A DNA stretch of 54,914 nucleotides from NCBI GenBank assembly GCA_037132255.1, contig JBAXPN010000005.1, positions 1 to 54,914 of the forward strand, in the 5' to 3' direction. Positions 1 through 54,914 of the stretch are shown in pieces. Every line of letters begins with the position of its first letter. Positions within the stretch are counted from its first letter, which is position 1. Under the pieces are notes generated by a model. That model saw only the letters and a list, made by a program, of their open reading frames with translations. It searched no databases and had not been told where the DNA came from. The translations under genes and the position numbers were made by a program. Origin of the DNA: Candidatus Falkowbacteria bacterium (GTDB taxonomy: Bacteria > Patescibacteriota > Patescibacteriia > Patescibacteriales > UBA12465).

Positions 1-64
1 TTCTTTCAAAGAGCCATATAATGTCCTCTCTAAAATTGAAAATAAAAGCGATTTTAACTCAGTG

Positions 65-155
65 CGGAGAAGGAGGGATTCGAACCCTCGATAGGAGAAT
101 AAACTCCTATAACAGGTTAGCAACCTGCCGCTTTCAGCCGCTCAGCCACCTCTCC
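65..155 (-). tRNA. tRNA-Ser (anticodon GCU), 91 nt, long variable arm, CCA not encoded
   Basis: The reverse complement folds by hand as a cloverleaf. Acceptor GGAGAGG/CTTCTCC, anticodon arm GCAGG-TTGCTAA-CCTGT (anticodon GCT), long variable arm ATAGGAG..CTCCTAT, T arm GAGGG-TTCGAAT-CCCTC. Confidence 0.9.
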
Positions 156-289
156 ATTTATATTTGGTTACTAGCTCGCTCTCTACTTAACTTTAGTAAG
201 TGCCACTTTTTACCTCAAAGCCACCTCTCCATTTATATTTGGTTACTAGCTCGCTCTCTACTTAACTTTAGTAAGTGCCACTTTTTACC
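144..289. repeat. Perfect 71-bp direct repeat, two copies (144-214 and 219-289) separated by 4 bp. Each copy holds the first 12 nt of tRNA-Ser plus 59 nt of its upstream region
   Basis: Base-by-base comparison of the two copies shows them identical. The flanks (143 vs 218, 215 vs 290) differ. Confidence 0.95.
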
Positions 290-369
290 AATAAACCGAC
301 TCTCCAATGTTTTTATTTTTTATGGTATAATTACTATATAAAATATAGCATTGCTTGTCAAACTAATAT

Positions 370-888
370 ATGTCACAAAATAACGAAAAATATTTACGCT
401 GGCAGGTACCAGAGTACCGGATACCAGAAAGAAATCGGATCTGGTATATTATCGCCTCCGTCTTTTTATTAATCTGTGTCTTCTTTTCTTTTTTTACGAT
501 TGCACATTGGCGTATTAGTTTTCTCGGCTATAACTCTAATTTTCTTTTTGTCTTAATAATCATTATTTCCGCGGCTATTATGTACGTCAACGAAAAGCGT
601 CCGCCACTGATGATTAATTTTGAGCTCGGTCCGGAAGGAGTAAAAATCGGCTCTAAATTCTACGACTACGACGATTTAAAAAATTTCTGTGTTCTCTATA
701 AACCAAAGCAAAGCATCAAAAATTTATACTTTGAATTTAAAACATCGGCTCGTCCTCGTCTCTCAATTCCGATGAGACGGATGGACGCTTTAACGGTTCG
801 CAACTTTTTGATTCGCTATTTAGACGAAGACTTAGAAAGAAATAACGCGCCCCTATCCGAACAGTTGACTAAACTGCTGAAATTATAA
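370..888 (+). CDS. Hypothetical membrane protein (two N-terminal hydrophobic helices, then a soluble domain)
   Basis: ATG-started 172-aa ORF. Hydrophobic segments IWYIIASVFLLICVFFSFF and FLFVLIIIISAAIMY. No family recognised. Confidence 0.6.
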   Translation: MSQNNEKYLRWQVPEYRIPERNRIWYIIASVFLLICVFFSFFTIAHWRISFLGYNSNFLFVLIIIISAAIMYVNEKRPPLMINFELGPEGVKIGSKFYDYDDLKNFCVLYKPKQSIKNLYFEFKTSARPRLSIPMRRMDALTVRNFLIRYLDEDLERNNAPLSEQLTKLLKL

Positions 889-906
889 TAAACTAGTTAG
901 CAGCTA

Positions 907-978
907 GCACCCATCGTTCAACGGATAGGACGTAAGCTTGCGGAGTTTAAAATCCAGGTTCGATTCCTGGTGGGTGCA
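907..978 (+). tRNA. tRNA-Arg (anticodon GCG), 72 nt, CCA not encoded
   Basis: Hand-folded cloverleaf. Acceptor GCACCCA/TGGGTGC, D arm GTTC..GGAC, anticodon arm TAAGC-TTGCGGA-GTTTA (anticodon GCG, G37), T arm CCAGG-TTCGATT-CCTGG. Confidence 0.85.
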
Positions 979-1000
979 CATACATATTATACTTAAAAAG

Positions 1001-1028
1001 CTGGAGCCATTTTGGCCCCAGTTTTTTT
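1001..1028 (+). terminator. Putative intrinsic terminator after tRNA-Arg
   Basis: Hairpin CTGGAGCC-atttt-GGCCCCAG (one mismatch) followed by a T7 run. Confidence 0.5.
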
Positions 1029-1071
1029 ATGGCTATTTGCGGCTAAGCCTCTAGTTTGTTAGACTTTTAGT

Positions 1072-3108
1072 ATGATAAGCCTTAAGTCAAAAATTGAAGA
1101 ATTGCACCGCGTTGGTGCGGCGACAAGTAAAATTCTTGGACGTCTTGAGCTCTATACGGTTCAAGACCTGCTTTTCTATTTCCCTTTCCGCTACGATGAC
1201 TTCTCAAAAAGTCTCCCGATTGCCGATCTGACGATAAACACCAATGTTAATATTATTGGCACAGTTGAATTAATACAAAACAAACGGAGCGCTCGTCGAA
1301 AAATGTATTTAACTGAGGCCCTGCTAAGCGACGAAACGGACACAATAAAAATAATCTGGTTTAATCAACCTTTTCTAACTAGATCTCTTAAAGTCGGTGA
1401 TCGCATTTCCGTCGCTGGACGTGTTAGCGAGAGTCACGGGCAATTAACAATCATTTCTCCACAATATGAAAGGATTAATTCAGACGATTTAATTCATACT
1501 AAGGGCTTAGTTCCGAATTATCATTTAACTTCTGCCATTAGCCAAAAACAAATTCGCTCCTTAATCAAACAGGTGATTTCTTTGGCGACTTCTGTGCCCG
1601 ATTGGTTACCAAGTGAAATTAGAAAACGTCTTTCCCTTCTTGATTTAAGCGAAGCCTTAAATAAAATTCATTTCCCCAAAAATTTAAACGAGGCTTTTGC
1701 TGCGCAAAAACGCTTAGGATTTACCGAACTTTTTTTACGCCAATTAAAAGCGCAATTAATTAAAAAACAGATTAAAAGTAAAGTTGCCCCGAAAATTATA
1801 TTCCAAACAAAAATTACTCAAGATTTTGTTTCTTCCCTTCCCTTTAAATTAACTGATGCCCAGAAAAAAGCGGCCTGGGAAATTTTACAAGACCTTGAAA
1901 AAGGCGAACCGATGAGCCGGCTACTTGAAGGAGATGTCGGAAGCGGAAAAACCTTAGTGGCGATAATGGCGCTACTGAACGTGGCGCTTAATAAAAAACA
2001 AGCAGCTCTAATGGTCCCGACGGAAATTCTCGCCGAGCAACATTTTAAATCCATTACTCGTCTTTTGAAACCATACGATTTAAATATTGAATTATTAACG
2101 CATAGCCATAAGGTTACAGATATTAATTCGGCTGACATTATTATCGGAACTCAAGCCTTAATTCAAGAAACGGTTAAATTTAATAATTTAGCGCTTGTTA
2201 TTGTCGATGAACAGCATCGTTTTGGGGTTAAACAAAGGCAGAAACTATTAGATTATAATAATGATAGCGCGACTACACCGCATTTTTTATCAATGACCGC
2301 GACGCCGATCCCTCGCTCCCTCGCTCTTTCGATTTATGGTGATTTAGATCTTTCTATTATTAGTCAGATGCCGGCGAACCGCAAAAAAATTATTACCTCT
2401 CTTGTTACTGAAACTCGTCGACCAGCCGCTTATGAATTCATTCGTCGTGAAATTAAATCGGGACGCCAAGCCTTTGTCGTTTGTCCGCTAATAGATGACT
2501 CCGATAAACTCGGAGTTAAATCAGTTAAAAAAGAACACGAGAAATTAGATAAAGAAATATTTCCGGAATTAAAAGTTGGTTTACTGCACGGCAAACTTAA
2601 GGCTAAAGAAAAAGAAGCGATCATGAATGATTTCTTGGCCAATAAAATTCAGATACTTGTTTCTACTTCTGTAATCGAGGTCGGCGTCGATGTGCCAAAT
2701 GCGACAATGATGATTATTGAAGGCGCCGAACGTTTTGGTCTAGCGACTCTTCATCAATTCCGCGGTCGCGTTGGTCGCAGTGATTATCAATCATATTGTA
2801 TTCTCTTCCCCTCGAATGAAGAGATAACAAATCCCAAAACGATTGAACGCCTTGAAGCGATGACAAAATACAGCGACGGCTTTTCTCTCGCCAAAATAGA
2901 TTTAAAACTTCGCGGCGCCGGTGAAATATATGGTGCAAGTCAAAGCGGCTTCCCAGAACTGCAAATTGCCTCTCTCTTTGATTATGAAACTATAAAAAAA
3001 GCGCAGGCCGAAGCGAGCGCGATAATAATAAAAGATCCTGAGCTTGATAAACATCCTCTGCTTAAAGCCAAGCTCGGAGAATGGGAAGATTCAATTCATT
3101 TAGAGTAA
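1072..3108 (+). CDS. recG: ATP-dependent DNA helicase RecG
   Basis: 678 aa. N-terminal wedge/OB region, Walker A GDVGSGKT, DEQHRFG (DEQH box), helicase C motifs (QFRGRVGRS), typical RecG length. Confidence 0.9.
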   Translation: MISLKSKIEELHRVGAATSKILGRLELYTVQDLLFYFPFRYDDFSKSLPIADLTINTNVNIIGTVELIQNKRSARRKMYLTEALLSDETDTIKIIWFNQPFLTRSLKVGDRISVAGRVSESHGQLTIISPQYERINSDDLIHTKGLVPNYHLTSAISQKQIRSLIKQVISLATSVPDWLPSEIRKRLSLLDLSEALNKIHFPKNLNEAFAAQKRLGFTELFLRQLKAQLIKKQIKSKVAPKIIFQTKITQDFVSSLPFKLTDAQKKAAWEILQDLEKGEPMSRLLEGDVGSGKTLVAIMALLNVALNKKQAALMVPTEILAEQHFKSITRLLKPYDLNIELLTHSHKVTDINSADIIIGTQALIQETVKFNNLALVIVDEQHRFGVKQRQKLLDYNNDSATTPHFLSMTATPIPRSLALSIYGDLDLSIISQMPANRKKIITSLVTETRRPAAYEFIRREIKSGRQAFVVCPLIDDSDKLGVKSVKKEHEKLDKEIFPELKVGLLHGKLKAKEKEAIMNDFLANKIQILVSTSVIEVGVDVPNATMMIIEGAERFGLATLHQFRGRVGRSDYQSYCILFPSNEEITNPKTIERLEAMTKYSDGFSLAKIDLKLRGAGEIYGASQSGFPELQIASLFDYETIKKAQAEASAIIIKDPELDKHPLLKAKLGEWEDSIHLE

Positions 3109-3133
3109 TATATTCTTGAAATAAAAAGAAAAA

Positions 3134-3166
3134 ACCCTGCAAGCAGAAGCGAGCAGGGTTATTTTC
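3134..3166. terminator. Bidirectional intrinsic terminator between recG and a convergent small ORF
   Basis: ACCCTGC-12 nt loop-GCAGGGT stem, flanked by an A-run upstream and a T-rich run downstream, so it has a U-tract in both orientations. Confidence 0.6.
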
Positions 3167-3248
3167 GAAAGAATGTGCACAATATTGCAAACAATATAAG
3201 TCCCGATACTAAACCGCTAATTTTGATTTTTTCATTAAAAGTACTCAT
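3159..3248 (-). CDS. Possible 29-aa small membrane protein (MSTFNEKIKISGLVSGLILFAILCTFFRK)
   Basis: ATG preceded by GGAGGG about 9 nt upstream. Single hydrophobic helix. The stop lies at the foot of the terminator hairpin. Below the ORF-track cutoff, translated by hand. Confidence 0.35.
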   Translation of the reverse strand: MSTFNEKIKISGLVSGLILFAILCTFFRK

Positions 3249-3494
3249 CTATTAAGGCCCTCCGCGGCCTGTATGTTTAGTGAAATTTTCATTTTCTACT
3301 TAGTCTAATAATATCACGTTTTATATATAATGTCAATAGAGAGATACAAAAACTAATAGTATTTAATAATATTAGCCAAAATTTATCATGGGCGCTCAAG
3401 CATAACTACCACCCCATTGACATTATGTCAAGCTAATGATAGTATAATTTTATGTTCATTAATTAACTTATTACTAACCAAAAAAAATCTTCTC

Positions 3495-3806
3495 ATGGAA
3501 GAATTCATGACTGCTTGGAAAGACGGGTCCGAAATCACGGTTGACCCTAACAATGTGGTAGTTAATGCTGCTGGCACAAATATGACGGTGGCGACCTATC
3601 CCGAAAAACAATTAACTCACGGAAACAAACAACCCGTATTTGAATTATTCCGGACTTTGGAGGTTGGTGAAAAAAACCAAAAAAAACTGGAAAGTATTTT
3701 CCAAATTGAAGCGGCTAAAATCAGGGGTCGTGTAAAAAGTACAAAGACTGCACTGCGGTCAGAAAAAAAATTCAATAAAGTGGAAAGACAATTGTCTGCC
3801 AATTAA
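3495..3806 (+). CDS. Hypothetical small soluble protein, start uncertain (ATG 3495 or ATG 3507)
   Basis: The track ORF starts at TTG 3417, which sits in a TTGACA hexamer in an AT-rich non-coding-looking stretch. Internal ATGs at 3495 and 3507 (GGAAGA 4 nt upstream of 3507) are more plausible. No family recognised. Confidence 0.45.
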   Translation: MEEFMTAWKDGSEITVDPNNVVVNAAGTNMTVATYPEKQLTHGNKQPVFELFRTLEVGEKNQKKLESIFQIEAAKIRGRVKSTKTALRSEKKFNKVERQLSAN

Positions 3807-3833
3807 AACAAAATATTATTTCAAACAACAAAA

Positions 3834-3861
3834 AACGGGAGTCCAAAAGACCCCGTTTTTC
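3834..3861. terminator. Intrinsic terminator between convergent genes (hypothetical + / radA -)
   Basis: AACGGG-12 nt-CCCGTT hairpin with an A-run before and T-run after. Confidence 0.55.
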
Positions 3862-3889
3862 ATTTTCCTAATCTATTAAATTTATCAAC

Positions 3890-5236
3890 TCATTTTATAA
3901 TCTCTATGAGCTCGCTTAAATCTTTTATTTTAATTAGATTTAATTTACCAACTTTGACCTCAACGTTCGGAATAATCGCAGTTTGATAACCAAGGCGCTC
4001 CGCTTCCTTTAATCTTTCTTCAAGACGAAAGACATTGCGTACTTCCCCGCCTAAACCGACCTCGCCAAGAACGATTGTCCGTCGGTCAAAATTCTTATTG
4101 GCGCTTGAGGAAATTATGGCCGCACAAGCCGCTAAATCAAGGGCGGGGTCAGATATCTTGAGCCCACCAACAACATTTAGGATTATATCAGCGCTAATCA
4201 AATTAACCCTAGTTCGCTTCGATATTACGGCACTTATTACCTGTAAGCGACTAACGTCAAAACCGCTCGCCTTACGCTGCGGATAGCCAAATACTGTCTT
4301 AGTCACAAGCGCCTGCAAATCGATCAGGAAGGGCCTTGTACCCTCAATAACACAGCCTATAACCGAGCCGGAGAGATTACCAAGATTACCCTCAACAAAG
4401 ACTAAACTCGGGTTTTTTACCTCTTTAAACCCGGTTCCAGTCATCTCCAGGACGCCGAGCTCGTTAACCGAACCAAAGCGGTTTTTTGTCGCACGCAGCA
4501 GACAATAATTATTATTTGTTTCATTCTCGAGATATAAAACAGTATCGACAATATGTTCAAGAGACTTTGGACCGGCAACTTGTCCGTCCTTAGTTATATG
4601 ACCGATAAGAAGAACGGCGATATCATTCGTTTTTGCAAGTTCGAGAAATTTAACAGCTGCCGCTCTAATCTGCGAAATATTACCGGCTTCTGTCGGGATT
4701 AATGATGAATAGACCGTCTGAATAGAATCAATTATTAAAATATCTGGTTTAACTTTCGAAGCGGTCGTAACGATTTTTTCAATATTCGTTTCCGAAATAA
4801 ATTTAATATTTTTTAAATCACATTCTAAACGACTTAAACGTGATTTAACTTGCGCAGCCGATTCTTCACCGCTCACATAAATAGTTTCATAATTTTTACC
4901 AACGGCATCAGCAATTTGCGCAACCAGCGTCGACTTACCTATACCCGGTTCGCCGCTTAAAAGAACAAGCGACCCTGGCACTAAACCTCCACCTAAAACA
5001 CGATCGATTTCGTTAATACCAGTTTTCATACGCTCAAGAGAAGTCGCCTTAATCGCTGACAAATCAATGATTTCGGCGCCCCCAAGTTTCTTGGTCATTT
5101 CTTTTTGCGCTTCCTTCGAATCAGTAACTTCTTCCTTGAGCGTTCCCCAAGAGCCGCACTCCAAACAACGCCCACTCCATTTAGGATGTTGGGCGTCGCA
5201 ATTACTGCAAACAAATATAGTTTTTATAGTAGCCAT
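3890..5236 (-). CDS. radA: DNA repair protein RadA/Sms
   Basis: 448 aa. N-terminal zinc finger CSNCDAQHPKWSGRCLECGSWG, Walker A GEPGIGKST, KNRFG motif, C-terminal Lon-like domain. Confidence 0.92.
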   Translation of the reverse strand: MATIKTIFVCSNCDAQHPKWSGRCLECGSWGTLKEEVTDSKEAQKEMTKKLGGAEIIDLSAIKATSLERMKTGINEIDRVLGGGLVPGSLVLLSGEPGIGKSTLVAQIADAVGKNYETIYVSGEESAAQVKSRLSRLECDLKNIKFISETNIEKIVTTASKVKPDILIIDSIQTVYSSLIPTEAGNISQIRAAAVKFLELAKTNDIAVLLIGHITKDGQVAGPKSLEHIVDTVLYLENETNNNYCLLRATKNRFGSVNELGVLEMTGTGFKEVKNPSLVFVEGNLGNLSGSVIGCVIEGTRPFLIDLQALVTKTVFGYPQRKASGFDVSRLQVISAVISKRTRVNLISADIILNVVGGLKISDPALDLAACAAIISSSANKNFDRRTIVLGEVGLGGEVRNVFRLEERLKEAERLGYQTAIIPNVEVKVGKLNLIKIKDLSELIEIIK

Positions 5237-5269
5237 AATCAGATTTCTTAAGAATGTATTAATAAGATT

Positions 5270-5896
5270 TTATTTCTTTTCCCAATAGGCTTTATCAAAT
5301 AACCATTCCCCGCCAACCTTAACCAGGCTTAAACTAAGATTTTGATTATACGACTCGCCACCATTAATTTTCTCTGTACTTTCACGACGCTGTGTACCGA
5401 TTAAAATTTCCGCTTGCCCGGCTGCGTCATCAAATTTCTTTACTTCATAAGTTAGTGAATCCGTAACTATTCCGTAATAAGCAGAGCTACTGTTCGGTTG
5501 AGTCTTTAATTCTTCAACATATTTATCGGCCCAAGTTTTCATATTATCCGTCATCAGAATTTTTAAATCTGTGAAATTCCCATAGCTAGATTGATTAGAA
5601 AAAGAGCCGAAGCGTTCAGCGAAAGACATAGATATTTTTCCCAGATCATCACCATTGATTTGATGAGTCGCTTCGCTGGCCGCATTATATTTTTGATAAT
5701 TACGTGGCTGATCGCTTGGAGTCGTTGTTCCTATCGTTGGAGCGCTCGGTAATTGGCCAGTAACTTCAGGGACCTCAGTATTATCGATAACAGTCGGGGA
5801 ACTCTTTCTTAGAAATCCGAAATACACTATTAGCCCGATGATAATAAGTCCGATGACGATAATTAGTATTCCAATTTTTTTGCGATCCGTTTGCAT
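5270..5896 (-). CDS. Bitopic membrane protein, last gene of the T4SS-like operon. Possible VirB8/TcpC-position component
   Basis: 208 aa. N-terminal TM (IGILIIVIGLIIIGLIVYFGF), Pro/Thr linker, about 120-aa compact C-terminal domain. The functional call rests only on position and architecture. Confidence 0.6.
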   Translation of the reverse strand: MQTDRKKIGILIIVIGLIIIGLIVYFGFLRKSSPTVIDNTEVPEVTGQLPSAPTIGTTTPSDQPRNYQKYNAASEATHQINGDDLGKISMSFAERFGSFSNQSSYGNFTDLKILMTDNMKTWADKYVEELKTQPNSSSAYYGIVTDSLTYEVKKFDDAAGQAEILIGTQRRESTEKINGGESYNQNLSLSLVKVGGEWLFDKAYWEKK

Positions 5897-5919
5897 ATAT
5901 TTTTAATTAATTTGCGTAT

Positions 5920-7812
5920 TTAAGCCTTAGTATTTAAACTCTCCTCGAAATCTTTTTTTGCCTCCTCAATTTCGAGTAGTTGACGCGGGTCAGAAGTAAT
6001 TAATTGATCTTCGGTGTATGAAGCAACTACCTTCATGGCCACGTGCTTATTCCCAGCAAAGAAAATACCTTCTCCAATTCCGCATTCAAGCAATAAATAT
6101 TTTTCTCCTTCAGTAAGCATGAAAGTTTTCTGGATTAAATCGATTGAGGCCGGAGACTGCTTGAGTAAAACTTGCAGCGATGAGTTTGTCACAATCGCCT
6201 GCCCGTAGGGAGAGGCTAAAAAATCATTCACATCCTGCGTAATCGTCGTCACTCCTAAATAATATTTACGGCAACGTTTAACGAGCGCAAAAATAAATTT
6301 CGCGGAATCTTCATGTTGCATCATCCACCAGGCTTCATCAATAACCAGAATACGCTTCTTCATTTCGCTGCGGACGACATTCCAAATATAATTAATAATC
6401 GTATAAATGGCGATTGGACGTAACTCATCTTCAAGATCGCGAACAGAAAAACAAATTAATTGGTTATTCATCTCGACATTGGTCGGGTTATTTAATAGAC
6501 CGGCAAATGTTCCCTGCGTGAATTTACGTAATCTTAGCGCTAAATCAGCACCACCTTCCATACCATCTAAAACCTGCTCAAGGTCAGACATAATTGGCGG
6601 TTCAATTTTCGATAAATCAGAATCAGGAGTAATATCTTTTTTAGCGTATGTTTCAAGAAGCGCGCGATCAACAATTGAATCCTCGTCGTAATTTAAATTA
6701 CCCAACATTAAACGGACCAAACCCTTTAAAGTAATAACGGCGCTACGAATAATATCTTTTGGTTTTGATTCCCCTCCAACCGAGCGCGGCAAATCAAAAG
6801 GATTAATTTTATTTTCCGATGACAAAGAAATATTAATATAAGTTCCGCCAACAGCTTCTGATAAATGTTTATATTCATATTCCGGATCAATAACAATAAC
6901 ATCAGTGCCGAGCATTAAGGAACGCAAAATTTCTAACTTAATCGCATAACTTTTTCCGGCGCCGGAGGTCGCGAAAACAACTGAATTCGCATTCTGAAGA
7001 GTAAAGCGATCAAATAAAATTAAACTATTATTATGGCGATTAATACCGTATAAAATACCTTGGTCGCTAGTCAGTTCGCTTGAAATAAACGGGAAGGATG
7101 AGGCAATCGGTGATGAATTCATGTTGAAGGTAATAAATAATTCATCATTACCTAGTGGTAAGGTTGAATTAAATCCCTGTTCTGCTTGATAATAAACACG
7201 TCGCGAATAAACTAAACGTGAACCAAAAATATCTTCGACTTGATCGGATACTCGATCTAAATCTTCAGCGTTATCCGCGTAAAGCGTAACATATAGAGCA
7301 AATTGAAAAAACTTTTCTGTTCCCTGCGTTAGGGCATCACGTAAATATTCAATATCACGTAGAGCAGTCTCACGAAGAGGATCACGCGCTGCTCCCTTCT
7401 CGGCGTCAGAAATAATTTGCGCTTCGAGGGAGCCCACTTTATTTTTCAATTGTTTTAAAACAATTGAACTTTTAACGGGATAAAAAAACATCGAAACATC
7501 AAAAGTAAAATTTAAATTAATTATCGGCGCGAACCAACCGACGGAAATATAACGCGGATAACTAATAACAAAAATTGTTCTTAAAAATTTATCTCCGAGA
7601 TGCAAAAAATTAGCCTCAATTTTAAGACTTGCTGGCGCAATAATATCACGGACTGATAAAACGCCTCGACGGAAAGCCTTCTCTTCTTCAATTACTTCTC
7701 GCGTTAATACCGGGTTCTCTTCTAAACTTGGGCCGGTCTTACGCGCTCCTAAAGTAACTGTTGATTGCAGAGTAAACTTATTTGGATTTTCCTCCTTATT
7801 AAAATTAACCAT
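5920..7812 (-). CDS. virB4: VirB4/TrbE/PrgJ-family type IV secretion ATPase
   Basis: 630 aa. Walker A ATSGAGKSY, Walker B ILVIDEAWWMM (the DEAW typical of VirB4), C-terminal TTITQDVNDF motif. N-domain motif YPRYISVGWFAPIINL..FDVSMFFYP resembles Gram-positive VirB4s. Confidence 0.85.
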   Translation of the reverse strand: MVNFNKEENPNKFTLQSTVTLGARKTGPSLEENPVLTREVIEEEKAFRRGVLSVRDIIAPASLKIEANFLHLGDKFLRTIFVISYPRYISVGWFAPIINLNFTFDVSMFFYPVKSSIVLKQLKNKVGSLEAQIISDAEKGAARDPLRETALRDIEYLRDALTQGTEKFFQFALYVTLYADNAEDLDRVSDQVEDIFGSRLVYSRRVYYQAEQGFNSTLPLGNDELFITFNMNSSPIASSFPFISSELTSDQGILYGINRHNNSLILFDRFTLQNANSVVFATSGAGKSYAIKLEILRSLMLGTDVIVIDPEYEYKHLSEAVGGTYINISLSSENKINPFDLPRSVGGESKPKDIIRSAVITLKGLVRLMLGNLNYDEDSIVDRALLETYAKKDITPDSDLSKIEPPIMSDLEQVLDGMEGGADLALRLRKFTQGTFAGLLNNPTNVEMNNQLICFSVRDLEDELRPIAIYTIINYIWNVVRSEMKKRILVIDEAWWMMQHEDSAKFIFALVKRCRKYYLGVTTITQDVNDFLASPYGQAIVTNSSLQVLLKQSPASIDLIQKTFMLTEGEKYLLLECGIGEGIFFAGNKHVAMKVVASYTEDQLITSDPRQLLEIEEAKKDFEESLNTKA

Positions 7813-7817
7813 AGAAT

Positions 7818-8498
7818 TTATTTCTCAACTCGTATTTTATCCAAATCAACTAGCGCTTGATTCTTAGAGGTCTCGGGATTATATGTCTTATAATATAATT
7901 CAATCAAACTTTGCGTATCAAGTCGGGCGACAGCGACACCCATCGACTCGAGGCCACCGATAACACTTTCATTGCGGCGCTCAAGCATTTCCTGATATTC
8001 ACGGAAGGTCTTTTCTTTTAATTTAATAATTGTCGCTGGCTTTAAAGCCTCACTAATAAGACTAAAAAAGCCTTTTCGCTTATCGGATAAGGGGTTATAA
8101 GGAACAATAATATAAAAGCGCTTATTCATGATTTTACCAAGTGAAGTCAGTTCTTTAATATACTCAATATAATCAGCTGTTTGAACCTTAAGTAATTTAT
8201 TAGTTTGCTCTTTTTCCTTTTCCTTTAAATACTGCAGATAATTATCAATATCTAATTCACGCGATTGAATAACAATTTGCAAGGTAAATGATAAGTTATT
8301 TAAAAAACGAACATAAGAATCAATGACCGCATTTTGCTCGTCTTCACTTTTTAAAGCAAAGTTAATACTCGAGACAAGCAAGACTGCACGCAAAGTGCCA
8401 TCCTTCATGACAATAGTATTTTCTTTTATTTCCGCAATATCCAAATACTGCTGAGTAGAAACGGAAATATTATTTTTTGCTAAACTATTTTTTGGCAT
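7818..8498 (-). CDS. Hypothetical protein with a VirB4 N-terminal-domain-like signature
   Basis: 226 aa. STQQYLDIAEIKENTIVMKDGTLRAVLLVSSINFALKSEDEQNAVIDSYVRFLNNL resembles the N-terminal segment of long Firmicute VirB4s (Tn916 Orf16 type, from memory). It ends 5 nt before virB4, in another frame. Confidence 0.55.
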   Translation of the reverse strand: MPKNSLAKNNISVSTQQYLDIAEIKENTIVMKDGTLRAVLLVSSINFALKSEDEQNAVIDSYVRFLNNLSFTLQIVIQSRELDIDNYLQYLKEKEKEQTNKLLKVQTADYIEYIKELTSLGKIMNKRFYIIVPYNPLSDKRKGFFSLISEALKPATIIKLKEKTFREYQEMLERRNESVIGGLESMGVAVARLDTQSLIELYYKTYNPETSKNQALVDLDKIRVEK

Positions 8499-8504
8499 AG
8501 TATA

Positions 8505-8924
8505 TTATTCACCTTTATATCTTCCCTTCGTATCGACTACGAGGGCGAGTTCTGCTAAGCGTGACTTTTTATAATATTCTTTCGGCTCCGGCCTAACTTC
8601 CTTCGGAACAAAAATTGTTTTATCGACTTCTTCAATAACAGTTAAGCGGTTATTCCAAACCCTTGTCCCTGGACGCCGTATTGTCTGCGTAATATTTACA
8701 ATAAAATAATGGAAGGGGCGGCCGTTTACTTTAACAAATGAAAAAAGTGAGGCAATCCCTAAAACAAAAACCGTAATTGTTACAAATAAGGAAAAATCAA
8801 ATAACTTATAAGAAATACCGATAATAACGGCGGCTGCTAGTAGAATTAAAAATTGGCGAGTAGTTATCGGCCCGATAATTTTACTCTCGACATCAATAAA
8901 TTGCGGAACGGTAAACTGTTGCAT
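8505..8924 (-). CDS. PrgI-family (VirB3-like) small membrane protein
   Basis: 139 aa. N-terminus MQQFTVPQFIDVESKIIGPITTRQFLILL followed by two TM helices, matching the PrgI-family pattern. It sits upstream of VirB4, as in Gram-positive T4SS loci. Confidence 0.7.
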   Translation of the reverse strand: MQQFTVPQFIDVESKIIGPITTRQFLILLAAAVIIGISYKLFDFSLFVTITVFVLGIASLFSFVKVNGRPFHYFIVNITQTIRRPGTRVWNNRLTVIEEVDKTIFVPKEVRPEPKEYYKKSRLAELALVVDTKGRYKGE

Positions 8925-8930
8925 AGTATA

Positions 8931-10373
8931 TTAAAAGACTAATTGACTGTTCATGGCAAGAATTGCTTCAATTTCTTCCAGGCTTAAATAATTCTGACTA
9001 TCTTTTTGGACTGATAAGGCAAAATCCTTAATCTTCATGCCTTTAACCATCGACTCTTGAACCATTTTTAAATACAAACGATTAACCGGACTTTGGCGCC
9101 AGGCACGAACACCTGCGACCATTTTATCATAGCCGTCTGCTTCTAACAATTTAATTTTAGAGAATATTTTAGCTGTAATTTCGGTCGGTGTTTTACCAAG
9201 TCGTCGGAAATTTAATAAATCTAAAAACTGTAATTCTTCAAGCGGACCCATGACTTTAGGCATCGGCTTAATATCATGCATTACTTGTTTCGAGATTGAA
9301 GGGGCAAATGTCGGACGCGAGGCGACGACTGGTTTTTGCGCTGGCTGTGCGACGCGGGCAATTGGTGGCACCGGCTTTAAGGTTTGACCGAAAAAGCCAG
9401 TCTTTACCGGTTTTTCAATTTGCTGAGCTTTATTTACGACTGGAGCAATAGGCGTAACTGGCTTAATAGGAGCCGGGGGTACAATAGAAGGAGCCACTGG
9501 TGCAACAGCAATAGGAGGAACAATTATTGGCGGAATTGCAATTGGAGTAATACCAAGATCAGGTACTTTAATTTTTGGCGTAATTTTATCCAAATCAATT
9601 TTCTCTGCCTTTCCCGGTAATGGTAAATCCAATTCCTTCTCTGGAGTAGCGAGCTCGTGGCTTGTATCTAATTTTATTGGAGCGACAACTTTTGAGGTTA
9701 ACACTTCAGGTTTTTTTATTTGTCCGCTAGCAATCGCCTGTTTCAAATTATATTCTGAGCTTGCGCCATCAGCGGAAGCAATAATTTTATCTAATCTACT
9801 TTGTGGAGCTGGCAATTTACTAACTGAAGCTAAATTTACTTCTAAACTCTTAAAAGTTTTTTGCTCACATACTTTAAAAACTCTATCTATCTCAAGAGAA
9901 TTTAGATTTAGTCCGCCGAAATTTACTGCCTTGCTAAAAGCATCACGTGCGGCTATTTTACTTCTTATTCCCTTTAAATAGGTCGAGAGAACTCCCTTAA
10001 AGCGATTAACTAAATCAGCACTTGGAAGAACTAGGCCCGCTTCAGAAATAATTAAATTTATATCGGCATCTAAGTCGAGCCCTTTAAGATGTTTTTCAAG
10101 ACCTAAGTATTCAGAAACGTTTATAAATACTTTCGCAGTTAATTCACGCGCTAAATTTTCCGCATCAGACTGACTCAAATTTAAATCACTGGTAAAATAT
10201 GCCGGTAGGTTTTGAACTGCCGCGCTCTTAATCATTACCTTCATGACAGCCATAGCTAAATCAACTTGATATTTCTTTTCAAGTTCGGCGAGAGCTGCCA
10301 TTGCCGAAGGCGACGATACTTTATCGCGTAATTCCTTAGGTAAATTATTAAATTGTTGCAAATAATCAAACAT
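8931..10373 (-). CDS. Hypothetical protein with a central Pro-rich hydrophobic linker
   Basis: 480 aa. N-terminal domain shared with the upstream 347-aa ORF. Low-complexity PIAIPPIIVPPIAVAPVAPSIVPPAPIKPVTPIAPV in the centre. No family recognised. Confidence 0.6.
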   Translation of the reverse strand: MFDYLQQFNNLPKELRDKVSSPSAMAALAELEKKYQVDLAMAVMKVMIKSAAVQNLPAYFTSDLNLSQSDAENLARELTAKVFINVSEYLGLEKHLKGLDLDADINLIISEAGLVLPSADLVNRFKGVLSTYLKGIRSKIAARDAFSKAVNFGGLNLNSLEIDRVFKVCEQKTFKSLEVNLASVSKLPAPQSRLDKIIASADGASSEYNLKQAIASGQIKKPEVLTSKVVAPIKLDTSHELATPEKELDLPLPGKAEKIDLDKITPKIKVPDLGITPIAIPPIIVPPIAVAPVAPSIVPPAPIKPVTPIAPVVNKAQQIEKPVKTGFFGQTLKPVPPIARVAQPAQKPVVASRPTFAPSISKQVMHDIKPMPKVMGPLEELQFLDLLNFRRLGKTPTEITAKIFSKIKLLEADGYDKMVAGVRAWRQSPVNRLYLKMVQESMVKGMKIKDFALSVQKDSQNYLSLEEIEAILAMNSQLVF

Positions 10374-10388
10374 CGAGGAACTTACTAT

Positions 10389-11432
10389 TTATTTTTTCTT
10401 TTTTAAACGCTCAATTTCTTGAACGACTGCTTTATATTCAAGCGTGCCTGGCATATAAAGAGCTAGTGCTTGTTGGAGCTCAGCCAGAGATGTTTCTCCT
10501 TTTTTCAAATCACTATTTTTTATTTCCTTATCTTGCATTTTGCTTGGATTACTTATCTTGGCATTAATAGTTTTAGCCGGTTTTGCTTTGGCTACCACTT
10601 TTTTTGTTTCTTGATTATCATCATCTAGAACATCCCTGACTTCGCGAGTGCCATCGACAGATTTATCAGTGGGAATTATCTGCCAGTCAGTAATGGCCAA
10701 ATTTTCCATACTTTCTGGGAAGAAAGTTAAATTACGATATAACTTTAAAACTCTACGTACTAAATTTTTTTCATCCGGACTTAATTTTTTTGTGTTCTGT
10801 GAAGTGCTTAAATACTGAGCTAATACCAGTTCATCAAATATCTCACTTCCGTTTTCTTTGATAAAGTCCTTCAACCAATTGGAAATTGTAGGCGATACTT
10901 CGCGATTATCTAAACGCAAATGTTCTCTCGTCAACACCTCATCATTATTATATAAAATATTAATAACTTTTTCTTCAAGATCATCATAAGTATTTAATGC
11001 TTGAAAAATATTAATATTTAAGCCCGCCACTACCTCCGGGGAAGCTTTAAGACTCTCAACGATTCGTCTTGAAAATATATTAATAATATCTTCTCTACTA
11101 GCGACTCCGATCGAGTCATCGTCTTCGGGAATAATTTTCTCAATTGCGGGATCGATAATTTTATTTACTATATCTTCTTTCACCTTTTGTGCAGTTTCTG
11201 GAGAAATTTTAAATTTAATAATTAAATATTCCGAAATATCCTCTTCTTCAATCTCGCCAATAGCCAAAAGAATTACCAAAAAACTTAACTTAATTTTATA
11301 TTGGCCTTCAAGTTCTTTAATAATGGCATATGTCTCCACGCCCCCGTACGCCTCCTTTTCATCCTCAGGCAGAGTTCTAAATATTGCTAAACATTCAGCA
11401 AAATAATTCATAAATTTAATTATAGTCTTCAA
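10389..11432 (-). CDS. Hypothetical acidic protein, paralogous N-terminal domain to 8931-10373
   Basis: 347 aa. FRTLPEDEKEAYGGVETYAIIKELEGQYKIKL aligns by eye with FNNLPKELRDKVSSPSAMAALAELEKKYQVDL of the next gene. Confidence 0.6.
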   Translation of the reverse strand: MKTIIKFMNYFAECLAIFRTLPEDEKEAYGGVETYAIIKELEGQYKIKLSFLVILLAIGEIEEEDISEYLIIKFKISPETAQKVKEDIVNKIIDPAIEKIIPEDDDSIGVASREDIINIFSRRIVESLKASPEVVAGLNINIFQALNTYDDLEEKVINILYNNDEVLTREHLRLDNREVSPTISNWLKDFIKENGSEIFDELVLAQYLSTSQNTKKLSPDEKNLVRRVLKLYRNLTFFPESMENLAITDWQIIPTDKSVDGTREVRDVLDDDNQETKKVVAKAKPAKTINAKISNPSKMQDKEIKNSDLKKGETSLAELQQALALYMPGTLEYKAVVQEIERLKKKK

Positions 11433-11434
11433 AT

Positions 11435-14400
11435 TTAACTATTCAACTCATCGTTAATGGCGCCTGCCTCAACGATTGTTGTTGGCGCTTGGCCGCCGGT
11501 CTTCTTACTAAGAGCTTGCATAGTTGAAACATTTTTTCGCATATTTAAGTTCAATTGCTTCAATGGAAATAGCAGGTTATTATTAGCCGCACTATTCGCA
11601 CTCGATCCGGACATTGGCTTTATCGAAGAGGCCATTTTCTTAACTTTTTCTGACAAAGTGTCTAAAGATTTTTGGAAAACTTCCGTATTTAATGCTGGTA
11701 TTTCTTCTATGTTACCGACTGCTTGCGATTCAGTTTCTTTATTTCCTTTTTCTAAATTTGCCACGCGTTCCGCTCTACTCTTTCCTTCAGCACCAACACG
11801 TGTTTTTATTTCATTATCAACTTTCGATAAAATATCATCATTACTCATTCCCTGATCCTTCCAGCTCTTGGCCTGTTTAGCTATTTCAGTTGCATGGCGG
11901 CCACCTGTCGCTGCGTTGCGACCATAGAGTTTATTTGACATCAATTTCTTCGACATTCCTTCCGTTAAATCTTCATCATCAACTCCGCCCGCATGAATCT
12001 CTTCATGATATACGGAAGCCATTTTTTCCTGTCGTCCATAATTAGCACTAGCTGTATTTATAAGATTCAAATTCTTTAATTCGTCTGGATTGCTTAAGCG
12101 TGTTTGTGCTTTATCTAAACTTGCATTTCTAGTATTAAAATCTGACTCGCTAATATCACCGCTAGATTTAGCATTAAGTAATTCTGCTTTTTCCGCGGCA
12201 ATTTGAGCGGAAAGAGCTTGAGCGATTGGGCCTATGTTTGTGCCCGTCGCAATACTCGCCTCAGCTTCCGAATCCAAACCAGCTTCTTGCATTTTATTAA
12301 AATCAACGCCAACTACATTCTTACCACTAATGTTATCTTTATTTTTTGCAAAAGAATCAACTTCAAACGCTCCGCTTCCTTTTTCACCAATTGCTCCTGT
12401 CTTACGATTAGCAATAACTTTATTATCTAAGCTATCAACGGTACCGATCGTCGATTTAGCATTTAAAGAAGCGATGAGGCCAGAGAGATTACTCGTATCA
12501 CCCTTGCCCTTTTTAAAGGCCGCAATACCGCGAGCCAAGGATTCTAATTTCTCCATCTCTTTTGGATTTGCAGTATCTATAGTGCTCGCCCAGGCAGCCA
12601 TATTGCTTACAGCCTGAGCCGATTCTGGATTATCTTTATTAGTTAATTGCTCAAAAAATTTCTTTTGCTGAGCAGTTTGACCGCTCTTATTATAAAAGGT
12701 TGCCCCTGTAAAACCAGATGGGCCTTCCATCGCTGTTGGGTCGGCCGATAAAACGCCAATTTGCTTACGAGCATTTTTTATATCCAAACTTCCCTTAGTA
12801 GCCGCCTTTTGCGTAAGCTGAGAACTTGCTTCTTGAAAACCGCCAGCTGTTTCAGATACTGACTTGCTCCAACCAGCCGCATTCCGAGCTTTTTTTGCAA
12901 GTTTTTGATATTTTTTAGCTCTTTTTATATCTGCAGGATCATTACTTGCATCGGCCTGCGCTTGCAACGTATCCGCTTTACTTTGAATAGCATCTGCTTG
13001 CCTTAATCTTCGCTCTTGGGTGGCCTTGCTGCTGGCGGCTAGTTTCCCTGCTCCGACGCTAGCACCTCCACCTAACGCAAACCCGGCTATTCCACCAATA
13101 GCTGTTCCAACTGGCCCTGCGAAACTTCCGACTGCCGCACCGACTCCTCCGCCATGCATTGCAGTAGAAAGCGCTTTTCCTGTATCTGTTTTTAAAAATT
13201 CGCTTGTCTTATCCATGGTTTTTTCTCCCATCCCAATTTTTTCCAAAAACTTCTGACGATTATCCTGCTTTTTCTTTTTATTTTTCATGATCATGTCAGT
13301 TCTCCAAGCTGATCCTATATTACCTACTCCGAGCATCGCATCGCCAACTCTTGTGTTTCCCCCTGCTCTTTTATTAATTGCCCCTCCGATACCCTTGCTC
13401 GCCCAAGAAGCTACCCCTAAGCTCTGATTTCTAGCTGAACGACCAACCGCGCTTCCGACATTAGCTGCTCCCTGCTTAATTTTCTTACCACCGAAGGCTA
13501 AGGCACCAGTTGCTAAGCCACCAGCAAAAGCTGCTCCTTTAGTAATCTTAGACATTCCCTTGCCAGCGATGCCACCAGCAGCGCCGCCAATTTCTTGAGA
13601 TATTTTAAGACCACCGACAAGCATGCCGATAGCGATAATGAATTTAATAAATACGCCCGGTGTTGATGCCTCTGAACCGGCGACTGGCGTTCCGTCCATA
13701 CTTACTCCAACTTCCCCAGCGACTCCCGCCGTATCCGTCGGTCCAGTTGTTGGAAAGTCTGTATTAATATTCTGTGTTTGCAAAGAAACAAAAGATAACC
13801 AAATAAAAAAAGCTAAAACTGGACCAACGATTAAATTTTTTGAAAACTCGGTCCACCATTGGCTAGAGTATTTTTGTCCACCGGGAAAAGCCGACATTAA
13901 ATATGCAGCCGGAGACAAGACAACATAAATCCAAATCATAACGATGCGCATAACAAGCATCGCAAGCATTGTAATAATAACGACAAGAGCAATTAAAATA
14001 TAAATAAGTCCTAAAACATAAGCGCCAACAATTTCCCAGGCGCTAACATGCCCGCTATCGTTAGCAAGGGTTAAAATTTCTGTTATCCCTAAATTGGTAA
14101 TTAAATTACCGGCGGCCATGTCCTTGAAGGCGTTTACAAAAGTCAGCATGACTATCTGCGCAAAATCAATTAGGAGCCCACAAATGGTTTTAGAAAAATT
14201 TATTAAAATGGCCATGAGAATTAATTTCGGTAACCATTTTTTATAACTATAATTTTCAACTCGTAAAATTGTTGCGAAAGCAATAATAAGCAATATTAAA
14301 ACGAAGAACATATTGCAAACATCGCGAACAACCGACCAACCATTTGAAATCGCTGGCGCATGAATAAAATTACTATATTGCGCAACGGCGACAAGCGCCT

Positions 14401-14572
14401 GCATGACTAAAACTAAAATTAAACCGAGCGCACCGATAATCAAACTAATTAGACCGCCAAAAATATCCGTCGCCCAATTAGCATGGGCTGGCATGGCTAG
14501 AAAAAAAATACCAATTCCTAAAAATCCAGTCAGGAGAACTACGAATCTTTTTTTCTTGTTTTTTATAGTCAT
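11435..14572 (-). CDS. Polytopic VirB6/TrbL/TcpH-like membrane protein with an approximately 700-aa hydrophilic C-terminal extension
   Basis: The track ORF starts at 14605 and overlaps the upstream gene. ATG 14572 (MTIKNKKKRF.., AGGAAAA about 13 nt upstream) gives a signal-like N-terminus ending AHA. About 7 hydrophobic helices lie in the first 330 aa or so, followed by Gly/Ala-rich glycine-zipper segments and a Lys/Ala/Ser-rich tail. The family call comes from architecture and context. Confidence 0.55.
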   Translation of the reverse strand: MTIKNKKKRFVVLLTGFLGIGIFFLAMPAHANWATDIFGGLISLIIGALGLILVLVMQALVAVAQYSNFIHAPAISNGWSVVRDVCNMFFVLILLIIAFATILRVENYSYKKWLPKLILMAILINFSKTICGLLIDFAQIVMLTFVNAFKDMAAGNLITNLGITEILTLANDSGHVSAWEIVGAYVLGLIYILIALVVIITMLAMLVMRIVMIWIYVVLSPAAYLMSAFPGGQKYSSQWWTEFSKNLIVGPVLAFFIWLSFVSLQTQNINTDFPTTGPTDTAGVAGEVGVSMDGTPVAGSEASTPGVFIKFIIAIGMLVGGLKISQEIGGAAGGIAGKGMSKITKGAAFAGGLATGALAFGGKKIKQGAANVGSAVGRSARNQSLGVASWASKGIGGAINKRAGGNTRVGDAMLGVGNIGSAWRTDMIMKNKKKKQDNRQKFLEKIGMGEKTMDKTSEFLKTDTGKALSTAMHGGGVGAAVGSFAGPVGTAIGGIAGFALGGGASVGAGKLAASSKATQERRLRQADAIQSKADTLQAQADASNDPADIKRAKKYQKLAKKARNAAGWSKSVSETAGGFQEASSQLTQKAATKGSLDIKNARKQIGVLSADPTAMEGPSGFTGATFYNKSGQTAQQKKFFEQLTNKDNPESAQAVSNMAAWASTIDTANPKEMEKLESLARGIAAFKKGKGDTSNLSGLIASLNAKSTIGTVDSLDNKVIANRKTGAIGEKGSGAFEVDSFAKNKDNISGKNVVGVDFNKMQEAGLDSEAEASIATGTNIGPIAQALSAQIAAEKAELLNAKSSGDISESDFNTRNASLDKAQTRLSNPDELKNLNLINTASANYGRQEKMASVYHEEIHAGGVDDEDLTEGMSKKLMSNKLYGRNAATGGRHATEIAKQAKSWKDQGMSNDDILSKVDNEIKTRVGAEGKSRAERVANLEKGNKETESQAVGNIEEIPALNTEVFQKSLDTLSEKVKKMASSIKPMSGSSANSAANNNLLFPLKQLNLNMRKNVSTMQALSKKTGGQAPTTIVEAGAINDELNS

Positions 14573-14580
14573 AAATATAA

Positions 14581-14811
14581 TTATTTTCCTGCGAACGAGC
14601 TCCAAATACTGCTAAGAAGAGCGCCTAAGGCTTCGAACGGATTAGATACCACTTTAACTATCATTGCGATGATTGCGATTTGCGCTAATAGTAAAAGCAT
14701 GCACCCCAGATTTAAACAACAACAGCCCATGCTTTCAATTATGTTTGCTCCCTTTTTTACAACTGCGACTGCGCCTTCTTCAGGACTTGAATTTTCAATA
14801 TTTTCAACCAT
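14581..14811 (-). CDS. Small membrane protein (77 aa) with a Cys cluster (GCCCLNLGC) entering its TM helix
   Basis: The track ORF (to 14868) overlaps the upstream gene by 50 nt. Internal ATG 14811 removes the overlap. Hydrophobic core MLLLLAQIAIIAMIVKVV. Confidence 0.5.
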   Translation of the reverse strand: MVENIENSSPEEGAVAVVKKGANIIESMGCCCLNLGCMLLLLAQIAIIAMIVKVVSNPFEALGALLSSIWSSFAGK

Positions 14812-14818
14812 ATGTATA

Positions 14819-15262
14819 TTATTTACCAGAACCAGGCGCTCCTGGTTTATCCGGTATCCATTCTTCACCTAATTTACAAAATAATTTATCACCAAGCACT
14901 AAATTTAAAAAAACATGAATATCAATCCAAATTAAAGTTAGACCAAAAGTTTCAATTAAATTTTCCCAGGCGGCTTTAAGCAAAGCCGAAGTTCCCTTTC
15001 GGGCTGGCGCAAGCGCCGCTGTTATCATTTTATTTGTTTTTGCTTTTAAACCTTGTTTTCTTTTTTCGGTCATCTGATCGGCTCGAAAATCGCCGCTTGA
15101 TTCTGATGCTCCTCCGCCTTTTTGAGCCATTCTTAAATTTCCTGCCCGATCAGCTGCGTCTTCATCATCATTATAACCAGAATCTGACGCATTACTCTCT
15201 GAGTCATCCGCCTTTTTTTCCTGGGTTTCGCTACGATTAATCAATTGGTCATCGAGCGCCAT
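14819..15262 (-). CDS. Hypothetical protein, first gene of the T4SS-like operon (acidic, disordered-looking N-half, hydrophobic C-terminal segment)
   Basis: 147 aa. ATG with AGGAAAA about 13 nt upstream and a promoter just upstream. C-terminal FGLTLIWIDIHVFLNLVLG. Confidence 0.55.
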   Translation of the reverse strand: MALDDQLINRSETQEKKADDSESNASDSGYNDDEDAADRAGNLRMAQKGGGASESSGDFRADQMTEKRKQGLKAKTNKMITAALAPARKGTSALLKAAWENLIETFGLTLIWIDIHVFLNLVLGDKLFCKLGEEWIPDKPGAPGSGK

Positions 15263-15296
15263 AAATACAAAAATATTTTCCTAACTCTACCCTAAA

Positions 15297-15325
15297 ATTA
15301 TACAATAAAAATGAAAGAAAGGCAA
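15297..15325 (-). promoter_or_regulatory. Sigma70-like promoter of the T4SS-like operon
   Basis: On the minus strand, TTGCCT (15325-15320), a 17-nt spacer, then TATAAT (15302-15297). It lies about 35 nt upstream of ATG 15262. Confidence 0.5.
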
Positions 15326-15380
15326 AATAAAAACCCGCGTTATTATCATCAGTTTTAACTGAGAAATAATGCGGGGTTTT
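15326..15380 (-). terminator. Intrinsic terminator after the lipoprotein gene
   Basis: Minus-strand hairpin AAAACCCCGCATTATT..AATAACGCGGGTTTT (one bulge, one G-U) followed by TTTTTATTTT. Confidence 0.6.
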
Positions 15381-15421
15381 GTTCTGCGTAGCCATCACAG
15401 CACGTCATTTTTTTTCTTATC

Positions 15422-15862
15422 TTAATGATAAGTAAACTCGTATTTAAGCTTGTTCATGCCTTTGACGAGCTTATACGTCTTTGATTGGTCAGTCACGCGA
15501 TCGAAGGCAACGGGATAACCATTGCAATTACCCATAAGAATAATGTTACAAAACACTTCTGCGCCAACTACTTTTGGATCGACAGATTTGAATGTAAAAA
15601 TACGCTTATTTTCAGCTGAATATTGATACAAAAGACCTTCCGGAAAACAACTTCCGATAACAGAAACTGTTGCATCAACAATCGTCACAGGTTCCGGGAC
15701 AATTATCGTTACTTCGATGATAACCGTATCCGACTTTGTGCCGATATGTGTTGTATCGATTGGATCAATTGGGTCCGGACCGGGGTCTTTCCCGCAGTTA
15801 ACAGAAACGAAAGCAAGGGTAACAAGGATTACCCAAAGAGAGAAAAATTTTAACTTTTTCAT
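15422..15862 (-). CDS. Putative lipoprotein
   Basis: 146 aa. Signal peptide MKKLKFFSLWVILVTLAFVSVNCG with a lipobox-like VNC, then a beta-rich domain. Confidence 0.6.
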   Translation of the reverse strand: MKKLKFFSLWVILVTLAFVSVNCGKDPGPDPIDPIDTTHIGTKSDTVIIEVTIIVPEPVTIVDATVSVIGSCFPEGLLYQYSAENKRIFTFKSVDPKVVGAEVFCNIILMGNCNGYPVAFDRVTDQSKTYKLVKGMNKLKYEFTYH

Positions 15863-15956
15863 GGGTACGGATTTTGAAGGGTTATTTTTAAAGGGCGTTG
15901 CTTATTTATTTAATACTGCTAATTTACAACTTTTATTTAATTTGGTCAAGGTCTAT

Positions 15957-18900
15957 TTAATAGCCGCCTTCTTTGTCCCAATTATCATGTATTTTAATAG
16001 TGATTGTATTATTCCCCGTATTCTTATAATAGTGATAAAAAACATGTGGACTATCTTGGTTTGGGCGACTATCCTGTCCAGTTATCAACTGATCGGATTC
16101 GTTTGCTCCCCATTTTATATAGATATCCTTAAGCGGCTGCTGCTCGGCATCAATAATCGTATTGAATTCTAGACTATAAACACCTTTCTTTGGAATAAAG
16201 AAAGAGCTGGTCGTAGCAATTACCTGATTATTATATTTAACTACAACACGAGAACCAATTTTTGGATTAATCGCACAAAAATTATTTACGATTCCGGCTG
16301 GCGTTGTCGCATAAGTATCTACTGGACGTGACGGTGTGGCGCAGGTATTAGGGTTCCTATCAATACCAGTACCTCCTGGCACATAGGCGCCATTAGTGAA
16401 GGAGTAAGTATTATATGATTTTAGGAATAATTGACTTAAAATATTTTCGAAGTCAGGCCCGACATTAGTATTAACATCAGTCCTCCCCAAATAATTATTC
16501 CATAATGGGACACATGTTCCATACCCACCATCAGCGCAAGTTTTACGAGCAACATAATCAGTGCTCGTGGCGGTACCAAATAAACAATAGACGCTTGGAT
16601 CAAGACTACAGTAACCAATTTTACTACACCCATTGCCGATCTCCGATGGTGTATTATAATTTGAGCATCCGTAAGGACGTCCGGCTAAAATATTCTCACT
16701 ATTTTTAACTGAGTACTGATTTCTAAACTTAATTGCCTCGCTATTATAAAGACTAAAATCATCAGGCCAAAGAGCGGCACCGAACGGAACGTCCTGGCGA
16801 TTACGCCCGTATGCCGCTATCGAGTGAGTTGTTCTTATGCCTGGACCATAATAACTAATACCGGCTTGCGCATAATCAATAAAGAAAGGTGGGGTGCTAG
16901 TGGTCCAAATGGAATTTATACTTGTTCTTGCCGCCCAGGCTTTATTATCACCATTATTATCAACCGCCTGAACAAAGCGATTGCAGGTTAATCGAAATAT
17001 TTTATCTTCATCGTTACCGGATATTAACTTTAAGCCGTCCTCGTCGGCTGGCGCCTGGCCATAATCAAGAACACGCACCGCCGGATCGGCATTAGTTTCC
17101 TCATTAAGGATTGTACAATCATTTGAGCCACACGTATGCTGGCTATTATTTTTTGCGTAGCCATTATATCTATACCAGCCATCACTATTTGTCACAACAT
17201 CTCTAGATGGCTCATCCGCTCCGCCACTTGTCCGCGTTTGCTCAGATATCAAGGCACCGTTACTACCAGAATTTAACGTAAATGTCCCTCTATTTATTTC
17301 TCCTTCCATAACTGTAACCGCTAGACCAGGTCTTCTAGGAATGCACCATGTGTTACCATTACAATGATCATGACCTCCCACCTGATGATTATACTCATAA
17401 TAAAACATGACATAATCAGTAGCGCAATTTGTATTTGACTGTGATTCATTGAATCCATTATCTGTGCTGCTATTTGAACAAGAACCCAAAGTATCATCAG
17501 CACCGATTAAAATGGTTTTTCTCTTCTCCACCAAATCAAAATTACCATTAAGTTCAGTACAATAATTTAATGGGAACTTACCTTGATAACCTGATGAATT
17601 ACGAGTTGTCATCGAGGATGAAATTTCATCAACCGGATACCACATTAAGCAGACATCTTTATTATTTGGATCATGTTCGAGACAATATCCCTCCCAACCA
17701 TCTTTCAAAACATTATTATTTTTATTGACGCAAGTTAAACTATCGTTCGTTGGATACAAACGGCATTCACGCGCGATATACTGCTTTGTGCTGCTGCTAT
17801 TAGCGTTTACTTCAAGCACCGGCTCGATATTAATGTCATCGAAATATACCTGTCTGTCGCTCGTAGTATCAGTCGCCCCTAAATATATTTTGACTGAAGT
17901 CGCAACCCCTGGGTTAAAGGAGAATATTTGACGTGTCCAACCATTATTAGAGTAGAAACTTTGTGTCGCATTCGGAATAGCTATTTCCGATTTTCCCGCT
18001 CCCGGCATCTTCATTATAAGCACCGCTCCCATACCGGAATTTTTTGTATTAACCAAGAAATTAATAAAATATTGTTTATTCGGAATAACAGTCGTCCAAC
18101 TATTGCTTGATTGAGGTGAAACTAGATATGCGCCTGGAACACGAACATAGCTTGCACCATGCGCCGGATAATCATTGGGTGCTTTTTCTGGCTCACGAAC
18201 CAATAAATCAGTAATAATATTCTTACTAAAGACGCAGGCGCTACCATTATCGGCACGTCTACAACTTATTGCCGGGACACTATCTTCAAAATCATAATGG
18301 GCATCGGTATTTATCCCAACCTCACTCATATTACTCAAATGGTATTTATTCAAGAGATAATAGCCAGTCGCATTTTTATTCTGCCCGCTCGCATTATAAG
18401 TCATAGTGCCAGTCGGAGCGTCTTCGAAACTAATACACTCATTCTTATCGTTTAAGCGTGTGCATTCGCCAACGGCAAAGCAGGTTCTTTCTTGGGTTAC
18501 TGGATCTTGAGTATAAGTTAAACAATCAAGCCATTTTGAGCAAACCCGATTTGGGCTAACCTTAATTAGTTGATTAGCATTACAAGAACCAGTTGAACTT
18601 GCGACGCATAAGACAGGCGCTTGACCGCTCAAACTCGTCTGAGCATTATATTTATTACTTAAATCAGCTAATCCAGAACTACCACTAATGCTACGCTCAT
18701 TAAATAAAACGCAGCCGTTATCTAAATTAACCACGCCATTACAACTATTCTTATCAATATTTTCTTTTAATTGATAACCAACAATTGCAGTTTTAAGTTC
18801 TATGGTTTTGTTAGCTCCCTCCGTTGAACCGCCACCGCTAACAATAACGCTCGAATTATTCATTGAGAAGAACATTCGGCTTCGGTTTGTGTTGCCCGGA

Positions 18901-21900
18901 ATACTGATCACAGTCGTGCTCGTAGCAAGCGTATTATTATTTAATAATTCTTTGACGTTACCAACAAATGTTAGAGTAGTTGTCGCCGCGTTCGTATTAT
19001 TACGAGTAGAAAAAACATAAACTTGGTTGGCAGAAATAGTTACTGTTTGCGCCCCAGCTGTAGACCAACCTTCTGCTCCATTTGAACCAATCTCCGAACT
19101 TGGATTAAAGATGATATTAGGCGCAAATTGACTAACCGGATCAATATACTCCGTACAACCGGAAGCCGTCGCATCGCAAAGACCAGCTTGCAAATCTGGC
19201 GTTGGGATTTGATTACCAGCACCACCTGGCCCAAAGGTCTTTAAATAAGAAGTTGAACAAAGATAATCGTTTGTATCAATAATACAAGGTTTATTCGAAC
19301 AATCATTTACCGAGCTACAAATTTTACCAGTTTTTTCCGTACCTTCAATTTTGCTATTACTATCAGCATCACATCTCTTAACTGGAATCTTATACCAAGC
19401 TTTTCCGGTCACAGTTAAATCTTGGCTTGCTCGGTACTGACACGTTTCATTCCCCGGATCTCTAAAGTAACTATAAGTAGCGTCCGACTCCTTCCATTCC
19501 TCGCAGCCGACTTCGGCCTGGCCACATAAAGTATTATCGTATAAATTTGGATTATTTTTCTTATAAACATCCGACCAGGCATTTGTTCCGTTAACGCTCT
19601 GCCCTAATAAGCTACAACCTAAATCCGCCGAATTACATTGTTTATTAGCGTCGTAGACGGCGTATATCGCCTCATCACGCTCAACTTTGACACAATCAGT
19701 CTCGCCGCTATCACAGACACCATTCGAATTAGTATCGTTCCAAAGACCACTACCGTACGGGGTATAATTTTGTGTAGCGAGCATCTGTTCACAACCAACC
19801 GCTGAGCCAGAGCAAAGTTTTGAGAATTTGCGCAGATTATGTTTTAGATTTCCTCGGTCAGTATATTGTGAACAACCTAAATTATATTCTTCACCCTGGA
19901 ATTTATCGGTCATGTCGTAATAGCAAATATCAGGAATTTGGCTCGTTCCCCCAATCAAATAATAACGGTCAGTTATTTCTGTCAAAACAACATCGTCAAA
20001 ATAGAAATCATGATTAGCACTAATTACTAAATGCTCATTAGCGGTAATAGCATGGTCAAGATTATCTAAATTTGTCTGATAAATATTCCATTCGCCGCCA
20101 TCCTTAATAACAAGCGTGCTAGTAGCAAATTCTGCTTTTTGAGGATTGCTAGTATCACCATTATAGAAATATATTTGCGGATTTGTCGCGACATCAGCCT
20201 TAGCAATAAAGCGAAGCGTATAGGATTTTCCTTCGCTTACTATATTGCTCACATTCAATTGCGCAACTACATTAGCGGAGGCAAAGACTTGAGTTATGAG
20301 TGGCTTCTTGGAAACTGGGGCTGACTGAGTATCATCGGCAATAGCGCCGCAGCTATTAGCCACGTCCTTATACAGCATGGAGTGCCCATTTTTATTATTA
20401 GCAATAGTGCTTAACTGCAAACCGCCGACACAATTCGAGGTCCAGCTCTGAGCGCCACTTTCGTAGTCATAATAGGACAACATCTTAACGTTGTTTCCGC
20501 TATTTCCATTATATTCACGACAACCATTTTCACTGGCCGTGCAAGTTTTTCCTTCACCTGGTATTGCCTTATAAACGCAAGCACTTAATTGCGTATCCCA
20601 AGCGCCACCGTTTAGACAAACATTACAAACGCTAGCCGCCACATCCCAATTTTTAGTTGGCGGATTAGTAGGGTTCGCTAGACATTGCGCCATTGTTAAA
20701 GTCTTATCAACATTTTTCTGGCTCATGCGGTAAGCATGGCAATTATCTGAACAAGTAATTGTGCGTGAAATTAAATGATAAGAAATTTGGCCGGCAGAAT
20801 TATAAAACTCACGACAATCGGGATTATATAATGGGTCGCCTAAACTCTTGCTATAGATAGTCGCATTACATAGACTTGAATCAACTGATGTTACCATCGG
20901 TTCGAATTGCGCAGTTCTTTGTAGGCTATATGATCTTAATTGATAACCACTTTCAACTCCCTCCCAGCTATAAAAGCTCCCACATGAAGTCGTGCTTGGA
21001 GTAATACATTGTTTCAATGAAGTATAATATTCTTTATTTTCTCCTCCTTGATTTACTTGATCCAAATTTGTGAATTCACTACAACCGGCTGCTTCGGCGC
21101 TGCAGGCAGTAGCTGTTGTCGGAATAATATTTTCCGACTGCGGCGAATTAAAATGATCTTCTTTTGAAATATAAATGTCATAACCAAGGCATTGGTTCGG
21201 ACAGTAATCAGTGCTCGTTACTTGAGCGGAAACAGCCAAGCCGTTACTAACCCCGGTATATAATTCGCAACCGACTTCTTCACGATTACACTTACGAGCA
21301 TATTTAGCACAAGCTGCCGGAGCATCGCTCTTCAAACGATAATCCTTCGTCGCTCCGCCGACATTAACATAACAAGCGGCTTCTAAATAAGGCGGTATAA
21401 TTTTTTCATAAACCCTATACGCTCCGTAAATATTATAACCAGTATCAAAATTACTAACTTCAAATTTTATATTCTTAACATAAACTCGGACGTTCGCAGT
21501 AGCCGTATCAGCATTAATGCCGAAGCTTGCCTGGCTATAAACGCCAGATGCAATACGTGTTACTGTCAGATGCTGCCAACTATTTAAAGTCGCAGTCGAA
21601 CTCACAAAGCCATCAGCAGTATCACCCTGGTAAATACTTACAGCATGACCCTCGGCTAAATAGACGTCAGCGCTAACCGTGTATGATTGTCCGGAAATAA
21701 GTTGAAAGTTTTCCGGTAGAAGAGAGTTATTGGGGTCAGAAAATGTCCCGACAACCGCATAGGCCGCATTTCCCGCAGTGCGAGTCGCGACTAATTTCAA
21801 AGCTTTACCGGCCGATCCGCCCGGCTCCTGAGTGGCGTCAACGATTGTCGCAGCGCGTGTATTATTTATAGTATTGGCTGATGACAAATAGGTCCATTCG

Positions 21901-24188
21901 TTTAATTTCGCGGTTCCTGTTGCCGAATTACCGATAACATCGCTGGCAAAATCTGTATTCATTACCAAATTAGAACCCCAGGTCGGCTTAACTCTTAATA
22001 ATTCTGTACATCCCTCGTCCTTACCATTACAGGCCCCCAAATTTTTATTTAAATAGATACTCTTATTTGTATCCCAGCTTACAGTTCCAGTTGATGTGGA
22101 ATAATTACCATTCGTCGAATATTGGCGGCAACCAGCACTTTCCGGATTACAGCCGGAATAATTTAAAGTATTTTCAAGATAAGAAACCTTCTTCCCGGAG
22201 ACAGGATTAGTAAAACTTTGGCAAGTATTAAAAATTGGTTCGCAACTGTCACCAGAAAAATTCCAAGTTCTTTTTTCTTCATTACAATAACCATAGACGT
22301 CGCAACTGCCATCATCCTTTTCTTTAATACAAGTTTGTTCGTCAGCGCAATAGTCTTCCGCTCTGGTTACGGTTAAAGCACTAGGCGTATATGGATTCCC
22401 GCTTATTCCGGGGATACTGGCCAAGATTGAGGTATCAAGAATTTGTGCGCTTACCCCCTGTTTGCGGCAATAATTAAGCGAAGCTTTCAAAACCCAATTA
22501 GGATCTACTAAACCTCGGCACCAGGCCTGGTTATGGGTATCAAAATCGGCACTAAATTGATTATAGCTATCGCTGGCGCTAAAACAAGAAACCAAATCGC
22601 TAACCGTCGGCATTTTATTAACGGTCTTTGCGTTTGAGCTAGCTTTATTAACCGCATCTTCCCAACCGATTGGTAAAATTCGGTATTTTCTTAAAATAGA
22701 AATATTACGGAGCGAATAAGTATTATCGACCGTATCTTTAGAAATTTTCCAGTCACCATGAATATAGCCGTCCTTAATTGCTTCAGCGACCGTCTTCTTT
22801 TCTGAGATTGCTTGCGCAAATTTATTATCGATCACGCAATTAGTCGGACCAGGATTTTTTGGGTCAGAGCAAATTGTTAGTTGCGATAAAATATCATAGT
22901 CTGCTTCAACGCCAAAATTTGGTTTTATAATTGAAGAGCTTACCTCTTTAACGGTCCCTTCGCCGTAAGAAACGGTTGGGTCACTTCCCGGATTTTGCAC
23001 ATCCGGAGTTCCCGCTGACTTCTGGCCTATTTTTGATAATAAGTCATTAAATTTAGTAATCGCGTATTGATTTAAAAAGACATTAGCGGCGTCAACAACA
23101 ATATCGCCCGTAACCTTTCCTAGACCCGCTCCCATTAAATTTCCCGCTAAGTCACGTTTTGCTTCTGCATCCCCAGGAACGCCAATCAATTCTTTTGCCG
23201 CATTTGTTTTGCCAAGCCATCCCTTGTTAGCTGCTAAGTTAAGTCGACTATTTTGATCAGCGATTGTTTGTTTAGCGAGCATGCCCTCATTCGCAGACAT
23301 ATAGATTCCTAAATCGTTTGCTGTCGGATTAAAAAAGCCGGCGAAGGTTTGTAAAAAATCAGTGTTCTTCATGTCCTCATATCTCTGGACTTCGTCTCCC
23401 CAGTTTTCAATCATTTTGGTGGCCGTACAGTTTGAGTCGGTCGCTCTTTGATATTGGACAAGGCCTAAACCGATTTTTACTTTCGCCTGCAAAGAAGATG
23501 GTTGGCAAACATTAAGAGTCGGTACACCGGCCGTGCCTATTTTTGTGCTCCCAGAGGAACCACTAGTTAATTTATCAACATTAGCGTCGCAAGCCGTGGC
23601 GTCCGTTTTACATTTTTGCGAACATGCACTAAAATCTGTCGTCATTTGGTCAGTGAGCTTTGTTAAATCCTCCATTGTTGACCAACATACCTTATCACAT
23701 TCCTGATATGTATTTTGACATTCGGTCCTCTTTACTCCGTTGGCCTCTGATGTTGCTAAATTATTGGCAAAAGTTTCAATAAACTGCCCAGCCGCTTCAT
23801 CGCCGATTTGACCCAAATATGCCCCCCAATCTTGAGTTATAAATAATGGCTTCTGTCCTTTATCTCCCGACCCTAAGTAGGTAGCCGTATCATAGGCAAT
23901 TTTATTCAAGGCTGTTCTGGCTACTGACTGAAAAGTTGCTGAACCAGATTTTTGCCATAAATATTTAAGGGCCGTCGCAACCTTGGTCATAATACTGCCC
24001 TTAACTTGAAGAGCGGCCCCAAGAGTATCCACGGTTAACAACTGCGCATTGGCCTTACGGACAGGTGTAGATAAGAAAGAAAAGAGCATAATAAAAACCA
24101 GCAAAAAAATAGCGATTTTTCTACTTGTTCCCTTGGCACTCTTCTTTGATAAATTTAAAGAAGATTTCATTTTATTATTTATATCCAA
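15957..24188 (-). CDS. Giant (about 2743 aa) secreted, cysteine-rich multi-domain surface protein
   Basis: Uninterrupted 8.2-kb ORF. The track start is TTG 24188, abutting the upstream stop, and ATG 24170 (MKSSLNL..) is an alternative. N-terminal signal/anchor IAIFLLVFIMLFSFLSTPVRKANA. About 90 Cys by manual count. Repeated C-x6-C loop motif, four jelly-roll/CBM-like modules ending in ..YFDDVVLTEI / ..YFDDINIEPV / ..VKNIKFEV, and a PKD-like C-terminus (HVFYHYYKNTGNNTITIKIHDNWDKEG). Confidence 0.8.
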   Translation of the reverse strand: MDINNKMKSSLNLSKKSAKGTSRKIAIFLLVFIMLFSFLSTPVRKANAQLLTVDTLGAALQVKGSIMTKVATALKYLWQKSGSATFQSVARTALNKIAYDTATYLGSGDKGQKPLFITQDWGAYLGQIGDEAAGQFIETFANNLATSEANGVKRTECQNTYQECDKVCWSTMEDLTKLTDQMTTDFSACSQKCKTDATACDANVDKLTSGSSGSTKIGTAGVPTLNVCQPSSLQAKVKIGLGLVQYQRATDSNCTATKMIENWGDEVQRYEDMKNTDFLQTFAGFFNPTANDLGIYMSANEGMLAKQTIADQNSRLNLAANKGWLGKTNAAKELIGVPGDAEAKRDLAGNLMGAGLGKVTGDIVVDAANVFLNQYAITKFNDLLSKIGQKSAGTPDVQNPGSDPTVSYGEGTVKEVSSSIIKPNFGVEADYDILSQLTICSDPKNPGPTNCVIDNKFAQAISEKKTVAEAIKDGYIHGDWKISKDTVDNTYSLRNISILRKYRILPIGWEDAVNKASSNAKTVNKMPTVSDLVSCFSASDSYNQFSADFDTHNQAWCRGLVDPNWVLKASLNYCRKQGVSAQILDTSILASIPGISGNPYTPSALTVTRAEDYCADEQTCIKEKDDGSCDVYGYCNEEKRTWNFSGDSCEPIFNTCQSFTNPVSGKKVSYLENTLNYSGCNPESAGCRQYSTNGNYSTSTGTVSWDTNKSIYLNKNLGACNGKDEGCTELLRVKPTWGSNLVMNTDFASDVIGNSATGTAKLNEWTYLSSANTINNTRAATIVDATQEPGGSAGKALKLVATRTAGNAAYAVVGTFSDPNNSLLPENFQLISGQSYTVSADVYLAEGHAVSIYQGDTADGFVSSTATLNSWQHLTVTRIASGVYSQASFGINADTATANVRVYVKNIKFEVSNFDTGYNIYGAYRVYEKIIPPYLEAACYVNVGGATKDYRLKSDAPAACAKYARKCNREEVGCELYTGVSNGLAVSAQVTSTDYCPNQCLGYDIYISKEDHFNSPQSENIIPTTATACSAEAAGCSEFTNLDQVNQGGENKEYYTSLKQCITPSTTSCGSFYSWEGVESGYQLRSYSLQRTAQFEPMVTSVDSSLCNATIYSKSLGDPLYNPDCREFYNSAGQISYHLISRTITCSDNCHAYRMSQKNVDKTLTMAQCLANPTNPPTKNWDVAASVCNVCLNGGAWDTQLSACVYKAIPGEGKTCTASENGCREYNGNSGNNVKMLSYYDYESGAQSWTSNCVGGLQLSTIANNKNGHSMLYKDVANSCGAIADDTQSAPVSKKPLITQVFASANVVAQLNVSNIVSEGKSYTLRFIAKADVATNPQIYFYNGDTSNPQKAEFATSTLVIKDGGEWNIYQTNLDNLDHAITANEHLVISANHDFYFDDVVLTEITDRYYLIGGTSQIPDICYYDMTDKFQGEEYNLGCSQYTDRGNLKHNLRKFSKLCSGSAVGCEQMLATQNYTPYGSGLWNDTNSNGVCDSGETDCVKVERDEAIYAVYDANKQCNSADLGCSLLGQSVNGTNAWSDVYKKNNPNLYDNTLCGQAEVGCEEWKESDATYSYFRDPGNETCQYRASQDLTVTGKAWYKIPVKRCDADSNSKIEGTEKTGKICSSVNDCSNKPCIIDTNDYLCSTSYLKTFGPGGAGNQIPTPDLQAGLCDATASGCTEYIDPVSQFAPNIIFNPSSEIGSNGAEGWSTAGAQTVTISANQVYVFSTRNNTNAATTTLTFVGNVKELLNNNTLATSTTVISIPGNTNRSRMFFSMNNSSVIVSGGGSTEGANKTIELKTAIVGYQLKENIDKNSCNGVVNLDNGCVLFNERSISGSSGLADLSNKYNAQTSLSGQAPVLCVASSTGSCNANQLIKVSPNRVCSKWLDCLTYTQDPVTQERTCFAVGECTRLNDKNECISFEDAPTGTMTYNASGQNKNATGYYLLNKYHLSNMSEVGINTDAHYDFEDSVPAISCRRADNGSACVFSKNIITDLLVREPEKAPNDYPAHGASYVRVPGAYLVSPQSSNSWTTVIPNKQYFINFLVNTKNSGMGAVLIMKMPGAGKSEIAIPNATQSFYSNNGWTRQIFSFNPGVATSVKIYLGATDTTSDRQVYFDDINIEPVLEVNANSSSTKQYIARECRLYPTNDSLTCVNKNNNVLKDGWEGYCLEHDPNNKDVCLMWYPVDEISSSMTTRNSSGYQGKFPLNYCTELNGNFDLVEKRKTILIGADDTLGSCSNSSTDNGFNESQSNTNCATDYVMFYYEYNHQVGGHDHCNGNTWCIPRRPGLAVTVMEGEINRGTFTLNSGSNGALISEQTRTSGGADEPSRDVVTNSDGWYRYNGYAKNNSQHTCGSNDCTILNEETNADPAVRVLDYGQAPADEDGLKLISGNDEDKIFRLTCNRFVQAVDNNGDNKAWAARTSINSIWTTSTPPFFIDYAQAGISYYGPGIRTTHSIAAYGRNRQDVPFGAALWPDDFSLYNSEAIKFRNQYSVKNSENILAGRPYGCSNYNTPSEIGNGCSKIGYCSLDPSVYCLFGTATSTDYVARKTCADGGYGTCVPLWNNYLGRTDVNTNVGPDFENILSQLFLKSYNTYSFTNGAYVPGGTGIDRNPNTCATPSRPVDTYATTPAGIVNNFCAINPKIGSRVVVKYNNQVIATTSSFFIPKKGVYSLEFNTIIDAEQQPLKDIYIKWGANESDQLITGQDSRPNQDSPHVFYHYYKNTGNNTITIKIHDNWDKEGGY

Positions 24189-24839
24189 TTATTGATTAAT
24201 TGTATTACTAGTTGTTGTCGCTGCTTCCTGACTATTAATCGATTCCTCGTATATTTTTAATAAATCAGCATCACTAATTTTATCTAGAGTCGCCTGTTCA
24301 ACGCCGCTCTTTAAAAGTTCTTCTCTAATCATGGTGGGAGTAACGCCTATTTCGCTTGCGCTCGGTGTGCTTGTGCCTAGTGAGTCTTGCGTTAAGGCTC
24401 CAAAATCGAGAATATCAGTAGAGCTCGCATTTGGATTTGTTATTCCGTTCGATGCTGTTCCAGTCGTGCCGCAATCTTTACCGCTTGCACAGTTCGGATC
24501 AGTTCCCTGTTCAATTTCCTGCTTATCATTTATCCCGTCACTATCCGAATCTTCGAGATATGGAGAGGTATGATAAACATTAACCTCGTCGCTATCAGAA
24601 ATACCATCACCGTCCGAATCTTTAAGAGAAGGGTCAGTGCTTGTTGCTTGATTTTTTTTTGTCAATCCGCTCGCGAGATTAAAAGGGCTATTTAATTGCG
24701 CACTAAGTTGGACAACCCAAAGAACAATAATCATAATCGCGAAGACAGCCAAAAAAACCACCGCCATTTTTTGCTGGCGTGGTAAATTTTTTATTGTCTG
24801 AGGATTGAGATTGCGATTCTCTTGGCTCTCAGTCGGCAT
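24189..24839 (-). CDS. Membrane-anchored protein with thrombospondin type-3-like Ca-binding repeats
   Basis: 216 aa. TM MAVVFLAVFAIMIIVLWVV. Repeats DSDGDGISDSDE and DSDSDGINDKQEIEQGTDP. Confidence 0.7.
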   Translation of the reverse strand: MPTESQENRNLNPQTIKNLPRQQKMAVVFLAVFAIMIIVLWVVQLSAQLNSPFNLASGLTKKNQATSTDPSLKDSDGDGISDSDEVNVYHTSPYLEDSDSDGINDKQEIEQGTDPNCASGKDCGTTGTASNGITNPNASSTDILDFGALTQDSLGTSTPSASEIGVTPTMIREELLKSGVEQATLDKISDADLLKIYEESINSQEAATTTSNTINQ

Positions 24840-24878
24840 AATAACAGGATAATTAAAACAGCTCTTAATTTAGCTTTA

Positions 24879-25739
24879 TTATACCATAAACTTACGTAGC
24901 GCCGCAAATAATTTTAGCCAATCTTCCAGCTTTAAATCCTCCGCTCGCAAAAGCGGGTTAAATTTATTTTTTGTGAGTATATCGAGAATAATTTTTTGTT
25001 CAATTTTGAGTCCGCCTGCTAAATTATTCTTTAGCATTTTTCGTTTTGCGCTAAAGCCCATCTTGGCGAGACGAAAAAATAATTTATCTTCCCCTGCTTG
25101 GTCTTTACCCTGTAAGCGAGCCTCTTTTTTAATGGTTAATTTAATAAGCGCGCTATCAACTTTCGGCTCCGGCCAAAAATTTCCTGCCTTAACTTCACGG
25201 ATTATTTCCGCTTCCGCATAGTACTGCACCGAGAGAGCGAGCAAGCTCATCTCAGGAGGCGCTGCCACGATTCTTTCGCAGACTTCTTTCTGCAACATTA
25301 AAACCATTGTTTCTGGTTTATGTTTGCCGGATAGAAAAAGACGAAGAAAAATAGAACTAATATTATAGGGTAAATTTGCGACAATTTTATATTTGCTTTT
25401 CGGATTTATATTAGCGTCTAAATTAAACTTTAAAATATCTTCATTAATAATTTCAACGTTATTTATATCTTGGGCATCGATACCAATCTGCAAATAATTT
25501 GCGAGCTGATCATCAAGCTCGACCGCCAGTAGACGCTTAACTTTTTGAGCAATTTTGAATGTTAAAAAACCTAAACCTGGACCAATTTCAATTACGGTTT
25601 CCGTACCAGATAACTCGGCTGTACTGACAATTTCATCATAAATACGTTCATTAATCAAAAAATTCTGACCTTTTGAGCGGGCTGGTTTAATTTCGAATAA
25701 TCGACAAATCTCTCTAATTTGAGGCAATAAATCAGACAT
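24879..25739 (-). CDS. rsmA: 16S rRNA (adenine1518/1519-N6) dimethyltransferase RsmA/KsgA
   Basis: 286 aa. KGQNFLI, SAM motif EIGPGLGFLT, NLPYNISS. Confidence 0.9.
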   Translation of the reverse strand: MSDLLPQIREICRLFEIKPARSKGQNFLINERIYDEIVSTAELSGTETVIEIGPGLGFLTFKIAQKVKRLLAVELDDQLANYLQIGIDAQDINNVEIINEDILKFNLDANINPKSKYKIVANLPYNISSIFLRLFLSGKHKPETMVLMLQKEVCERIVAAPPEMSLLALSVQYYAEAEIIREVKAGNFWPEPKVDSALIKLTIKKEARLQGKDQAGEDKLFFRLAKMGFSAKRKMLKNNLAGGLKIEQKIILDILTKNKFNPLLRAEDLKLEDWLKLFAALRKFMV

Positions 25740-25773
25740 AATAATCTAAAAATACCCCTTAAAGGGGATATTT

Positions 25774-28200
25774 TTATTTAAGCACAATATTTAATAATTT
25801 CCCGGGGACAAAAATTGTTTTAATAATCTCATGCCCCTCAAGCCATTTCTGGAGCGTTTCATTTTTTTTCACCAATTCAATAACTTCAACTTCCGAAATA
25901 TCAAATGGAACTAATAAATTAGCTCTTAATTTTCCATTAATTTGAATAACTAAATTTACGGTTTCGTCTTTAATTAATTTCTCATCATGAATAGGCCACG
26001 AACTCGCAAAAATACTTTTTTCATGTCCCATTTTTTCGAACATTTCTTCACTTAAGTGCGGTGCGAAAGGAGATAAAATTTGCAGAAATTTACCAAAGTC
26101 TCCAGCCGTTAGCGGTAAAGCGGAAATCTTATTTTTTACCTCATTAATATCGTTAACTAAAATCATGAGAGAAGAAACAGCGGTATTAAAGTAAAAATTT
26201 GTAATATCTTCGCCAACTTTTTTAATGGTTTTATGTAATTTGGATTTAATTTCTTTTACTTCTTGAAATTCTTTTATTTCTCCTAAGACCACCACCTTAT
26301 CTAAAAATTTACGTGCGCCAACAAGACCATTTGTGTTCCAAGCACAAGACTGTTCGAAAGGGCCCATAAACATTTCATAAACTCTCAAGGAGTCAGCGCC
26401 ATATTTCTTTACAATTTCGTCTGGATTTATAACATTACCCCAACGTTTACTCATTTTCCGACCATCTTCTCCCATAATGAGCCCAACATGTTTTAATTTA
26501 GTAAAGGGTTCCTCATAATTAACGGCGCCAATATCAAATAAAAACTTATGCCAAAAACGGGCATAGATTAAATGACGTGTCGCGTGTTCCGCGCCACCAA
26601 CATAGAAATCAACCGGTGACCAATATTTTTCCAGTTTTTTATCAACTAATTCTTTAGTATTTTTTGGGTCAATATAACGCAAATAATACCAACAAGACCC
26701 GGCCCATTGCGGCATTGTGTTAGTTTCTCTTTTGGCTGCGTCCCCACAATGCGGACATTTTACGTTAACCCAATCGCTAATCGCCGCGAGCGGAGATTCC
26801 CCGTTATCGCTAGGCTCATAACTTTCGACGTTTGGCAAAATGAGCGGTAATTCTTCTTCGGGAACCGGAACCACTCCACATTTTTCGCAATGGATAAGCG
26901 GTATCGGTTCTCCCCAATAACGCTGGCGAGAGAAAACCCAATCTTTAATTTTATAATTTACTTTCTTGGCACCGAGATTATTTTTTAACATCCAGGCAAT
27001 CATTTCTTTACGAGCTGCCGCTGAGCTTAGGCCAGTAAAATCACCTGAATTTAATAAAATACCCTCATCCGTAAACGCATATTTGCCTTCGAATTCAGCT
27101 TCTTTATTAGGAAATATAACCGCCTTAATTCTAAGACCATAAATATGAGCAAATTCAAAATCACGTTCATCATGCGCTGGGACAGCCATAACTGCACCCG
27201 TTCCATATGAATTTAGAACATAATCGGCAATAAAAACATCAACCTCCTCATTATTAAAAGGATTAATTGCCTTAATACCTTTAAGCGCAACGCCCGTCTT
27301 TTCCTTATTCAAATCAGTACGCTGCAAATCAGTTTTATTTTTATTTTCTTCAATATATTCATTAACTTCCGTCAAATTAGAAATACTATCTTTCAGTTCA
27401 AGTACTAAATCATTTTCCGGAGCAATGACGACGTAAGTGCAGCCGAAAATTGTATCAACGCGGGTTGTAAAAACTTTTATCTTTTTTTCGCTTCCCTTAA
27501 GGGCAAAGTCTATCTCTGCACCTTCGCTCCGTCCGATCCAATTGCGTTGCATCTCTTTAGTTGAATTCTCCCAATCAGGCAATTTTTCTAAATCATCAAG
27601 TAAGCGTTCAGCATAGTCAGTAATCCGTAATACCCATTGGCGGAGCGGCTTTTGAATAACTAGAGTTCCACAACGTTCGCAATGACCATCCTCTAAATCT
27701 TCGTTAGCCAAACCGGTCTTGCATGACGGACACCAATTTATCGGCTCATTAGACTCGTAGGCCAAGCCCTTTTTAAACATTTGCAAAAAGGTCCATTGTG
27801 TCCAACGATAATACTCCGGGTCGGTCGTGATTACTTCCCTATCCCAGTCATAGCAGAAACCAAGGATTGATAATTGTTCTTTATAAGTTTTAATATTATC
27901 ATTAGTCGCTTTTTGCGGTTGAATTTTATTTTTTATCGCATAATTTTCCGTCGGCAAACCAAAAGCGTCGAAGCCCATTGGGTGCAATACATTAAATCCT
28001 TGCATCATCTTAAAACGTGCAAAAATATCGGTAGCAATATAGCCCTTAGGATGGCCGACGTGCAGCCCCACACCGGACGGATAAGGAAACATGTCGAGGA
28101 TATAGTATTTTGGCTTTGACTGGTCAGTTTTGGTCTTATAAACCTCATCGCGAGACCATTTTTCACGCCATTTTTGTTCAATTTCTAAATGCTGATACAT
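25774..28200 (-). CDS. leuS: Leucyl-tRNA synthetase
   Basis: 808 aa. HIGH-type motif HVGHPKGY, KMSKS motif KMSKRWGN, zinc-binding Cys pairs, CP1 editing region. Confidence 0.95.
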   Translation of the reverse strand: MYQHLEIEQKWREKWSRDEVYKTKTDQSKPKYYILDMFPYPSGVGLHVGHPKGYIATDIFARFKMMQGFNVLHPMGFDAFGLPTENYAIKNKIQPQKATNDNIKTYKEQLSILGFCYDWDREVITTDPEYYRWTQWTFLQMFKKGLAYESNEPINWCPSCKTGLANEDLEDGHCERCGTLVIQKPLRQWVLRITDYAERLLDDLEKLPDWENSTKEMQRNWIGRSEGAEIDFALKGSEKKIKVFTTRVDTIFGCTYVVIAPENDLVLELKDSISNLTEVNEYIEENKNKTDLQRTDLNKEKTGVALKGIKAINPFNNEEVDVFIADYVLNSYGTGAVMAVPAHDERDFEFAHIYGLRIKAVIFPNKEAEFEGKYAFTDEGILLNSGDFTGLSSAAARKEMIAWMLKNNLGAKKVNYKIKDWVFSRQRYWGEPIPLIHCEKCGVVPVPEEELPLILPNVESYEPSDNGESPLAAISDWVNVKCPHCGDAAKRETNTMPQWAGSCWYYLRYIDPKNTKELVDKKLEKYWSPVDFYVGGAEHATRHLIYARFWHKFLFDIGAVNYEEPFTKLKHVGLIMGEDGRKMSKRWGNVINPDEIVKKYGADSLRVYEMFMGPFEQSCAWNTNGLVGARKFLDKVVVLGEIKEFQEVKEIKSKLHKTIKKVGEDITNFYFNTAVSSLMILVNDINEVKNKISALPLTAGDFGKFLQILSPFAPHLSEEMFEKMGHEKSIFASSWPIHDEKLIKDETVNLVIQINGKLRANLLVPFDISEVEVIELVKKNETLQKWLEGHEIIKTIFVPGKLLNIVLK

Positions 28201-28204
28201 ATAA

Positions 28205-28978
28205 TTATTTTTCGTCTAATTCTAGCCCAATTGGAGCATGGTCAGAACCAGTGATTTTATCTAAAATATAGGCTTTTTTTAATGTTTTCTTAAGTTTATC
28301 GGATACACAGAAATAGTCAATCCGCCAACCAACATTCCTAGCTCTCGCTCCCGCCCGAAAACTCCACCATGAATATTGAATTTTATCACCATTTAGAAGG
28401 CGGAAAGTATCAATGAACCCGGCTTTAAGAAAAGATTTAAACCAACCACGTTCTTCTTTGGTATAGCCGGCGCTTCCTTCATTTTCCTTGGGACGAGCCA
28501 AATCAATTGCTTCATGAGCAACATTATAATCACCCGTAATAACTACCGGCTTAGTTTTTTCTAATTTTTTTAAATATTTAAGCAATGCTTGATTAAATTC
28601 TATCTTATAGTTTAGGCGTGATAGTTCACTATTAGAGTTGGGAAAATAAACATTTACTAAATAATATTTTTTTAGCTCTAGCGTCTGGATTCTACCCTCA
28701 TCATCAAAGCGCTCAATCCCAATTCCATTTTTCTCACTCAAGGCGCCTTTAAAATTATCCTTGATTAGCATGGCCGTGCCGCTATAGCCGGGTCGCCTCG
28801 CTGAATTCCAATATTCGCGGTAACCAAGAAAATCAAATTCGGTTTCAAGCCGGCTTATTTCAGAAATTTTAACCTCCTGGACACAAAGAATATCCGGAGC
28901 CTCTTCACGTAAAAAAGCGGCCAATCCTTTCTTGGCCACCGCCCTAATTCCATTAACATTCCATGAGATTATTTTCAT
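28205..28978 (-). CDS. xth: Exodeoxyribonuclease III (AP endonuclease)
   Basis: 257 aa. ISWNVNGIRA, CVQEVK, GDYNVAH, SDHAP motifs. Confidence 0.9.
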   Translation of the reverse strand: MKIISWNVNGIRAVAKKGLAAFLREEAPDILCVQEVKISEISRLETEFDFLGYREYWNSARRPGYSGTAMLIKDNFKGALSEKNGIGIERFDDEGRIQTLELKKYYLVNVYFPNSNSELSRLNYKIEFNQALLKYLKKLEKTKPVVITGDYNVAHEAIDLARPKENEGSAGYTKEERGWFKSFLKAGFIDTFRLLNGDKIQYSWWSFRAGARARNVGWRIDYFCVSDKLKKTLKKAYILDKITGSDHAPIGLELDEK

Positions 28979-29030
28979 AAATTATGTTATACTAAAATTA
29001 TACTTTAAGTGAGCATATTTTTCAATTTAT

Positions 29031-29780
29031 ATGAGCTTAGAAGATAGAGTTAAATTCGCCGAAATGAAAGCGCGCCACGAAAAAAAACTTCGCCCTTGGT
29101 ATAAAAAATGGTGGGGTGTTTTTATTATATTAATTATTGGTCTGATACTAATCGCTTTAGTTAGTTCTGGCTTCTATATTTATAATGAAATTAAAAGAAT
29201 AAATGAGGAAGACGCGCAGAATTATATCAAAGACCAACACCAGGCATATTTAGATTTAATTAGTGGTCCAGGCGGTTATACAATCGGGACACTAACACCA
29301 AAAATAACTGTTGTTGAATTCACTGACTTTGCCTGCCCGTACTGTAAGCAATCTGCTCCAGAAATTCGAAAACTAATGGAAGAATATAAAGATACGGTAA
29401 AATTAGTTATTCGCGATTATCCGATTCATGATAATTCGATTGATCTGGCCATTGCCGCGCGCTGTGCCGGTGAACAAGGAAAATACTGGGAAGCTTACGA
29501 TTCACTCTTCACGAATCAAGATAATCTAATTGGCACCTCTACCATCCAAAATGATATATTATCTTGGGGCGAGTTTCTGAAACTTGATTCCGCTCGATTC
29601 AAAACTTGTATAACTGACAAACGCTATATCGATCTAGTAAAACGTGACTACGATGATGGTAATAAATTAAAAATTCAAGGTACGCCGACTTGGTTCGTTA
29701 ATAATTATCCAATTACCGGATACTATTCGGCCGAAAGATTTAAAGAATTATTCGATGGAATACTCCAACAAATTAAATAA
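29031..29780 (+). CDS. Membrane-anchored DsbA-like thiol:disulfide oxidoreductase
   Basis: 249 aa. N-terminal TM WGVFIILIIGLILIALVSSGFYIY. Thioredoxin-fold CxxC FTDFACPYCKQ. Conserved ..GTPTWFVN. Confidence 0.8.
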   Translation: MSLEDRVKFAEMKARHEKKLRPWYKKWWGVFIILIIGLILIALVSSGFYIYNEIKRINEEDAQNYIKDQHQAYLDLISGPGGYTIGTLTPKITVVEFTDFACPYCKQSAPEIRKLMEEYKDTVKLVIRDYPIHDNSIDLAIAARCAGEQGKYWEAYDSLFTNQDNLIGTSTIQNDILSWGEFLKLDSARFKTCITDKRYIDLVKRDYDDGNKLKIQGTPTWFVNNYPITGYYSAERFKELFDGILQQIK

Positions 29781-29781
29781 T

Positions 29782-30330
29782 ATGGAACAAATAAGAGTTC
29801 ATGGTCGCGGCGGACAAGGTGTCGTAACCGCCGCTGAATTAATTGCGCTCGCTGCTTTTTACGAGGGATATGAATCTCAAGCCTTTCCTAGTTTTGGTGT
29901 CGAAAGAACCGGCGCACCGATTCAATCATTCGCCCGTATCAGCAAAAAACCGATTATCACCCGCGAACAAATCTACGAACCAACAATCTTAATCATTCAA
30001 GATGCAACCCTGCTTGATTCTGTTGATGTTTTTTCTGGTTGCACAAAAGACACAATTATAATTATTAATTCCGCAGAAAATCGCTGGCCAAAACTGACCG
30101 CTAAATATAAAAAACTTTATTTTACCGCTGCGACTGAAATCGCTCTCGAAATATTTGGTAAAAATATTGTTAATACCGTTATTCTTGGCGCTTTCGCCAA
30201 GCATACAAATTTAGTCGGTCTTGAATCCTTAAAAAAGGCCATTGCCACCAAATTTAAAGATAAAGGCGAGGATATGATTAAGAAAAATATCCAAGCTATC
30301 ACCAAAGATTATGAAAACGCCAAAAATTAA
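29782..30330 (+). CDS. porC: Pyruvate/2-oxoacid:ferredoxin oxidoreductase, gamma subunit
   Basis: MEQIRVHGRGGQGVVTAAELIA.. is the typical gamma N-terminus. ATG 29782 follows the dsbA-like stop, whereas the track start 29755 overlaps it. Confidence 0.85.
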   Translation: MEQIRVHGRGGQGVVTAAELIALAAFYEGYESQAFPSFGVERTGAPIQSFARISKKPIITREQIYEPTILIIQDATLLDSVDVFSGCTKDTIIIINSAENRWPKLTAKYKKLYFTAATEIALEIFGKNIVNTVILGAFAKHTNLVGLESLKKAIATKFKDKGEDMIKKNIQAITKDYENAKN

Positions 30331-30586
30331 TTTAATAACAAAAGCAAATACTACTCTTAATAACAAAACCGGCCCTTGGCGTACCCAAAAACCGGTAACT
30401 GATTATAATACATGTATTAGTTGCTCAACCTGCGCAAAAATTTGTCCCGAGGCCTGCATTGAAATGGAACAAATAAAAAATTATCCGAAATTAAAACCCG
30501 TAACCGATTATGACTACTGCAAAGGCTGTGCTTTATGTGTTCATGAATGTCCGGTTAAAGCAATTAAAATGGTAGATGACTACTAA
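30311..30586 (+). CDS. porD: Pyruvate/2-oxoacid:ferredoxin oxidoreductase, delta subunit (2x[4Fe-4S] ferredoxin)
   Basis: 91 aa. CISCSTCAKICP and CKGCALCVHECP cluster motifs. Confidence 0.88.
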   Translation: MKTPKINLITKANTTLNNKTGPWRTQKPVTDYNTCISCSTCAKICPEACIEMEQIKNYPKLKPVTDYDYCKGCALCVHECPVKAIKMVDDY

Positions 30587-30587
30587 T

Positions 30588-31736
30588 ATGGAAAATAAAA
30601 AACAAATCTTAGAGGGATCACAAGCGATTGCCGCTGTCGTTAATAATATTAATCCAGCAGTAATTTCAGCGTATCCAATAACCCCCCAAACTCATATCGT
30701 TGAAAAACTCGCCAAGCTAAAAGCAAACGGTGAGGCAAATTATGAGTATGTCCGTGCCGAAAGTGAATTCGCCGCCGCTTCTATAATACTGGGCGCCAGT
30801 GCAACCGGAGTCCGCGTTTATAGCGCCACCAGTTCTCAAGGTCTTCTTTTAATGTCCGAGGTTGTTTTTAACATCGCCGGCATGAGACTGCCGATTGTTA
30901 TGACTTGTGCTAATCGCGCCGTATCTGCCCCAATTAATATCTGGAATGACCAAAGCGATGTTATGGCAATTCGCGACGCCGGCTGGATTCATTTATTCGC
31001 TGAAAATAACCAAGAAGCAGTAGACCTTCATATTCTGGCTTATAAAATTGCCGAGAAATTAAAATTACCAGTCATGGTTAATGTTGACGGTTTTATTTTG
31101 ACCCACGCCTTTGAACCCGTTATTATTCCGGACGCTAAAACAATTAAAAAATATTTACCTGAATATAAGCCGGCCACAGGAACTTATCTTGATCCTAGTA
31201 ACCCAGTAACTCTCGGCGCTTTTTTTACGCCGGCCCATTATTTCGAAACTCGCGTTGATCTCCATAATGATTTAATCGATAGTCTAAAAGTAATAAAAAA
31301 AGAATATAAGAATTTGCTTAGCGTTCTTGGACGAAAAAATCGCGATAACGGCCTAGTCGAATATTTTGGTCCGAAGAATCCAGAAACAATTTTAGTAGCT
31401 CTCGGCTCAGTTATTGGCACGATTAGGGAAACAGTAAAAGATGATAATAAAATTGGAGTATTAAAAATAAAAACTTATCGACCTTTTCCGGCAGACGAAG
31501 TAAATAAGATTCTGCTTAAAGCAAAAAATATTGCCGTGATTGAAAAAGCGATAAGTCTCGGCCAAGCTGGACCGCTATATTCTGATATCAAAGCCGGCCT
31601 CCCGATTAATAAGCTAAATATTAGTAACTATATTGTTGGTCTCGGTGGTCGCGATGTAACCCAAAAAATGATCAAAACTATTATTAGTAATGCTAAAGCA
31701 CATAATAATAAAACAAAATTTATTGGGAAAATATGA
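30588..31736 (+). CDS. porA: Pyruvate/2-oxoacid:ferredoxin oxidoreductase, alpha subunit
   Basis: About 382 aa. GSQAIAAVV..AYPITPQT N-terminus is typical of PorA. Ends in TGA, overlapping the next ATG (ATGA). Confidence 0.88.
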   Translation: MENKKQILEGSQAIAAVVNNINPAVISAYPITPQTHIVEKLAKLKANGEANYEYVRAESEFAAASIILGASATGVRVYSATSSQGLLLMSEVVFNIAGMRLPIVMTCANRAVSAPINIWNDQSDVMAIRDAGWIHLFAENNQEAVDLHILAYKIAEKLKLPVMVNVDGFILTHAFEPVIIPDAKTIKKYLPEYKPATGTYLDPSNPVTLGAFFTPAHYFETRVDLHNDLIDSLKVIKKEYKNLLSVLGRKNRDNGLVEYFGPKNPETILVALGSVIGTIRETVKDDNKIGVLKIKTYRPFPADEVNKILLKAKNIAVIEKAISLGQAGPLYSDIKAGLPINKLNISNYIVGLGGRDVTQKMIKTIISNAKAHNNKTKFIGKI

Positions 31737-32839
31737 GAAACTTAAAAAGCAATCGAGCTAAGTTTATAATCAGTCTATTTTCGGCTATTCAGATACTCAG
31801 CGCTATCTTAATTTTATCCCGCCCGCTTCCGGCCGCCGCACAAACAGAGTTCCCTTCTCTAAACTTTAAGCCCCAAGTAAATATTCCGAATTCAGAATTT
31901 ATGAATGCGACGTCAGCGGTCGGACGCTACGACTCCGCTACCGGAAAAATGAATAGCACTTTACTCGCTCGTTATATTAAAGCTTTTTATGATTACGGGA
32001 TAACTATTGCCGGAATACTCGCGACGATTGTTTTAATGGCGGGCGGTGTCGTTTGGTTAGTATCTGGCGGCGACTCTGGTAAGATTGGCCAAGCGAAAGA
32101 ACTTATTACTGGTAGTATTGTTGGTATGCTAATTTTAGTCTGCGCTTGGATTATTTTAAATACGGTAAATCCTAATTTAGTTAAATTAGAAGCAATTAAA
32201 ACAACGGTGATCAAAAAGGTTGCTACTTGTTGTGATCCGACCAAAGGCGGAGTCCTAATGGATAAAGAAGGAAATTGCACGAGCGGCTCGAAATGCCAGG
32301 GATCAGAAAAATGCGAACCAGATATGAATAAAACGCCTACCACCTACTCCTGTGTCGATAGAAATAAATATGCCTGTTGTCAGTTTGGCAAATTTCAAGG
32401 TGAACAAAAAACATTTTGCTTATTAGTTGATAAAATTAATGGCAAAGCAAACACGGCAAAATGTGATGCAAAATATGCCGCCCTTGTTGCAAGTGATCCT
32501 AATTGGACTTCTAACGGCGCGCCTTATACAGCCTACGACACTAGTTGTCTTCGGTTAGGCCAAATTGATGGCTATATGGGCATTTATTGCACTACTTCGA
32601 ATCTCTGCCCAGATACTTATGAAGACGGGAGGGGTTGCTCTGATATGCTGGCTGATCATTGGTGCTATAGAAATACATGCGTAGTCGGCCCCGGCAAAGC
32701 CGTTAATGATCCTTGTGGCAACGACAAGGGGCGCTGTCTAAAAGTTACCGACAACTCTTGTCCGGGGAAAGAAAAACATGATACTGGAGCGCGAGAATGT
32801 GATGAAGCCCTTAACTTACGCTGCTGTACAACTTATTAA
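31733..32839 (+). CDS. Secreted membrane protein: signal peptide, T4SS-pilin-like two-helix module, then an approximately 200-aa Cys-rich C-terminal domain
   Basis: 368 aa. Signal peptide ending AAAQ. The module YIKAFYDYGITIAGILATIVLMAGGVVWLVSGGDSGKIGQAKELITGSIVGMLILVCAWIILNTVNPNLV matches my memory of the CPR T4SS_pilin family. About 27 Cys follow it. Confidence 0.65.
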   Translation: MRNLKSNRAKFIISLFSAIQILSAILILSRPLPAAAQTEFPSLNFKPQVNIPNSEFMNATSAVGRYDSATGKMNSTLLARYIKAFYDYGITIAGILATIVLMAGGVVWLVSGGDSGKIGQAKELITGSIVGMLILVCAWIILNTVNPNLVKLEAIKTTVIKKVATCCDPTKGGVLMDKEGNCTSGSKCQGSEKCEPDMNKTPTTYSCVDRNKYACCQFGKFQGEQKTFCLLVDKINGKANTAKCDAKYAALVASDPNWTSNGAPYTAYDTSCLRLGQIDGYMGIYCTTSNLCPDTYEDGRGCSDMLADHWCYRNTCVVGPGKAVNDPCGNDKGRCLKVTDNSCPGKEKHDTGARECDEALNLRCCTTY

Positions 32840-32846
32840 TCAATTT

Positions 32847-33722
32847 ATGCAAAATACTAAAAAACAAAAATTCCTTTCCCCTGGACATAACGCCTGCGCT
32901 GGTTGCGGACAACTCGTGGCCGCTCAAGCGGTAATGAGGGGACTAAATAAAAATGTAATTATTGCAAATGCGACTGGTTGTTTAGAGGTAACGACTACTG
33001 CCTATCCGCAAAGTTCTTGGGGTCTCCCTTGGATTCATTCCCTATTTGAAAATGCTTCTGCACTCGCATCTGGAATTAGAGCAGCTCTCGATAAAAAAAA
33101 TGACACAATTACTAAAGTTGTTGTTCAGGCTGGCGACGGCGGAACTTACGATATTGGTCTCGGCCTTATTAGTGGTATGTGGGAACGAGGCGAAAATATA
33201 TTATATATTTGCTATGACACCGAAGCCTATTCTAACACCGGAATTCAAGCATCGGGCGCAACTCCTTATGGCGCCGATACCACTACTTCGCCGCAGGGCC
33301 TAAAATCAATTGGCTCAACACAAAGAAAAAAAGATATGATCGCCCTCGCCTTAGCGCATGGCCTTAAATATGCCGCTCAAGCAAGTGCCGGTTTCCCGGA
33401 CGACATCACCAATAAAGTAAAAAAGGCTTTAGAAATAAATGGTCCAGGCTATATTCAAATTCTTTCCCCTTGTGTACCAGGCTGGAGAATTAATAACGAC
33501 GAAGGAGTAATGATGGGAAAACTCGCGGTATCAACTGGACTCTTCCCTCTTCTTGAATATACTGATGGTAAGTTAAGCGCCTCAAGTATTAATGCTAATT
33601 TTATCGCCAAGCCGGTTGAGGAATATCTAAAGGGCCAAGGACGTTTTAAACACTTAAAACCGGAAGAAATTATTGCGATTCAAAAATTAGCTGACGAAAA
33701 TATTAGAAAGTATAAAATATAA
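32847..33722 (+). CDS. porB: Pyruvate/2-oxoacid:ferredoxin oxidoreductase, beta subunit (TPP-binding)
   Basis: SPGHNACAGCG N-terminal motif, GDGGTYDIG TPP motif. ATG 32847 lies 8 nt after the preceding stop, whereas the track start 32778 overlaps. Confidence 0.88.
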   Translation: MQNTKKQKFLSPGHNACAGCGQLVAAQAVMRGLNKNVIIANATGCLEVTTTAYPQSSWGLPWIHSLFENASALASGIRAALDKKNDTITKVVVQAGDGGTYDIGLGLISGMWERGENILYICYDTEAYSNTGIQASGATPYGADTTTSPQGLKSIGSTQRKKDMIALALAHGLKYAAQASAGFPDDITNKVKKALEINGPGYIQILSPCVPGWRINNDEGVMMGKLAVSTGLFPLLEYTDGKLSASSINANFIAKPVEEYLKGQGRFKHLKPEEIIAIQKLADENIRKYKI

Positions 33723-33730
33723 AAGATAGT

Positions 33731-34861
33731 ATGAAAAAATTTTTCTATGCTCTAAGTTTATTTGGAATATTTTTTATTTTTTCGACTCCGGTTTTAGCGG
33801 CTTGTAGTTGGGAGACTGAACTGACAACAAGCACTTCGGCTGGACCAGGCATGACGCCGGTTGTGACTGTGTCAGGCGGCTGTAAAGCTAAGAGCTTAAT
33901 TAAAGATAGTGATAGCAAGTGCACAGCTACAAAGCCTGTTTTTAGTACAAATTCAGGAAAAACGTCAGTTTGTTGCTGCACTGAGGTTTTGGTGGCGAGC
34001 GCTGACAGCGCTCCATTACTAAAAGCTCCAGATTTTCTTGTATCTATTCCGGGAATGAAAGCTTTAAGCACAGTAAATTGCGAACCAGGATCTAATGGCG
34101 GATATTTTTGCGAAATACCTTGGCTTGGAGAATATGTTGTTGGCCTGTATAGCTACGCTCTAAGTATTGCCGGGATACTCGCCGCTATAATGCTTATGGC
34201 TGGAGGTCTTATCTGGTTAATTTCTGCCGGTGATGCCTCAAAAATCACACAAGCCAAAGAAATAATTATTGGCAGTATAACAGGATTAATAATCCTAGCA
34301 GCTTCTTTTATTATTTTACTACAAATAAACCCTGACTTAATAAAAATGAAATCTATTGCCGTTAACGGCATAAAAAAACTTGTTTTATATGATGCAGATG
34401 TCACCGTTATTGGCGGAGAAAATCCTTATGGAGATGCCTGCGGGGCTGCTAAAAAAGGAGATTTTTCAATTTGCCGAGCTCTCGGCAATTCCCAACCAAG
34501 TACTTTAGTTTCTCTTGAAAATGAACAAGCGGACTCTGCAGTGGCTAAAAAATATTTAGCGGCGATGGAATGCGTAAAAGAAAAAAACGGTAAATATTTA
34601 TTTGCCGTAAATGAAGGTTGGCGATCTGCCGCAACTCAATTACAATACTATTCAAGCGGAAAAGCGGCGGCTACTCCATGTTGTTCAAACCACGGATCAG
34701 GAAAATCCTTGGACCTAAAAAGACTTGATAGTGCAGAAATGTCATGGACAAATAATGTTAATACTGGGCTAACGGCCTGTATGAATACTCAAGGCCTATA
34801 CGCTAATCTTAGTAGCAGAGCTTATAATGAGCCTTGGCATTGGTCTTTAACGGGCAAATAA
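33731..34861 (+). CDS. Secreted or lipoprotein fusion: Cys-containing N-domain, T4SS-pilin-like two-helix module, then a peptidase M15 (VanY/D-Ala-D-Ala carboxypeptidase-like) domain
   Basis: 376 aa. Signal peptide with lipobox-like LAAC. The module YVVGLYSYALSIAGILAAIMLMAGGLIWLISAGDASKITQAKEIIIGSITGLIILAASFIILLQINPDLI is paralogous to 31733-32839. C-terminal EGWRSAATQ, SNHGSGKSLDL and NEPWHW are the M15 zinc-ligand motifs. Confidence 0.7.
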   Translation: MKKFFYALSLFGIFFIFSTPVLAACSWETELTTSTSAGPGMTPVVTVSGGCKAKSLIKDSDSKCTATKPVFSTNSGKTSVCCCTEVLVASADSAPLLKAPDFLVSIPGMKALSTVNCEPGSNGGYFCEIPWLGEYVVGLYSYALSIAGILAAIMLMAGGLIWLISAGDASKITQAKEIIIGSITGLIILAASFIILLQINPDLIKMKSIAVNGIKKLVLYDADVTVIGGENPYGDACGAAKKGDFSICRALGNSQPSTLVSLENEQADSAVAKKYLAAMECVKEKNGKYLFAVNEGWRSAATQLQYYSSGKAAATPCCSNHGSGKSLDLKRLDSAEMSWTNNVNTGLTACMNTQGLYANLSSRAYNEPWHWSLTGK

Positions 34862-34863
34862 AA

Positions 34864-35268
34864 TTACTTCCCTCTGTCCATCGCTTCATTGGCGAGACGA
34901 TCAGCTTCTTTATTCCGCTCCCGCGGAATATGAGTATAAGAAATTTTCTTAAAATCTAAACTTAAATTGTGAATCATTAAAAACAAAGGCGCTAAGTCTT
35001 TGTTTTTTACTTTATATTCCCGTTTCAATTGTTTAACGACTAATTCGCTATCAAGATAACAATCAAGCTCGCTAGCGCCTAAAGATTTCGCTCGAGTTAT
35101 GGCAGCGATTAAAGCTTTATACTCCGCCTGATTATTCGTAGCGACGCCTAAATACTCAGAAATTTCGGCAATTACTTTTTTATTTTCATCATAAATAACA
35201 GCTCCAATTCCGGCTGGACCAGGATTACCACGCGCTCCACCGTCAGTAAAAATAATAACTTTAGTCAT
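34864..35268 (-). CDS. rnhA: Ribonuclease HI-family protein
   Basis: 134 aa. FTDGGARGNPGPAGIG, NNQAEYKALI, DSELVVKQ, and NKEADRLAN, which carries the DEDD catalytic pattern. Confidence 0.85.
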   Translation of the reverse strand: MTKVIIFTDGGARGNPGPAGIGAVIYDENKKVIAEISEYLGVATNNQAEYKALIAAITRAKSLGASELDCYLDSELVVKQLKREYKVKNKDLAPLFLMIHNLSLDFKKISYTHIPRERNKEADRLANEAMDRGK

Positions 35269-37090
35269 ACTTTTTTATATCAATCATTTTTAATTGCGGT
35301 TCACGGCGTCCGTTAAAATCATTAACCTCTAAATAATAGACTAGATTAACGCGATCTCCAATTTTATACTCTTTATAGTTTGCGGCTCCACCAAAAGCGA
35401 GCGCCCAAAAAGAATGTGCATTTTTTGCCGGAGAAGCGGAATTATATTGTGAGAATCTAATTTTAATATGTTGATTATCAAAACCCATTGTTGTAATATC
35501 ATCAATTCTTAAATCATAGGAAACGAATCTTGGTTGCTGATTGTTTTGACCATAAGGTGCAAGTTTATTTATATCATCCGCTAAATCTAAATTAATCGCT
35601 GAAAAATCTAATTCTGTTTCAATTTTTAATTTCGGAATCAACGCCGTTTTTTCAATTCTTTCTTCTGCTAATTTTTGGATACTAGCTGTAAATTTTCCTA
35701 AACTTTCTTCCGACTTAACAGAAAAACCACAAGCCATCGGATGACCGCCGTATTTATCTAAATTCTCGGCACAATCTTCAATGGCGTGAATAAGATTAAA
35801 TTCTTCGACTGAGCGACCAGAGCCTTTGAAGGCAACTTTCTTCGGTACTAATTTTTTCGCGATCGGATCAAATTCCGCCTCTTCAATTAAACGAGTAATT
35901 ATCAGAGTCGGGCGATAATATTTTTCCGTAATTTTTCCGGCCACAAGACCAATAACGCCCTCATTCCAAATTTGATCTTCACCGGCGATACCGACAATGA
36001 GATTAGGTAAATTATTTTTATCTATTTGTTCTTCTACTTGAGAAATTATTTCTTCAGTAATTTGCTGACGACTAATATTTCGCTGATTGAGCTCTGTCGC
36101 TAGTTCGGCGGCCTCTGCCTGATCGGTCGTTGTTAAGAGTGCAAAGGCGCTATTAGCGTGGCTCAAACGGCTCGCTGCATTTAAACGCGGACCAATTTGC
36201 CAACCAATATTCCAAGCTTCAAGCGGCTTCCCGCTATTAATTTTTGAAACTTTAATTAATTCATTTAGACCCAAGCGCTTACTGGTATTTAAAATCTTTA
36301 AGCCACTTTTAACGAGTAGTCGATTTTCACCAAGAAGACTAACCATATCCGCGACCGTTCCGACGGCTACAAGATCAAGACTTTTATCAAGAATCAATTG
36401 CTTCTGTTTCTCTGGTAAATTGGCTTTAAAAAGTAGGGCGCTGATTAGTTTAAAGGCTACTCCAACGCCCGCTAAATAAGGCCAGGGGTAGGCCTCAGCC
36501 TTATCGGCAGGATCAATATAAAGGCAATCTGGGGCGTCTTTTGGATCTTCAGGCAAGACGTGGTGATCGGTCACAATAATTTCTAGCCCTTTACTTTTAG
36601 CGTAAGCAATTTCTTCTTTGTTGCGGATTCCATTATCAACTGTGATAAGCAATTTAAAACCCTGGGCCACAATCTGATTAATGGCTACCTTATTTAAACC
36701 ATAACCCTCAGTAACACGGTCTGGTAAATAAACCTCAACTGTCGCTTTAAGTATTTTTAGAGTTTCGAGAAGAATAACTGAAGATGTAACGCCATCAGCA
36801 TCATAATCGCCGTAGACAACTATCGGGCTTCCCTTTTTTATATGACCAATTATTAAATCAACAGCCGCCGCCATATTTTTAAAGAGAAAGGGGTCATAAA
36901 AAGCGTGCTCAGGATTTTCCCCAATCACTAAAATCTTATCGGCGCTTAATTCGCTATCAAGAAATGCCTTTATATCAACTTTATTTTTCAAATCGCGATT
37001 AAAGAGTAACTGCAAAAGAACCGGATTAATTTCCGGGTATTCATGCAAAAACTCGTCGCTTGCTTTAGGCGAAATTTGCCATTTCTTCAT
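35261..37090 (-). CDS. recJ: Single-stranded-DNA-specific exonuclease RecJ
   Basis: 609 aa. DHH motifs GDYDADGVTS, ITVDNGI, IVTDHH. DHHA1 GGHPMACG. Confidence 0.9.
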   Translation of the reverse strand: MKKWQISPKASDEFLHEYPEINPVLLQLLFNRDLKNKVDIKAFLDSELSADKILVIGENPEHAFYDPFLFKNMAAAVDLIIGHIKKGSPIVVYGDYDADGVTSSVILLETLKILKATVEVYLPDRVTEGYGLNKVAINQIVAQGFKLLITVDNGIRNKEEIAYAKSKGLEIIVTDHHVLPEDPKDAPDCLYIDPADKAEAYPWPYLAGVGVAFKLISALLFKANLPEKQKQLILDKSLDLVAVGTVADMVSLLGENRLLVKSGLKILNTSKRLGLNELIKVSKINSGKPLEAWNIGWQIGPRLNAASRLSHANSAFALLTTTDQAEAAELATELNQRNISRQQITEEIISQVEEQIDKNNLPNLIVGIAGEDQIWNEGVIGLVAGKITEKYYRPTLIITRLIEEAEFDPIAKKLVPKKVAFKGSGRSVEEFNLIHAIEDCAENLDKYGGHPMACGFSVKSEESLGKFTASIQKLAEERIEKTALIPKLKIETELDFSAINLDLADDINKLAPYGQNNQQPRFVSYDLRIDDITTMGFDNQHIKIRFSQYNSASPAKNAHSFWALAFGGAANYKEYKIGDRVNLVYYLEVNDFNGRREPQLKMIDIKKYD

Positions 37091-37110
37091 GGCGATATAT
37101 TATAATTTTA

Positions 37111-37209
37111 TTAATAAAACATTGATCCGAAAGACCAGGCTAACATAGAAACTACGACAAGAGCCGAAATAATCGTCCAAACTACTTTAATAACTTTTTT
37201 TCTTTTCAT
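37111..37209 (-). CDS. Possible 32-aa small membrane protein (MKRKKVIKVVWTIISALVVVSMLAWSFGSMFY)
   Basis: ATG 1 nt after the lepA stop. Positive N-terminus plus one TM helix. It fills the otherwise empty lepA-recJ gap. Translated by hand. Confidence 0.4.
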   Translation of the reverse strand: MKRKKVIKVVWTIISALVVVSMLAWSFGSMFY

Positions 37210-37210
37210 A

Positions 37211-39037
37211 TTATCTTTTTAAAATCTTAACAAATGTATCAGCTGGAATATCAACACTCCCCTTGCCTGCGGCCATCATCTTTTTCTTACCCTTTTTCTG
37301 TTTTTCGAGTAACTTTCTTTTTCGTGTAACGTCGCCGCCATATAATTTAGCAGTTACATCTTTACGCATGGCTGATAATTTTTCCGCAGCAATCACTTTA
37401 CCGTGTAGAGCGGCTTGAATTTTAATCGCAAACATTTGCCGTGGCAAATTATTTTTTAGAATATCAACAATCTCGCGTCCTTCACGCATCGCTTCATCGC
37501 GATAAACTATTGTCGCTAGCGACTCAATCGGCTCCTCGGCGACGAGAATATCCATGCGAACGACATCGGCCGGGCGATAATCAAGATATTCATAATTTAT
37601 TGAAGCATAGCCTGATGAGACACTCTTAATCTTATCATAAAAATCCGTTAAAATCGCGGACATCGGAATTTCATAATGGAGAATTACCCGCGGCTCATCG
37701 CTATCGGCCGAAATATACTCAGTATTTTTATAAATACCACGCTTTTCTTGAGAAAGTTTTATAATATTACCCATAAAACTTTTCGGAGTGATAACATCAA
37801 GGCTAACCCACGGTTCCTCAATTATATCGATATGGGTTGGGTCCGGTAAACGTTGAGGCGTACGAATAATCGTTTCTTCGCCGCTATTTTTTAAAACTTT
37901 ATAGGCAACGCTCGGAACAGTTACAATCAAATCTAAATTATATTCTCGTCGGAGCCTCTCTTGAAAAACTTCTAAATGAAGTAGACCGAGAAAGCCGCAA
38001 CGAAAACCAAAACCTAATGCATCTGATCTTTCTGGCTCATATGATAAGGCCGCATCGTTAAGCTTTAATTTTTCCATGGCTTCGCGAAGTTCTTTAAAGT
38101 CATTACCTTCGCGCGGGAAAATACCAGCAAAAACCATCGGCTTAACCTCTTTATATCCGGGTAACGCCTCAATCTTTGCAAAATTAGCCACTCCAGTATT
38201 GGCGGTTATTGTATCACCGACGCGACAATCACTAACTGTTTTAAAACCAGTAATAATATAACCAATTTCGCCCGGTCGAAGTTCTCCGGTCGATAAATAA
38301 TCCGGCTTAAATATACCACAATCAAGGACTTCACTCTCAACTCGCATCGAAAGCAAGCGAATCTTATCGCCCTTTTTAATCGTCCCATTAAAAACACGGA
38401 CATAAGCAACCACCCCGCGATAAATATCGTATTTAGAATCAAAAATTAACGCGCGCGGGTAATTATCCGCGTCGCCCAGTTCGTCCTCCTTCGGCGCTAA
38501 ACCTTTTTTAATAACTTCATCAAGAACGGCCGCGACGCCCTCGCCAGTTTTTCCTGAGCAGCAAAAAATATCTTCCTCTTTGCAACCTAGTAATTTTATT
38601 ATTTCTCTTTTTGTCTTTGGTACGTCGGCTGCCGGCAAATCAATTTTATTTACAACCGGAATAATCGTTAGGTTCTGCTCAATCGCTAGATATAAATTGG
38701 CGAGAGTCTGCGCTTGGATTCCCTGTGTGCAATCGACTAAAAGAACGGCCGTTTCAACAGCTGCCAGAGAGCGCGAAACCTCGTATGAGAAATCGACATG
38801 GCCGGGAGTATCAATTAAATCTAATTTATAACCCTGGTAATCCATGGTTACTGGCTGTAATTTAATTGTGATTCCCCGCTCCCGTTCGATATCCATGCCA
38901 TCTAAAATCTGATCTTTCATTTTTCTTTTATCAACGGTCCCGGTGATTTCCAACATACGATCAGCAAGGGTAGATTTCCCGTGATCGATGTGAGCCAAAA
39001 TTGCGAAGTTCCTAATTTTTTGTATTTCGTCTTGCAT
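37211..39037 (-). CDS. lepA: Translation elongation factor 4 (LepA)
   Basis: 608 aa. IRNFAILAHIDHGKSTLADR, DTPGHVDF, NKIDL. LepA-specific C-terminal domain. Confidence 0.95.
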   Translation of the reverse strand: MQDEIQKIRNFAILAHIDHGKSTLADRMLEITGTVDKRKMKDQILDGMDIERERGITIKLQPVTMDYQGYKLDLIDTPGHVDFSYEVSRSLAAVETAVLLVDCTQGIQAQTLANLYLAIEQNLTIIPVVNKIDLPAADVPKTKREIIKLLGCKEEDIFCCSGKTGEGVAAVLDEVIKKGLAPKEDELGDADNYPRALIFDSKYDIYRGVVAYVRVFNGTIKKGDKIRLLSMRVESEVLDCGIFKPDYLSTGELRPGEIGYIITGFKTVSDCRVGDTITANTGVANFAKIEALPGYKEVKPMVFAGIFPREGNDFKELREAMEKLKLNDAALSYEPERSDALGFGFRCGFLGLLHLEVFQERLRREYNLDLIVTVPSVAYKVLKNSGEETIIRTPQRLPDPTHIDIIEEPWVSLDVITPKSFMGNIIKLSQEKRGIYKNTEYISADSDEPRVILHYEIPMSAILTDFYDKIKSVSSGYASINYEYLDYRPADVVRMDILVAEEPIESLATIVYRDEAMREGREIVDILKNNLPRQMFAIKIQAALHGKVIAAEKLSAMRKDVTAKLYGGDVTRKRKLLEKQKKGKKKMMAAGKGSVDIPADTFVKILKR

Positions 39038-39848
39038 TGATATTATTTAAACATTTATTCAAATCTGAGATTCTTTTCTTATGTTTTAAAAATGGTTTAA
39101 TTATAATTAGTAATTTTTCAAGTGATTGCTTCTCGCTAACTCTTATCCGCCACAAATCTTTATGATATTTATATCCTTTTGCTAAATTATATACTTGATT
39201 TTGTTTTCCAATCTGTGTTGGCTTTGGACATTTAATTTCGTTTTTCTTAAACCAGTCATAATACCAAAAAATTGTATTCTTATCATAGCTATCTATTTTA
39301 AATCTAGCTCGTCCGTCGTATATTCCTATATTTGCCTCTGCATCTATATAACCCGACGCAAAGGATGCCGAGCAAATACTATCAAGTGAAATCCATTCTT
39401 CAACAATATCGCATTTCGGAAGAAGAAAACTAAAACTATAATTAAGAAAACAGTTTACACCAAAAGAACTATTTTTAACGCTCTTATTTATGCTAACTTG
39501 CCCATATTCAGAGAATAATTCAGTCATTATATCAACTTGATCTTGTTGCGTTGTGTGACACCTCACAACAATCACCTCTGATTTTTCTGATGTTTGGTAA
39601 ACATTTAAATCGCCCAAACGAAATCCCATCATGTAAGCCTTAACATATTCCGTATTATGAAAATCTTTTTTTTCATACTTGCTCTGAATGATTGAGCGTG
39701 ATAATGGCTCTAAGCCCAATTCCCTCATTCTATTTAAAACCGTTGCAAAGCTACAACCATAAATATCGCCTATTTTATATTTAGACTTCTTTTCTTTATA
39801 ATAAAGTCTAATTAATTCATTTTTTGGAATAATTATTTTCTTTCTCAT
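39012..39848 (-). CDS. Free-standing double-motif LAGLIDADG-family homing-endonuclease-like protein with an N-terminal HTH
   Basis: 278 aa. Motif 1 YMMGFRLGDLNVY, motif 2 FASGYIDAEANIGIY. HTH-like IGDIYGCSFATVLNRMRELG. The 3' end overlaps the lepA start by 26 nt. Confidence 0.7.
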   Translation of the reverse strand: MRKKIIIPKNELIRLYYKEKKSKYKIGDIYGCSFATVLNRMRELGLEPLSRSIIQSKYEKKDFHNTEYVKAYMMGFRLGDLNVYQTSEKSEVIVVRCHTTQQDQVDIMTELFSEYGQVSINKSVKNSSFGVNCFLNYSFSFLLPKCDIVEEWISLDSICSASFASGYIDAEANIGIYDGRARFKIDSYDKNTIFWYYDWFKKNEIKCPKPTQIGKQNQVYNLAKGYKYHKDLWRIRVSEKQSLEKLLIIIKPFLKHKKRISDLNKCLNNINARRNTKN

Positions 39849-39898
39849 TGCAGAATAATACCATTAATTGTTAAACTGTGCAATGATGCAAATATACC

Positions 39899-41545
39899 TT
39901 ATACTCCTCGCGCTTCGCCCTGATCATCAACTTTAAGTTTCTTAAACGGCAAACGATTTCGGAGTGACGCTAGAAGACCAAATAATTCTTCACTCTTAAA
40001 TAAATAACAAAATAAAGCGTAAACAATAATTCCAACAATAGCAGCTACAGATAACTGGATAAATACACCGCTAAATTTAGTCATATCAATAAATGGCCAA
40101 ATAACAGACTTCATTACCTGGGCTGACCCTCCAGCCGCAATCGCACTGGCAGTAAATTTTAACACAGAACCCAAAATATTACTAATATCTAGATTGCCGA
40201 TAGAAAAATTAAGCCAGAGCCATAAAAGGATAAAATTTAAAATATTGGCGATTGAAAAAGCAAGCGCCAATCCAGCTACACCCATAGAAGGCGCAAACAA
40301 ATATGATAAACCTATATTTAAAGCGACAGTAAACAAACCGAGATAAAAAGGTGTTTCTGAATTATGGCGCGCATAGAAAACTCGAATTAAAAGCGGCGTA
40401 CATGCTTGAGCAAATAAGCTTAAAGAAAAATAGCCCAAAGTATTCATCGTTAAAATAGTATCTTGCCAATCAAAATTTCCAGTGCCTAAAACAACGCGGA
40501 TAATTTGAGCACGAAGGGTAATAATCAAAACCGTAGCCGGCACAATAAAAAATAAAATCTGTCTGATAGTTTGTGAAAAACTTGATGTTAATTTTTCTTT
40601 GTCGAAAGCATTGGCCGCTAAACTAGGAAAGGCGGCAATAGCAAAAGATATTCCAAAGATTCCAATCGGAAAAGACTGCAAATTATTAGCCAAATTGAAA
40701 ATTGAAAGTGACCCGCTCGATAAACTCGAAGCAATGATAGTAATTACAACTAAATTAATTTGTGAAATCGCCAAACTCAGAGTTCGCGGAATCATCATTT
40801 TTCCAATCTTGATTGTATTTATATCTCGCCAAATAATTTTAAAACGGTAACGGAAGCCAAGATGTGAAACAAGTGGGATCTGGATTGCCATATGCATAAA
40901 AGCCCCGAGCACAACGCCCCAGGCCAATCCATATAAGCCCCACCAATTAACGAAATACAAAGCGCCAATAATTATTCCTAAATTATAAAATATCGGGGCG
41001 AGCGAATAAATTAAGAATCTCTTAAACGACTGTAAAATGCCGCCCAGTATACCGGAGATTCCTAGAAATAAGGGTGACAAAAACATAACACGCGTTAGAG
41101 CGCTTGTCGTTGCTTGTTCTTCTGGACCAAATCCGGGAGTAATTAAACGTGTTAAAAGTGGAGCAAAAATTATACCAATTGCCGAAAGCAATGCTAAACC
41201 AATTAATAAATAATTTAAAACATTATTAGCCAAACCCCAGGCTTCTTTATTTTGCTCATGCGGATCACAATTATTTTTTGTTTCGCATGACAAATCTTTA
41301 ATCAGGGATGTAAAGATTGGCACAAAGCCGGCCGATAAAGCACCTAATACTATTAAATTAAAAATTAAATCCGGAATACGGAAAGCCGCATAATATATAT
41401 CTAACGTTGTACTGGCGCCAAATTGCCCGGCTAGAATACGGTCACGAATAACCCCCAAAAATCTTGAAGCAAGCGAAGACAGTGCAACTAGAGCCGCGGC
41501 GACTGTAATACTATTAATTTGTTGGCGAAAAAGCTTCTTAAACAT
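39899..41545 (-). CDS. murJ: Lipid II flippase MurJ
   Basis: 548 aa, about 14 TM. N-terminal LASRFLGVIRDRILAGQFGAS..LDIYYAAFRIPD is characteristic of MurJ/MviN. Confidence 0.88.
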   Translation of the reverse strand: MFKKLFRQQINSITVAAALVALSSLASRFLGVIRDRILAGQFGASTTLDIYYAAFRIPDLIFNLIVLGALSAGFVPIFTSLIKDLSCETKNNCDPHEQNKEAWGLANNVLNYLLIGLALLSAIGIIFAPLLTRLITPGFGPEEQATTSALTRVMFLSPLFLGISGILGGILQSFKRFLIYSLAPIFYNLGIIIGALYFVNWWGLYGLAWGVVLGAFMHMAIQIPLVSHLGFRYRFKIIWRDINTIKIGKMMIPRTLSLAISQINLVVITIIASSLSSGSLSIFNLANNLQSFPIGIFGISFAIAAFPSLAANAFDKEKLTSSFSQTIRQILFFIVPATVLIITLRAQIIRVVLGTGNFDWQDTILTMNTLGYFSLSLFAQACTPLLIRVFYARHNSETPFYLGLFTVALNIGLSYLFAPSMGVAGLALAFSIANILNFILLWLWLNFSIGNLDISNILGSVLKFTASAIAAGGSAQVMKSVIWPFIDMTKFSGVFIQLSVAAIVGIIVYALFCYLFKSEELFGLLASLRNRLPFKKLKVDDQGEARGV

Positions 41546-41549
41546 ACTA

Positions 41550-43097
41550 TTATCTTAGCTGGTTTGATAGATTAAGCAAGCGAGAATAAGCCTCATAATT
41601 ACGCGGATTAGACTTAAGCGCAGCGCCCCATAAGTCACCCGCTTCTGTCAAACGCTTCTCGGAATAATATAAATTACCAAGGTTAACTAAGGCCTTATCA
41701 TAACTCGGATAAAGGCTTAATTCTTTTTTATATTCTCTCTCGGCTTGCCCATAATTACCCTGATCAAAATAAATTAAACCAAGATTATTATGAGCCATTG
41801 GCTCCTTGTCGTTAATAGCGAGCGCCTGGCGGTAGCTCTTCTCTGCTTCGACTAAATTATTATCAAGATAATACATCGCCCCTAAATTACGATTTGCAAG
41901 GGCTGAATGCGGTGAAGTACTGACCGCGGACTGCCAAAATGAAATTCTATTTTTAAAAACCTGAAGATGACGATAACTTAAAGCCATAAAAAATACGATT
42001 AAGAGAATGGCGATAATTTTACTAATTCTTTTCCTAAAATCAAAATTCTTAATCCAATCAATTTCGGCAATTATAATAAACAATCCAATTATTGGTAAAT
42101 AAAGACGATGCTCAAGAAAGTCTGGCGTATCGATCGGATTAAGACGTACGAGAGACGGTAGAAGAAATAAAATAAACCAGGAAAAACCAAGAAGAAGATA
42201 TGAGCTTCGTTTATTTTTAGAAAAAAATAGTGCTAAGAGTAAAAGTGGCAAAATAATTAGGCCATAAACTATTTTGGCATCAGCTAAAATAGGCAACACA
42301 GCCAAATCAAAAGGCAGGAAAACCTTCCCTAAGCTTACAAGGAGAGCTGGTGCATTACGAAGGACCGAATCAAAGACTATTTTTAGTGATAAAGGGTCAG
42401 ACTCAAGCGCAAAACTTCTAAATATATACCAAATTATACCGACGGCTAAAGAACCAAAAACCAAAAGCCATTTATCGGATTTCGATATTTTTTTTCGATC
42501 AATTAATAAGAAATATATGATTACTATAACAGGCAAAAGTGCCGCCGTTTCTTTAGTAAAGAGCGCTAATAAAAGACAGGCTAAATATCCAACGAAATAC
42601 TTGAGTTTCGGGCTTTCTTTAAATTCCAAAAATAGATTAAAGGCGGCCAGCACAAAGAGGGCGAGCAAAGAGTCATTTCTTCCCGGTATCCAAGCAACCG
42701 CCTGAGTTAGAACTGGATGAACAATAAAAATAGCGGCAAATAGCCAGGCCAAAATCCGAGAATAATTTAATTTTATAAACAAACGATAGATTAACCAGGC
42801 AACCAAAATATGGATTAAAATATTACTTAAATGGTAGATAAATGGAAGCATACCAGCAATATGCATATCAAGCATGAGCGATACATTTAAGATCGGACGA
42901 TAATAATATTTGGTCATCGAAAAAAAAGCATCACTAGTAAAAACCGTTCCGATATTTTTGAAGCTACCGATTATAGGAGCATTCTCAATAATTAAACTCT
43001 GATCATCAAGATATGAAAAATCAAAAAACAGGGCTTGCGTATAAAGCAGAAACCCGAGAACAAATAAAAGAAAATATGGACGCCAGCCTTTTTGCAT
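41550..43097 (-). CDS. GT-C-type (PMT/TMTC-like) membrane glycosyltransferase with C-terminal TPR repeats
   Basis: 515 aa. N-terminal FDFSYLDDQSLIIEN..YYYRPILNVSLMLD..YHLSNILIH pattern as in TMTC/PMT_2-like proteins. About 10 TM. C-terminal TPRs (NLGAMYY..AEKSYRQAL, NLGLIYF..AEREYKKEL). Confidence 0.65.
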   Translation of the reverse strand: MQKGWRPYFLLFVLGFLLYTQALFFDFSYLDDQSLIIENAPIIGSFKNIGTVFTSDAFFSMTKYYYRPILNVSLMLDMHIAGMLPFIYHLSNILIHILVAWLIYRLFIKLNYSRILAWLFAAIFIVHPVLTQAVAWIPGRNDSLLALFVLAAFNLFLEFKESPKLKYFVGYLACLLLALFTKETAALLPVIVIIYFLLIDRKKISKSDKWLLVFGSLAVGIIWYIFRSFALESDPLSLKIVFDSVLRNAPALLVSLGKVFLPFDLAVLPILADAKIVYGLIILPLLLLALFFSKNKRSSYLLLGFSWFILFLLPSLVRLNPIDTPDFLEHRLYLPIIGLFIIIAEIDWIKNFDFRKRISKIIAILLIVFFMALSYRHLQVFKNRISFWQSAVSTSPHSALANRNLGAMYYLDNNLVEAEKSYRQALAINDKEPMAHNNLGLIYFDQGNYGQAEREYKKELSLYPSYDKALVNLGNLYYSEKRLTEAGDLWGAALKSNPRNYEAYSRLLNLSNQLR

Positions 43098-43098
43098 A

Positions 43099-43809
43099 CT
43101 ACTTCGAAGAAAAAAAGTATTTTAGCGCGACGCCGACTGTCGCTAAGCCATACTTCAAGCTACGCCTGAAGTTTATTGATGAGGCTTCTTTAAAGTAGCG
43201 AACAGGCGCTGGGACCTCGCCGATACGATAACGCAGAGCGACGATCTGAAATAAAACTTGGGTATCGAAAACAAAATCATCAGAATTATTTTGCCACTTA
43301 ATTTTTTCGAGGACCTCCCTCTTGTAAGCGCGCATACCAGTATGCCATTCGGATAAATTATAGCCGGATGCAAAATTCTCGAAAATAGTTAAAGCGCGAT
43401 TAGCGAAATATTTATATAATGGCATCCCTCCCGCTAGCGCCTCCCTGCGACTGCGGATACGCGTTCCGAGCATAACGTCAAAATAATTATTACCAATAAA
43501 CTCGGCGAAGAAATTTATTAATTTAGGATCGTATTGATAGTCAGGGTGAATCATAACCACAATATCTGCTCCGTGTTCAAGCGCTAGACGGTAACATGTC
43601 TTTTGATTCGCGCCGTAACCACCATTATGCTCATGCTGAAATATAAACAGGCCTAAGCGTTTAGCCTCAGCAACTGTCGCATCGCTACTTTTATCATCAA
43701 CTAAAATTATTTCATCGACTATTTCTGGGATATCGTCGACCGTCATCGCTAAAGTCGCAGCGGCGTTATAAGCAGGCAAAACGACAACAATTTTTTGTTG
43801 ATTATACAT
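43099..43809 (-). CDS. Family 2 glycosyltransferase (polyprenyl-phosphate sugar synthase-like)
   Basis: 236 aa. VVVLPAYNAAATL, ILVDDKSSD, GYGANQ motifs. Confidence 0.8.
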   Translation of the reverse strand: MYNQQKIVVVLPAYNAAATLAMTVDDIPEIVDEIILVDDKSSDATVAEAKRLGLFIFQHEHNGGYGANQKTCYRLALEHGADIVVMIHPDYQYDPKLINFFAEFIGNNYFDVMLGTRIRSRREALAGGMPLYKYFANRALTIFENFASGYNLSEWHTGMRAYKREVLEKIKWQNNSDDFVFDTQVLFQIVALRYRIGEVPAPVRYFKEASSINFRRSLKYGLATVGVALKYFFSSK

Positions 43810-43821
43810 AATTTTTTGCTC

Positions 43822-45807
43822 TTAAACTATTATGCGAACATCAGCGGCCAAAACTCCAGCGGTAAAAACAAATAAAGGATTAATATCGAATTCTTGAATT
43901 TCCGGATGCTCGTTGGCTAAGCGTGCCAAATTAACTAGCGCCTTAGCGAGCCCCTTAATGTCATACTTCTTTTGTCCACGAGCCCCATTAAGAATAGGGT
44001 AAATTTTTAAACTGGCAATTATGTCCAATGCTCTTTTAAAATCTAAATCACTAGTTTCAAGTTTTATTTCCTTAAATACTTCGGTATAAATTCCACCGAG
44101 TCCAATCATCATAATCGGGCCAAATGAGGCGTCCCGCTTAAAACCAAGAATAATTTCTTGAAAATGACTCGCCATTTCCTGAACAACAAAATAATTTTCC
44201 GACTTACTGAGGGACTTTTTATTCGCCATTTCCTGCATGCGCACAGCCTCTTTTAATTCCTTTTCATTTTTCAGGTTAGCGACAATCGCATTCTTATCTG
44301 ACTTATGAAGAAAATCCGGACCTGTAATTTTTAAAACAACTGGATATTTATAAGTCGCCGCCTTCGCATTCTCATACTTCATTGTCTTAACGGTAGGAAT
44401 ATTATAGTCACGAAGAATAGCGAGTGACTTGATGTAATCCGTATCAGTAATTACTTTTTTTATTTTAACGCTTGGCTTCTTATAAGTTTTTATAGTGTCG
44501 ATTGTTTTTTTATACATTATTAATTTTTTGAAACTTCGGACCGCCTCCTCGGGGTAATCAAAAGTTGGGACATTAGCCTTCTCAAACATATCACGAGCTT
44601 CAGCAATCGCTTCGCCGCCGACAAAACTAGTCATTATTAATTTATTCGGATATTTTTTGGCGGCTTTAATAATCGCCGTTGCAGTTTTTACCGGCTCAGT
44701 CGAAGTCTGTGGCGTTAATAATACTAAGAGATTATTAACCTTCTTATCAGCCAGAATTTTTTTTAAAATATCTTCATATCTCTTGGCATCGGCATCGCCT
44801 AAAATATCATAACTGCAGCCGAAAGGAACATTCTGTCGAGAAATTTCATCAACAGTCAAAACGGCGACTCCGCCCGCGTTAGTGACAACTGATAATTCTT
44901 GCGGTCCGCGATTATGCCAGGATTCTTTTCTAAATAATAAGAGCAAGTTAAATAATTCTTCTAGATTCTCAAGCCAAATTGCTCCCGATCTTTTTATGCC
45001 CGTCTCAACAGCCGCATTTGATCCCGCAAGCGATCCGGTATGCGATAGGGCTAGTTGGCCGCCGGCAGCACTCTGCCCAGCTTTAAGAATAGCGACGGGC
45101 TTATACTTAACCAGACGAGAAATAAGAGACATTAATTTTTCTCCATCTTTAATTTCTTCAAGATAGGCAACCACTAAGTCAATTTTCTTTTCGCTAGCCA
45201 AATATTCGATTATTTGATTTTCATCCAAAACCGCTTTATTACCGAGACTTATAAAATACCCAAAATTAAAGTCTTTAACTTTTAGCCAATCTAAAGCAGC
45301 CGAACCAATAGCACCTGATTGCGAAAGCAGCGCTGTATTTCCCGTTGCGGTATCAGAAGAGGCGAAGGTCGCGTTTAATTTGTGCCAAGTATTAATGAGC
45401 CCTAGGCAATTCGGGCCCAATATATGCATATGATGCATATTGGCGACATGAGCAATCTCTAGCTCTAGCGCCTTCCCTGCCTCGCCCGCTTCCTTAAATC
45501 CGGCACTAATGATAATAATATTTTTTATACCAAGCTTGGCGCATTTCTTAATTTCAGTAAGAACAAATTGCGAAGGAATTGCGATAACGACTAAAAGCGC
45601 CGCATACTCTTTGCTTTCTAGGGCCTCAAGCGCGGGATAAGCCTTTAAACCAGCTATTTTTTTCTCTTTTAAATTTATCGGAAAAATTTTACCCTTGAAA
45701 CCGCCTCCGATAATATTATCTAAGACTTGGCGACCGATTTTAATTTTATCACTTGAGGCGCCAATAACGGCGACGGAAGCTGGGTTGAAAAAATACTTTA
45801 AAGACAT
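43822..45807 (-). CDS. Acetate--CoA ligase (ADP-forming), fused alpha/beta type
   Basis: 661 aa. CoA-binding N-terminus FNPASVAVIGAS, phosphohistidine region LSHTGSLAG, C-terminal ATP-grasp domain. Confidence 0.85.
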   Translation of the reverse strand: MSLKYFFNPASVAVIGASSDKIKIGRQVLDNIIGGGFKGKIFPINLKEKKIAGLKAYPALEALESKEYAALLVVIAIPSQFVLTEIKKCAKLGIKNIIIISAGFKEAGEAGKALELEIAHVANMHHMHILGPNCLGLINTWHKLNATFASSDTATGNTALLSQSGAIGSAALDWLKVKDFNFGYFISLGNKAVLDENQIIEYLASEKKIDLVVAYLEEIKDGEKLMSLISRLVKYKPVAILKAGQSAAGGQLALSHTGSLAGSNAAVETGIKRSGAIWLENLEELFNLLLLFRKESWHNRGPQELSVVTNAGGVAVLTVDEISRQNVPFGCSYDILGDADAKRYEDILKKILADKKVNNLLVLLTPQTSTEPVKTATAIIKAAKKYPNKLIMTSFVGGEAIAEARDMFEKANVPTFDYPEEAVRSFKKLIMYKKTIDTIKTYKKPSVKIKKVITDTDYIKSLAILRDYNIPTVKTMKYENAKAATYKYPVVLKITGPDFLHKSDKNAIVANLKNEKELKEAVRMQEMANKKSLSKSENYFVVQEMASHFQEIILGFKRDASFGPIMMIGLGGIYTEVFKEIKLETSDLDFKRALDIIASLKIYPILNGARGQKKYDIKGLAKALVNLARLANEHPEIQEFDINPLFVFTAGVLAADVRIIV

Positions 45808-45813
45808 AATATT

Positions 45814-45906
45814 TTATTTTTTAATTAGAGAAATAATGCCACTAAATAAAGTTATGAGCCCTAAATAGTTTAAATTGAAATACGCTAAAATTATATTCGG
45901 CCACAT
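45814..45906 (-). CDS. Possible small membrane protein (30 aa from ATG 45906, or up to 54 aa if a TTG at 45978 is used)
   Basis: The frame is open from 45978 and hydrophobic throughout (..LFYFSFALLVVFIGLEIMWPNIILAYFNLNYLGLITLFSGIISLIKK). The stop lies 6 nt before the acetyl-CoA synthetase start. Translated by hand. Confidence 0.35.
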   Translation of the reverse strand: MWPNIILAYFNLNYLGLITLFSGIISLIKK

Positions 45907-45968
45907 AATTTCAAGGCCGATAAAAACTACCAAAAGAGCAAAGCTGAAGTAGAATAATTCGCGATATA

Positions 45969-47453
45969 TTATTGCCAAATTTTTTGCCATAGAGTTCTAC
46001 CTTCTAATTCTATTTTAATTTGATAAATTTCTAAGTTATCTTTTGTCCCGTCCTCAGTTTTTAAACCCGGAACAGAAATCATAAAACTATATTTTCCTTT
46101 TTCACGATATGCTCCCTTTAAATTAAGTTCAAGACTTGCTGTTTTATATCCCTCCTCCTCTTTTGGCTGTTTATAATCGGCAATAATATACTGAAGCGGA
46201 TTTTTGACTGAAAAAAATCGATCAACTTTCGGGAAGCCGGGATTAAAAAGACTCTCGCTTGACCAAGCAAAGACGCCATTATTTTCGAGAATGACATCAT
46301 CTTTTTTTAAATTAATTTCCTTAATATTGGCATTTGATTTGCTCTGGAAATCAAATTGTCGGTAGGCTTCGCTTAGAGAAAATTCTTCTGAGGAGAAATT
46401 TATTGTCTGTAAACTAGCAGGGTTCAAGGCTTTTACCTGTAAATAATTAGAATCAGTATATAATCTAAGTGGACCGGCGCTTGAAACTGGCCAAACTTTA
46501 TTTATAAATGACAGACGGTCAGCAGTGCTAAATATTTTCTTTATGACCATGTCGTCTGTAATCTTAATTTCCACTTTATAAACACCAGCTGGTAAACTAG
46601 GCTCTGATAAAGTTAGTTCTTTTTCTTCAATTTTGGCGCTGCCAGGATTTAAATTCTCGTCCGAGATATCTTTAGTCTCTATTATGTTTCCCGAAGCCGA
46701 AGATAAAATTACCTTAATTGGAGCCGGCTTAAGGTCTTGGTTTAAATCAACAAAGGAAAAGTCTAGACGTAATGGCTCATTATTTAAATAAATATAAAAT
46801 TGATGCGTACCGCGCAAAGGAGTATTAAGCGTTAAAGGCTGGGCAGGGTGATAATTTACAATCTGATAATTATACTCCAAAGGGTAATTATATAGAGCTA
46901 AACAATTCTCCATCGGATTAGCACAGGCACTTAATTCGCCCTTCGCTAGATCATTCTCAAAGTCGTTAAGAGAGTTATATTTTTTTTCTTTCTGCAAAAA
47001 AAGATGACCGTTTTCCTCAATCTTATTCCAGCGCAACATTAAGTAATCAAGCGCTTTATTATCAACTGGCTTTAAGTCGTAGCGCCAAACAATATTATCG
47101 ACCAAAACGCCGGCCTCAACGATTGGCGTATCGAGAGCAAGATTATCACGGTAAACTATCGTTAGTTTAGCCTTATCAAAGGTTCGCGGCGTAAATACGG
47201 AAAAATACACGGGGTCTCCGATTAGGCGCGGAACATCGCCGCTCTTAAGGTCAACACGCTCAGCCGGAGTAAAGCCGTAGATGAAGCCCTTACCGGACCT
47301 AATTCTAGAGCCATAGTCTCTCTCATATGTAATATGCCCGAATGGGACTACTTTCAAATACAAAAAAACTGAAATTATGATAACTAAAATAAGCCCCAAA
47401 AATAAACGGAACTTAAATAAAAATGGCCATTTTTTCCAATCTTCTTTAATCAT
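45969..47453 (-). CDS. Hypothetical N-terminally anchored extracytoplasmic protein
   Basis: 494 aa. TM FRLFLGLILVIIISVFLYL. AGAGGT 5 nt upstream of the ATG. No family recognised. Confidence 0.6.
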   Translation of the reverse strand: MIKEDWKKWPFLFKFRLFLGLILVIIISVFLYLKVVPFGHITYERDYGSRIRSGKGFIYGFTPAERVDLKSGDVPRLIGDPVYFSVFTPRTFDKAKLTIVYRDNLALDTPIVEAGVLVDNIVWRYDLKPVDNKALDYLMLRWNKIEENGHLFLQKEKKYNSLNDFENDLAKGELSACANPMENCLALYNYPLEYNYQIVNYHPAQPLTLNTPLRGTHQFYIYLNNEPLRLDFSFVDLNQDLKPAPIKVILSSASGNIIETKDISDENLNPGSAKIEEKELTLSEPSLPAGVYKVEIKITDDMVIKKIFSTADRLSFINKVWPVSSAGPLRLYTDSNYLQVKALNPASLQTINFSSEEFSLSEAYRQFDFQSKSNANIKEINLKKDDVILENNGVFAWSSESLFNPGFPKVDRFFSVKNPLQYIIADYKQPKEEEGYKTASLELNLKGAYREKGKYSFMISVPGLKTEDGTKDNLEIYQIKIELEGRTLWQKIWQ

Positions 47454-47484
47454 ATCTACCTCTATTTTACGTCATTTTTAACAA

Positions 47485-47518
47485 TAAAAAAAGAAGCTTA
47501 AACGAAAGCTTCTTTTTT
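47485..47518 (-). terminator. Intrinsic terminator after rpoC
   Basis: Perfect AAGAAGCTT-aaacga-AAGCTTCTT hairpin flanked by A6/T6 runs. Confidence 0.7.
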
Positions 47519-47552
47519 ATTTAAATTTCAACAAATTTACCAATGTTTTTCC

Positions 47553-50500
47553 TTATTTTCCGTAATCAACCCGCTTCTTTTTACCCTTATAACCGGTACC
47601 GGCAGGGATTAAGCAACCAATAATAACATTTTCCTTCAATCCTTCAAGATAATCAATCTTACCGTTAACAGCGGCATCGATTAAGACACGTGAAGTTTCT
47701 TGGAAAGAGGCAGCTGATAGAAAGCTATCAGTCGTAAGAGAAGCCTTGGTAATACCAAGCAATAGCTTCTCTGCCTTAGCCGGGTTCTTTAGGCCCTTAT
47801 TGGCTTGCGCTAATACCTCATCTTCAATTGTCTCGCCCGGTAGTAAAGGCGCATCTCCAGCTTCTTTAACTAAATAACGGGAGAACATCTGACGAGCAAT
47901 GATTTCAACGTGCTTATCGTTAAGTGGTTGTCCTTGAGAACCATAAACATATTGAATTTCTTTGATAATATATTTTTGTGTTTCAAGTTGACCCTTGAGT
48001 TTATATAATTCTCTTAAATCAAGACTGCCTTCAGTTAATTGCGTACCGCGTTCAATTATTTCAGCATCTTTAACCATTAACATAGTGCCTTTAAGAATAG
48101 AGAATTCCTTAACCTTCTCAACTTCTTTGGCGACACTGATGTATTTATCGGTAACCGCAACCATACCAGCTGATTTAGAGCGAACAACTTCTCCGCTAAT
48201 ATTAAATAACTCGGAATTCTTCGCCACCTCTTCTCCGTCTTTAACTGAAACCTTAACTTCGAGCTTCTTCTTATCTTTAGCTGTCGCTCCACTCGCTAAT
48301 TTAATTTCATTTAATTTTTCGGAGAAATAGTATTTATCATGATCTTTGCCTTTATAGAAAATGCTTAAAATCTTTGCCTGTGGGTTATTAACGAAGATTT
48401 CTTTTCCGTCTTGATCTTTAATAACCTTTTGTGCAAATTCAATCTTTACGCGACCAGAAACATCGGAAATTAAAGCCTTTTTCTTCGGGCTACGTGCTTC
48501 AAAGATTTCTTCAACACGCGGTAAACCCTGGGTAATATCATCTTGACCGGCGACACCACCCGTATGGAAGGTTCTCATAGTAAGCTGTGTGCCTGGTTCA
48601 CCGATTGATTGAGCGGCGATAATGCCAACCGTTGAGCCCATCTTAACTTGTTTATTGTAAGCAAGATCCCAACCATAGCATTTGGCACAAATACCTTTAT
48701 GCATTTGGCAACTTAGAACGGAACGAACGCAAGCGTCGCTAAATTCCTTAGTCTTTAACATCTTAATATTTTCTTCGTTCAAAATTTCGCCAGCGGCTAA
48801 AATTACCTTACCTTTAGTATCAACAATATCTTTAGCCACGAAGCGGCCAGTTAGACGGCGGAAGAAATCTTCACCGTTCTTTTCAATTTCAGCTTTATTT
48901 AAAGTCATACCAACTGTGTCGCCACAATCGTCTTCAGCAATAATAACATCCTGAGAAACATCAACTAAACGACGGGTTAAATAACCGGCATTAGCTGTTC
49001 TTAAGGCTGTATCAGACAAACCTTTACGTACACCGTGGGTAGAAATAAAGTATTCAAGTACGCCGAAGCCCTGCTTGAAATTTCCTTTAACCGGCAATTC
49101 GATAATAGCACCAGACGGCGAAGTTACTAAACCTTTCATACCTAAAATCTGAACTGGTTGAGCCCAAGAACCACGAGCACCAGAGTCAATCATGGAATAT
49201 ACCGGTAGAATATCAAGTAAACCCTTCTTACAAATATCGGCAATCTTATCTTTAGTATTTGTCCATTCTTCAATTACCTTAGCGTAACGTTCTGACTCCG
49301 TAAGTAAACCTTCTTCGTACTGTTCTTGAATGAGTTCTACTTTCTTATTAGCCTCATCAATTAAACGATCCTTCTCAGGCAAAGTCGGTAAATCGCCGAA
49401 GCCCCAAGATAGACCGGACTTAGTAATAAAGGCAAAGGCACGGTTCTTTAAACCATCAATAAATTTAACAGTTTCATCTTCACCGTAGATACGTAAACAT
49501 TCACGAATTAAATCTTTCAATTTTCCTTTACCAACGACATCATTAATATATTTTAATTTTTCCGGTAATAAGGAATTGAAAATTAAACGGCCGGCAGTAG
49601 TTTTAAGCATCGCGCCGCTATAATAAACATTGATTGCTTCATGAAGATCAATGAAATTATTTTCATAAGCTAAACTAGCTTCGTCTTCGCTACAGAAGTA
49701 TTTCATGTCTTCAACCTTCTTCTCATTAAAATCTTTATTGACCAGAGTAATATAATAAGTACCCCAAACAATATCTTGAGCCGGTGCGACGATTGGATCA
49801 CCAGTCGCCGGTTTAAGCAAATTATGAGTAGAAAGCATTAAAGTTTCCGCTTCATGACGAGCTTCTTTAGTTAGAGGAACATGAACAGCCATTTGGTCAC
49901 CATCAAAGTCAGCATTAAAAGCTGTACAAACTAGAGGGTGAATTTGAATCGCCTTACCTTCAATTAAGGTTGGACGAAAAGCCTGGATACCAAGGCGATG
50001 TAAGGTCGGAGCGCGATTAAGTAATACAAAAGCGCCGCGAACAATCTCTTCTAAAATATCCCAAACCTCATCATGACCAGCCTCGATATAACGAGAAGCA
50101 CTGCGAACATTATGAACAATTTCTCTCTTAATTAATTGAGAAATAATAAATGGTTTAAATAATTCAAGCGCCATGATCTTCGGCAAACCGCATTGATCCA
50201 AATTTAATTTTGGATTAACAACAATGACGGAACGACCAGAATAATCAACACGCTTACCGAGTAGATTCTGACGGAAACGACCCTGTTTACCCTTTAAAGT
50301 ATCCGCTAAGGATTTCAATTGTCTCTTTTGACCAGTCGAAGCAGTCACAGTTTTGGTGTGACGAGCACTATTATCAATTAAAGCATCAACCGCTTCCTGA
50401 AGCATTCTCTTTTCATTACGGCAGATAACTTCCGGAGCATTAAGATCCATTAATTGCTTTAAACGATTATTGCGGTTAATAACACGACGATATAAATCAT

Positions 50501-51479
50501 TTAAATCAGAGGCAGCAAAACGACCACCGTCTAAAGCGACCATTGGACGTAAATCAGGCGGTACAACCGGAAGAACAGTCATAATCATCCATTCTGGACG
50601 AATGTCGTTATTACGGAAACTCTTAAGTAATTTTAAACGCTTAACTAATTTTTCCTTTTTCGAATCAACGGCGTCAATCAGTTTTCCTTCAAGATTATCG
50701 ATGCTCGCGACTAAATCAATCTTCATGAGTAATTTACGAATCGCTTCGGCACCGATTGAAGCTTCAAAAATATGTCCGAATTTCAAACTTAAATTCTGAT
50801 ATTGTTGTTCTGATAAAATAAGAAGTTGTTTTAGTTCTTTCAATTCTTTCTGGGTTACACCAAAATCTTCATCAAGGCGAGACATTCTTTCAGTCTTCGC
50901 TTTAATTGCTTCTTTAGTTTCACTTTCAATATCTTCTTCCTTCCCTTCCTTAATTTTCTTTAATTGATTATTAAAATCATTATCAATGCTCTTAACTTTC
51001 GATTTGTATTCCGCCTTAATCTGTTCAATAGTTGATTCCTTTAAAGCTTCATCAACATCAGTCACAATAAAACTCGCGTAGTATATAACTTTTTCTAGTG
51101 ATTGGATGCCGAGATTTAAAAGCAATCCGATCTTTGAGGATAGTCCTCTAAGAAACCAGATATGAGTAGCTGGAACTTGGAGACTGATATGACCCATACG
51201 TTCGCGGCGAACAACACTGCGAGTTACCTCGACACCGCATTTATCGCAAACGATTCCTTTGTAACGGATTTTTTTATATTTACCGCAGGCGCATTCCCAA
51301 TCTTTAGTCGGACCAAAAATCTTTTCGCAGAAGAGACCGTCCTTTTCCGGTTTTTGCGTGCGATAATTAATTGTTTCCGGTCGAGTTACTTCGCCGTGAG
51401 ACCAATTAAGGATCTCTTCGGGCGAGGCAAGCTTGAGGCGGATAGCGCTGAAATCGCTAGTTTTTATTGGATTTAACAT
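47553..51479 (-). CDS. rpoC: DNA-directed RNA polymerase subunit beta'
   Basis: 1308 aa. Zinc-binding CACGKYKKIRYKGIVCDKCG, catalytic NADFDGDQM, trigger-loop and bridge-helix regions. Confidence 0.97.
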   Translation of the reverse strand: MLNPIKTSDFSAIRLKLASPEEILNWSHGEVTRPETINYRTQKPEKDGLFCEKIFGPTKDWECACGKYKKIRYKGIVCDKCGVEVTRSVVRRERMGHISLQVPATHIWFLRGLSSKIGLLLNLGIQSLEKVIYYASFIVTDVDEALKESTIEQIKAEYKSKVKSIDNDFNNQLKKIKEGKEEDIESETKEAIKAKTERMSRLDEDFGVTQKELKELKQLLILSEQQYQNLSLKFGHIFEASIGAEAIRKLLMKIDLVASIDNLEGKLIDAVDSKKEKLVKRLKLLKSFRNNDIRPEWMIMTVLPVVPPDLRPMVALDGGRFAASDLNDLYRRVINRNNRLKQLMDLNAPEVICRNEKRMLQEAVDALIDNSARHTKTVTASTGQKRQLKSLADTLKGKQGRFRQNLLGKRVDYSGRSVIVVNPKLNLDQCGLPKIMALELFKPFIISQLIKREIVHNVRSASRYIEAGHDEVWDILEEIVRGAFVLLNRAPTLHRLGIQAFRPTLIEGKAIQIHPLVCTAFNADFDGDQMAVHVPLTKEARHEAETLMLSTHNLLKPATGDPIVAPAQDIVWGTYYITLVNKDFNEKKVEDMKYFCSEDEASLAYENNFIDLHEAINVYYSGAMLKTTAGRLIFNSLLPEKLKYINDVVGKGKLKDLIRECLRIYGEDETVKFIDGLKNRAFAFITKSGLSWGFGDLPTLPEKDRLIDEANKKVELIQEQYEEGLLTESERYAKVIEEWTNTKDKIADICKKGLLDILPVYSMIDSGARGSWAQPVQILGMKGLVTSPSGAIIELPVKGNFKQGFGVLEYFISTHGVRKGLSDTALRTANAGYLTRRLVDVSQDVIIAEDDCGDTVGMTLNKAEIEKNGEDFFRRLTGRFVAKDIVDTKGKVILAAGEILNEENIKMLKTKEFSDACVRSVLSCQMHKGICAKCYGWDLAYNKQVKMGSTVGIIAAQSIGEPGTQLTMRTFHTGGVAGQDDITQGLPRVEEIFEARSPKKKALISDVSGRVKIEFAQKVIKDQDGKEIFVNNPQAKILSIFYKGKDHDKYYFSEKLNEIKLASGATAKDKKKLEVKVSVKDGEEVAKNSELFNISGEVVRSKSAGMVAVTDKYISVAKEVEKVKEFSILKGTMLMVKDAEIIERGTQLTEGSLDLRELYKLKGQLETQKYIIKEIQYVYGSQGQPLNDKHVEIIARQMFSRYLVKEAGDAPLLPGETIEDEVLAQANKGLKNPAKAEKLLLGITKASLTTDSFLSAASFQETSRVLIDAAVNGKIDYLEGLKENVIIGCLIPAGTGYKGKKKRVDYGK

Positions 51480-51503
51480 ATTTTAATAATTGCTAATAAA
51501 TTA

Positions 51504-54500
51504 TTATTCTTTGTCGCCGCCTTCTTCAAGCGCCGCTATAACTTCCGGCTTATCGTAAATGAATTTTTCATCATTCTTAATTTCCTCGTCAATTTCAGTA
51601 ACAACTTCAGAGGCCGGCTGACCGCCAGAGCCACCCAATAATTCCACATTCAATCCTAAACCTTTTAATTCACGAATTAAAACATTGAAAGATTCTGGAA
51701 CATTTAATTTTTCAATTTCTTCACCCTTAATAATAGATTCATAGGCCTTGCTTCTTCCTGGAACGTCATCGGATTTAATCGTTAACATTTCCTGTAAAGT
51801 ATGTGCAGCACCATAACCTTCAAGCGCCCAAACTTCCATTTCTCCGAAACGCTGGCCACCGAATTGGGCTTTACCGCCTAAAGGTTGCTGCGTGATTAAG
51901 GAGTATGGACCGATTGAACGTTGGTGAATCTTGTCTTCAACCATGTGGTTTAATTTCAAGACATATTTATAACCAACTGTAATTGTGTGATCATAGGAAT
52001 TTCCTGTCTTACCGTCGAATAAGGTAACCTTACCGTCTTCCGGCAAACCGGCACGACGTAATTCGCCCTTAATCTGTTCCTCGTTAATACCATTTAAGGC
52101 TGGAGAAACAACACGATATCCTAATTTTTGTGCGGCAAACCCAAGATGAGTTTCAAGCAATTGACCGAGGTTCATACGAGAAATAATGCCGAGCGGAGAT
52201 AGAATAACATCGATTGGAGTTCCGTCAGCCATATAAGGCATGTCTTCAATCGGCACAACCTGAGAAATAACACCCTTATTACCATGACGACCAGACATCT
52301 TATCGCCGACCTGAATCTTTCTTAAGTTAGCAACTGCAACTTGAATAGATTTCAAAACACCAGCGGATAATTTATCTCCGTCTTCACGAGAAAATATTTT
52401 AATATCAACAACTTTTCCGTGTTCACCATGTTCAAGATAAAGGGAAGAATCACGAACGTCTTTCGCTTTTTCACCGAAAATCGCACGTAATAATTTTTCC
52501 TCGGCAGATAAAGTTGTTTCACCTTTTGGAGTAATTTTTCCAACTAAAATATCACCGCTTGAAACTTCAGCGCCGATTCTGATAATGCCGTCTTCATCAA
52601 GATTCTTTAATTTCTCTTCACTGATATTTGGAATATCGTTAGTGATAACTTCCGGACCAAGCTTTGTATCACGAACATCAATTGTATAGTTTTCAATATG
52701 GATAGAAGAATAAATATCTTCCTTCACTAAACGTTCCGAAATAATAACCGCATCTTCATAATTGAAACCTTCCCAAGTCATGAAAGCAACGAGAACATTG
52801 CGGCCGAGTGATAATTCACCGTTATCAATCGCTGGACCATCAGACAAAATATCTCCCTTCTTAACCTTTTGACCAACGTCCACGACTGGATGTTGATTAA
52901 TACAGGTTGAAGAATTTGAACGTAAAAATTTATTTAAAGGATATTTATCAATTGCCCCTTTCTTATTAGTAATTTCAATCATCGCTGCCTCGCATTTTGT
53001 AACAAGACCATCTTCAAGCGCAATTGCGACGTGTCCGCTATCACGAGCTGCTCTTTCTTCGACACCAGTTCCGACAATCGGCGCTTCAGCCTTAACTAAA
53101 GGAACGGCCTGACGTTGCATGTTCGTTCCCATGAGTGATCTCTGTCCATCATTGTGTTCCATGAAAGGAATAAGAGAAGTAGCGATAGAAATAATTTGAT
53201 TAGCGGCCACGCCCATGAAATCAATCTTGCCGACTTCTTCCATACCTGGCTGACCGTTCTTTCTAACTTCAAATTTATTAACAATAAAATAACCATCCTT
53301 ATCGACTGGCACAGTCGCATCAACCGTAATATATTTTTCTTCTTCAAAAGCGTCTAAATAAACTATCTCATCAGTAACTCGGCTGCCTTTTTTATCTTTA
53401 ACAACCTTGCGATATGGAGTTTCTAAAAATCCATAACTATTTAAACGAGCATAACTCGCTAAATGGCCGACTAAACCAATATTCGGACCTTCCGGAGTGG
53501 CAATCGGACAAATACGTCCGTAATGAGTAGCATGTACATCACGAACATCAAAACCAGCGCGTTCACGAGTTAAACCACCCGGACCCATCGCGGACAAACG
53601 ACGCTTATGCTCAAGTTCAGCCAAAGGATTAGTTTGATCCATGAACTGAGATAATTGGGATGACATGAAAAATTCACGTACAACACCAATTACCGGACGA
53701 GCATTGACCAATTTTGACGGAGTTAAAGAAACAATATCGGTCGTCGACATTCTATCTTTAATTATACGCTCCATGCGGGCAAGCCCGACGCGGAAACGAT
53801 TTTGAATCAAGCCACCAATCGCACGAATACGGCGATTACCAAGATGATCAATATCGTCTTCTAATTCTTTCGTAATATTTAAACGGATAACTTCTTTAAC
53901 AATTAAAACTAAATCTTCTTTACGTAAAATTCTATTTTCCTTTTTGTTAGCAGGAAGATTTAATGTGAAACGACGATTTAATTTATAACGTCCAACACGT
54001 CCAAAATCATAACGATCAAAACGGAAGAACATTGAATAAATAAGTTGGCGTGCGTTTTCAACGGAAGCTAAATCACCTGGACGAATACGGCGATAAACTT
54101 CTTGCAAACCTTCCGCTTCTGTTTTTGCAGCATCCTTTTCAATAGTTGCTTCAATAAAAGTTTTCTCATCCTTATTCTTAACTAAATCGACATCAGCAAA
54201 TAATTTAATTAACTCCTCATCAGTTTGATAACCAAAAGCACGTAACAATGAGGTTACGGCAACTTTTCTCTTACGATCAATACGGACCCAGAGAACTTTA
54301 TTTGAATCTGATTCAATTTCTAACCAAGCACCACGATTCGGAATAATTTTTGCACCATAGCATTTCTTACCTTTTACAAATTCAGCCGTAAACATAACGC
54401 CGGCGCTGCGGATTAACTGAGAAACGACAACTCTCTCGATACCATTAACAATAAAGGTTCCCTTCTCAGTCATTAATGGAAAATCACCAAGAAATACTTC

Positions 54501-54800
54501 TTGGTTAATCGCTTTATTAGTTTTCTTGTTAAGAAGTCTTGTCTTTACGCGAAGTGGAGCCTCGTAAGTAATATTCTTCTCACGACTTTCAACTTCTGAG
54601 AATTTCGGTTCGTCTAAATAATAATCTTCAAAATACAATTCCAGGTCGCGACCGATAAAATCGGTAACTGGATTTATTTCATCAAATAATTCGGCTAATC
54701 CCTCTTTGAGGAACCAATCATAAGAATCTTTCTGAATCTCAATTAAGTCCGGCATCGGCATGACTTCCTGGAGCTCAGAAAATGATTTTCTTTTAGACAT
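51504..54800 (-). CDS. rpoB: DNA-directed RNA polymerase subunit beta
   Basis: 1098 aa. Rif-region FFMSSQLSQFMDQTNPL, GRHGNKGV, and C-terminal conserved EMEVWALEGYGAA. Confidence 0.97.
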   Translation of the reverse strand: MSKRKSFSELQEVMPMPDLIEIQKDSYDWFLKEGLAELFDEINPVTDFIGRDLELYFEDYYLDEPKFSEVESREKNITYEAPLRVKTRLLNKKTNKAINQEVFLGDFPLMTEKGTFIVNGIERVVVSQLIRSAGVMFTAEFVKGKKCYGAKIIPNRGAWLEIESDSNKVLWVRIDRKRKVAVTSLLRAFGYQTDEELIKLFADVDLVKNKDEKTFIEATIEKDAAKTEAEGLQEVYRRIRPGDLASVENARQLIYSMFFRFDRYDFGRVGRYKLNRRFTLNLPANKKENRILRKEDLVLIVKEVIRLNITKELEDDIDHLGNRRIRAIGGLIQNRFRVGLARMERIIKDRMSTTDIVSLTPSKLVNARPVIGVVREFFMSSQLSQFMDQTNPLAELEHKRRLSAMGPGGLTRERAGFDVRDVHATHYGRICPIATPEGPNIGLVGHLASYARLNSYGFLETPYRKVVKDKKGSRVTDEIVYLDAFEEEKYITVDATVPVDKDGYFIVNKFEVRKNGQPGMEEVGKIDFMGVAANQIISIATSLIPFMEHNDGQRSLMGTNMQRQAVPLVKAEAPIVGTGVEERAARDSGHVAIALEDGLVTKCEAAMIEITNKKGAIDKYPLNKFLRSNSSTCINQHPVVDVGQKVKKGDILSDGPAIDNGELSLGRNVLVAFMTWEGFNYEDAVIISERLVKEDIYSSIHIENYTIDVRDTKLGPEVITNDIPNISEEKLKNLDEDGIIRIGAEVSSGDILVGKITPKGETTLSAEEKLLRAIFGEKAKDVRDSSLYLEHGEHGKVVDIKIFSREDGDKLSAGVLKSIQVAVANLRKIQVGDKMSGRHGNKGVISQVVPIEDMPYMADGTPIDVILSPLGIISRMNLGQLLETHLGFAAQKLGYRVVSPALNGINEEQIKGELRRAGLPEDGKVTLFDGKTGNSYDHTITVGYKYVLKLNHMVEDKIHQRSIGPYSLITQQPLGGKAQFGGQRFGEMEVWALEGYGAAHTLQEMLTIKSDDVPGRSKAYESIIKGEEIEKLNVPESFNVLIRELKGLGLNVELLGGSGGQPASEVVTEIDEEIKNDEKFIYDKPEVIAALEEGGDKE

Positions 54801-54914
54801 AGGACGTATATTTTATAAAATATTTATTTAAAAGTAGAGAAAAAATAAAAGGGACGAATATTTCTTTAACAAAAAAATCCCAATCCCAAATTGGCTTGAG
54901 TTCAAGTTTATTTA

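Follow-up and report, generated by a model that had tools for sequence, protein, structure and literature searches.

A giant cysteine-rich Patescibacteria protein with four jelly-roll modules, encoded beside T4SS-like genes

The window analysed here, a 54,914-nucleotide stretch of a Candidatus Falkowbacteria contig, carries a single open reading frame at 15957..24188 on the minus strand that runs without an internal stop in both the ORF list and the translation. Read from a TTG at 24188 it encodes 2,743 amino acids, as had been proposed in an earlier sequence-only reading of this DNA. The uninterrupted frame stands, but the length does not: homologues start MK... and an identical database copy has 2,737 residues, so that the true start is probably the ATG at 24170, which lies 18 nt past the stop codon of the upstream gene. 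The gene would then span 15957..24170 (-), with its own stop codon at 15957-15959, and encode a giant protein of 2,737 amino acids. An assembly chimera or a frameshift, raised as a concern by the same reading, was ruled out by full-length co-linearity with the homologues, most of those listed aligning over 98-100% of the query. Recent horizontal acquisition was ruled out by conserved chromosomal synteny with rpoBC, LeuRS and KsgA and by a GC content of 0.40-0.42 in the region of the gene, against a local range of 0.36-0.43.

The giant gene is flanked by genes for membrane proteins. Upstream (24189..24839 (-)) is a 216-aa single-pass protein (TM 21-51) with bacterial TSP3 calcium-binding repeats (TSP3_bac, E 7.5e-10), the end of whose gene overlaps the start of the giant gene in two of the related loci (L001 and L002). 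Downstream are p147 (14819..15262 (-)), a small protein that is acidic at the N-terminus and has one predicted TM helix at the C-terminus, and p1056 (11435..14605 (-)), with seven predicted TM helices and a hydrophilic tail of ~700 residues. Domain matches then define a T4SS-like unit at 5270..11432 (-), which comprises p347, p480, a PrgI/VirB3-like gene (8505-8924 (-); PrgI, E 3.8e-7), TraC-like p226 (7818-8498 (-); PF26593 TraC-like on p226 homologues), VirB4 (5920-7812 (-); P-loop_TraG, E 2.7e-28; named VirB4-like, CD1110 family) and p208, a single TM helix with a globular domain. The PrgI-TraC-like-VirB4 part is on the same strand as the giant gene, 8-10 kb downstream of it, and T4SS_pilin-domain genes are found 8-10 kb upstream. 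Eight ORFs of at least 100 aa separate the giant gene from VirB4 in the window, and the giant gene is within 20 CDS of virB4 on the same strand, the criterion by which T4SS loci have been delimited (PMC12102498). The locus also holds recG and radA, which matches the ABY1 class.

The protein p1056 is a candidate extended VirB6/TrbL-like subunit. Extended VirB6 proteins consist of a polytopic N-terminal part and a large hydrophilic domain (PMC12857230), and p1056 resembles them in its topology and in its place in a locus with VirB3 and VirB4. In sequence, the link consists only of weak precomputed TrbL_3 matches on two p1056 homologues; hmmscan at E<=10 did not reproduce a VirB6/TrbL match on the whole protein, its TM region or its relatives, and searches of the PDB with phmmer and a 19-member profile retrieved nothing relevant.

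The giant protein begins with a predicted Sec-type signal peptide (MKSSLNLSKKSAKGTSRKIAIFLLVFIMLFSFLSTPVRKANA, followed by Q; 24045..24170 (-)), which has a basic n-region, a 16-residue hydrophobic core and A-N-A ahead of the glutamine. The family consensus keeps this signal (KK..FLL.F...FS....P...A.AQ), and the retention of A-x-A-Q points to a cleavable Sec signal and not to an anchor; of the signal or anchor sequence claimed earlier, only the signal is borne out. The N-terminal region of the mature protein (22869..24044 (-)) is modelled by AlphaFold as long helices (55-106, 121-173, 180-209 and others) at low confidence over ~400 residues, with pLDDT mostly <60. Identity among homologues is 0.43 in this region, which includes the conserved block ...LRTALNKIAYDTA.Y.GSG..GQKPLF..... 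It is followed by a conserved alpha/beta domain at residues 441-575 (22464..22868 (-); pLDDT ~75-85, identity 0.62), for which no match was found by Pfam or PDB sequence searches. Further on, residues 1031-1225 (20514..21098 (-)) form a conserved beta domain with 13 cysteines (pLDDT ~80-91, identity 0.61).

The protein contains 94 cysteines (3.4%), close to the 90 or so estimated by hand, and with its signal peptide it fits the description of a secreted cysteine-rich giant. The C-x6-C spacing occurs 14 times where 3.2 +/- 1.7 occurrences are expected from 2,000 shuffles, and C-x5-G-C nine times against 0.25 +/- 0.49 (maximum 3), so the recurrence of the motif noted earlier exceeds what composition would give. 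The full pattern, C-x5-G-C-x-[EQL]-[FYWLM], also occurs nine times, against 0.0045 expected. All nine loop peptides quoted previously, and one looser variant, were recovered at exact coordinates by pattern scanning and are supported by conservation. Loops 1 to 5 are CNPESAGCRQY (22119..22151 (-)), CNGKDEGCTEL (21999..22031 (-)), directly ahead of jelly roll 1, CNREEVGCELY (21258..21290 (-)), CSAEAAGCSEF (21072..21104 (-)) and CTASENGCREY (20511..20543 (-)), just ahead of jelly roll 2. The remaining five lie together in a cysteine-rich segment at 19146..19814 (-): CSGSAVGCEQM (19782-19814 (-)), the variant CDSGETDCVKV (19683-19715 (-)), CNSADLGCSLL (19605-19637 (-)), CGQAEVGCEEW (19494-19526 (-)) and CDATASGCTEY (19146-19178 (-)). 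With 7-10 copies of C-x5-G-C per protein in 120 homologues the motif is a feature of the family; its cysteines are 99% conserved (10 sites in 60 sequences) and its consensus is C-[NSD]-[AS]-x-[EAD]-[VA]-G-C-x-[EQ]-aromatic.

The suggestion that these loops form a repeated disulfide-stapled mini-domain was not supported. Profile-profile comparison of 14 segments with hhalign recovered just a motif of ~15-20 residues and a weak match between jelly rolls 2 and 4, with no repeat above 41% probability and a best match spanning 20 residues. Of the ten loops nine were modelled by AlphaFold, seven with pLDDT <50 and two borderline. A separable mini-domain was accordingly dropped; what recurs around C-x6-C is a loop-plus-strand motif of 11-15 residues, set within larger, well-conserved cysteine-rich segments. 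The same comparison bears out the view that this is not a simple tandem-repeat adhesin. Nor is the protein of the Bap/LapA/RTX giant-adhesin type, which has long arrays of near-identical Ig-like repeats and a C-terminal T1SS signal: no such array was found among the 14 segments, and the signal is an N-terminal Sec signal.

Judging from the alignment, many of the cysteines are likely to form disulfide bonds. In the homologue alignment 86 of the 94 are at least 90% conserved, and those that vary are gained and lost in pairs: 157/200, 164/193, 1169/1188 and 1492/1499 with phi 1.0, and 2616/2638 with phi 0.85. The pair 1492/1499 is jointly missing in three of 60 homologues, and the cysteine count is even in 49 of the 60 (binomial 4e-7, a statistic that ignores phylogeny). 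Such pairwise gain and loss would agree with disulfides. Near the N-terminus, C157-x6-C164-x3-C168 and C189-x3-C193-x6-C200 make up a mirror-image ladder (23589..23720 (-)) whose third pair, 168/189, co-occurs with phi 0.8. Helices flank the ladder on both sides (DSSP of the AlphaFold model), and it is read as a helical hairpin stapled by three disulfides. A membrane-anchored DsbA/MdbA-like thiol-disulfide oxidoreductase with a CPYC active site (29031..29780 (+); domain match and TM prediction) is encoded five genes upstream of the giant gene and is syntenic with it in 42 loci; it is the likely oxidant for the giant protein. The MdbA-like family is CPR-wide and CPR-enriched (bioRxiv 10.1101/335083).

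Four jelly-roll modules had been proposed, and all four were recovered: three by AlphaFold together with Foldseek, and jelly roll 2 by the Pfam family CBM_4_9 in homologues. Jelly rolls 1, 3 and 4 have the galactose-binding-like beta-jelly-roll fold in comparisons with the PDB (Foldseek E 1e-6 to 1e-5, target TM 0.64-0.74). Jelly roll 1 (residues 736-925; 21414..21983 (-); pLDDT ~83-95) is cysteine-free, ends in ..VYVKNIKFEV and matches CBM4-2, CBM16 and CBM61 (E ~1e-6, target TM 0.65). Jelly roll 2 (residues 1245-1425; 19914..20456 (-)) ends in ..HDFYFDDVVLTEI; here CBM_4_9 (PF02018) matches residues 1305-1372 with 18.7 bits (E 0.0023) against a gathering cut-off of 25.9 bits, and the family is found at E<=0.01 in 16 of 18 family members, with a best E of 2.2e-9. 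Jelly roll 3 (residues 1691-1815; 18744..19118 (-); strands 170-257 of modelled fragment B) is cysteine-free and variable (identity 0.36). Jelly roll 4 (residues 1991-2135; 17784..18218 (-); pLDDT ~83-93), also cysteine-free, ends in ..RQVYFDDINIEPV and matches CBM16, CBM22 and a porphyran-binding CBM (target TM 0.66-0.74). Four CBM4/16/22-like jelly rolls with almost no cysteine are thus confirmed, interspersed with cysteine-rich segments that are better conserved. In the family alignment identity is 0.36-0.50 in the jelly rolls and 0.55-0.65 in the cysteine-rich segments, as one would expect if ligand-facing modules sat on a fixed scaffold. The fold by itself would suggest glycan binding; CBM-like jelly rolls also occur as protein-binding or purely structural modules.

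The modules share the jelly-roll fold with CBM4/CBM9 (PF02018), CBM16, CBM22 and CBM61, from which they differ in that they are not appended to a glycoside hydrolase, are embedded in ~2,000 residues of cysteine-rich scaffold and each follow a disulfide-type loop. The classical attachment of CBM4/9/16/22 modules to glycoside hydrolases, as in the Foldseek targets, raises the idea of a secreted enzyme or toxin, targeted by the jelly rolls, that attacks or remodels the host wall through an unrecognised catalytic domain, for example residues 441-575 or the irregular cysteine-rich residues 2346-2645. Two well-predicted, conserved domains do lack an assignable fold. However, no catalytic family was found by Pfam, NCBIfam, PDB sequence profiles or among the top Foldseek matches, and a conserved scaffold of over 2,000 residues far exceeds the needs of a targeting device, so we regard an enzymatic role as very improbable. 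The best structural matches in BFVD are phage host-specificity, tail-fibre and CBM-cenC proteins, which likewise carry arrays of jelly-roll and beta-sandwich modules for cell-surface glycans. These matches are local, with TM 0.1-0.2 over whole chains; the listed phage proteins lack a cysteine scaffold, and the giant protein has neither phage context nor trimerisation or baseplate-attachment domains. The top Foldseek match of the C-terminal half, the cysteine-rich eukaryotic protein Elapor1, was set aside as a non-specific multi-domain match (TM 0.12-0.14, rmsd ~30 Å).

After the jelly rolls comes the most variable part of the protein, a module modelled as beta-rich at residues 2206-2345 (17154..17573 (-); identity 0.23, gaps 0.18) with indels between homologues. 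The C-terminus (15960..16253 (-)) is modelled as a beta-sandwich of eight strands (pLDDT ~87-93, around 88 for the module), with the family consensus ..IDWGDGS..H.FYHYY..I.I.I.DNWG. Its description as PKD-like rests on this motif, PKD domains being beta-sandwiches of about 90 residues that carry W-x-F/W-G-D-G and H-x-Y: Pfam gave no PKD match at E<=1 in the giant protein or at E<=0.01 in 18 family members, and a PDB sequence search with the last 104 residues returned only spurious cerebellin matches. The fold comparison took in this module only as part of the C-terminal half, where CBM matches dominated. The chain ends ...IKIHDNWDKEGGY and has neither an LPXTG signal nor a TM helix at the C-terminus; given this absence of a retention signal the protein may not stay at the surface but be released.

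More than 120 full-length homologues of 2,600-2,900 aa align end to end with the giant protein at 42-70% identity. Clustering at 50% gives 1,356 representatives from Patescibacteria, nearly all of 2,400-3,000 aa and all bearing the name "hypothetical"; a look-up of distant representatives returned only the names 'hypothetical protein' and 'Patescibacteria group bacterium'. In Pfam and NCBIfam searches the sub-threshold CBM_4_9 was the sole match. With no NCBIfam family at E<=1, the protein falls in no named cysteine-rich repeat family such as the Myxococcus cysteine-rich repeat, and a PDB sequence search with an 18-member family profile gave nothing below E 0.1, the CBM matches, to jelly roll 4, being marginal. 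No part of the protein showed homology to a known adhesin or T4SS component (VirB1-11, Prg/Trs sets) by Pfam, NCBIfam or PDB sequence searches, and the whole-length homology to a characterised adhesin family that would have explained it away was not found. The protein belongs to a large, so far unnamed and uncharacterised family of the ultra-small Patescibacteria. Firmly established are the intact gene, the family-wide conservation, the invariance and paired variation of the cysteines, the jelly-roll folds, the signal peptide and the gene order.

A surface protein of 2,700 aa is here under very high constraint along its full length, as might be expected of a structural element of the secretion conduit itself: a rigid disulfide-braced stalk or cap crossing the wall and S-layer, with the jelly rolls bound to the cell's own wall polymers. 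With a pTM of 0.59, the C-terminal 1,200 residues look more like a compact, packed body than like beads on a string, long helices such as those modelled at low confidence in the N-terminal region are typical of oligomeric coiled coils, and monoderm T4SSs are without a known wall-spanning structure (review PMC12857230). Set against this, evidence for oligomerisation or a channel is lacking, and the jelly rolls and residues 2206-2345 are far more variable than the scaffold, which fits external ligands better than self. We consider a conduit improbable.

Gene order around the family was counted in a metagenome-contig scan with the family alignment, because a scan of genome contigs with a single protein query gave only three loci. 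The order TSP3-like gene, giant gene, p147, p1056 is kept in 50-53 of 53 loci, with the TSP3-like gene upstream in 51 of 52, a p147 homologue downstream in 50 of 53 and p1056 downstream in all 53. The linkage to T4SS-like genes, including co-localisation with VirB4, is thus wider than had been claimed. Strongly constrained, syntenic and present in a single copy, the giant gene is a core gene and does not encode a fast-evolving adhesin. PrgI or VirB4 lies within ~10 kb of it in 18 of 45 loci. In every locus where the VirB4 unit could be placed, it follows the giant gene on the same strand. In many relatives a metabolic block of ~10-20 kb is inserted between p347 and p480, never among the giant gene, p147 and p1056; in two such split relatives that were measured, the VirB4 unit is ~18-30 kb downstream, past the insert. 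A relative of 37% identity retains the compact order.

From this synteny we infer a role with the T4SS. Conserved adjacency may in part reflect the frozen gene order of the clade, not shared function, as LeuRS, KsgA and an exonuclease accompany the giant gene just as tightly (KsgA in 52 of 52 loci). The protein might accordingly be a general envelope protein independent of the T4SS, such as a surface lectin, an adhesin or an organiser of the wall or S-layer, that sits near T4SS genes through conserved order. Its synteny with LeuRS, KsgA and ExoIII matches that with the T4SS genes, the VirB4 unit is not within 10 kb in 27 of the 45 loci, the protein resembles no T4SS part, and other CPR lineages have large, cysteine-rich extracellular proteins with a proposed role in attachment, for which no T4SS link is stated (PMC4736985). 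Yet where rearrangements occur the metabolic block spares giant-p147-p1056, the whole set is co-directional between the T4SS pilin genes and VirB4, and p1056 has the topology of an extended VirB6, with weak TrbL_3 matches in two homologues. On this balance independence from the T4SS seems to us rather unlikely.

The explanation we prefer, to which we would give an even chance, is that the giant protein is exported by Sec, folded oxidatively and, outside the cell, binds glycans as a partner of the Patescibacteria T4SS-like apparatus. We propose its disulfide chemistry, its physical association with the T4SS and its role in host contact as follows. The signal peptide would be cut between A-N-A and Q and the chain folded oxidatively, the membrane-anchored DsbA/MdbA-like enzyme with its CPYC site being the probable oxidant. 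Up to 47 disulfides would take up most of the 94 cysteines, ten of them closing the 8-residue C-x6-C loops and three more stapling the N-terminal mirror-image helical hairpin. The resulting rigid, conserved cysteine-rich scaffold would display the four more variable CBM4/9-type jelly rolls, followed by the hypervariable beta module and the C-terminal beta-sandwich. It would dock on the flanking membrane proteins, namely the TSP3-repeat protein, p147 and seven-TM, VirB6-like p1056, while the jelly rolls would attach to polysaccharide in the envelope of a host or partner cell, making the giant protein the outward-facing contact module of the machine.

In this it would recall PrgB of pCF10 and the adhesins of Gram-positive MPF-FATA systems, which are also large extracellular proteins encoded with a monoderm-type T4SS; the locus here has PrgI/VirB3 and a VirB4 of CD1110/TraC type, and the giant protein could supply the cell-contact function. 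Unlike PrgB it is without homology in sequence or domains (adhesin, polymer-adhesin) and without LPXTG, and it is about twice as large, cysteine-rich, chromosomal and vertically inherited. A survey of Patescibacteria T4SSs, which are MPF-FATA-like and usually without a relaxase, found no PrgB-type adhesin (PMC12102498). Closer in description are the large cysteine-rich extracellular proteins of Peribacteria, another CPR lineage (Anantharaman et al, 2016, PMC4736985), which likewise carry a signal peptide, exceed 1,000 aa, are unusually rich in cysteine and have been proposed to act in attachment, and whose genome encodes one disulfide-forming enzyme. Compared by description, those proteins are multi-copy (a 14-gene cluster), ~7% cysteine and strain-variable, whereas the giant protein has a single copy, 3.4% cysteine, strong conservation and a fixed place in a T4SS-flanked locus.

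A large part of bacterial diversity belongs to the Patescibacteria, whose cultured members live attached to other microbes. We know of no account of what their T4SS-like machine touches, or how. The T4SS is essential for epibiotic growth in one Saccharibacterium (PMC10633639), the one species that is genetically tractable, and the giant protein, a conserved, very large, extracellular and lectin-like candidate inside a T4SS-like locus where the published survey found no adhesin, may be the way in which the machine touches the host cell. It offers an antigen for localisation, four separable modules for glycan binding and a density to look for in tomograms. Patescibacteria are generally regarded as anaerobic and fermentative, and the family is a large natural set of extracellular disulfide-rich proteins whose C-x6-C loops are structural elements both simple and countable. 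Should the protein prove independent of the T4SS, its family, abundant and still without a name, would span more than 1,000 clusters all the same and merit a definition of its own. A bolder reading, which we offer tentatively and hold to be doubtful, is that the family is a previously unrecognised, lineage-wide extracellular T4SS subunit: a disulfide-braced lectin array on a VirB6-like protein that docks the machine onto host cell-wall glycans and replaces both the adhesins of Gram-positive systems and the outer-membrane core of Gram-negative ones. If that were true, the variable jelly rolls would help to set host range.

The giant open reading frame at 15957–24188 on the minus strand is real and runs without interruption, as seen in the ORF listing and the translation. 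In that listing its TTG start comes immediately after the stop codon of the gene upstream. Since all homologues begin MK... and the database copy of the window protein is 2,737 residues long, the true start is probably the ATG at 24170. A signal/anchor sequence had been noted in the sequence-only reading; the protein does begin with a classical Sec signal peptide, which ends A-N-A before Q, with A-x-A-Q conserved in the family consensus, but it is of the cleavable type rather than an anchor, and the protein's own sequence has neither a sortase signal nor a C-terminal anchor. A word-indexed search returned 325 relatives; among the 120 best, nearly every one is full-length (2,600–2,950 residues), with 42–70% identity, and most cover 98–100% of the query. 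Wherever a source names them, the listed relatives are called 'hypothetical protein', and they come from 'Patescibacteria group bacterium' or 'Candidatus Falkowbacteria'. An exhaustive phmmer scan of 1.84 billion cluster representatives with residues 41–1240 gave 1,356 matches; 1,088 of these reach E ≤ 1e-30, and nearly all the matched proteins are 2,400–3,000 residues long. With so many full-length relatives, a frameshift, chimerism or a one-off expansion in the frame can be ruled out. The conservation also shows strong purifying selection along the entire protein, unlike what an adhesin undergoing rapid diversification would show.

The protein was modelled as two 1,200-residue fragments, each with a 50-sequence alignment, giving a mean pLDDT of 63 for residues 41–1240 and a pLDDT of 72 with a pTM of 0.59 for residues 1544–2743. 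Foldseek searches of the PDB with the models found CBM4-2, CBM16, CBM22, CBM61 and a porphyran-binding CBM at target TM scores of 0.64–0.74, and Pfam CBM_4_9 falls on the module at 1245–1425, outside both fragments, in 16 of 18 family members. These matches confirm the four jelly rolls expected from the sequence, at about 736–925, 1245–1425, 1691–1815 and 1991–2135, and place them structurally with CBM4/9/16/22. A CBM-targeted enzyme would carry such modules too, but we regard this as very improbable; the protein as a whole matched no curated family in Pfam, NCBIfam or the PDB. Cysteine-rich segments lie in alternation with the jelly rolls and contrast sharply with them, the jelly rolls having 0, 3, 0 and 0 cysteines and mean identities of 0.36–0.50, against 4–17 cysteines each and 0.55–0.65 for the intervening segments. 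The most variable part is a further beta-rich module at 2206–2345, with an identity of 0.23 and indels. The C-terminal ~100 residues are modelled confidently as a beta-sandwich. They had earlier been suggested to be PKD-like; the family consensus, IDWGDGS ... H.FYHYY ... DNWG, resembles the PKD signature, but the label is unproven because no PKD model or PDB sequence matched this module. Long helices are predicted, at low confidence, for the first ~400 mature residues. Among predicted viral structures the best matches, all local, were to phage host-specificity, tail-fibre and CBM-cenC proteins, a likeness in kind, as arrays of glycan-recognition modules, and not in ancestry.

The giant protein has 94 cysteines (3.4%). 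The nine loop peptides quoted in the sequence-only reading, and the looser CDSGETDCVKV, were all found in place when the coordinates were re-read. Against 2,000 composition-preserving shuffles, C-x6-C occurs 14 times where 3.2 are expected, C-x5-G-C nine times (0.25 expected, maximum 3) and the full motif with [EQL] and a hydrophobic residue nine times (0.0045 expected). Across the family the consensus is C-[NSD]-[AS]-x-[EAD]-[VA]-G-C-x-[EQ]-[YFLW]. Profile–profile comparison of 14 segments detected nothing that the ten loop sites have in common beyond ~11–15 residues, and AlphaFold was unsure at seven of the nine modelled C-x6-C loops, so the sites are better described as a recurring loop-plus-strand staple than as a mini-domain. 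A cysteine loop precedes every jelly roll: C-x6-C just ahead of the first (CTEL...), about 20 residues ahead of the second (CREY...) and about 12 ahead of the third (CTEY...), and C-x8-C just ahead of the fourth. When 60 sequences are aligned, 86 of the 94 cysteines reach a conservation of at least 90% and most do not vary at all; the few variable ones are gained or lost pairwise. The pairs 157/200, 164/193, 1169/1188 and 1492/1499 co-occur perfectly, and 168/189, 2616/2638 and 2237/2276 nearly so. The pair 1492/1499 makes up one of the C-x6-C loops, and its co-occurrence directly supports, by comparison among homologues, that this loop is closed. Residues 157–200 form a mirror-image ladder, C-x6-C-x3-C ... 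C-x3-C-x6-C, with predicted helices on its flanks, and look like a helical hairpin with three disulfides. An even number of cysteines is found in 49 of the 60 homologues (binomial 4e-7, uncorrected for shared ancestry). In the alignment the cysteines behave like disulfide partners; formally, the pairs could coordinate metal instead. A membrane-anchored thioredoxin-fold protein with a CPYC active site (29031–29780, plus strand) lies five genes upstream of the giant gene and is syntenic in 42 related loci; an MdbA-like oxidoreductase family with enrichment in CPR bacteria has been described (bioRxiv 10.1101/335083).

The window is chromosomal, carrying rpoB, rpoC, LepA, RecJ, MurJ, LeuRS, KsgA, RecG and RadA; in class ABY1 a T4SS locus is known with recG and radA on its flanks (PMC12102498). 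Read along the minus strand, the genes are those for an exonuclease, LeuRS, KsgA and a 216-residue single-pass membrane protein with TSP3 repeats, then the giant gene, followed, with neighbours named by length, by p146, p147, p1056, p347, p480, PrgI (VirB3-like), p226, VirB4, p208 and RadA. A predicted sigma-70-like promoter upstream of the exonuclease gene (28997–29025, minus strand, 11/12 match) and a terminator-like hairpin past radA (3838–3854, minus strand), both consensus matches only, enclose a 25-kb co-directional block holding the giant and T4SS genes. Between LeuRS and KsgA, a 12-pair AT-rich palindrome at 25747–25776 (TAAAAATATCCCCTTTAAGGGGTATTTTTA) scanned as terminator-like on the minus strand, and its GC-rich core at 25755–25767 was called on both strands.

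Gene order was compared by tblastn across 86 related loci. A p1056 homologue lies downstream of the giant gene in all 53 loci with enough sequence and p147 in 50 of 53, while the TSP3-like gene is upstream in 51 of 52, its end overlapping the giant start codon in two relatives (L001 and L002). In 18 of 45 loci no more than about 10 kb separates the giant gene from a downstream PrgI or VirB4. For two other measured relatives (L026 and L061) the distance to the PrgI–TraC-like–VirB4–p208–RadA unit is about 18.5 and 29.5 kb; the unit is downstream on the same strand, behind an inserted stretch of metabolic genes, and L002 and L088 have the same order. Many relatives (L001, L002, L087, L088 and L089) carry a metabolic block between the p347 and p480 homologues, with PfkB, AdoHcy hydrolase, SAM synthetase, a CTP-transferase-like gene and several PEP-utilizer/PPDK pieces, which divides the T4SS-associated genes into two co-directional units; a relative at 37% identity retains the compact order. 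As the order holds across loci, including these, the linkage of the giant gene to the T4SS genes is family-wide; judging by the insertion, the locus tolerates a break, though not among the giant gene, p147 and p1056. The small p146 (15422–15862, minus strand), encoded between the giant gene and p147, has a leader like that of a lipoprotein (MKKLKFFSLWVILVTLAFVSVNC); a homologue was found in only one of the 86 loci (L030), and p146 looks like a lineage-specific insertion. That the giant protein is a wall-spanning structural part of the secretion conduit is another reading, which we think improbable. The main weakness of reading the protein as part of the T4SS is that its gene is equally syntenic with the housekeeping neighbours; an independent envelope lectin is a somewhat unlikely alternative.

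Seven transmembrane helices are predicted in p1056 (11435–14605, minus strand), with a hydrophilic tail of ~700 residues after them, an arrangement shared with 'extended VirB6' proteins (PMC12857230). A weak precomputed Pfam TrbL_3 match is recorded on two of its homologues; since our own scans of p1056 and its relatives did not reproduce it, a putative VirB6 identity is a lead and not a result. The p1056 tail has an HExxH motif (HEEIH) near residue 856, counted from the ATG; 17 of 19 homologues retain it, in the conserved block TV.HE..H..G..DEDL, and it might mark a zincin-like site in a protein of the VirB6-like kind. For VirB4 (5920–7812, minus strand), named 'VirB4-like, CD1110 family' by NCBI, the median identity over the related loci is 88%, and for LeuRS over the same loci 70%; a secretion ATPase is not usually so strongly constrained. 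The adjoining p226, on whose homologues Pfam TraC-like matched, has 81%. Directly after VirB4, p208 (5270–5896, minus strand) combines one N-terminal transmembrane helix with a globular C-terminal part of ~130 residues, a build that makes it a candidate VirB8/PrgL-like subunit; such subunits are found mainly in class ABY1, according to a published survey. Some 8–10 kb upstream of the giant gene are two cysteine-rich proteins with C-terminal T4SS_pilin domains (PF18895), at 31733–32839 (23 cysteines) and 33731–34861 (14 cysteines), both on the plus strand. Within 29755–34861 (plus strand) their genes interleave with those for the gamma, ferredoxin, alpha and beta subunits of a 2-oxoacid:ferredoxin oxidoreductase, as also in L001 and L002.

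The most likely mechanism is that the giant protein would be exported by Sec, oxidised by the DsbA/MdbA-like enzyme into a rigid scaffold showing four lectin-type modules, and kept on the cell surface by membrane proteins from the adjoining genes, where it would give the T4SS-like machine its contact with a host or partner, with ligand specificity carried by the variable jelly rolls and module 2206–2345. There is good support for the structural half of this mechanism; the basis for the functional half is the conserved gene order, together with published surveys naming no other adhesin candidate for the Patescibacteria T4SS (PMC12102498). The protein differs from PrgB-type adhesins, having no LPXTG and no homology to them, and is not a tandem-repeat giant adhesin. 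It is also set apart from the large cysteine-rich extracellular proteins of another CPR lineage, which are multi-copy and strain-variable (PMC4736985). In the open-access literature we found no description of the family, nor of such a protein in a Patescibacteria T4SS locus. We rate the giant protein as a candidate secretion-system-associated surface protein, and its family as large, conserved and unnamed.

Follow-up and report, generated by a model that had tools for sequence, protein, structure and literature searches.

Within the 54.9-kb window, that is, the whole stretch of DNA analysed here, the genes dsbA-porG-porD-porA-pil1-porB-pil2 form a single, closely spaced block on the + strand (window positions 29031-34861). 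We found that all the open reading frames named in a preliminary description of this DNA are present on that strand, and that the gamma-delta-alpha-beta order of the pyruvate:ferredoxin oxidoreductase (PFOR) genes is indeed broken, as claimed there, by a gene of 368 aa lying between porA and porB. The junctions are tight: porA and pil1 overlap as ATGA (pil1 ATG at 31733, porA TGA at 31734-31736), porB starts at the eighth nucleotide past the pil1 stop (TAA ending at 32839, porB ATG at 32847, a spacer of 7 nt) and the pil2 ATG at 33731 closely follows the porB TAA, which ends at 33722, after a spacer of 8 nt. A longer porB ORF from 32778 is also present; 32847 was taken as the start because the 289-292-aa PorB proteins of relatives begin right behind the pilin stop and the ATG at 32847 matches these homologues. 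To the earlier account we add a dsbA-like gene (29031-29780), which stops 1 nt before porG and is part of the block. The gene spacing is compatible with co-transcription and, from the 1-nt gap, the overlaps, the 4-nt overlap and the spacers of 7-8 nt, we infer that the seven genes constitute one transcription unit. The locus is not an assembly artefact, since a 22-kb contig from run X1 matches 29000-35300 without a single difference, the porA-pil1-porB junctions are crossed by an independent contig of 2069 bp from run X3, and the same order is found in dozens of independent assemblies.

The dsbA-like gene encodes a membrane-anchored thiol:disulfide oxidoreductase (Pfam Thioredoxin_4, 93.5 bits; DSBA, 59.7 bits) with a positively charged N-terminus, one transmembrane (TM) segment at about residues 23-54 according to hydropathy, and a CPYC motif (C102/C105). 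It is followed by the gamma subunit gene porG (29782-30330; Pfam POR, 140 bits; NCBIfam PorC_KorC, 193.5 bits against a cutoff of 81), for which the PorC_KorC alignment begins at residue 1 of the 29782 start, and by porD (30311-30586), whose product is the delta subunit, a 2x[4Fe-4S] ferredoxin-like protein (Pfam Fer4_21 and Fer4; NCBIfam PorD_KorD, 92.7 bits, cutoff 60). The alpha subunit gene porA (30576-31736) matches Pfam POR_N (242 bits) and PFOR_II (82 bits), and its best NCBIfam match, PorA_Arch, reaches 454 bits, under the equivalog cutoff of 550; another ATG at 30588 gives 382 aa, the length called in relatives. The TPP-binding beta subunit encoded by porB (32847-33722, 291 aa) matches Pfam TPP_enzyme_C (67.7 bits) and NCBIfam PorB (360 bits, under the cutoff of 405). 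With all four subunits conserved and an ADP-forming acetyl-CoA synthetase encoded in the window at 43822-45807, the PFOR of this locus looks functional.

Pil1 and Pil2 have in common a module of about 80 aa (BLASTP, 45/86 identities, 52%, E 3e-28), and BLASTP found no other shared similarity outside these two helices; the proposed paralogy therefore holds for the module and not for the rest of the proteins. The assignment of the module to the T4SS_pilin family of CPR bacteria (PF18895, Pfam cutoff 26.6 bits) proved correct: the family matches Pil1 at residues 91-144 (31.4 bits), Pil2 at residues 139-195 (26.1 bits, 0.5 bit below the cutoff) and most homologues in related loci, namely 40/44 of the positional homologues in the first position and 24/26 of those in later positions. 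The HMM similarity to T4SS pilins on which the preliminary description had staked its pilin reading is thus present with PF18895, while its other candidate, TrbC/VirB2, gained no support, no such family appearing in the Pfam list at E <= 1; nor was a pilin found by sequence when the module profile was run against solved structures. AF2 models and hydropathy agree with the layout that had been described, two hydrophobic helices round a short polar loop (GGDSGK / AGDASK), and add a predicted signal peptide. In Foldseek searches the Pil2 hairpin weakly resembles the Aeropyrum pernix conjugation pilin 8dfu (TM 0.67 by target, prob 0.72, E 4.7), on which it superposes with an rmsd of 2.1 A over 68 columns. 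Helical hairpins are common. Furthermore, a VirB2 pilin is only about a third as large as Pil1 or Pil2, and because the bulk of each protein is ectodomain, the label pilin fits only the anchor module.

Pil1 (31733-32839, 368 aa), delineated from its PF18895 match, AF2 model, hydropathy and the family alignment A1, begins with a predicted signal peptide (residues 1-36, AAA/QT), after which a short beta segment bears a conserved F-x-P-Q-x-x-I-P motif. The PF18895 hairpin follows at residues 77-150 (nt 31961-32182; helices 77-110 and 115-145 in the AF2 model, pLDDT 78). The remainder is a beta-rich C-terminal ectodomain of 213 aa with 22 Cys (residues 156-368, nt 32198-32836, + strand), whose Cys columns are conserved in A1. 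We regard this domain as an orphan fold, for it gave no PDB match by sequence and no Foldseek match in PDB or BFVD, and only 5 matches among 1.84 billion representative proteins. In all five the domain comes after residue ~155 and the whole protein is similar in size; four carry PF18895. Judging only from secretion, Cys-richness and fast evolution, the likeliest role of the domain is that of an adhesin or of a module for host recognition.

Pil2 (33731-34861, 376 aa) consists of a signal peptide (residues 1-23), a Cys-containing N-terminal beta ectodomain (24-129), the PF18895 hairpin (130-204, nt 34118-34342; AF2 helices 130-164 and 169-199, pLDDT 81), a low-confidence linker and a C-terminal zinc peptidoglycan peptidase domain of the LAS / MEROPS M15 type (VanY-LdcB-Ply500-like; nt 34421-34858, + strand), modelled at pLDDT 89-98. 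The key residues R298, H321, D328, E367 and H370 are invariant in the family alignment A2. The A2 profile retrieved from PDB the Ply500 L-Ala-D-Glu peptidase 2vo9 (E 1.3e-5) as well as LysB4, LdcB/DacB and VanXY; Foldseek paired the domain with VanXYc, LdcB and Ply500 (prob 1.00, E 1.7e-5); and Pfam VanY scored 13.8 bits, below its 25-bit cutoff. By sequence and model alike, the domain has a LAS/M15 zinc peptidase fold with its catalytic residues intact. Fusion to a hydrolase (VanY, M15, M15_4, NlpC/P60, SLT_3, 3D, Amidase_2 or C39_2) is the rule in this second class of pilin-module proteins.

We surveyed about 70 Patescibacteria por loci together with 8 outgroup loci. Pilin-module genes lie behind porA in 47 of the about 70, with porB also present in 36 of these 47, and when contexts were retrieved via the Pil proteins alone, nine out of nine were por loci. 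The porA-pilin association is kept even where dsbA-porGD has been inverted away, and the pilin-to-porB spacer measures 1-34 nt in nearly all loci with a pilin gene directly before porB. The insertion is present across lineages with PorA only 56-68% identical, and identical gene order recurs in many independent assemblies from NCBI, ENA, JGI and Logan. The pilin insertion at the porA-porB junction is thus old and not strain-specific; the recent, strain-specific insert of different composition that the preliminary description had named as the contrary outcome does not agree with this deep-clade conservation and with a native GC content (pil genes 0.40-0.425, with pil1 at 0.425, porB 0.42, window mean 0.387). 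Sister lineages keep dsbA-porGDAB without any pilin gene. Nearly all Patescibacteria por loci have dsbA upstream of porG, none of the 8 outgroup loci does, and because this linkage also occurs in relatives without pilin genes in por, DsbA was not recruited for the pilin genes. Separately, the porA-porB junction of some genomes holds unrelated cargo such as rmlA/rmlB or toxin-antitoxin-like genes.

Comparison among close relatives gave identities of 76-92% for the Por proteins, RecJ, RNase H, ExoIII and LeuRS, 63-78% for DsbA and 34-41% for the Pil1 C-domain. The closest relatives differ in the Pil2 C-domain, yet more distant ones match it at 56-61% identity; going by these comparisons, the hydrolase domain is swapped between lineages. 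The two ectodomains of Pil2 contain 8+6 Cys, and nearly all ectodomains have many Cys, mostly in even number.

The T4SS-like cluster of the window includes VirB4-like (5920-7812) and PrgI/VirB3-like (8505-8924) genes. VirB2-like pilins are typical of a patescibacterial T4SS and essential in it (PMC10633639), and the PF18895 module is otherwise known from T4SS-cluster pilins (PMC12102498, PMC10633639); recognisable VirB1 is absent from most genomes with VirB2 (PMC12102498). In line with the lack of a clear pilin described for the cluster, neither Pfam nor a custom module HMM gave a PF18895 match there, and pil1 and pil2 are the only module carriers in the window. The odd location ascribed to them is right in that they lie outside the cluster, 24 kb from virB4; at 17 CDS, however, they are near it under the +/-20 CDS criterion for VirB2 near VirB4 (PMC12102498), and so less isolated from the T4SS than first thought.

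Accounting for these observations, we favour, at a probability of roughly 0.55, the view that Pil1 and Pil2 are Sec-exported, disulfide-rich, hairpin-anchored proteins of host or wall interaction, possibly handled by the T4SS, that ride por transcription. Both would be exported via Sec and built on a VirB2-like (PF18895) helix hairpin with a predicted order of TM1, short cytoplasmic loop and TM2, which would place the N- and C-terminal domains alike outside the membrane, where the product of dsbA, the first gene of the block, would probably oxidise the disulfide-rich ectodomains. Pil1 would display its hypervariable Cys-rich orphan domain and Pil2 a LAS/M15 zinc peptidase predicted to cleave the stem peptides of peptidoglycan; seen as a T4SS part, Pil2 would unite a wall hydrolase of VirB1 type with an anchor of VirB2 type. 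By means of the hairpin, the Pil proteins are probably handled by the T4SS-like machine nearby, whether they enter the pilus as minor or decorated subunits or act as anchors in the membrane close to the T4SS; packing pilins with a terminal domain of 170-210 aa into a pilus may prove difficult. After an ancient insertion at the porA-porB junction, retained in a large Patescibacteria clade (Falkowbacteria, Kuenenbacteria and relatives), the pil genes would profit from an indispensable fermentation operon being transcribed constitutively and take no part in PFOR chemistry. A large clade of ultrasmall Patescibacteria keeps two fast-evolving genes, probably for surface proteins, permanently lodged inside its PFOR operon.

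LdcB-like peptidases can serve as housekeeping wall-maturation enzymes, and LdcB LD-carboxypeptidases are among the structural neighbours of Pil2 with the highest TM-scores. The hairpin could then be a generic bitopic anchor, Pil2 an LdcB/VanY-type carboxypeptidase acting on the cell's own peptidoglycan and Pil1 a structural envelope protein, with no T4SS or host role. The syntenic core-genome position of the pil genes amid housekeeping genes, not adjoining virB4, suits this idea, as does the MurJ encoded in the window, which indicates that the cell makes its own peptidoglycan. We nevertheless find it unlikely, since the anchor is specifically PF18895, otherwise a module of T4SS-cluster pilins (PMC12102498, PMC10633639), and since neither 34-41% identity beside neighbours at 76-92% nor the exchange of catalytic domains among M15, NlpC/P60, SLT, 3D and amidase types is expected of housekeeping enzymes. 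Less probable again is a role as genuine pilins, in which Pil1 and Pil2 would polymerise into the pilus of the VirB4 system at 3.9-15.9 kb as its major subunits and coat the fibre with their ectodomains. Sizes of 368 and 376 aa, about three times that of usual pilins, and folded domains at both termini argue against this, as does the weakness of the structural match to a conjugative pilin, even though the hairpin does superpose on 8dfu, the proteins belong to PF18895 and their genes fall inside the +/-20 CDS neighbourhood (PMC12102498). That the window holds no further PF18895 gene, inside or outside the T4SS cluster, points the same way as these last traits, but the search covered the window, and the rest of the genome may hold short pilins.

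A biochemical coupling to PFOR, as a membrane tether or, supposing an organism without a respiratory chain, as a Cys-rich redox or metal sink outside the cell that takes up the electrons of reduced ferredoxin, would explain the persistence of the porA-pilin-porB linkage even after an operon-splitting inversion, the tight pilin-to-porB spacing, and the meeting of very Cys-rich ectodomains with a thiol:disulfide oxidoreductase in one block. It is nonetheless highly improbable: the predicted cytoplasmic part, a loop of about 6 residues, leaves too little room for an enzyme to dock, hypervariable and interchangeable ectodomains contrast with a conserved PFOR, sister lineages run dsbA-porGDAB without a pilin gene, and the same junction accommodates rmlA/rmlB and toxin-antitoxin-like cargo elsewhere. 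Finally, the ideas that the insertion was acquired recently by one strain or is a chimera of assembly are refuted by the shared order in many independent assemblies, the separate-run contigs across the junctions and the presence of the insertion in deeply separated lineages (PorA 56-68% identical); we found nothing in their favour, the slightly raised GC of pil1 over the window mean (0.425 against 0.387) being matched by porB at 0.42.

In comparison with known systems, Pil1 and Pil2 share the PF18895 two-helix module with the essential six-gene VirB2-like pilin array of the Southlakia epibionticum T4SS (PMC10633639). Like other patescibacterial VirB2-like pilins, a family for which host-adaptive variability has been proposed, they are sequence-divergent paralogues within 20 CDS of virB4. 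VirB2-type pilins are small (PMC12102498), in contrast to the 368 and 376 aa and large ectodomains seen here, and the Southlakia genes sit inside the T4SS cluster, whereas pil1 and pil2 occupy a central-metabolism operon, a position kept across a deep clade; we found no mention of por context or hydrolase fusions in PMC10633639 or PMC12102498. With the VirB2, TraA and archaeal CedA1 pilins, Pil1 and Pil2 share a signal peptide and a pair of hydrophobic helices with a short polar loop, but the Pil proteins are much larger, have no sequence-level match among solved pilins or to a TrbC/VirB2 family in the Pfam list at E <= 1, and their polymerisation is only putative.

The VirB1-type hydrolases of monoderms (PrgK, TcpG, TrsG/CD419) are membrane-anchored with one or more peptidoglycan-hydrolase domains, and Pil2 resembles them in pairing an extracytoplasmic peptidoglycan hydrolase, held in the membrane, with a T4SS-type component, a likeness of layout for which we claim no homology. 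Pil2 orthologues draw on the same catalytic toolbox (SLT, NlpC/P60, peptidases); Pil2 itself differs in its VirB2-like hairpin instead of a single N-terminal TM segment, in a LAS/M15 metallopeptidase instead of SLT or CHAP, and in being encoded outside the T4SS cluster. Within the LAS/M15 family (LdcB/DacB, VanY/VanXY, endolysins Ply500 and LysB4), the fold, the Zn-ligand and the catalytic residues are as in Pil2. Ply500 and LysB4 are phage endolysins with L-Ala-D-Glu endopeptidase activity and LdcB/DacB are LD-carboxypeptidases. Identity of the Pil2 C-domain to the known peptidases is only 16-23% and, unlike them, it follows a Cys-rich N-domain and a pilin-like hairpin in one polypeptide. Lastly, the four subunits of the canonical porGDAB of archaea and anaerobic bacteria are all found here. 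The outgroup loci keep contiguous GDAB, whereas in Patescibacteria dsbA is prefixed, throughout the phylum in this sample, one or two pilin-module genes split alpha from beta, and another often stands behind beta.

Inspection of the ORFs and of the gene junctions bears out the order and tight spacing that the preliminary description had given for the pyruvate:ferredoxin oxidoreductase (PFOR) genes and two inserts of the same strand. On the + strand, a dsbA-like gene (29031-29780), whose stop lies 1 nt before porG (29782-30330), is followed by porD (30311-30586), porA (30576-31736), pil1 (31733-32839, 368 aa), porB (32847-33722) and pil2 (33731-34861, 376 aa). The porA TGA and the pil1 ATG overlap as ATGA, and the spacers are 7 nt from pil1 to porB and 8 nt from porB to pil2. 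The gamma-delta-alpha-beta order is not contiguous in the window, with pil1 sitting between alpha and beta. An alternative longer porB ORF is present from 32778; we prefer the start at 32847 because the 289-292-aa PorB proteins of relatives begin just 3′ of the pilin stop, and the NCBIfam PorB alignment begins at residue 3 of this start. All four 2-oxoacid:ferredoxin oxidoreductase subunit families are encoded according to Pfam, namely POR (porG, also above the NCBIfam PorC_KorC cutoff), Fer4 (porD, above the PorD_KorD cutoff), POR_N with PFOR_II (porA) and TPP_enzyme_C (porB). The best NCBIfam matches are PorA_Arch with 454 bits (cutoff 550) and PorB with 360 bits (cutoff 405), and pyruvate is the likeliest substrate. 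The window also encodes an ADP-forming acetyl-CoA synthetase (43822-45807, - strand; CoA_binding, Succ_CoA_lig and ATP-grasp_5 domains), the expected PFOR partner for substrate-level ATP synthesis, which is expected to complete the ATP-yielding pathway.

The locus is not an assembly artefact, as contigs of two sequencing runs agree on it: a single contig of run X1 spans 29000-35300 with zero differences to the window, and a separate contig of run X3 extends across both junctions of pil1, with porA and with porB. A minor X1 contig (446 nt, depth 4.1) joins 31492 to 31703, skipping 210 nt of the porA 3′ end, and probably derives from a divergent co-occurring related strain with a different porA end. 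The runs containing the locus sequence are DNA metagenomes of freshwater, lake, wastewater and sediment only, with no RNA run among them.

The spacing suggests that the dsbA-por-pil block is probably one transcript. A consensus scan proved uninformative on promoters (21 promoter-like sites against 17.7 ± 4.7 expected, no excess) and on terminators (5 terminator-like sites against 6.3 ± 2.5 expected); the same scan found no convincing internal terminator on the + strand from dsbA to pil2. The sole + strand terminator-like hairpin 3′ of pil2, at 34979-35007 (12 pairs, 3 of them G-C, and a T-run), is located within the convergent RNase H gene and, though weak, could be the end of the por-pil transcript.

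The product of the first gene matches Thioredoxin_4 (93.5 bits) and DSBA (59.7 bits) in Pfam, has the active site C102-P-Y-C105 and shows by hydropathy one transmembrane segment (23-54) behind a basic N-terminus, features of a predicted membrane-anchored extracytoplasmic thiol:disulfide oxidoreductase. The NCBIfam model of the F-type pilin-assembly isomerase TrbB was rejected for this protein (19.7 bits against a cutoff of 132, reflecting generic thioredoxin similarity).

Pil1 and Pil2 have only one stretch in common, with 45 of 86 residues identical (52% in the module, E 3e-28). The preliminary description had assigned this two-helix module to the T4SS_pilin family, and Pfam agrees: PF18895 matches Pil1 over residues 91-144 with 31.4 bits, above the gathering threshold of 26.6, and Pil2 with 26.1 bits, 0.5 bit below it, and is found at E <= 0.01 in 24 of the 26 positional homologues of Pil2. 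A lack of HMM or structural similarity to T4SS pilins, which had been named as the outcome that would count against the assignment, is thus not what we found. The comparison that had been proposed with TrbC/VirB2 came back empty, that family (PF04956) being absent from the Pfam results for both proteins at E <= 1, where PF18895 is the sole pilin family listed; a profile of the module only (A5) likewise matched no solved pilin, nor anything else, among all PDB sequences at E <= 10.

The predicted structures have the VirB2-type layout that had been recognised by eye, with a signal peptide and two hydrophobic helices around a short polar loop. AlphaFold2 models built from 39-sequence alignments (mean pLDDT 78 for Pil1 and 81 for Pil2) both begin at the N-terminus with a signal helix and a small beta region, continue into a long helix hairpin and end in a folded domain. 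The helices, at residues 6-28, 77-110 and 115-145 of Pil1 and 3-16, 130-164 and 169-199 of Pil2, agree with three hydrophobic segments per protein in hydropathy plots; the loops between the hairpin helices read GGDSGK and AGDASK, and putative AxA-type signal peptidase sites can be read by eye as AAA|Q (Pil1) and VLA|A (Pil2). The hairpin loop would be cytoplasmic, and both termini would then lie outside the membrane. In Foldseek searches the only structural match to a pilin is a weak one, of the Pil2 hairpin to the Aeropyrum conjugation pilus 8dfu (prob 0.72 and E 4.7; TM 0.67 by target with an rmsd of 2.1 Å), and the Pil1 model has no pilin match in the PDB. From family assignment and topology, the hairpin may work like that of VirB2. 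The size of a VirB2/TrbC pilin, about 70-120 aa mature with no extra folded domains, is far exceeded at 368 and 376 aa, and folded N- and C-terminal ectodomains are predicted in both proteins at pLDDT 70-98. The greater part of Pil1 and of Pil2 is non-pilin.

The C-terminal 146 residues of Pil2 form a predicted LAS/MEROPS M15 zinc peptidase domain (pLDDT 89-98). Its zinc ligands H-x6-D ... H, catalytic Glu and substrate Arg are all present, and R298, H321 (SNHGSG), D328, E367 and H370 (EPWHW) are invariant over the 39 sequences of the Pil2 family alignment (A2). The A2 profile matches the Ply500 L-Ala-D-Glu peptidase 2vo9 (E 1.3e-5), with whose SxHxxGxAxD motif the catalytic residues align, as well as LysB4, LdcB/DacB and VanXY; Foldseek returns VanXYc, LdcB, VanY, Ply500 and LysB4 at prob 1.00 (E 1.7e-5 to 6.5e-4). 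The window's Pil2 itself misses the gathering threshold of Pfam VanY (PF02557; 13.8 bits against 25, E 0.053), and several orthologues carry precomputed PF02557, PF01427 or PF13539 matches. Pil2 is a predicted stem-peptide peptidase. Its sequence VLAAC resembles a lipobox, but the other A2 members do not keep that context; what they keep is the Cys, within a C-x-W motif and even with about 60 extra residues before it, and we do not claim lipidation.

The C-terminal 213 residues of Pil1 contain 22 cysteines and are predicted to be beta-rich (pLDDT about 80). This domain is an orphan, because the Pil1 family profile (A1) matched no PDB chain at E <= 10 and the model returned nothing below E 0.6 from the PDB or the viral BFVD. 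A phmmer search with the domain against 1.84 billion representative proteins retrieved 5 relatives only, all of which resemble Pil1 in size and architecture, with the domain following residue ~155, and which gave no functional lead. A disulfide-knotted, hypervariable domain of this kind would most plausibly recognise a partner surface.

We then asked how far the insertion extends, using 80 loci collected via PorA (one genome per GTDB species) and annotated by comparison with the proteins of the window and with a module HMM. The insertion is old and positionally conserved. The por genes are contiguous as porGDAB in eight outgroup loci (Planctomycetes, Omnitrophota, Actinobacteria), while 47 of about 70 Patescibacteria loci, including MAGs labelled Falkowbacteria and Kuenenbacteria with PorA identity to the window down to about 56%, have one or two pilin-module genes 3′ of porA. 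Of these, 36 also contain porB, the remaining loci ending before it, and nearly all genomes with a pilin gene immediately before porB have 1-34 nt separating the two. The subclade containing the window has a further pilin-module gene 3′ of porB. Conversely, all nine genomic contexts fetched via Pil1/Pil2 homologues alone, with por not used, turned out to be por loci, one of them with three pilin-module genes lined up behind porB. Buchananbacteria-labelled lineages and some others have an uninterrupted dsbA-porGDAB, and a neighbour-joining tree does not separate repeated insertions from a single ancient one that was later lost, for example in Buchananbacteria. The dsbA-like gene is the immediate 5′ neighbour of porG in nearly all por loci of Patescibacteria (L007-L078), pilin-less ones included, and is absent from all eight outgroup loci (L079-L086); the dsbA-por linkage is older than the pilin genes in por.

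One clade has an inversion that puts dsbA-porG-porD on the other strand and leaves porA-pilin-porB(-pilin) together, so that this clade expresses its PFOR subunits from two divergent units. In these loci (L024, L028, L030, L031, L033, L034, L037, L042, L044, L046, L055, L057, L064, L076) an ExoIII-like gene lies between the two parts. Twelve loci (L018, L019, L024, L030, L031, L037, L046, L049, L050, L055, L071, L077) lack the porA/pilin overlap and show a gap of about 145-220 nt from the porA stop to the first pilin ATG; the start codon may have been mis-picked in them, or the gap may contain a conserved promoter or regulatory element internal to the operon. Many 'MAG TPA_asm' records (L007, L012, L014, L017-L020 and others) are titled 'uncultured Gammaproteobacteria', some 'Planctomycetia'; their loci are syntenic with those of Patescibacteria MAGs, with PorA 60-81% identical, and the labels look like placeholders or misassignments.

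The inserted genes diverge and exchange domains within this fixed position. In comparisons with the closest relatives, identity is 71-92% for PorG/D/A/B, RNase H, RecJ, ExoIII and LeuRS (76-92% without one PorD value) and 63-78% for DsbA, as against 56-68% for the N-region and module of Pil1 and 34-41% for its C-domain. The Pil2 C-domain is of a different M15 subtype in the nearest relatives (L001, L003), while the more distant L022, L024, L030 and L037 have the window's subtype (56-61% identical), which indicates domain replacement. The first pilin-module gene 3′ of porA almost always encodes a Cys-rich C-domain (> 6% Cys in 34 of 47, mostly with even Cys counts) and in none of the 47 a LAS domain; later pilin-module genes carry the hydrolase domains VanY, M15, M15_4, NlpC/P60, SLT_3, 3D, Amidase_2 and C39_2. 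At L091 (3820-7315), a gene with a pilin module and M15_4, one with a pilin module and VanY and a 385-aa ORF without a Pfam hit stand in a row 3′ of porB, which suggests local amplification of hydrolase-bearing pilin-module genes. The porA-porB junction behaves as a permissive, variable insertion site: in two pilin-less, otherwise uninterrupted lineages it holds rmlA-like/rmlB-like sugar-nucleotide genes (L041 7174-7986; L052 5114-6928), and at L008, L016, L020, L026 and L078 small toxin-antitoxin-like, GIY-YIG, four-helix-bundle, HEPN-like and AAA-ATPase genes lie there beside the pilin genes.

Our preferred reading, to which we give a probability of about 0.55, is that Pil1 and Pil2 are exported, hairpin-anchored surface proteins riding on por and possibly linked to a type IV secretion system (T4SS). 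What it says of anatomy and comparison is near-certain; its weak steps are the link to the T4SS and the role of Pil1 as an adhesin. Both proteins would be exported by Sec and inserted into the membrane as a hairpin, and their ectodomains would be oxidised outside the cell, with the DsbA (CPYC) at the head of the block as the obvious catalyst. Pil1 would then display its hypervariable disulfide-knotted domain and Pil2 its stem-peptide peptidase. The hairpin may tie them to the T4SS machine, whose minor or decorated subunits they could be, or near which they could serve as anchors; this connection is suggested because PF18895 is the family of Patescibacteria T4SS-cluster pilins, essential in Southlakia (PMC10633639), because a recognisable VirB1-type wall hydrolase is missing from most such genomes (PMC12102498), and because the T4SS-like cluster of the window has no pilin and pil1 lies 17 CDS from virB4. 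The location in por is most likely explained by insertion, long ago, into an indispensable operon with constitutive expression, whose compact structure would then have held the genes in place, and the functional link between pil and por is probably only regulatory.

The competing explanations differ in how they read the same proteins. The hairpin could be a generic anchor for housekeeping wall enzymes, as the LdcB-like structural neighbours and the core-genome position would allow; we regard this as a serious but clearly less probable alternative, since the Pil proteins diverge rapidly and hydrolase types are swapped among loci. That Pil1 and Pil2 are the true major pilins of the T4SS is more doubtful still: PF18895 membership and the absence of another pilin from the window speak for it, and their large size and two terminal domains speak against it. 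A biochemical coupling to PFOR is very improbable given a predicted cytoplasmic loop of about six residues, ectodomains that are interchangeable beside a conserved PFOR, and sister lineages that manage without the insert. An assembly artefact or recent acquisition is refuted; the survey of por loci that the preliminary description had called for reveals an insertion conserved across lineages rather than a strain-specific one, and the different composition it had named as contrary evidence does not exist. Compositionally foreign pil genes can be ruled out, with GC and GC3 inside the por-gene range (GC 0.425 in pil1, 0.403 in pil2 and 0.420 in porB, with a window mean of 0.387).

A bolder and tentative proposal is that the pair within por supplies the pilus and the wall-breaching gear that the lineage's T4SS is missing, with Pil1 as a VirB2-like subunit tipped by an adhesin and Pil2 as a fusion of VirB2 and VirB1, and that placement in porA-porB hard-wires expression to fermentation. 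If so, host attachment or attack and energy metabolism would be regulated as one unit, and the 'missing VirB1' of many Patescibacteria would be hidden in hydrolase domains fused to PF18895 modules. In this locus the pilin module also serves as a chassis for large ectodomains, including a toolbox of peptidoglycan hydrolases, and thereby provides concrete candidates for the binding and breaching of host walls by ultrasmall epibionts. Hypervariable genes deeply conserved in the middle of an essential energy operon are an unusual architecture, and the locus offers a simple testable model for coupling the expression of a feeding apparatus with metabolism. PorA can serve as a practical marker that leads to candidate host-interaction genes in the 47 pilin-bearing loci, where the 'pilin' or 'hypothetical' labels of annotation pipelines overlook the enzyme domain. 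For specialists in CPR biology and T4SS, the operon architecture and the VirB2-hydrolase fusions are noteworthy and directly testable.

In the literature searched we did not find pilin genes embedded at the porA-porB junction as a conserved trait, a split of roles in which the first gene is Cys-rich and the second bears a hydrolase, or peptidoglycan hydrolases carried on the pilin module, and a search for PF18896 gave nothing relevant. The PF18895 family itself is already known, and the por location and hydrolase fusions are what stand out; the window's por-pil locus may already be counted in published surveys. Between the T4SS cluster and the por block, the - strand (15957-24839) encodes an ORF of 2743 aa, without a Pfam hit and with an N-terminus resembling a signal anchor, then a bacterial TSP3-repeat protein of 216 aa. 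L089 (1-1047) has this pair too (2929 aa and TSP3), upstream of the por block, and the ORF is possibly a giant surface protein of the same host-interaction neighbourhood.

The VirB2-like pilins that characterise the Patescibacterial T4SS are essential for it in the one cultivated case (PMC10633639). The T4SS-like cluster of the window comprises a VirB4-like gene (5920-7812), a PrgI/VirB3-like gene (8505-8924) and several large membrane ORFs without a Pfam hit (8931-14605), and the claim that it has no clear pilin stands, neither Pfam nor a lenient HMM search for short hidden pilins (E <= 10, filters off) having found one there. With its start at 31733, pil1 lies 24 kb and 17 CDS from the virB4-like gene, not adjoining virB3/virB4, and falls inside the ±20 CDS window used for VirB2 near VirB4 (PMC12102498). 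RecG (1072-3108, + strand) and RadA/Sms (3890-5236, - strand) directly flank the cluster (region 1072-15862), which matches the co-localisation of recG/radA with T4SS mentioned in the concluding remarks of that study (PMC12102498).
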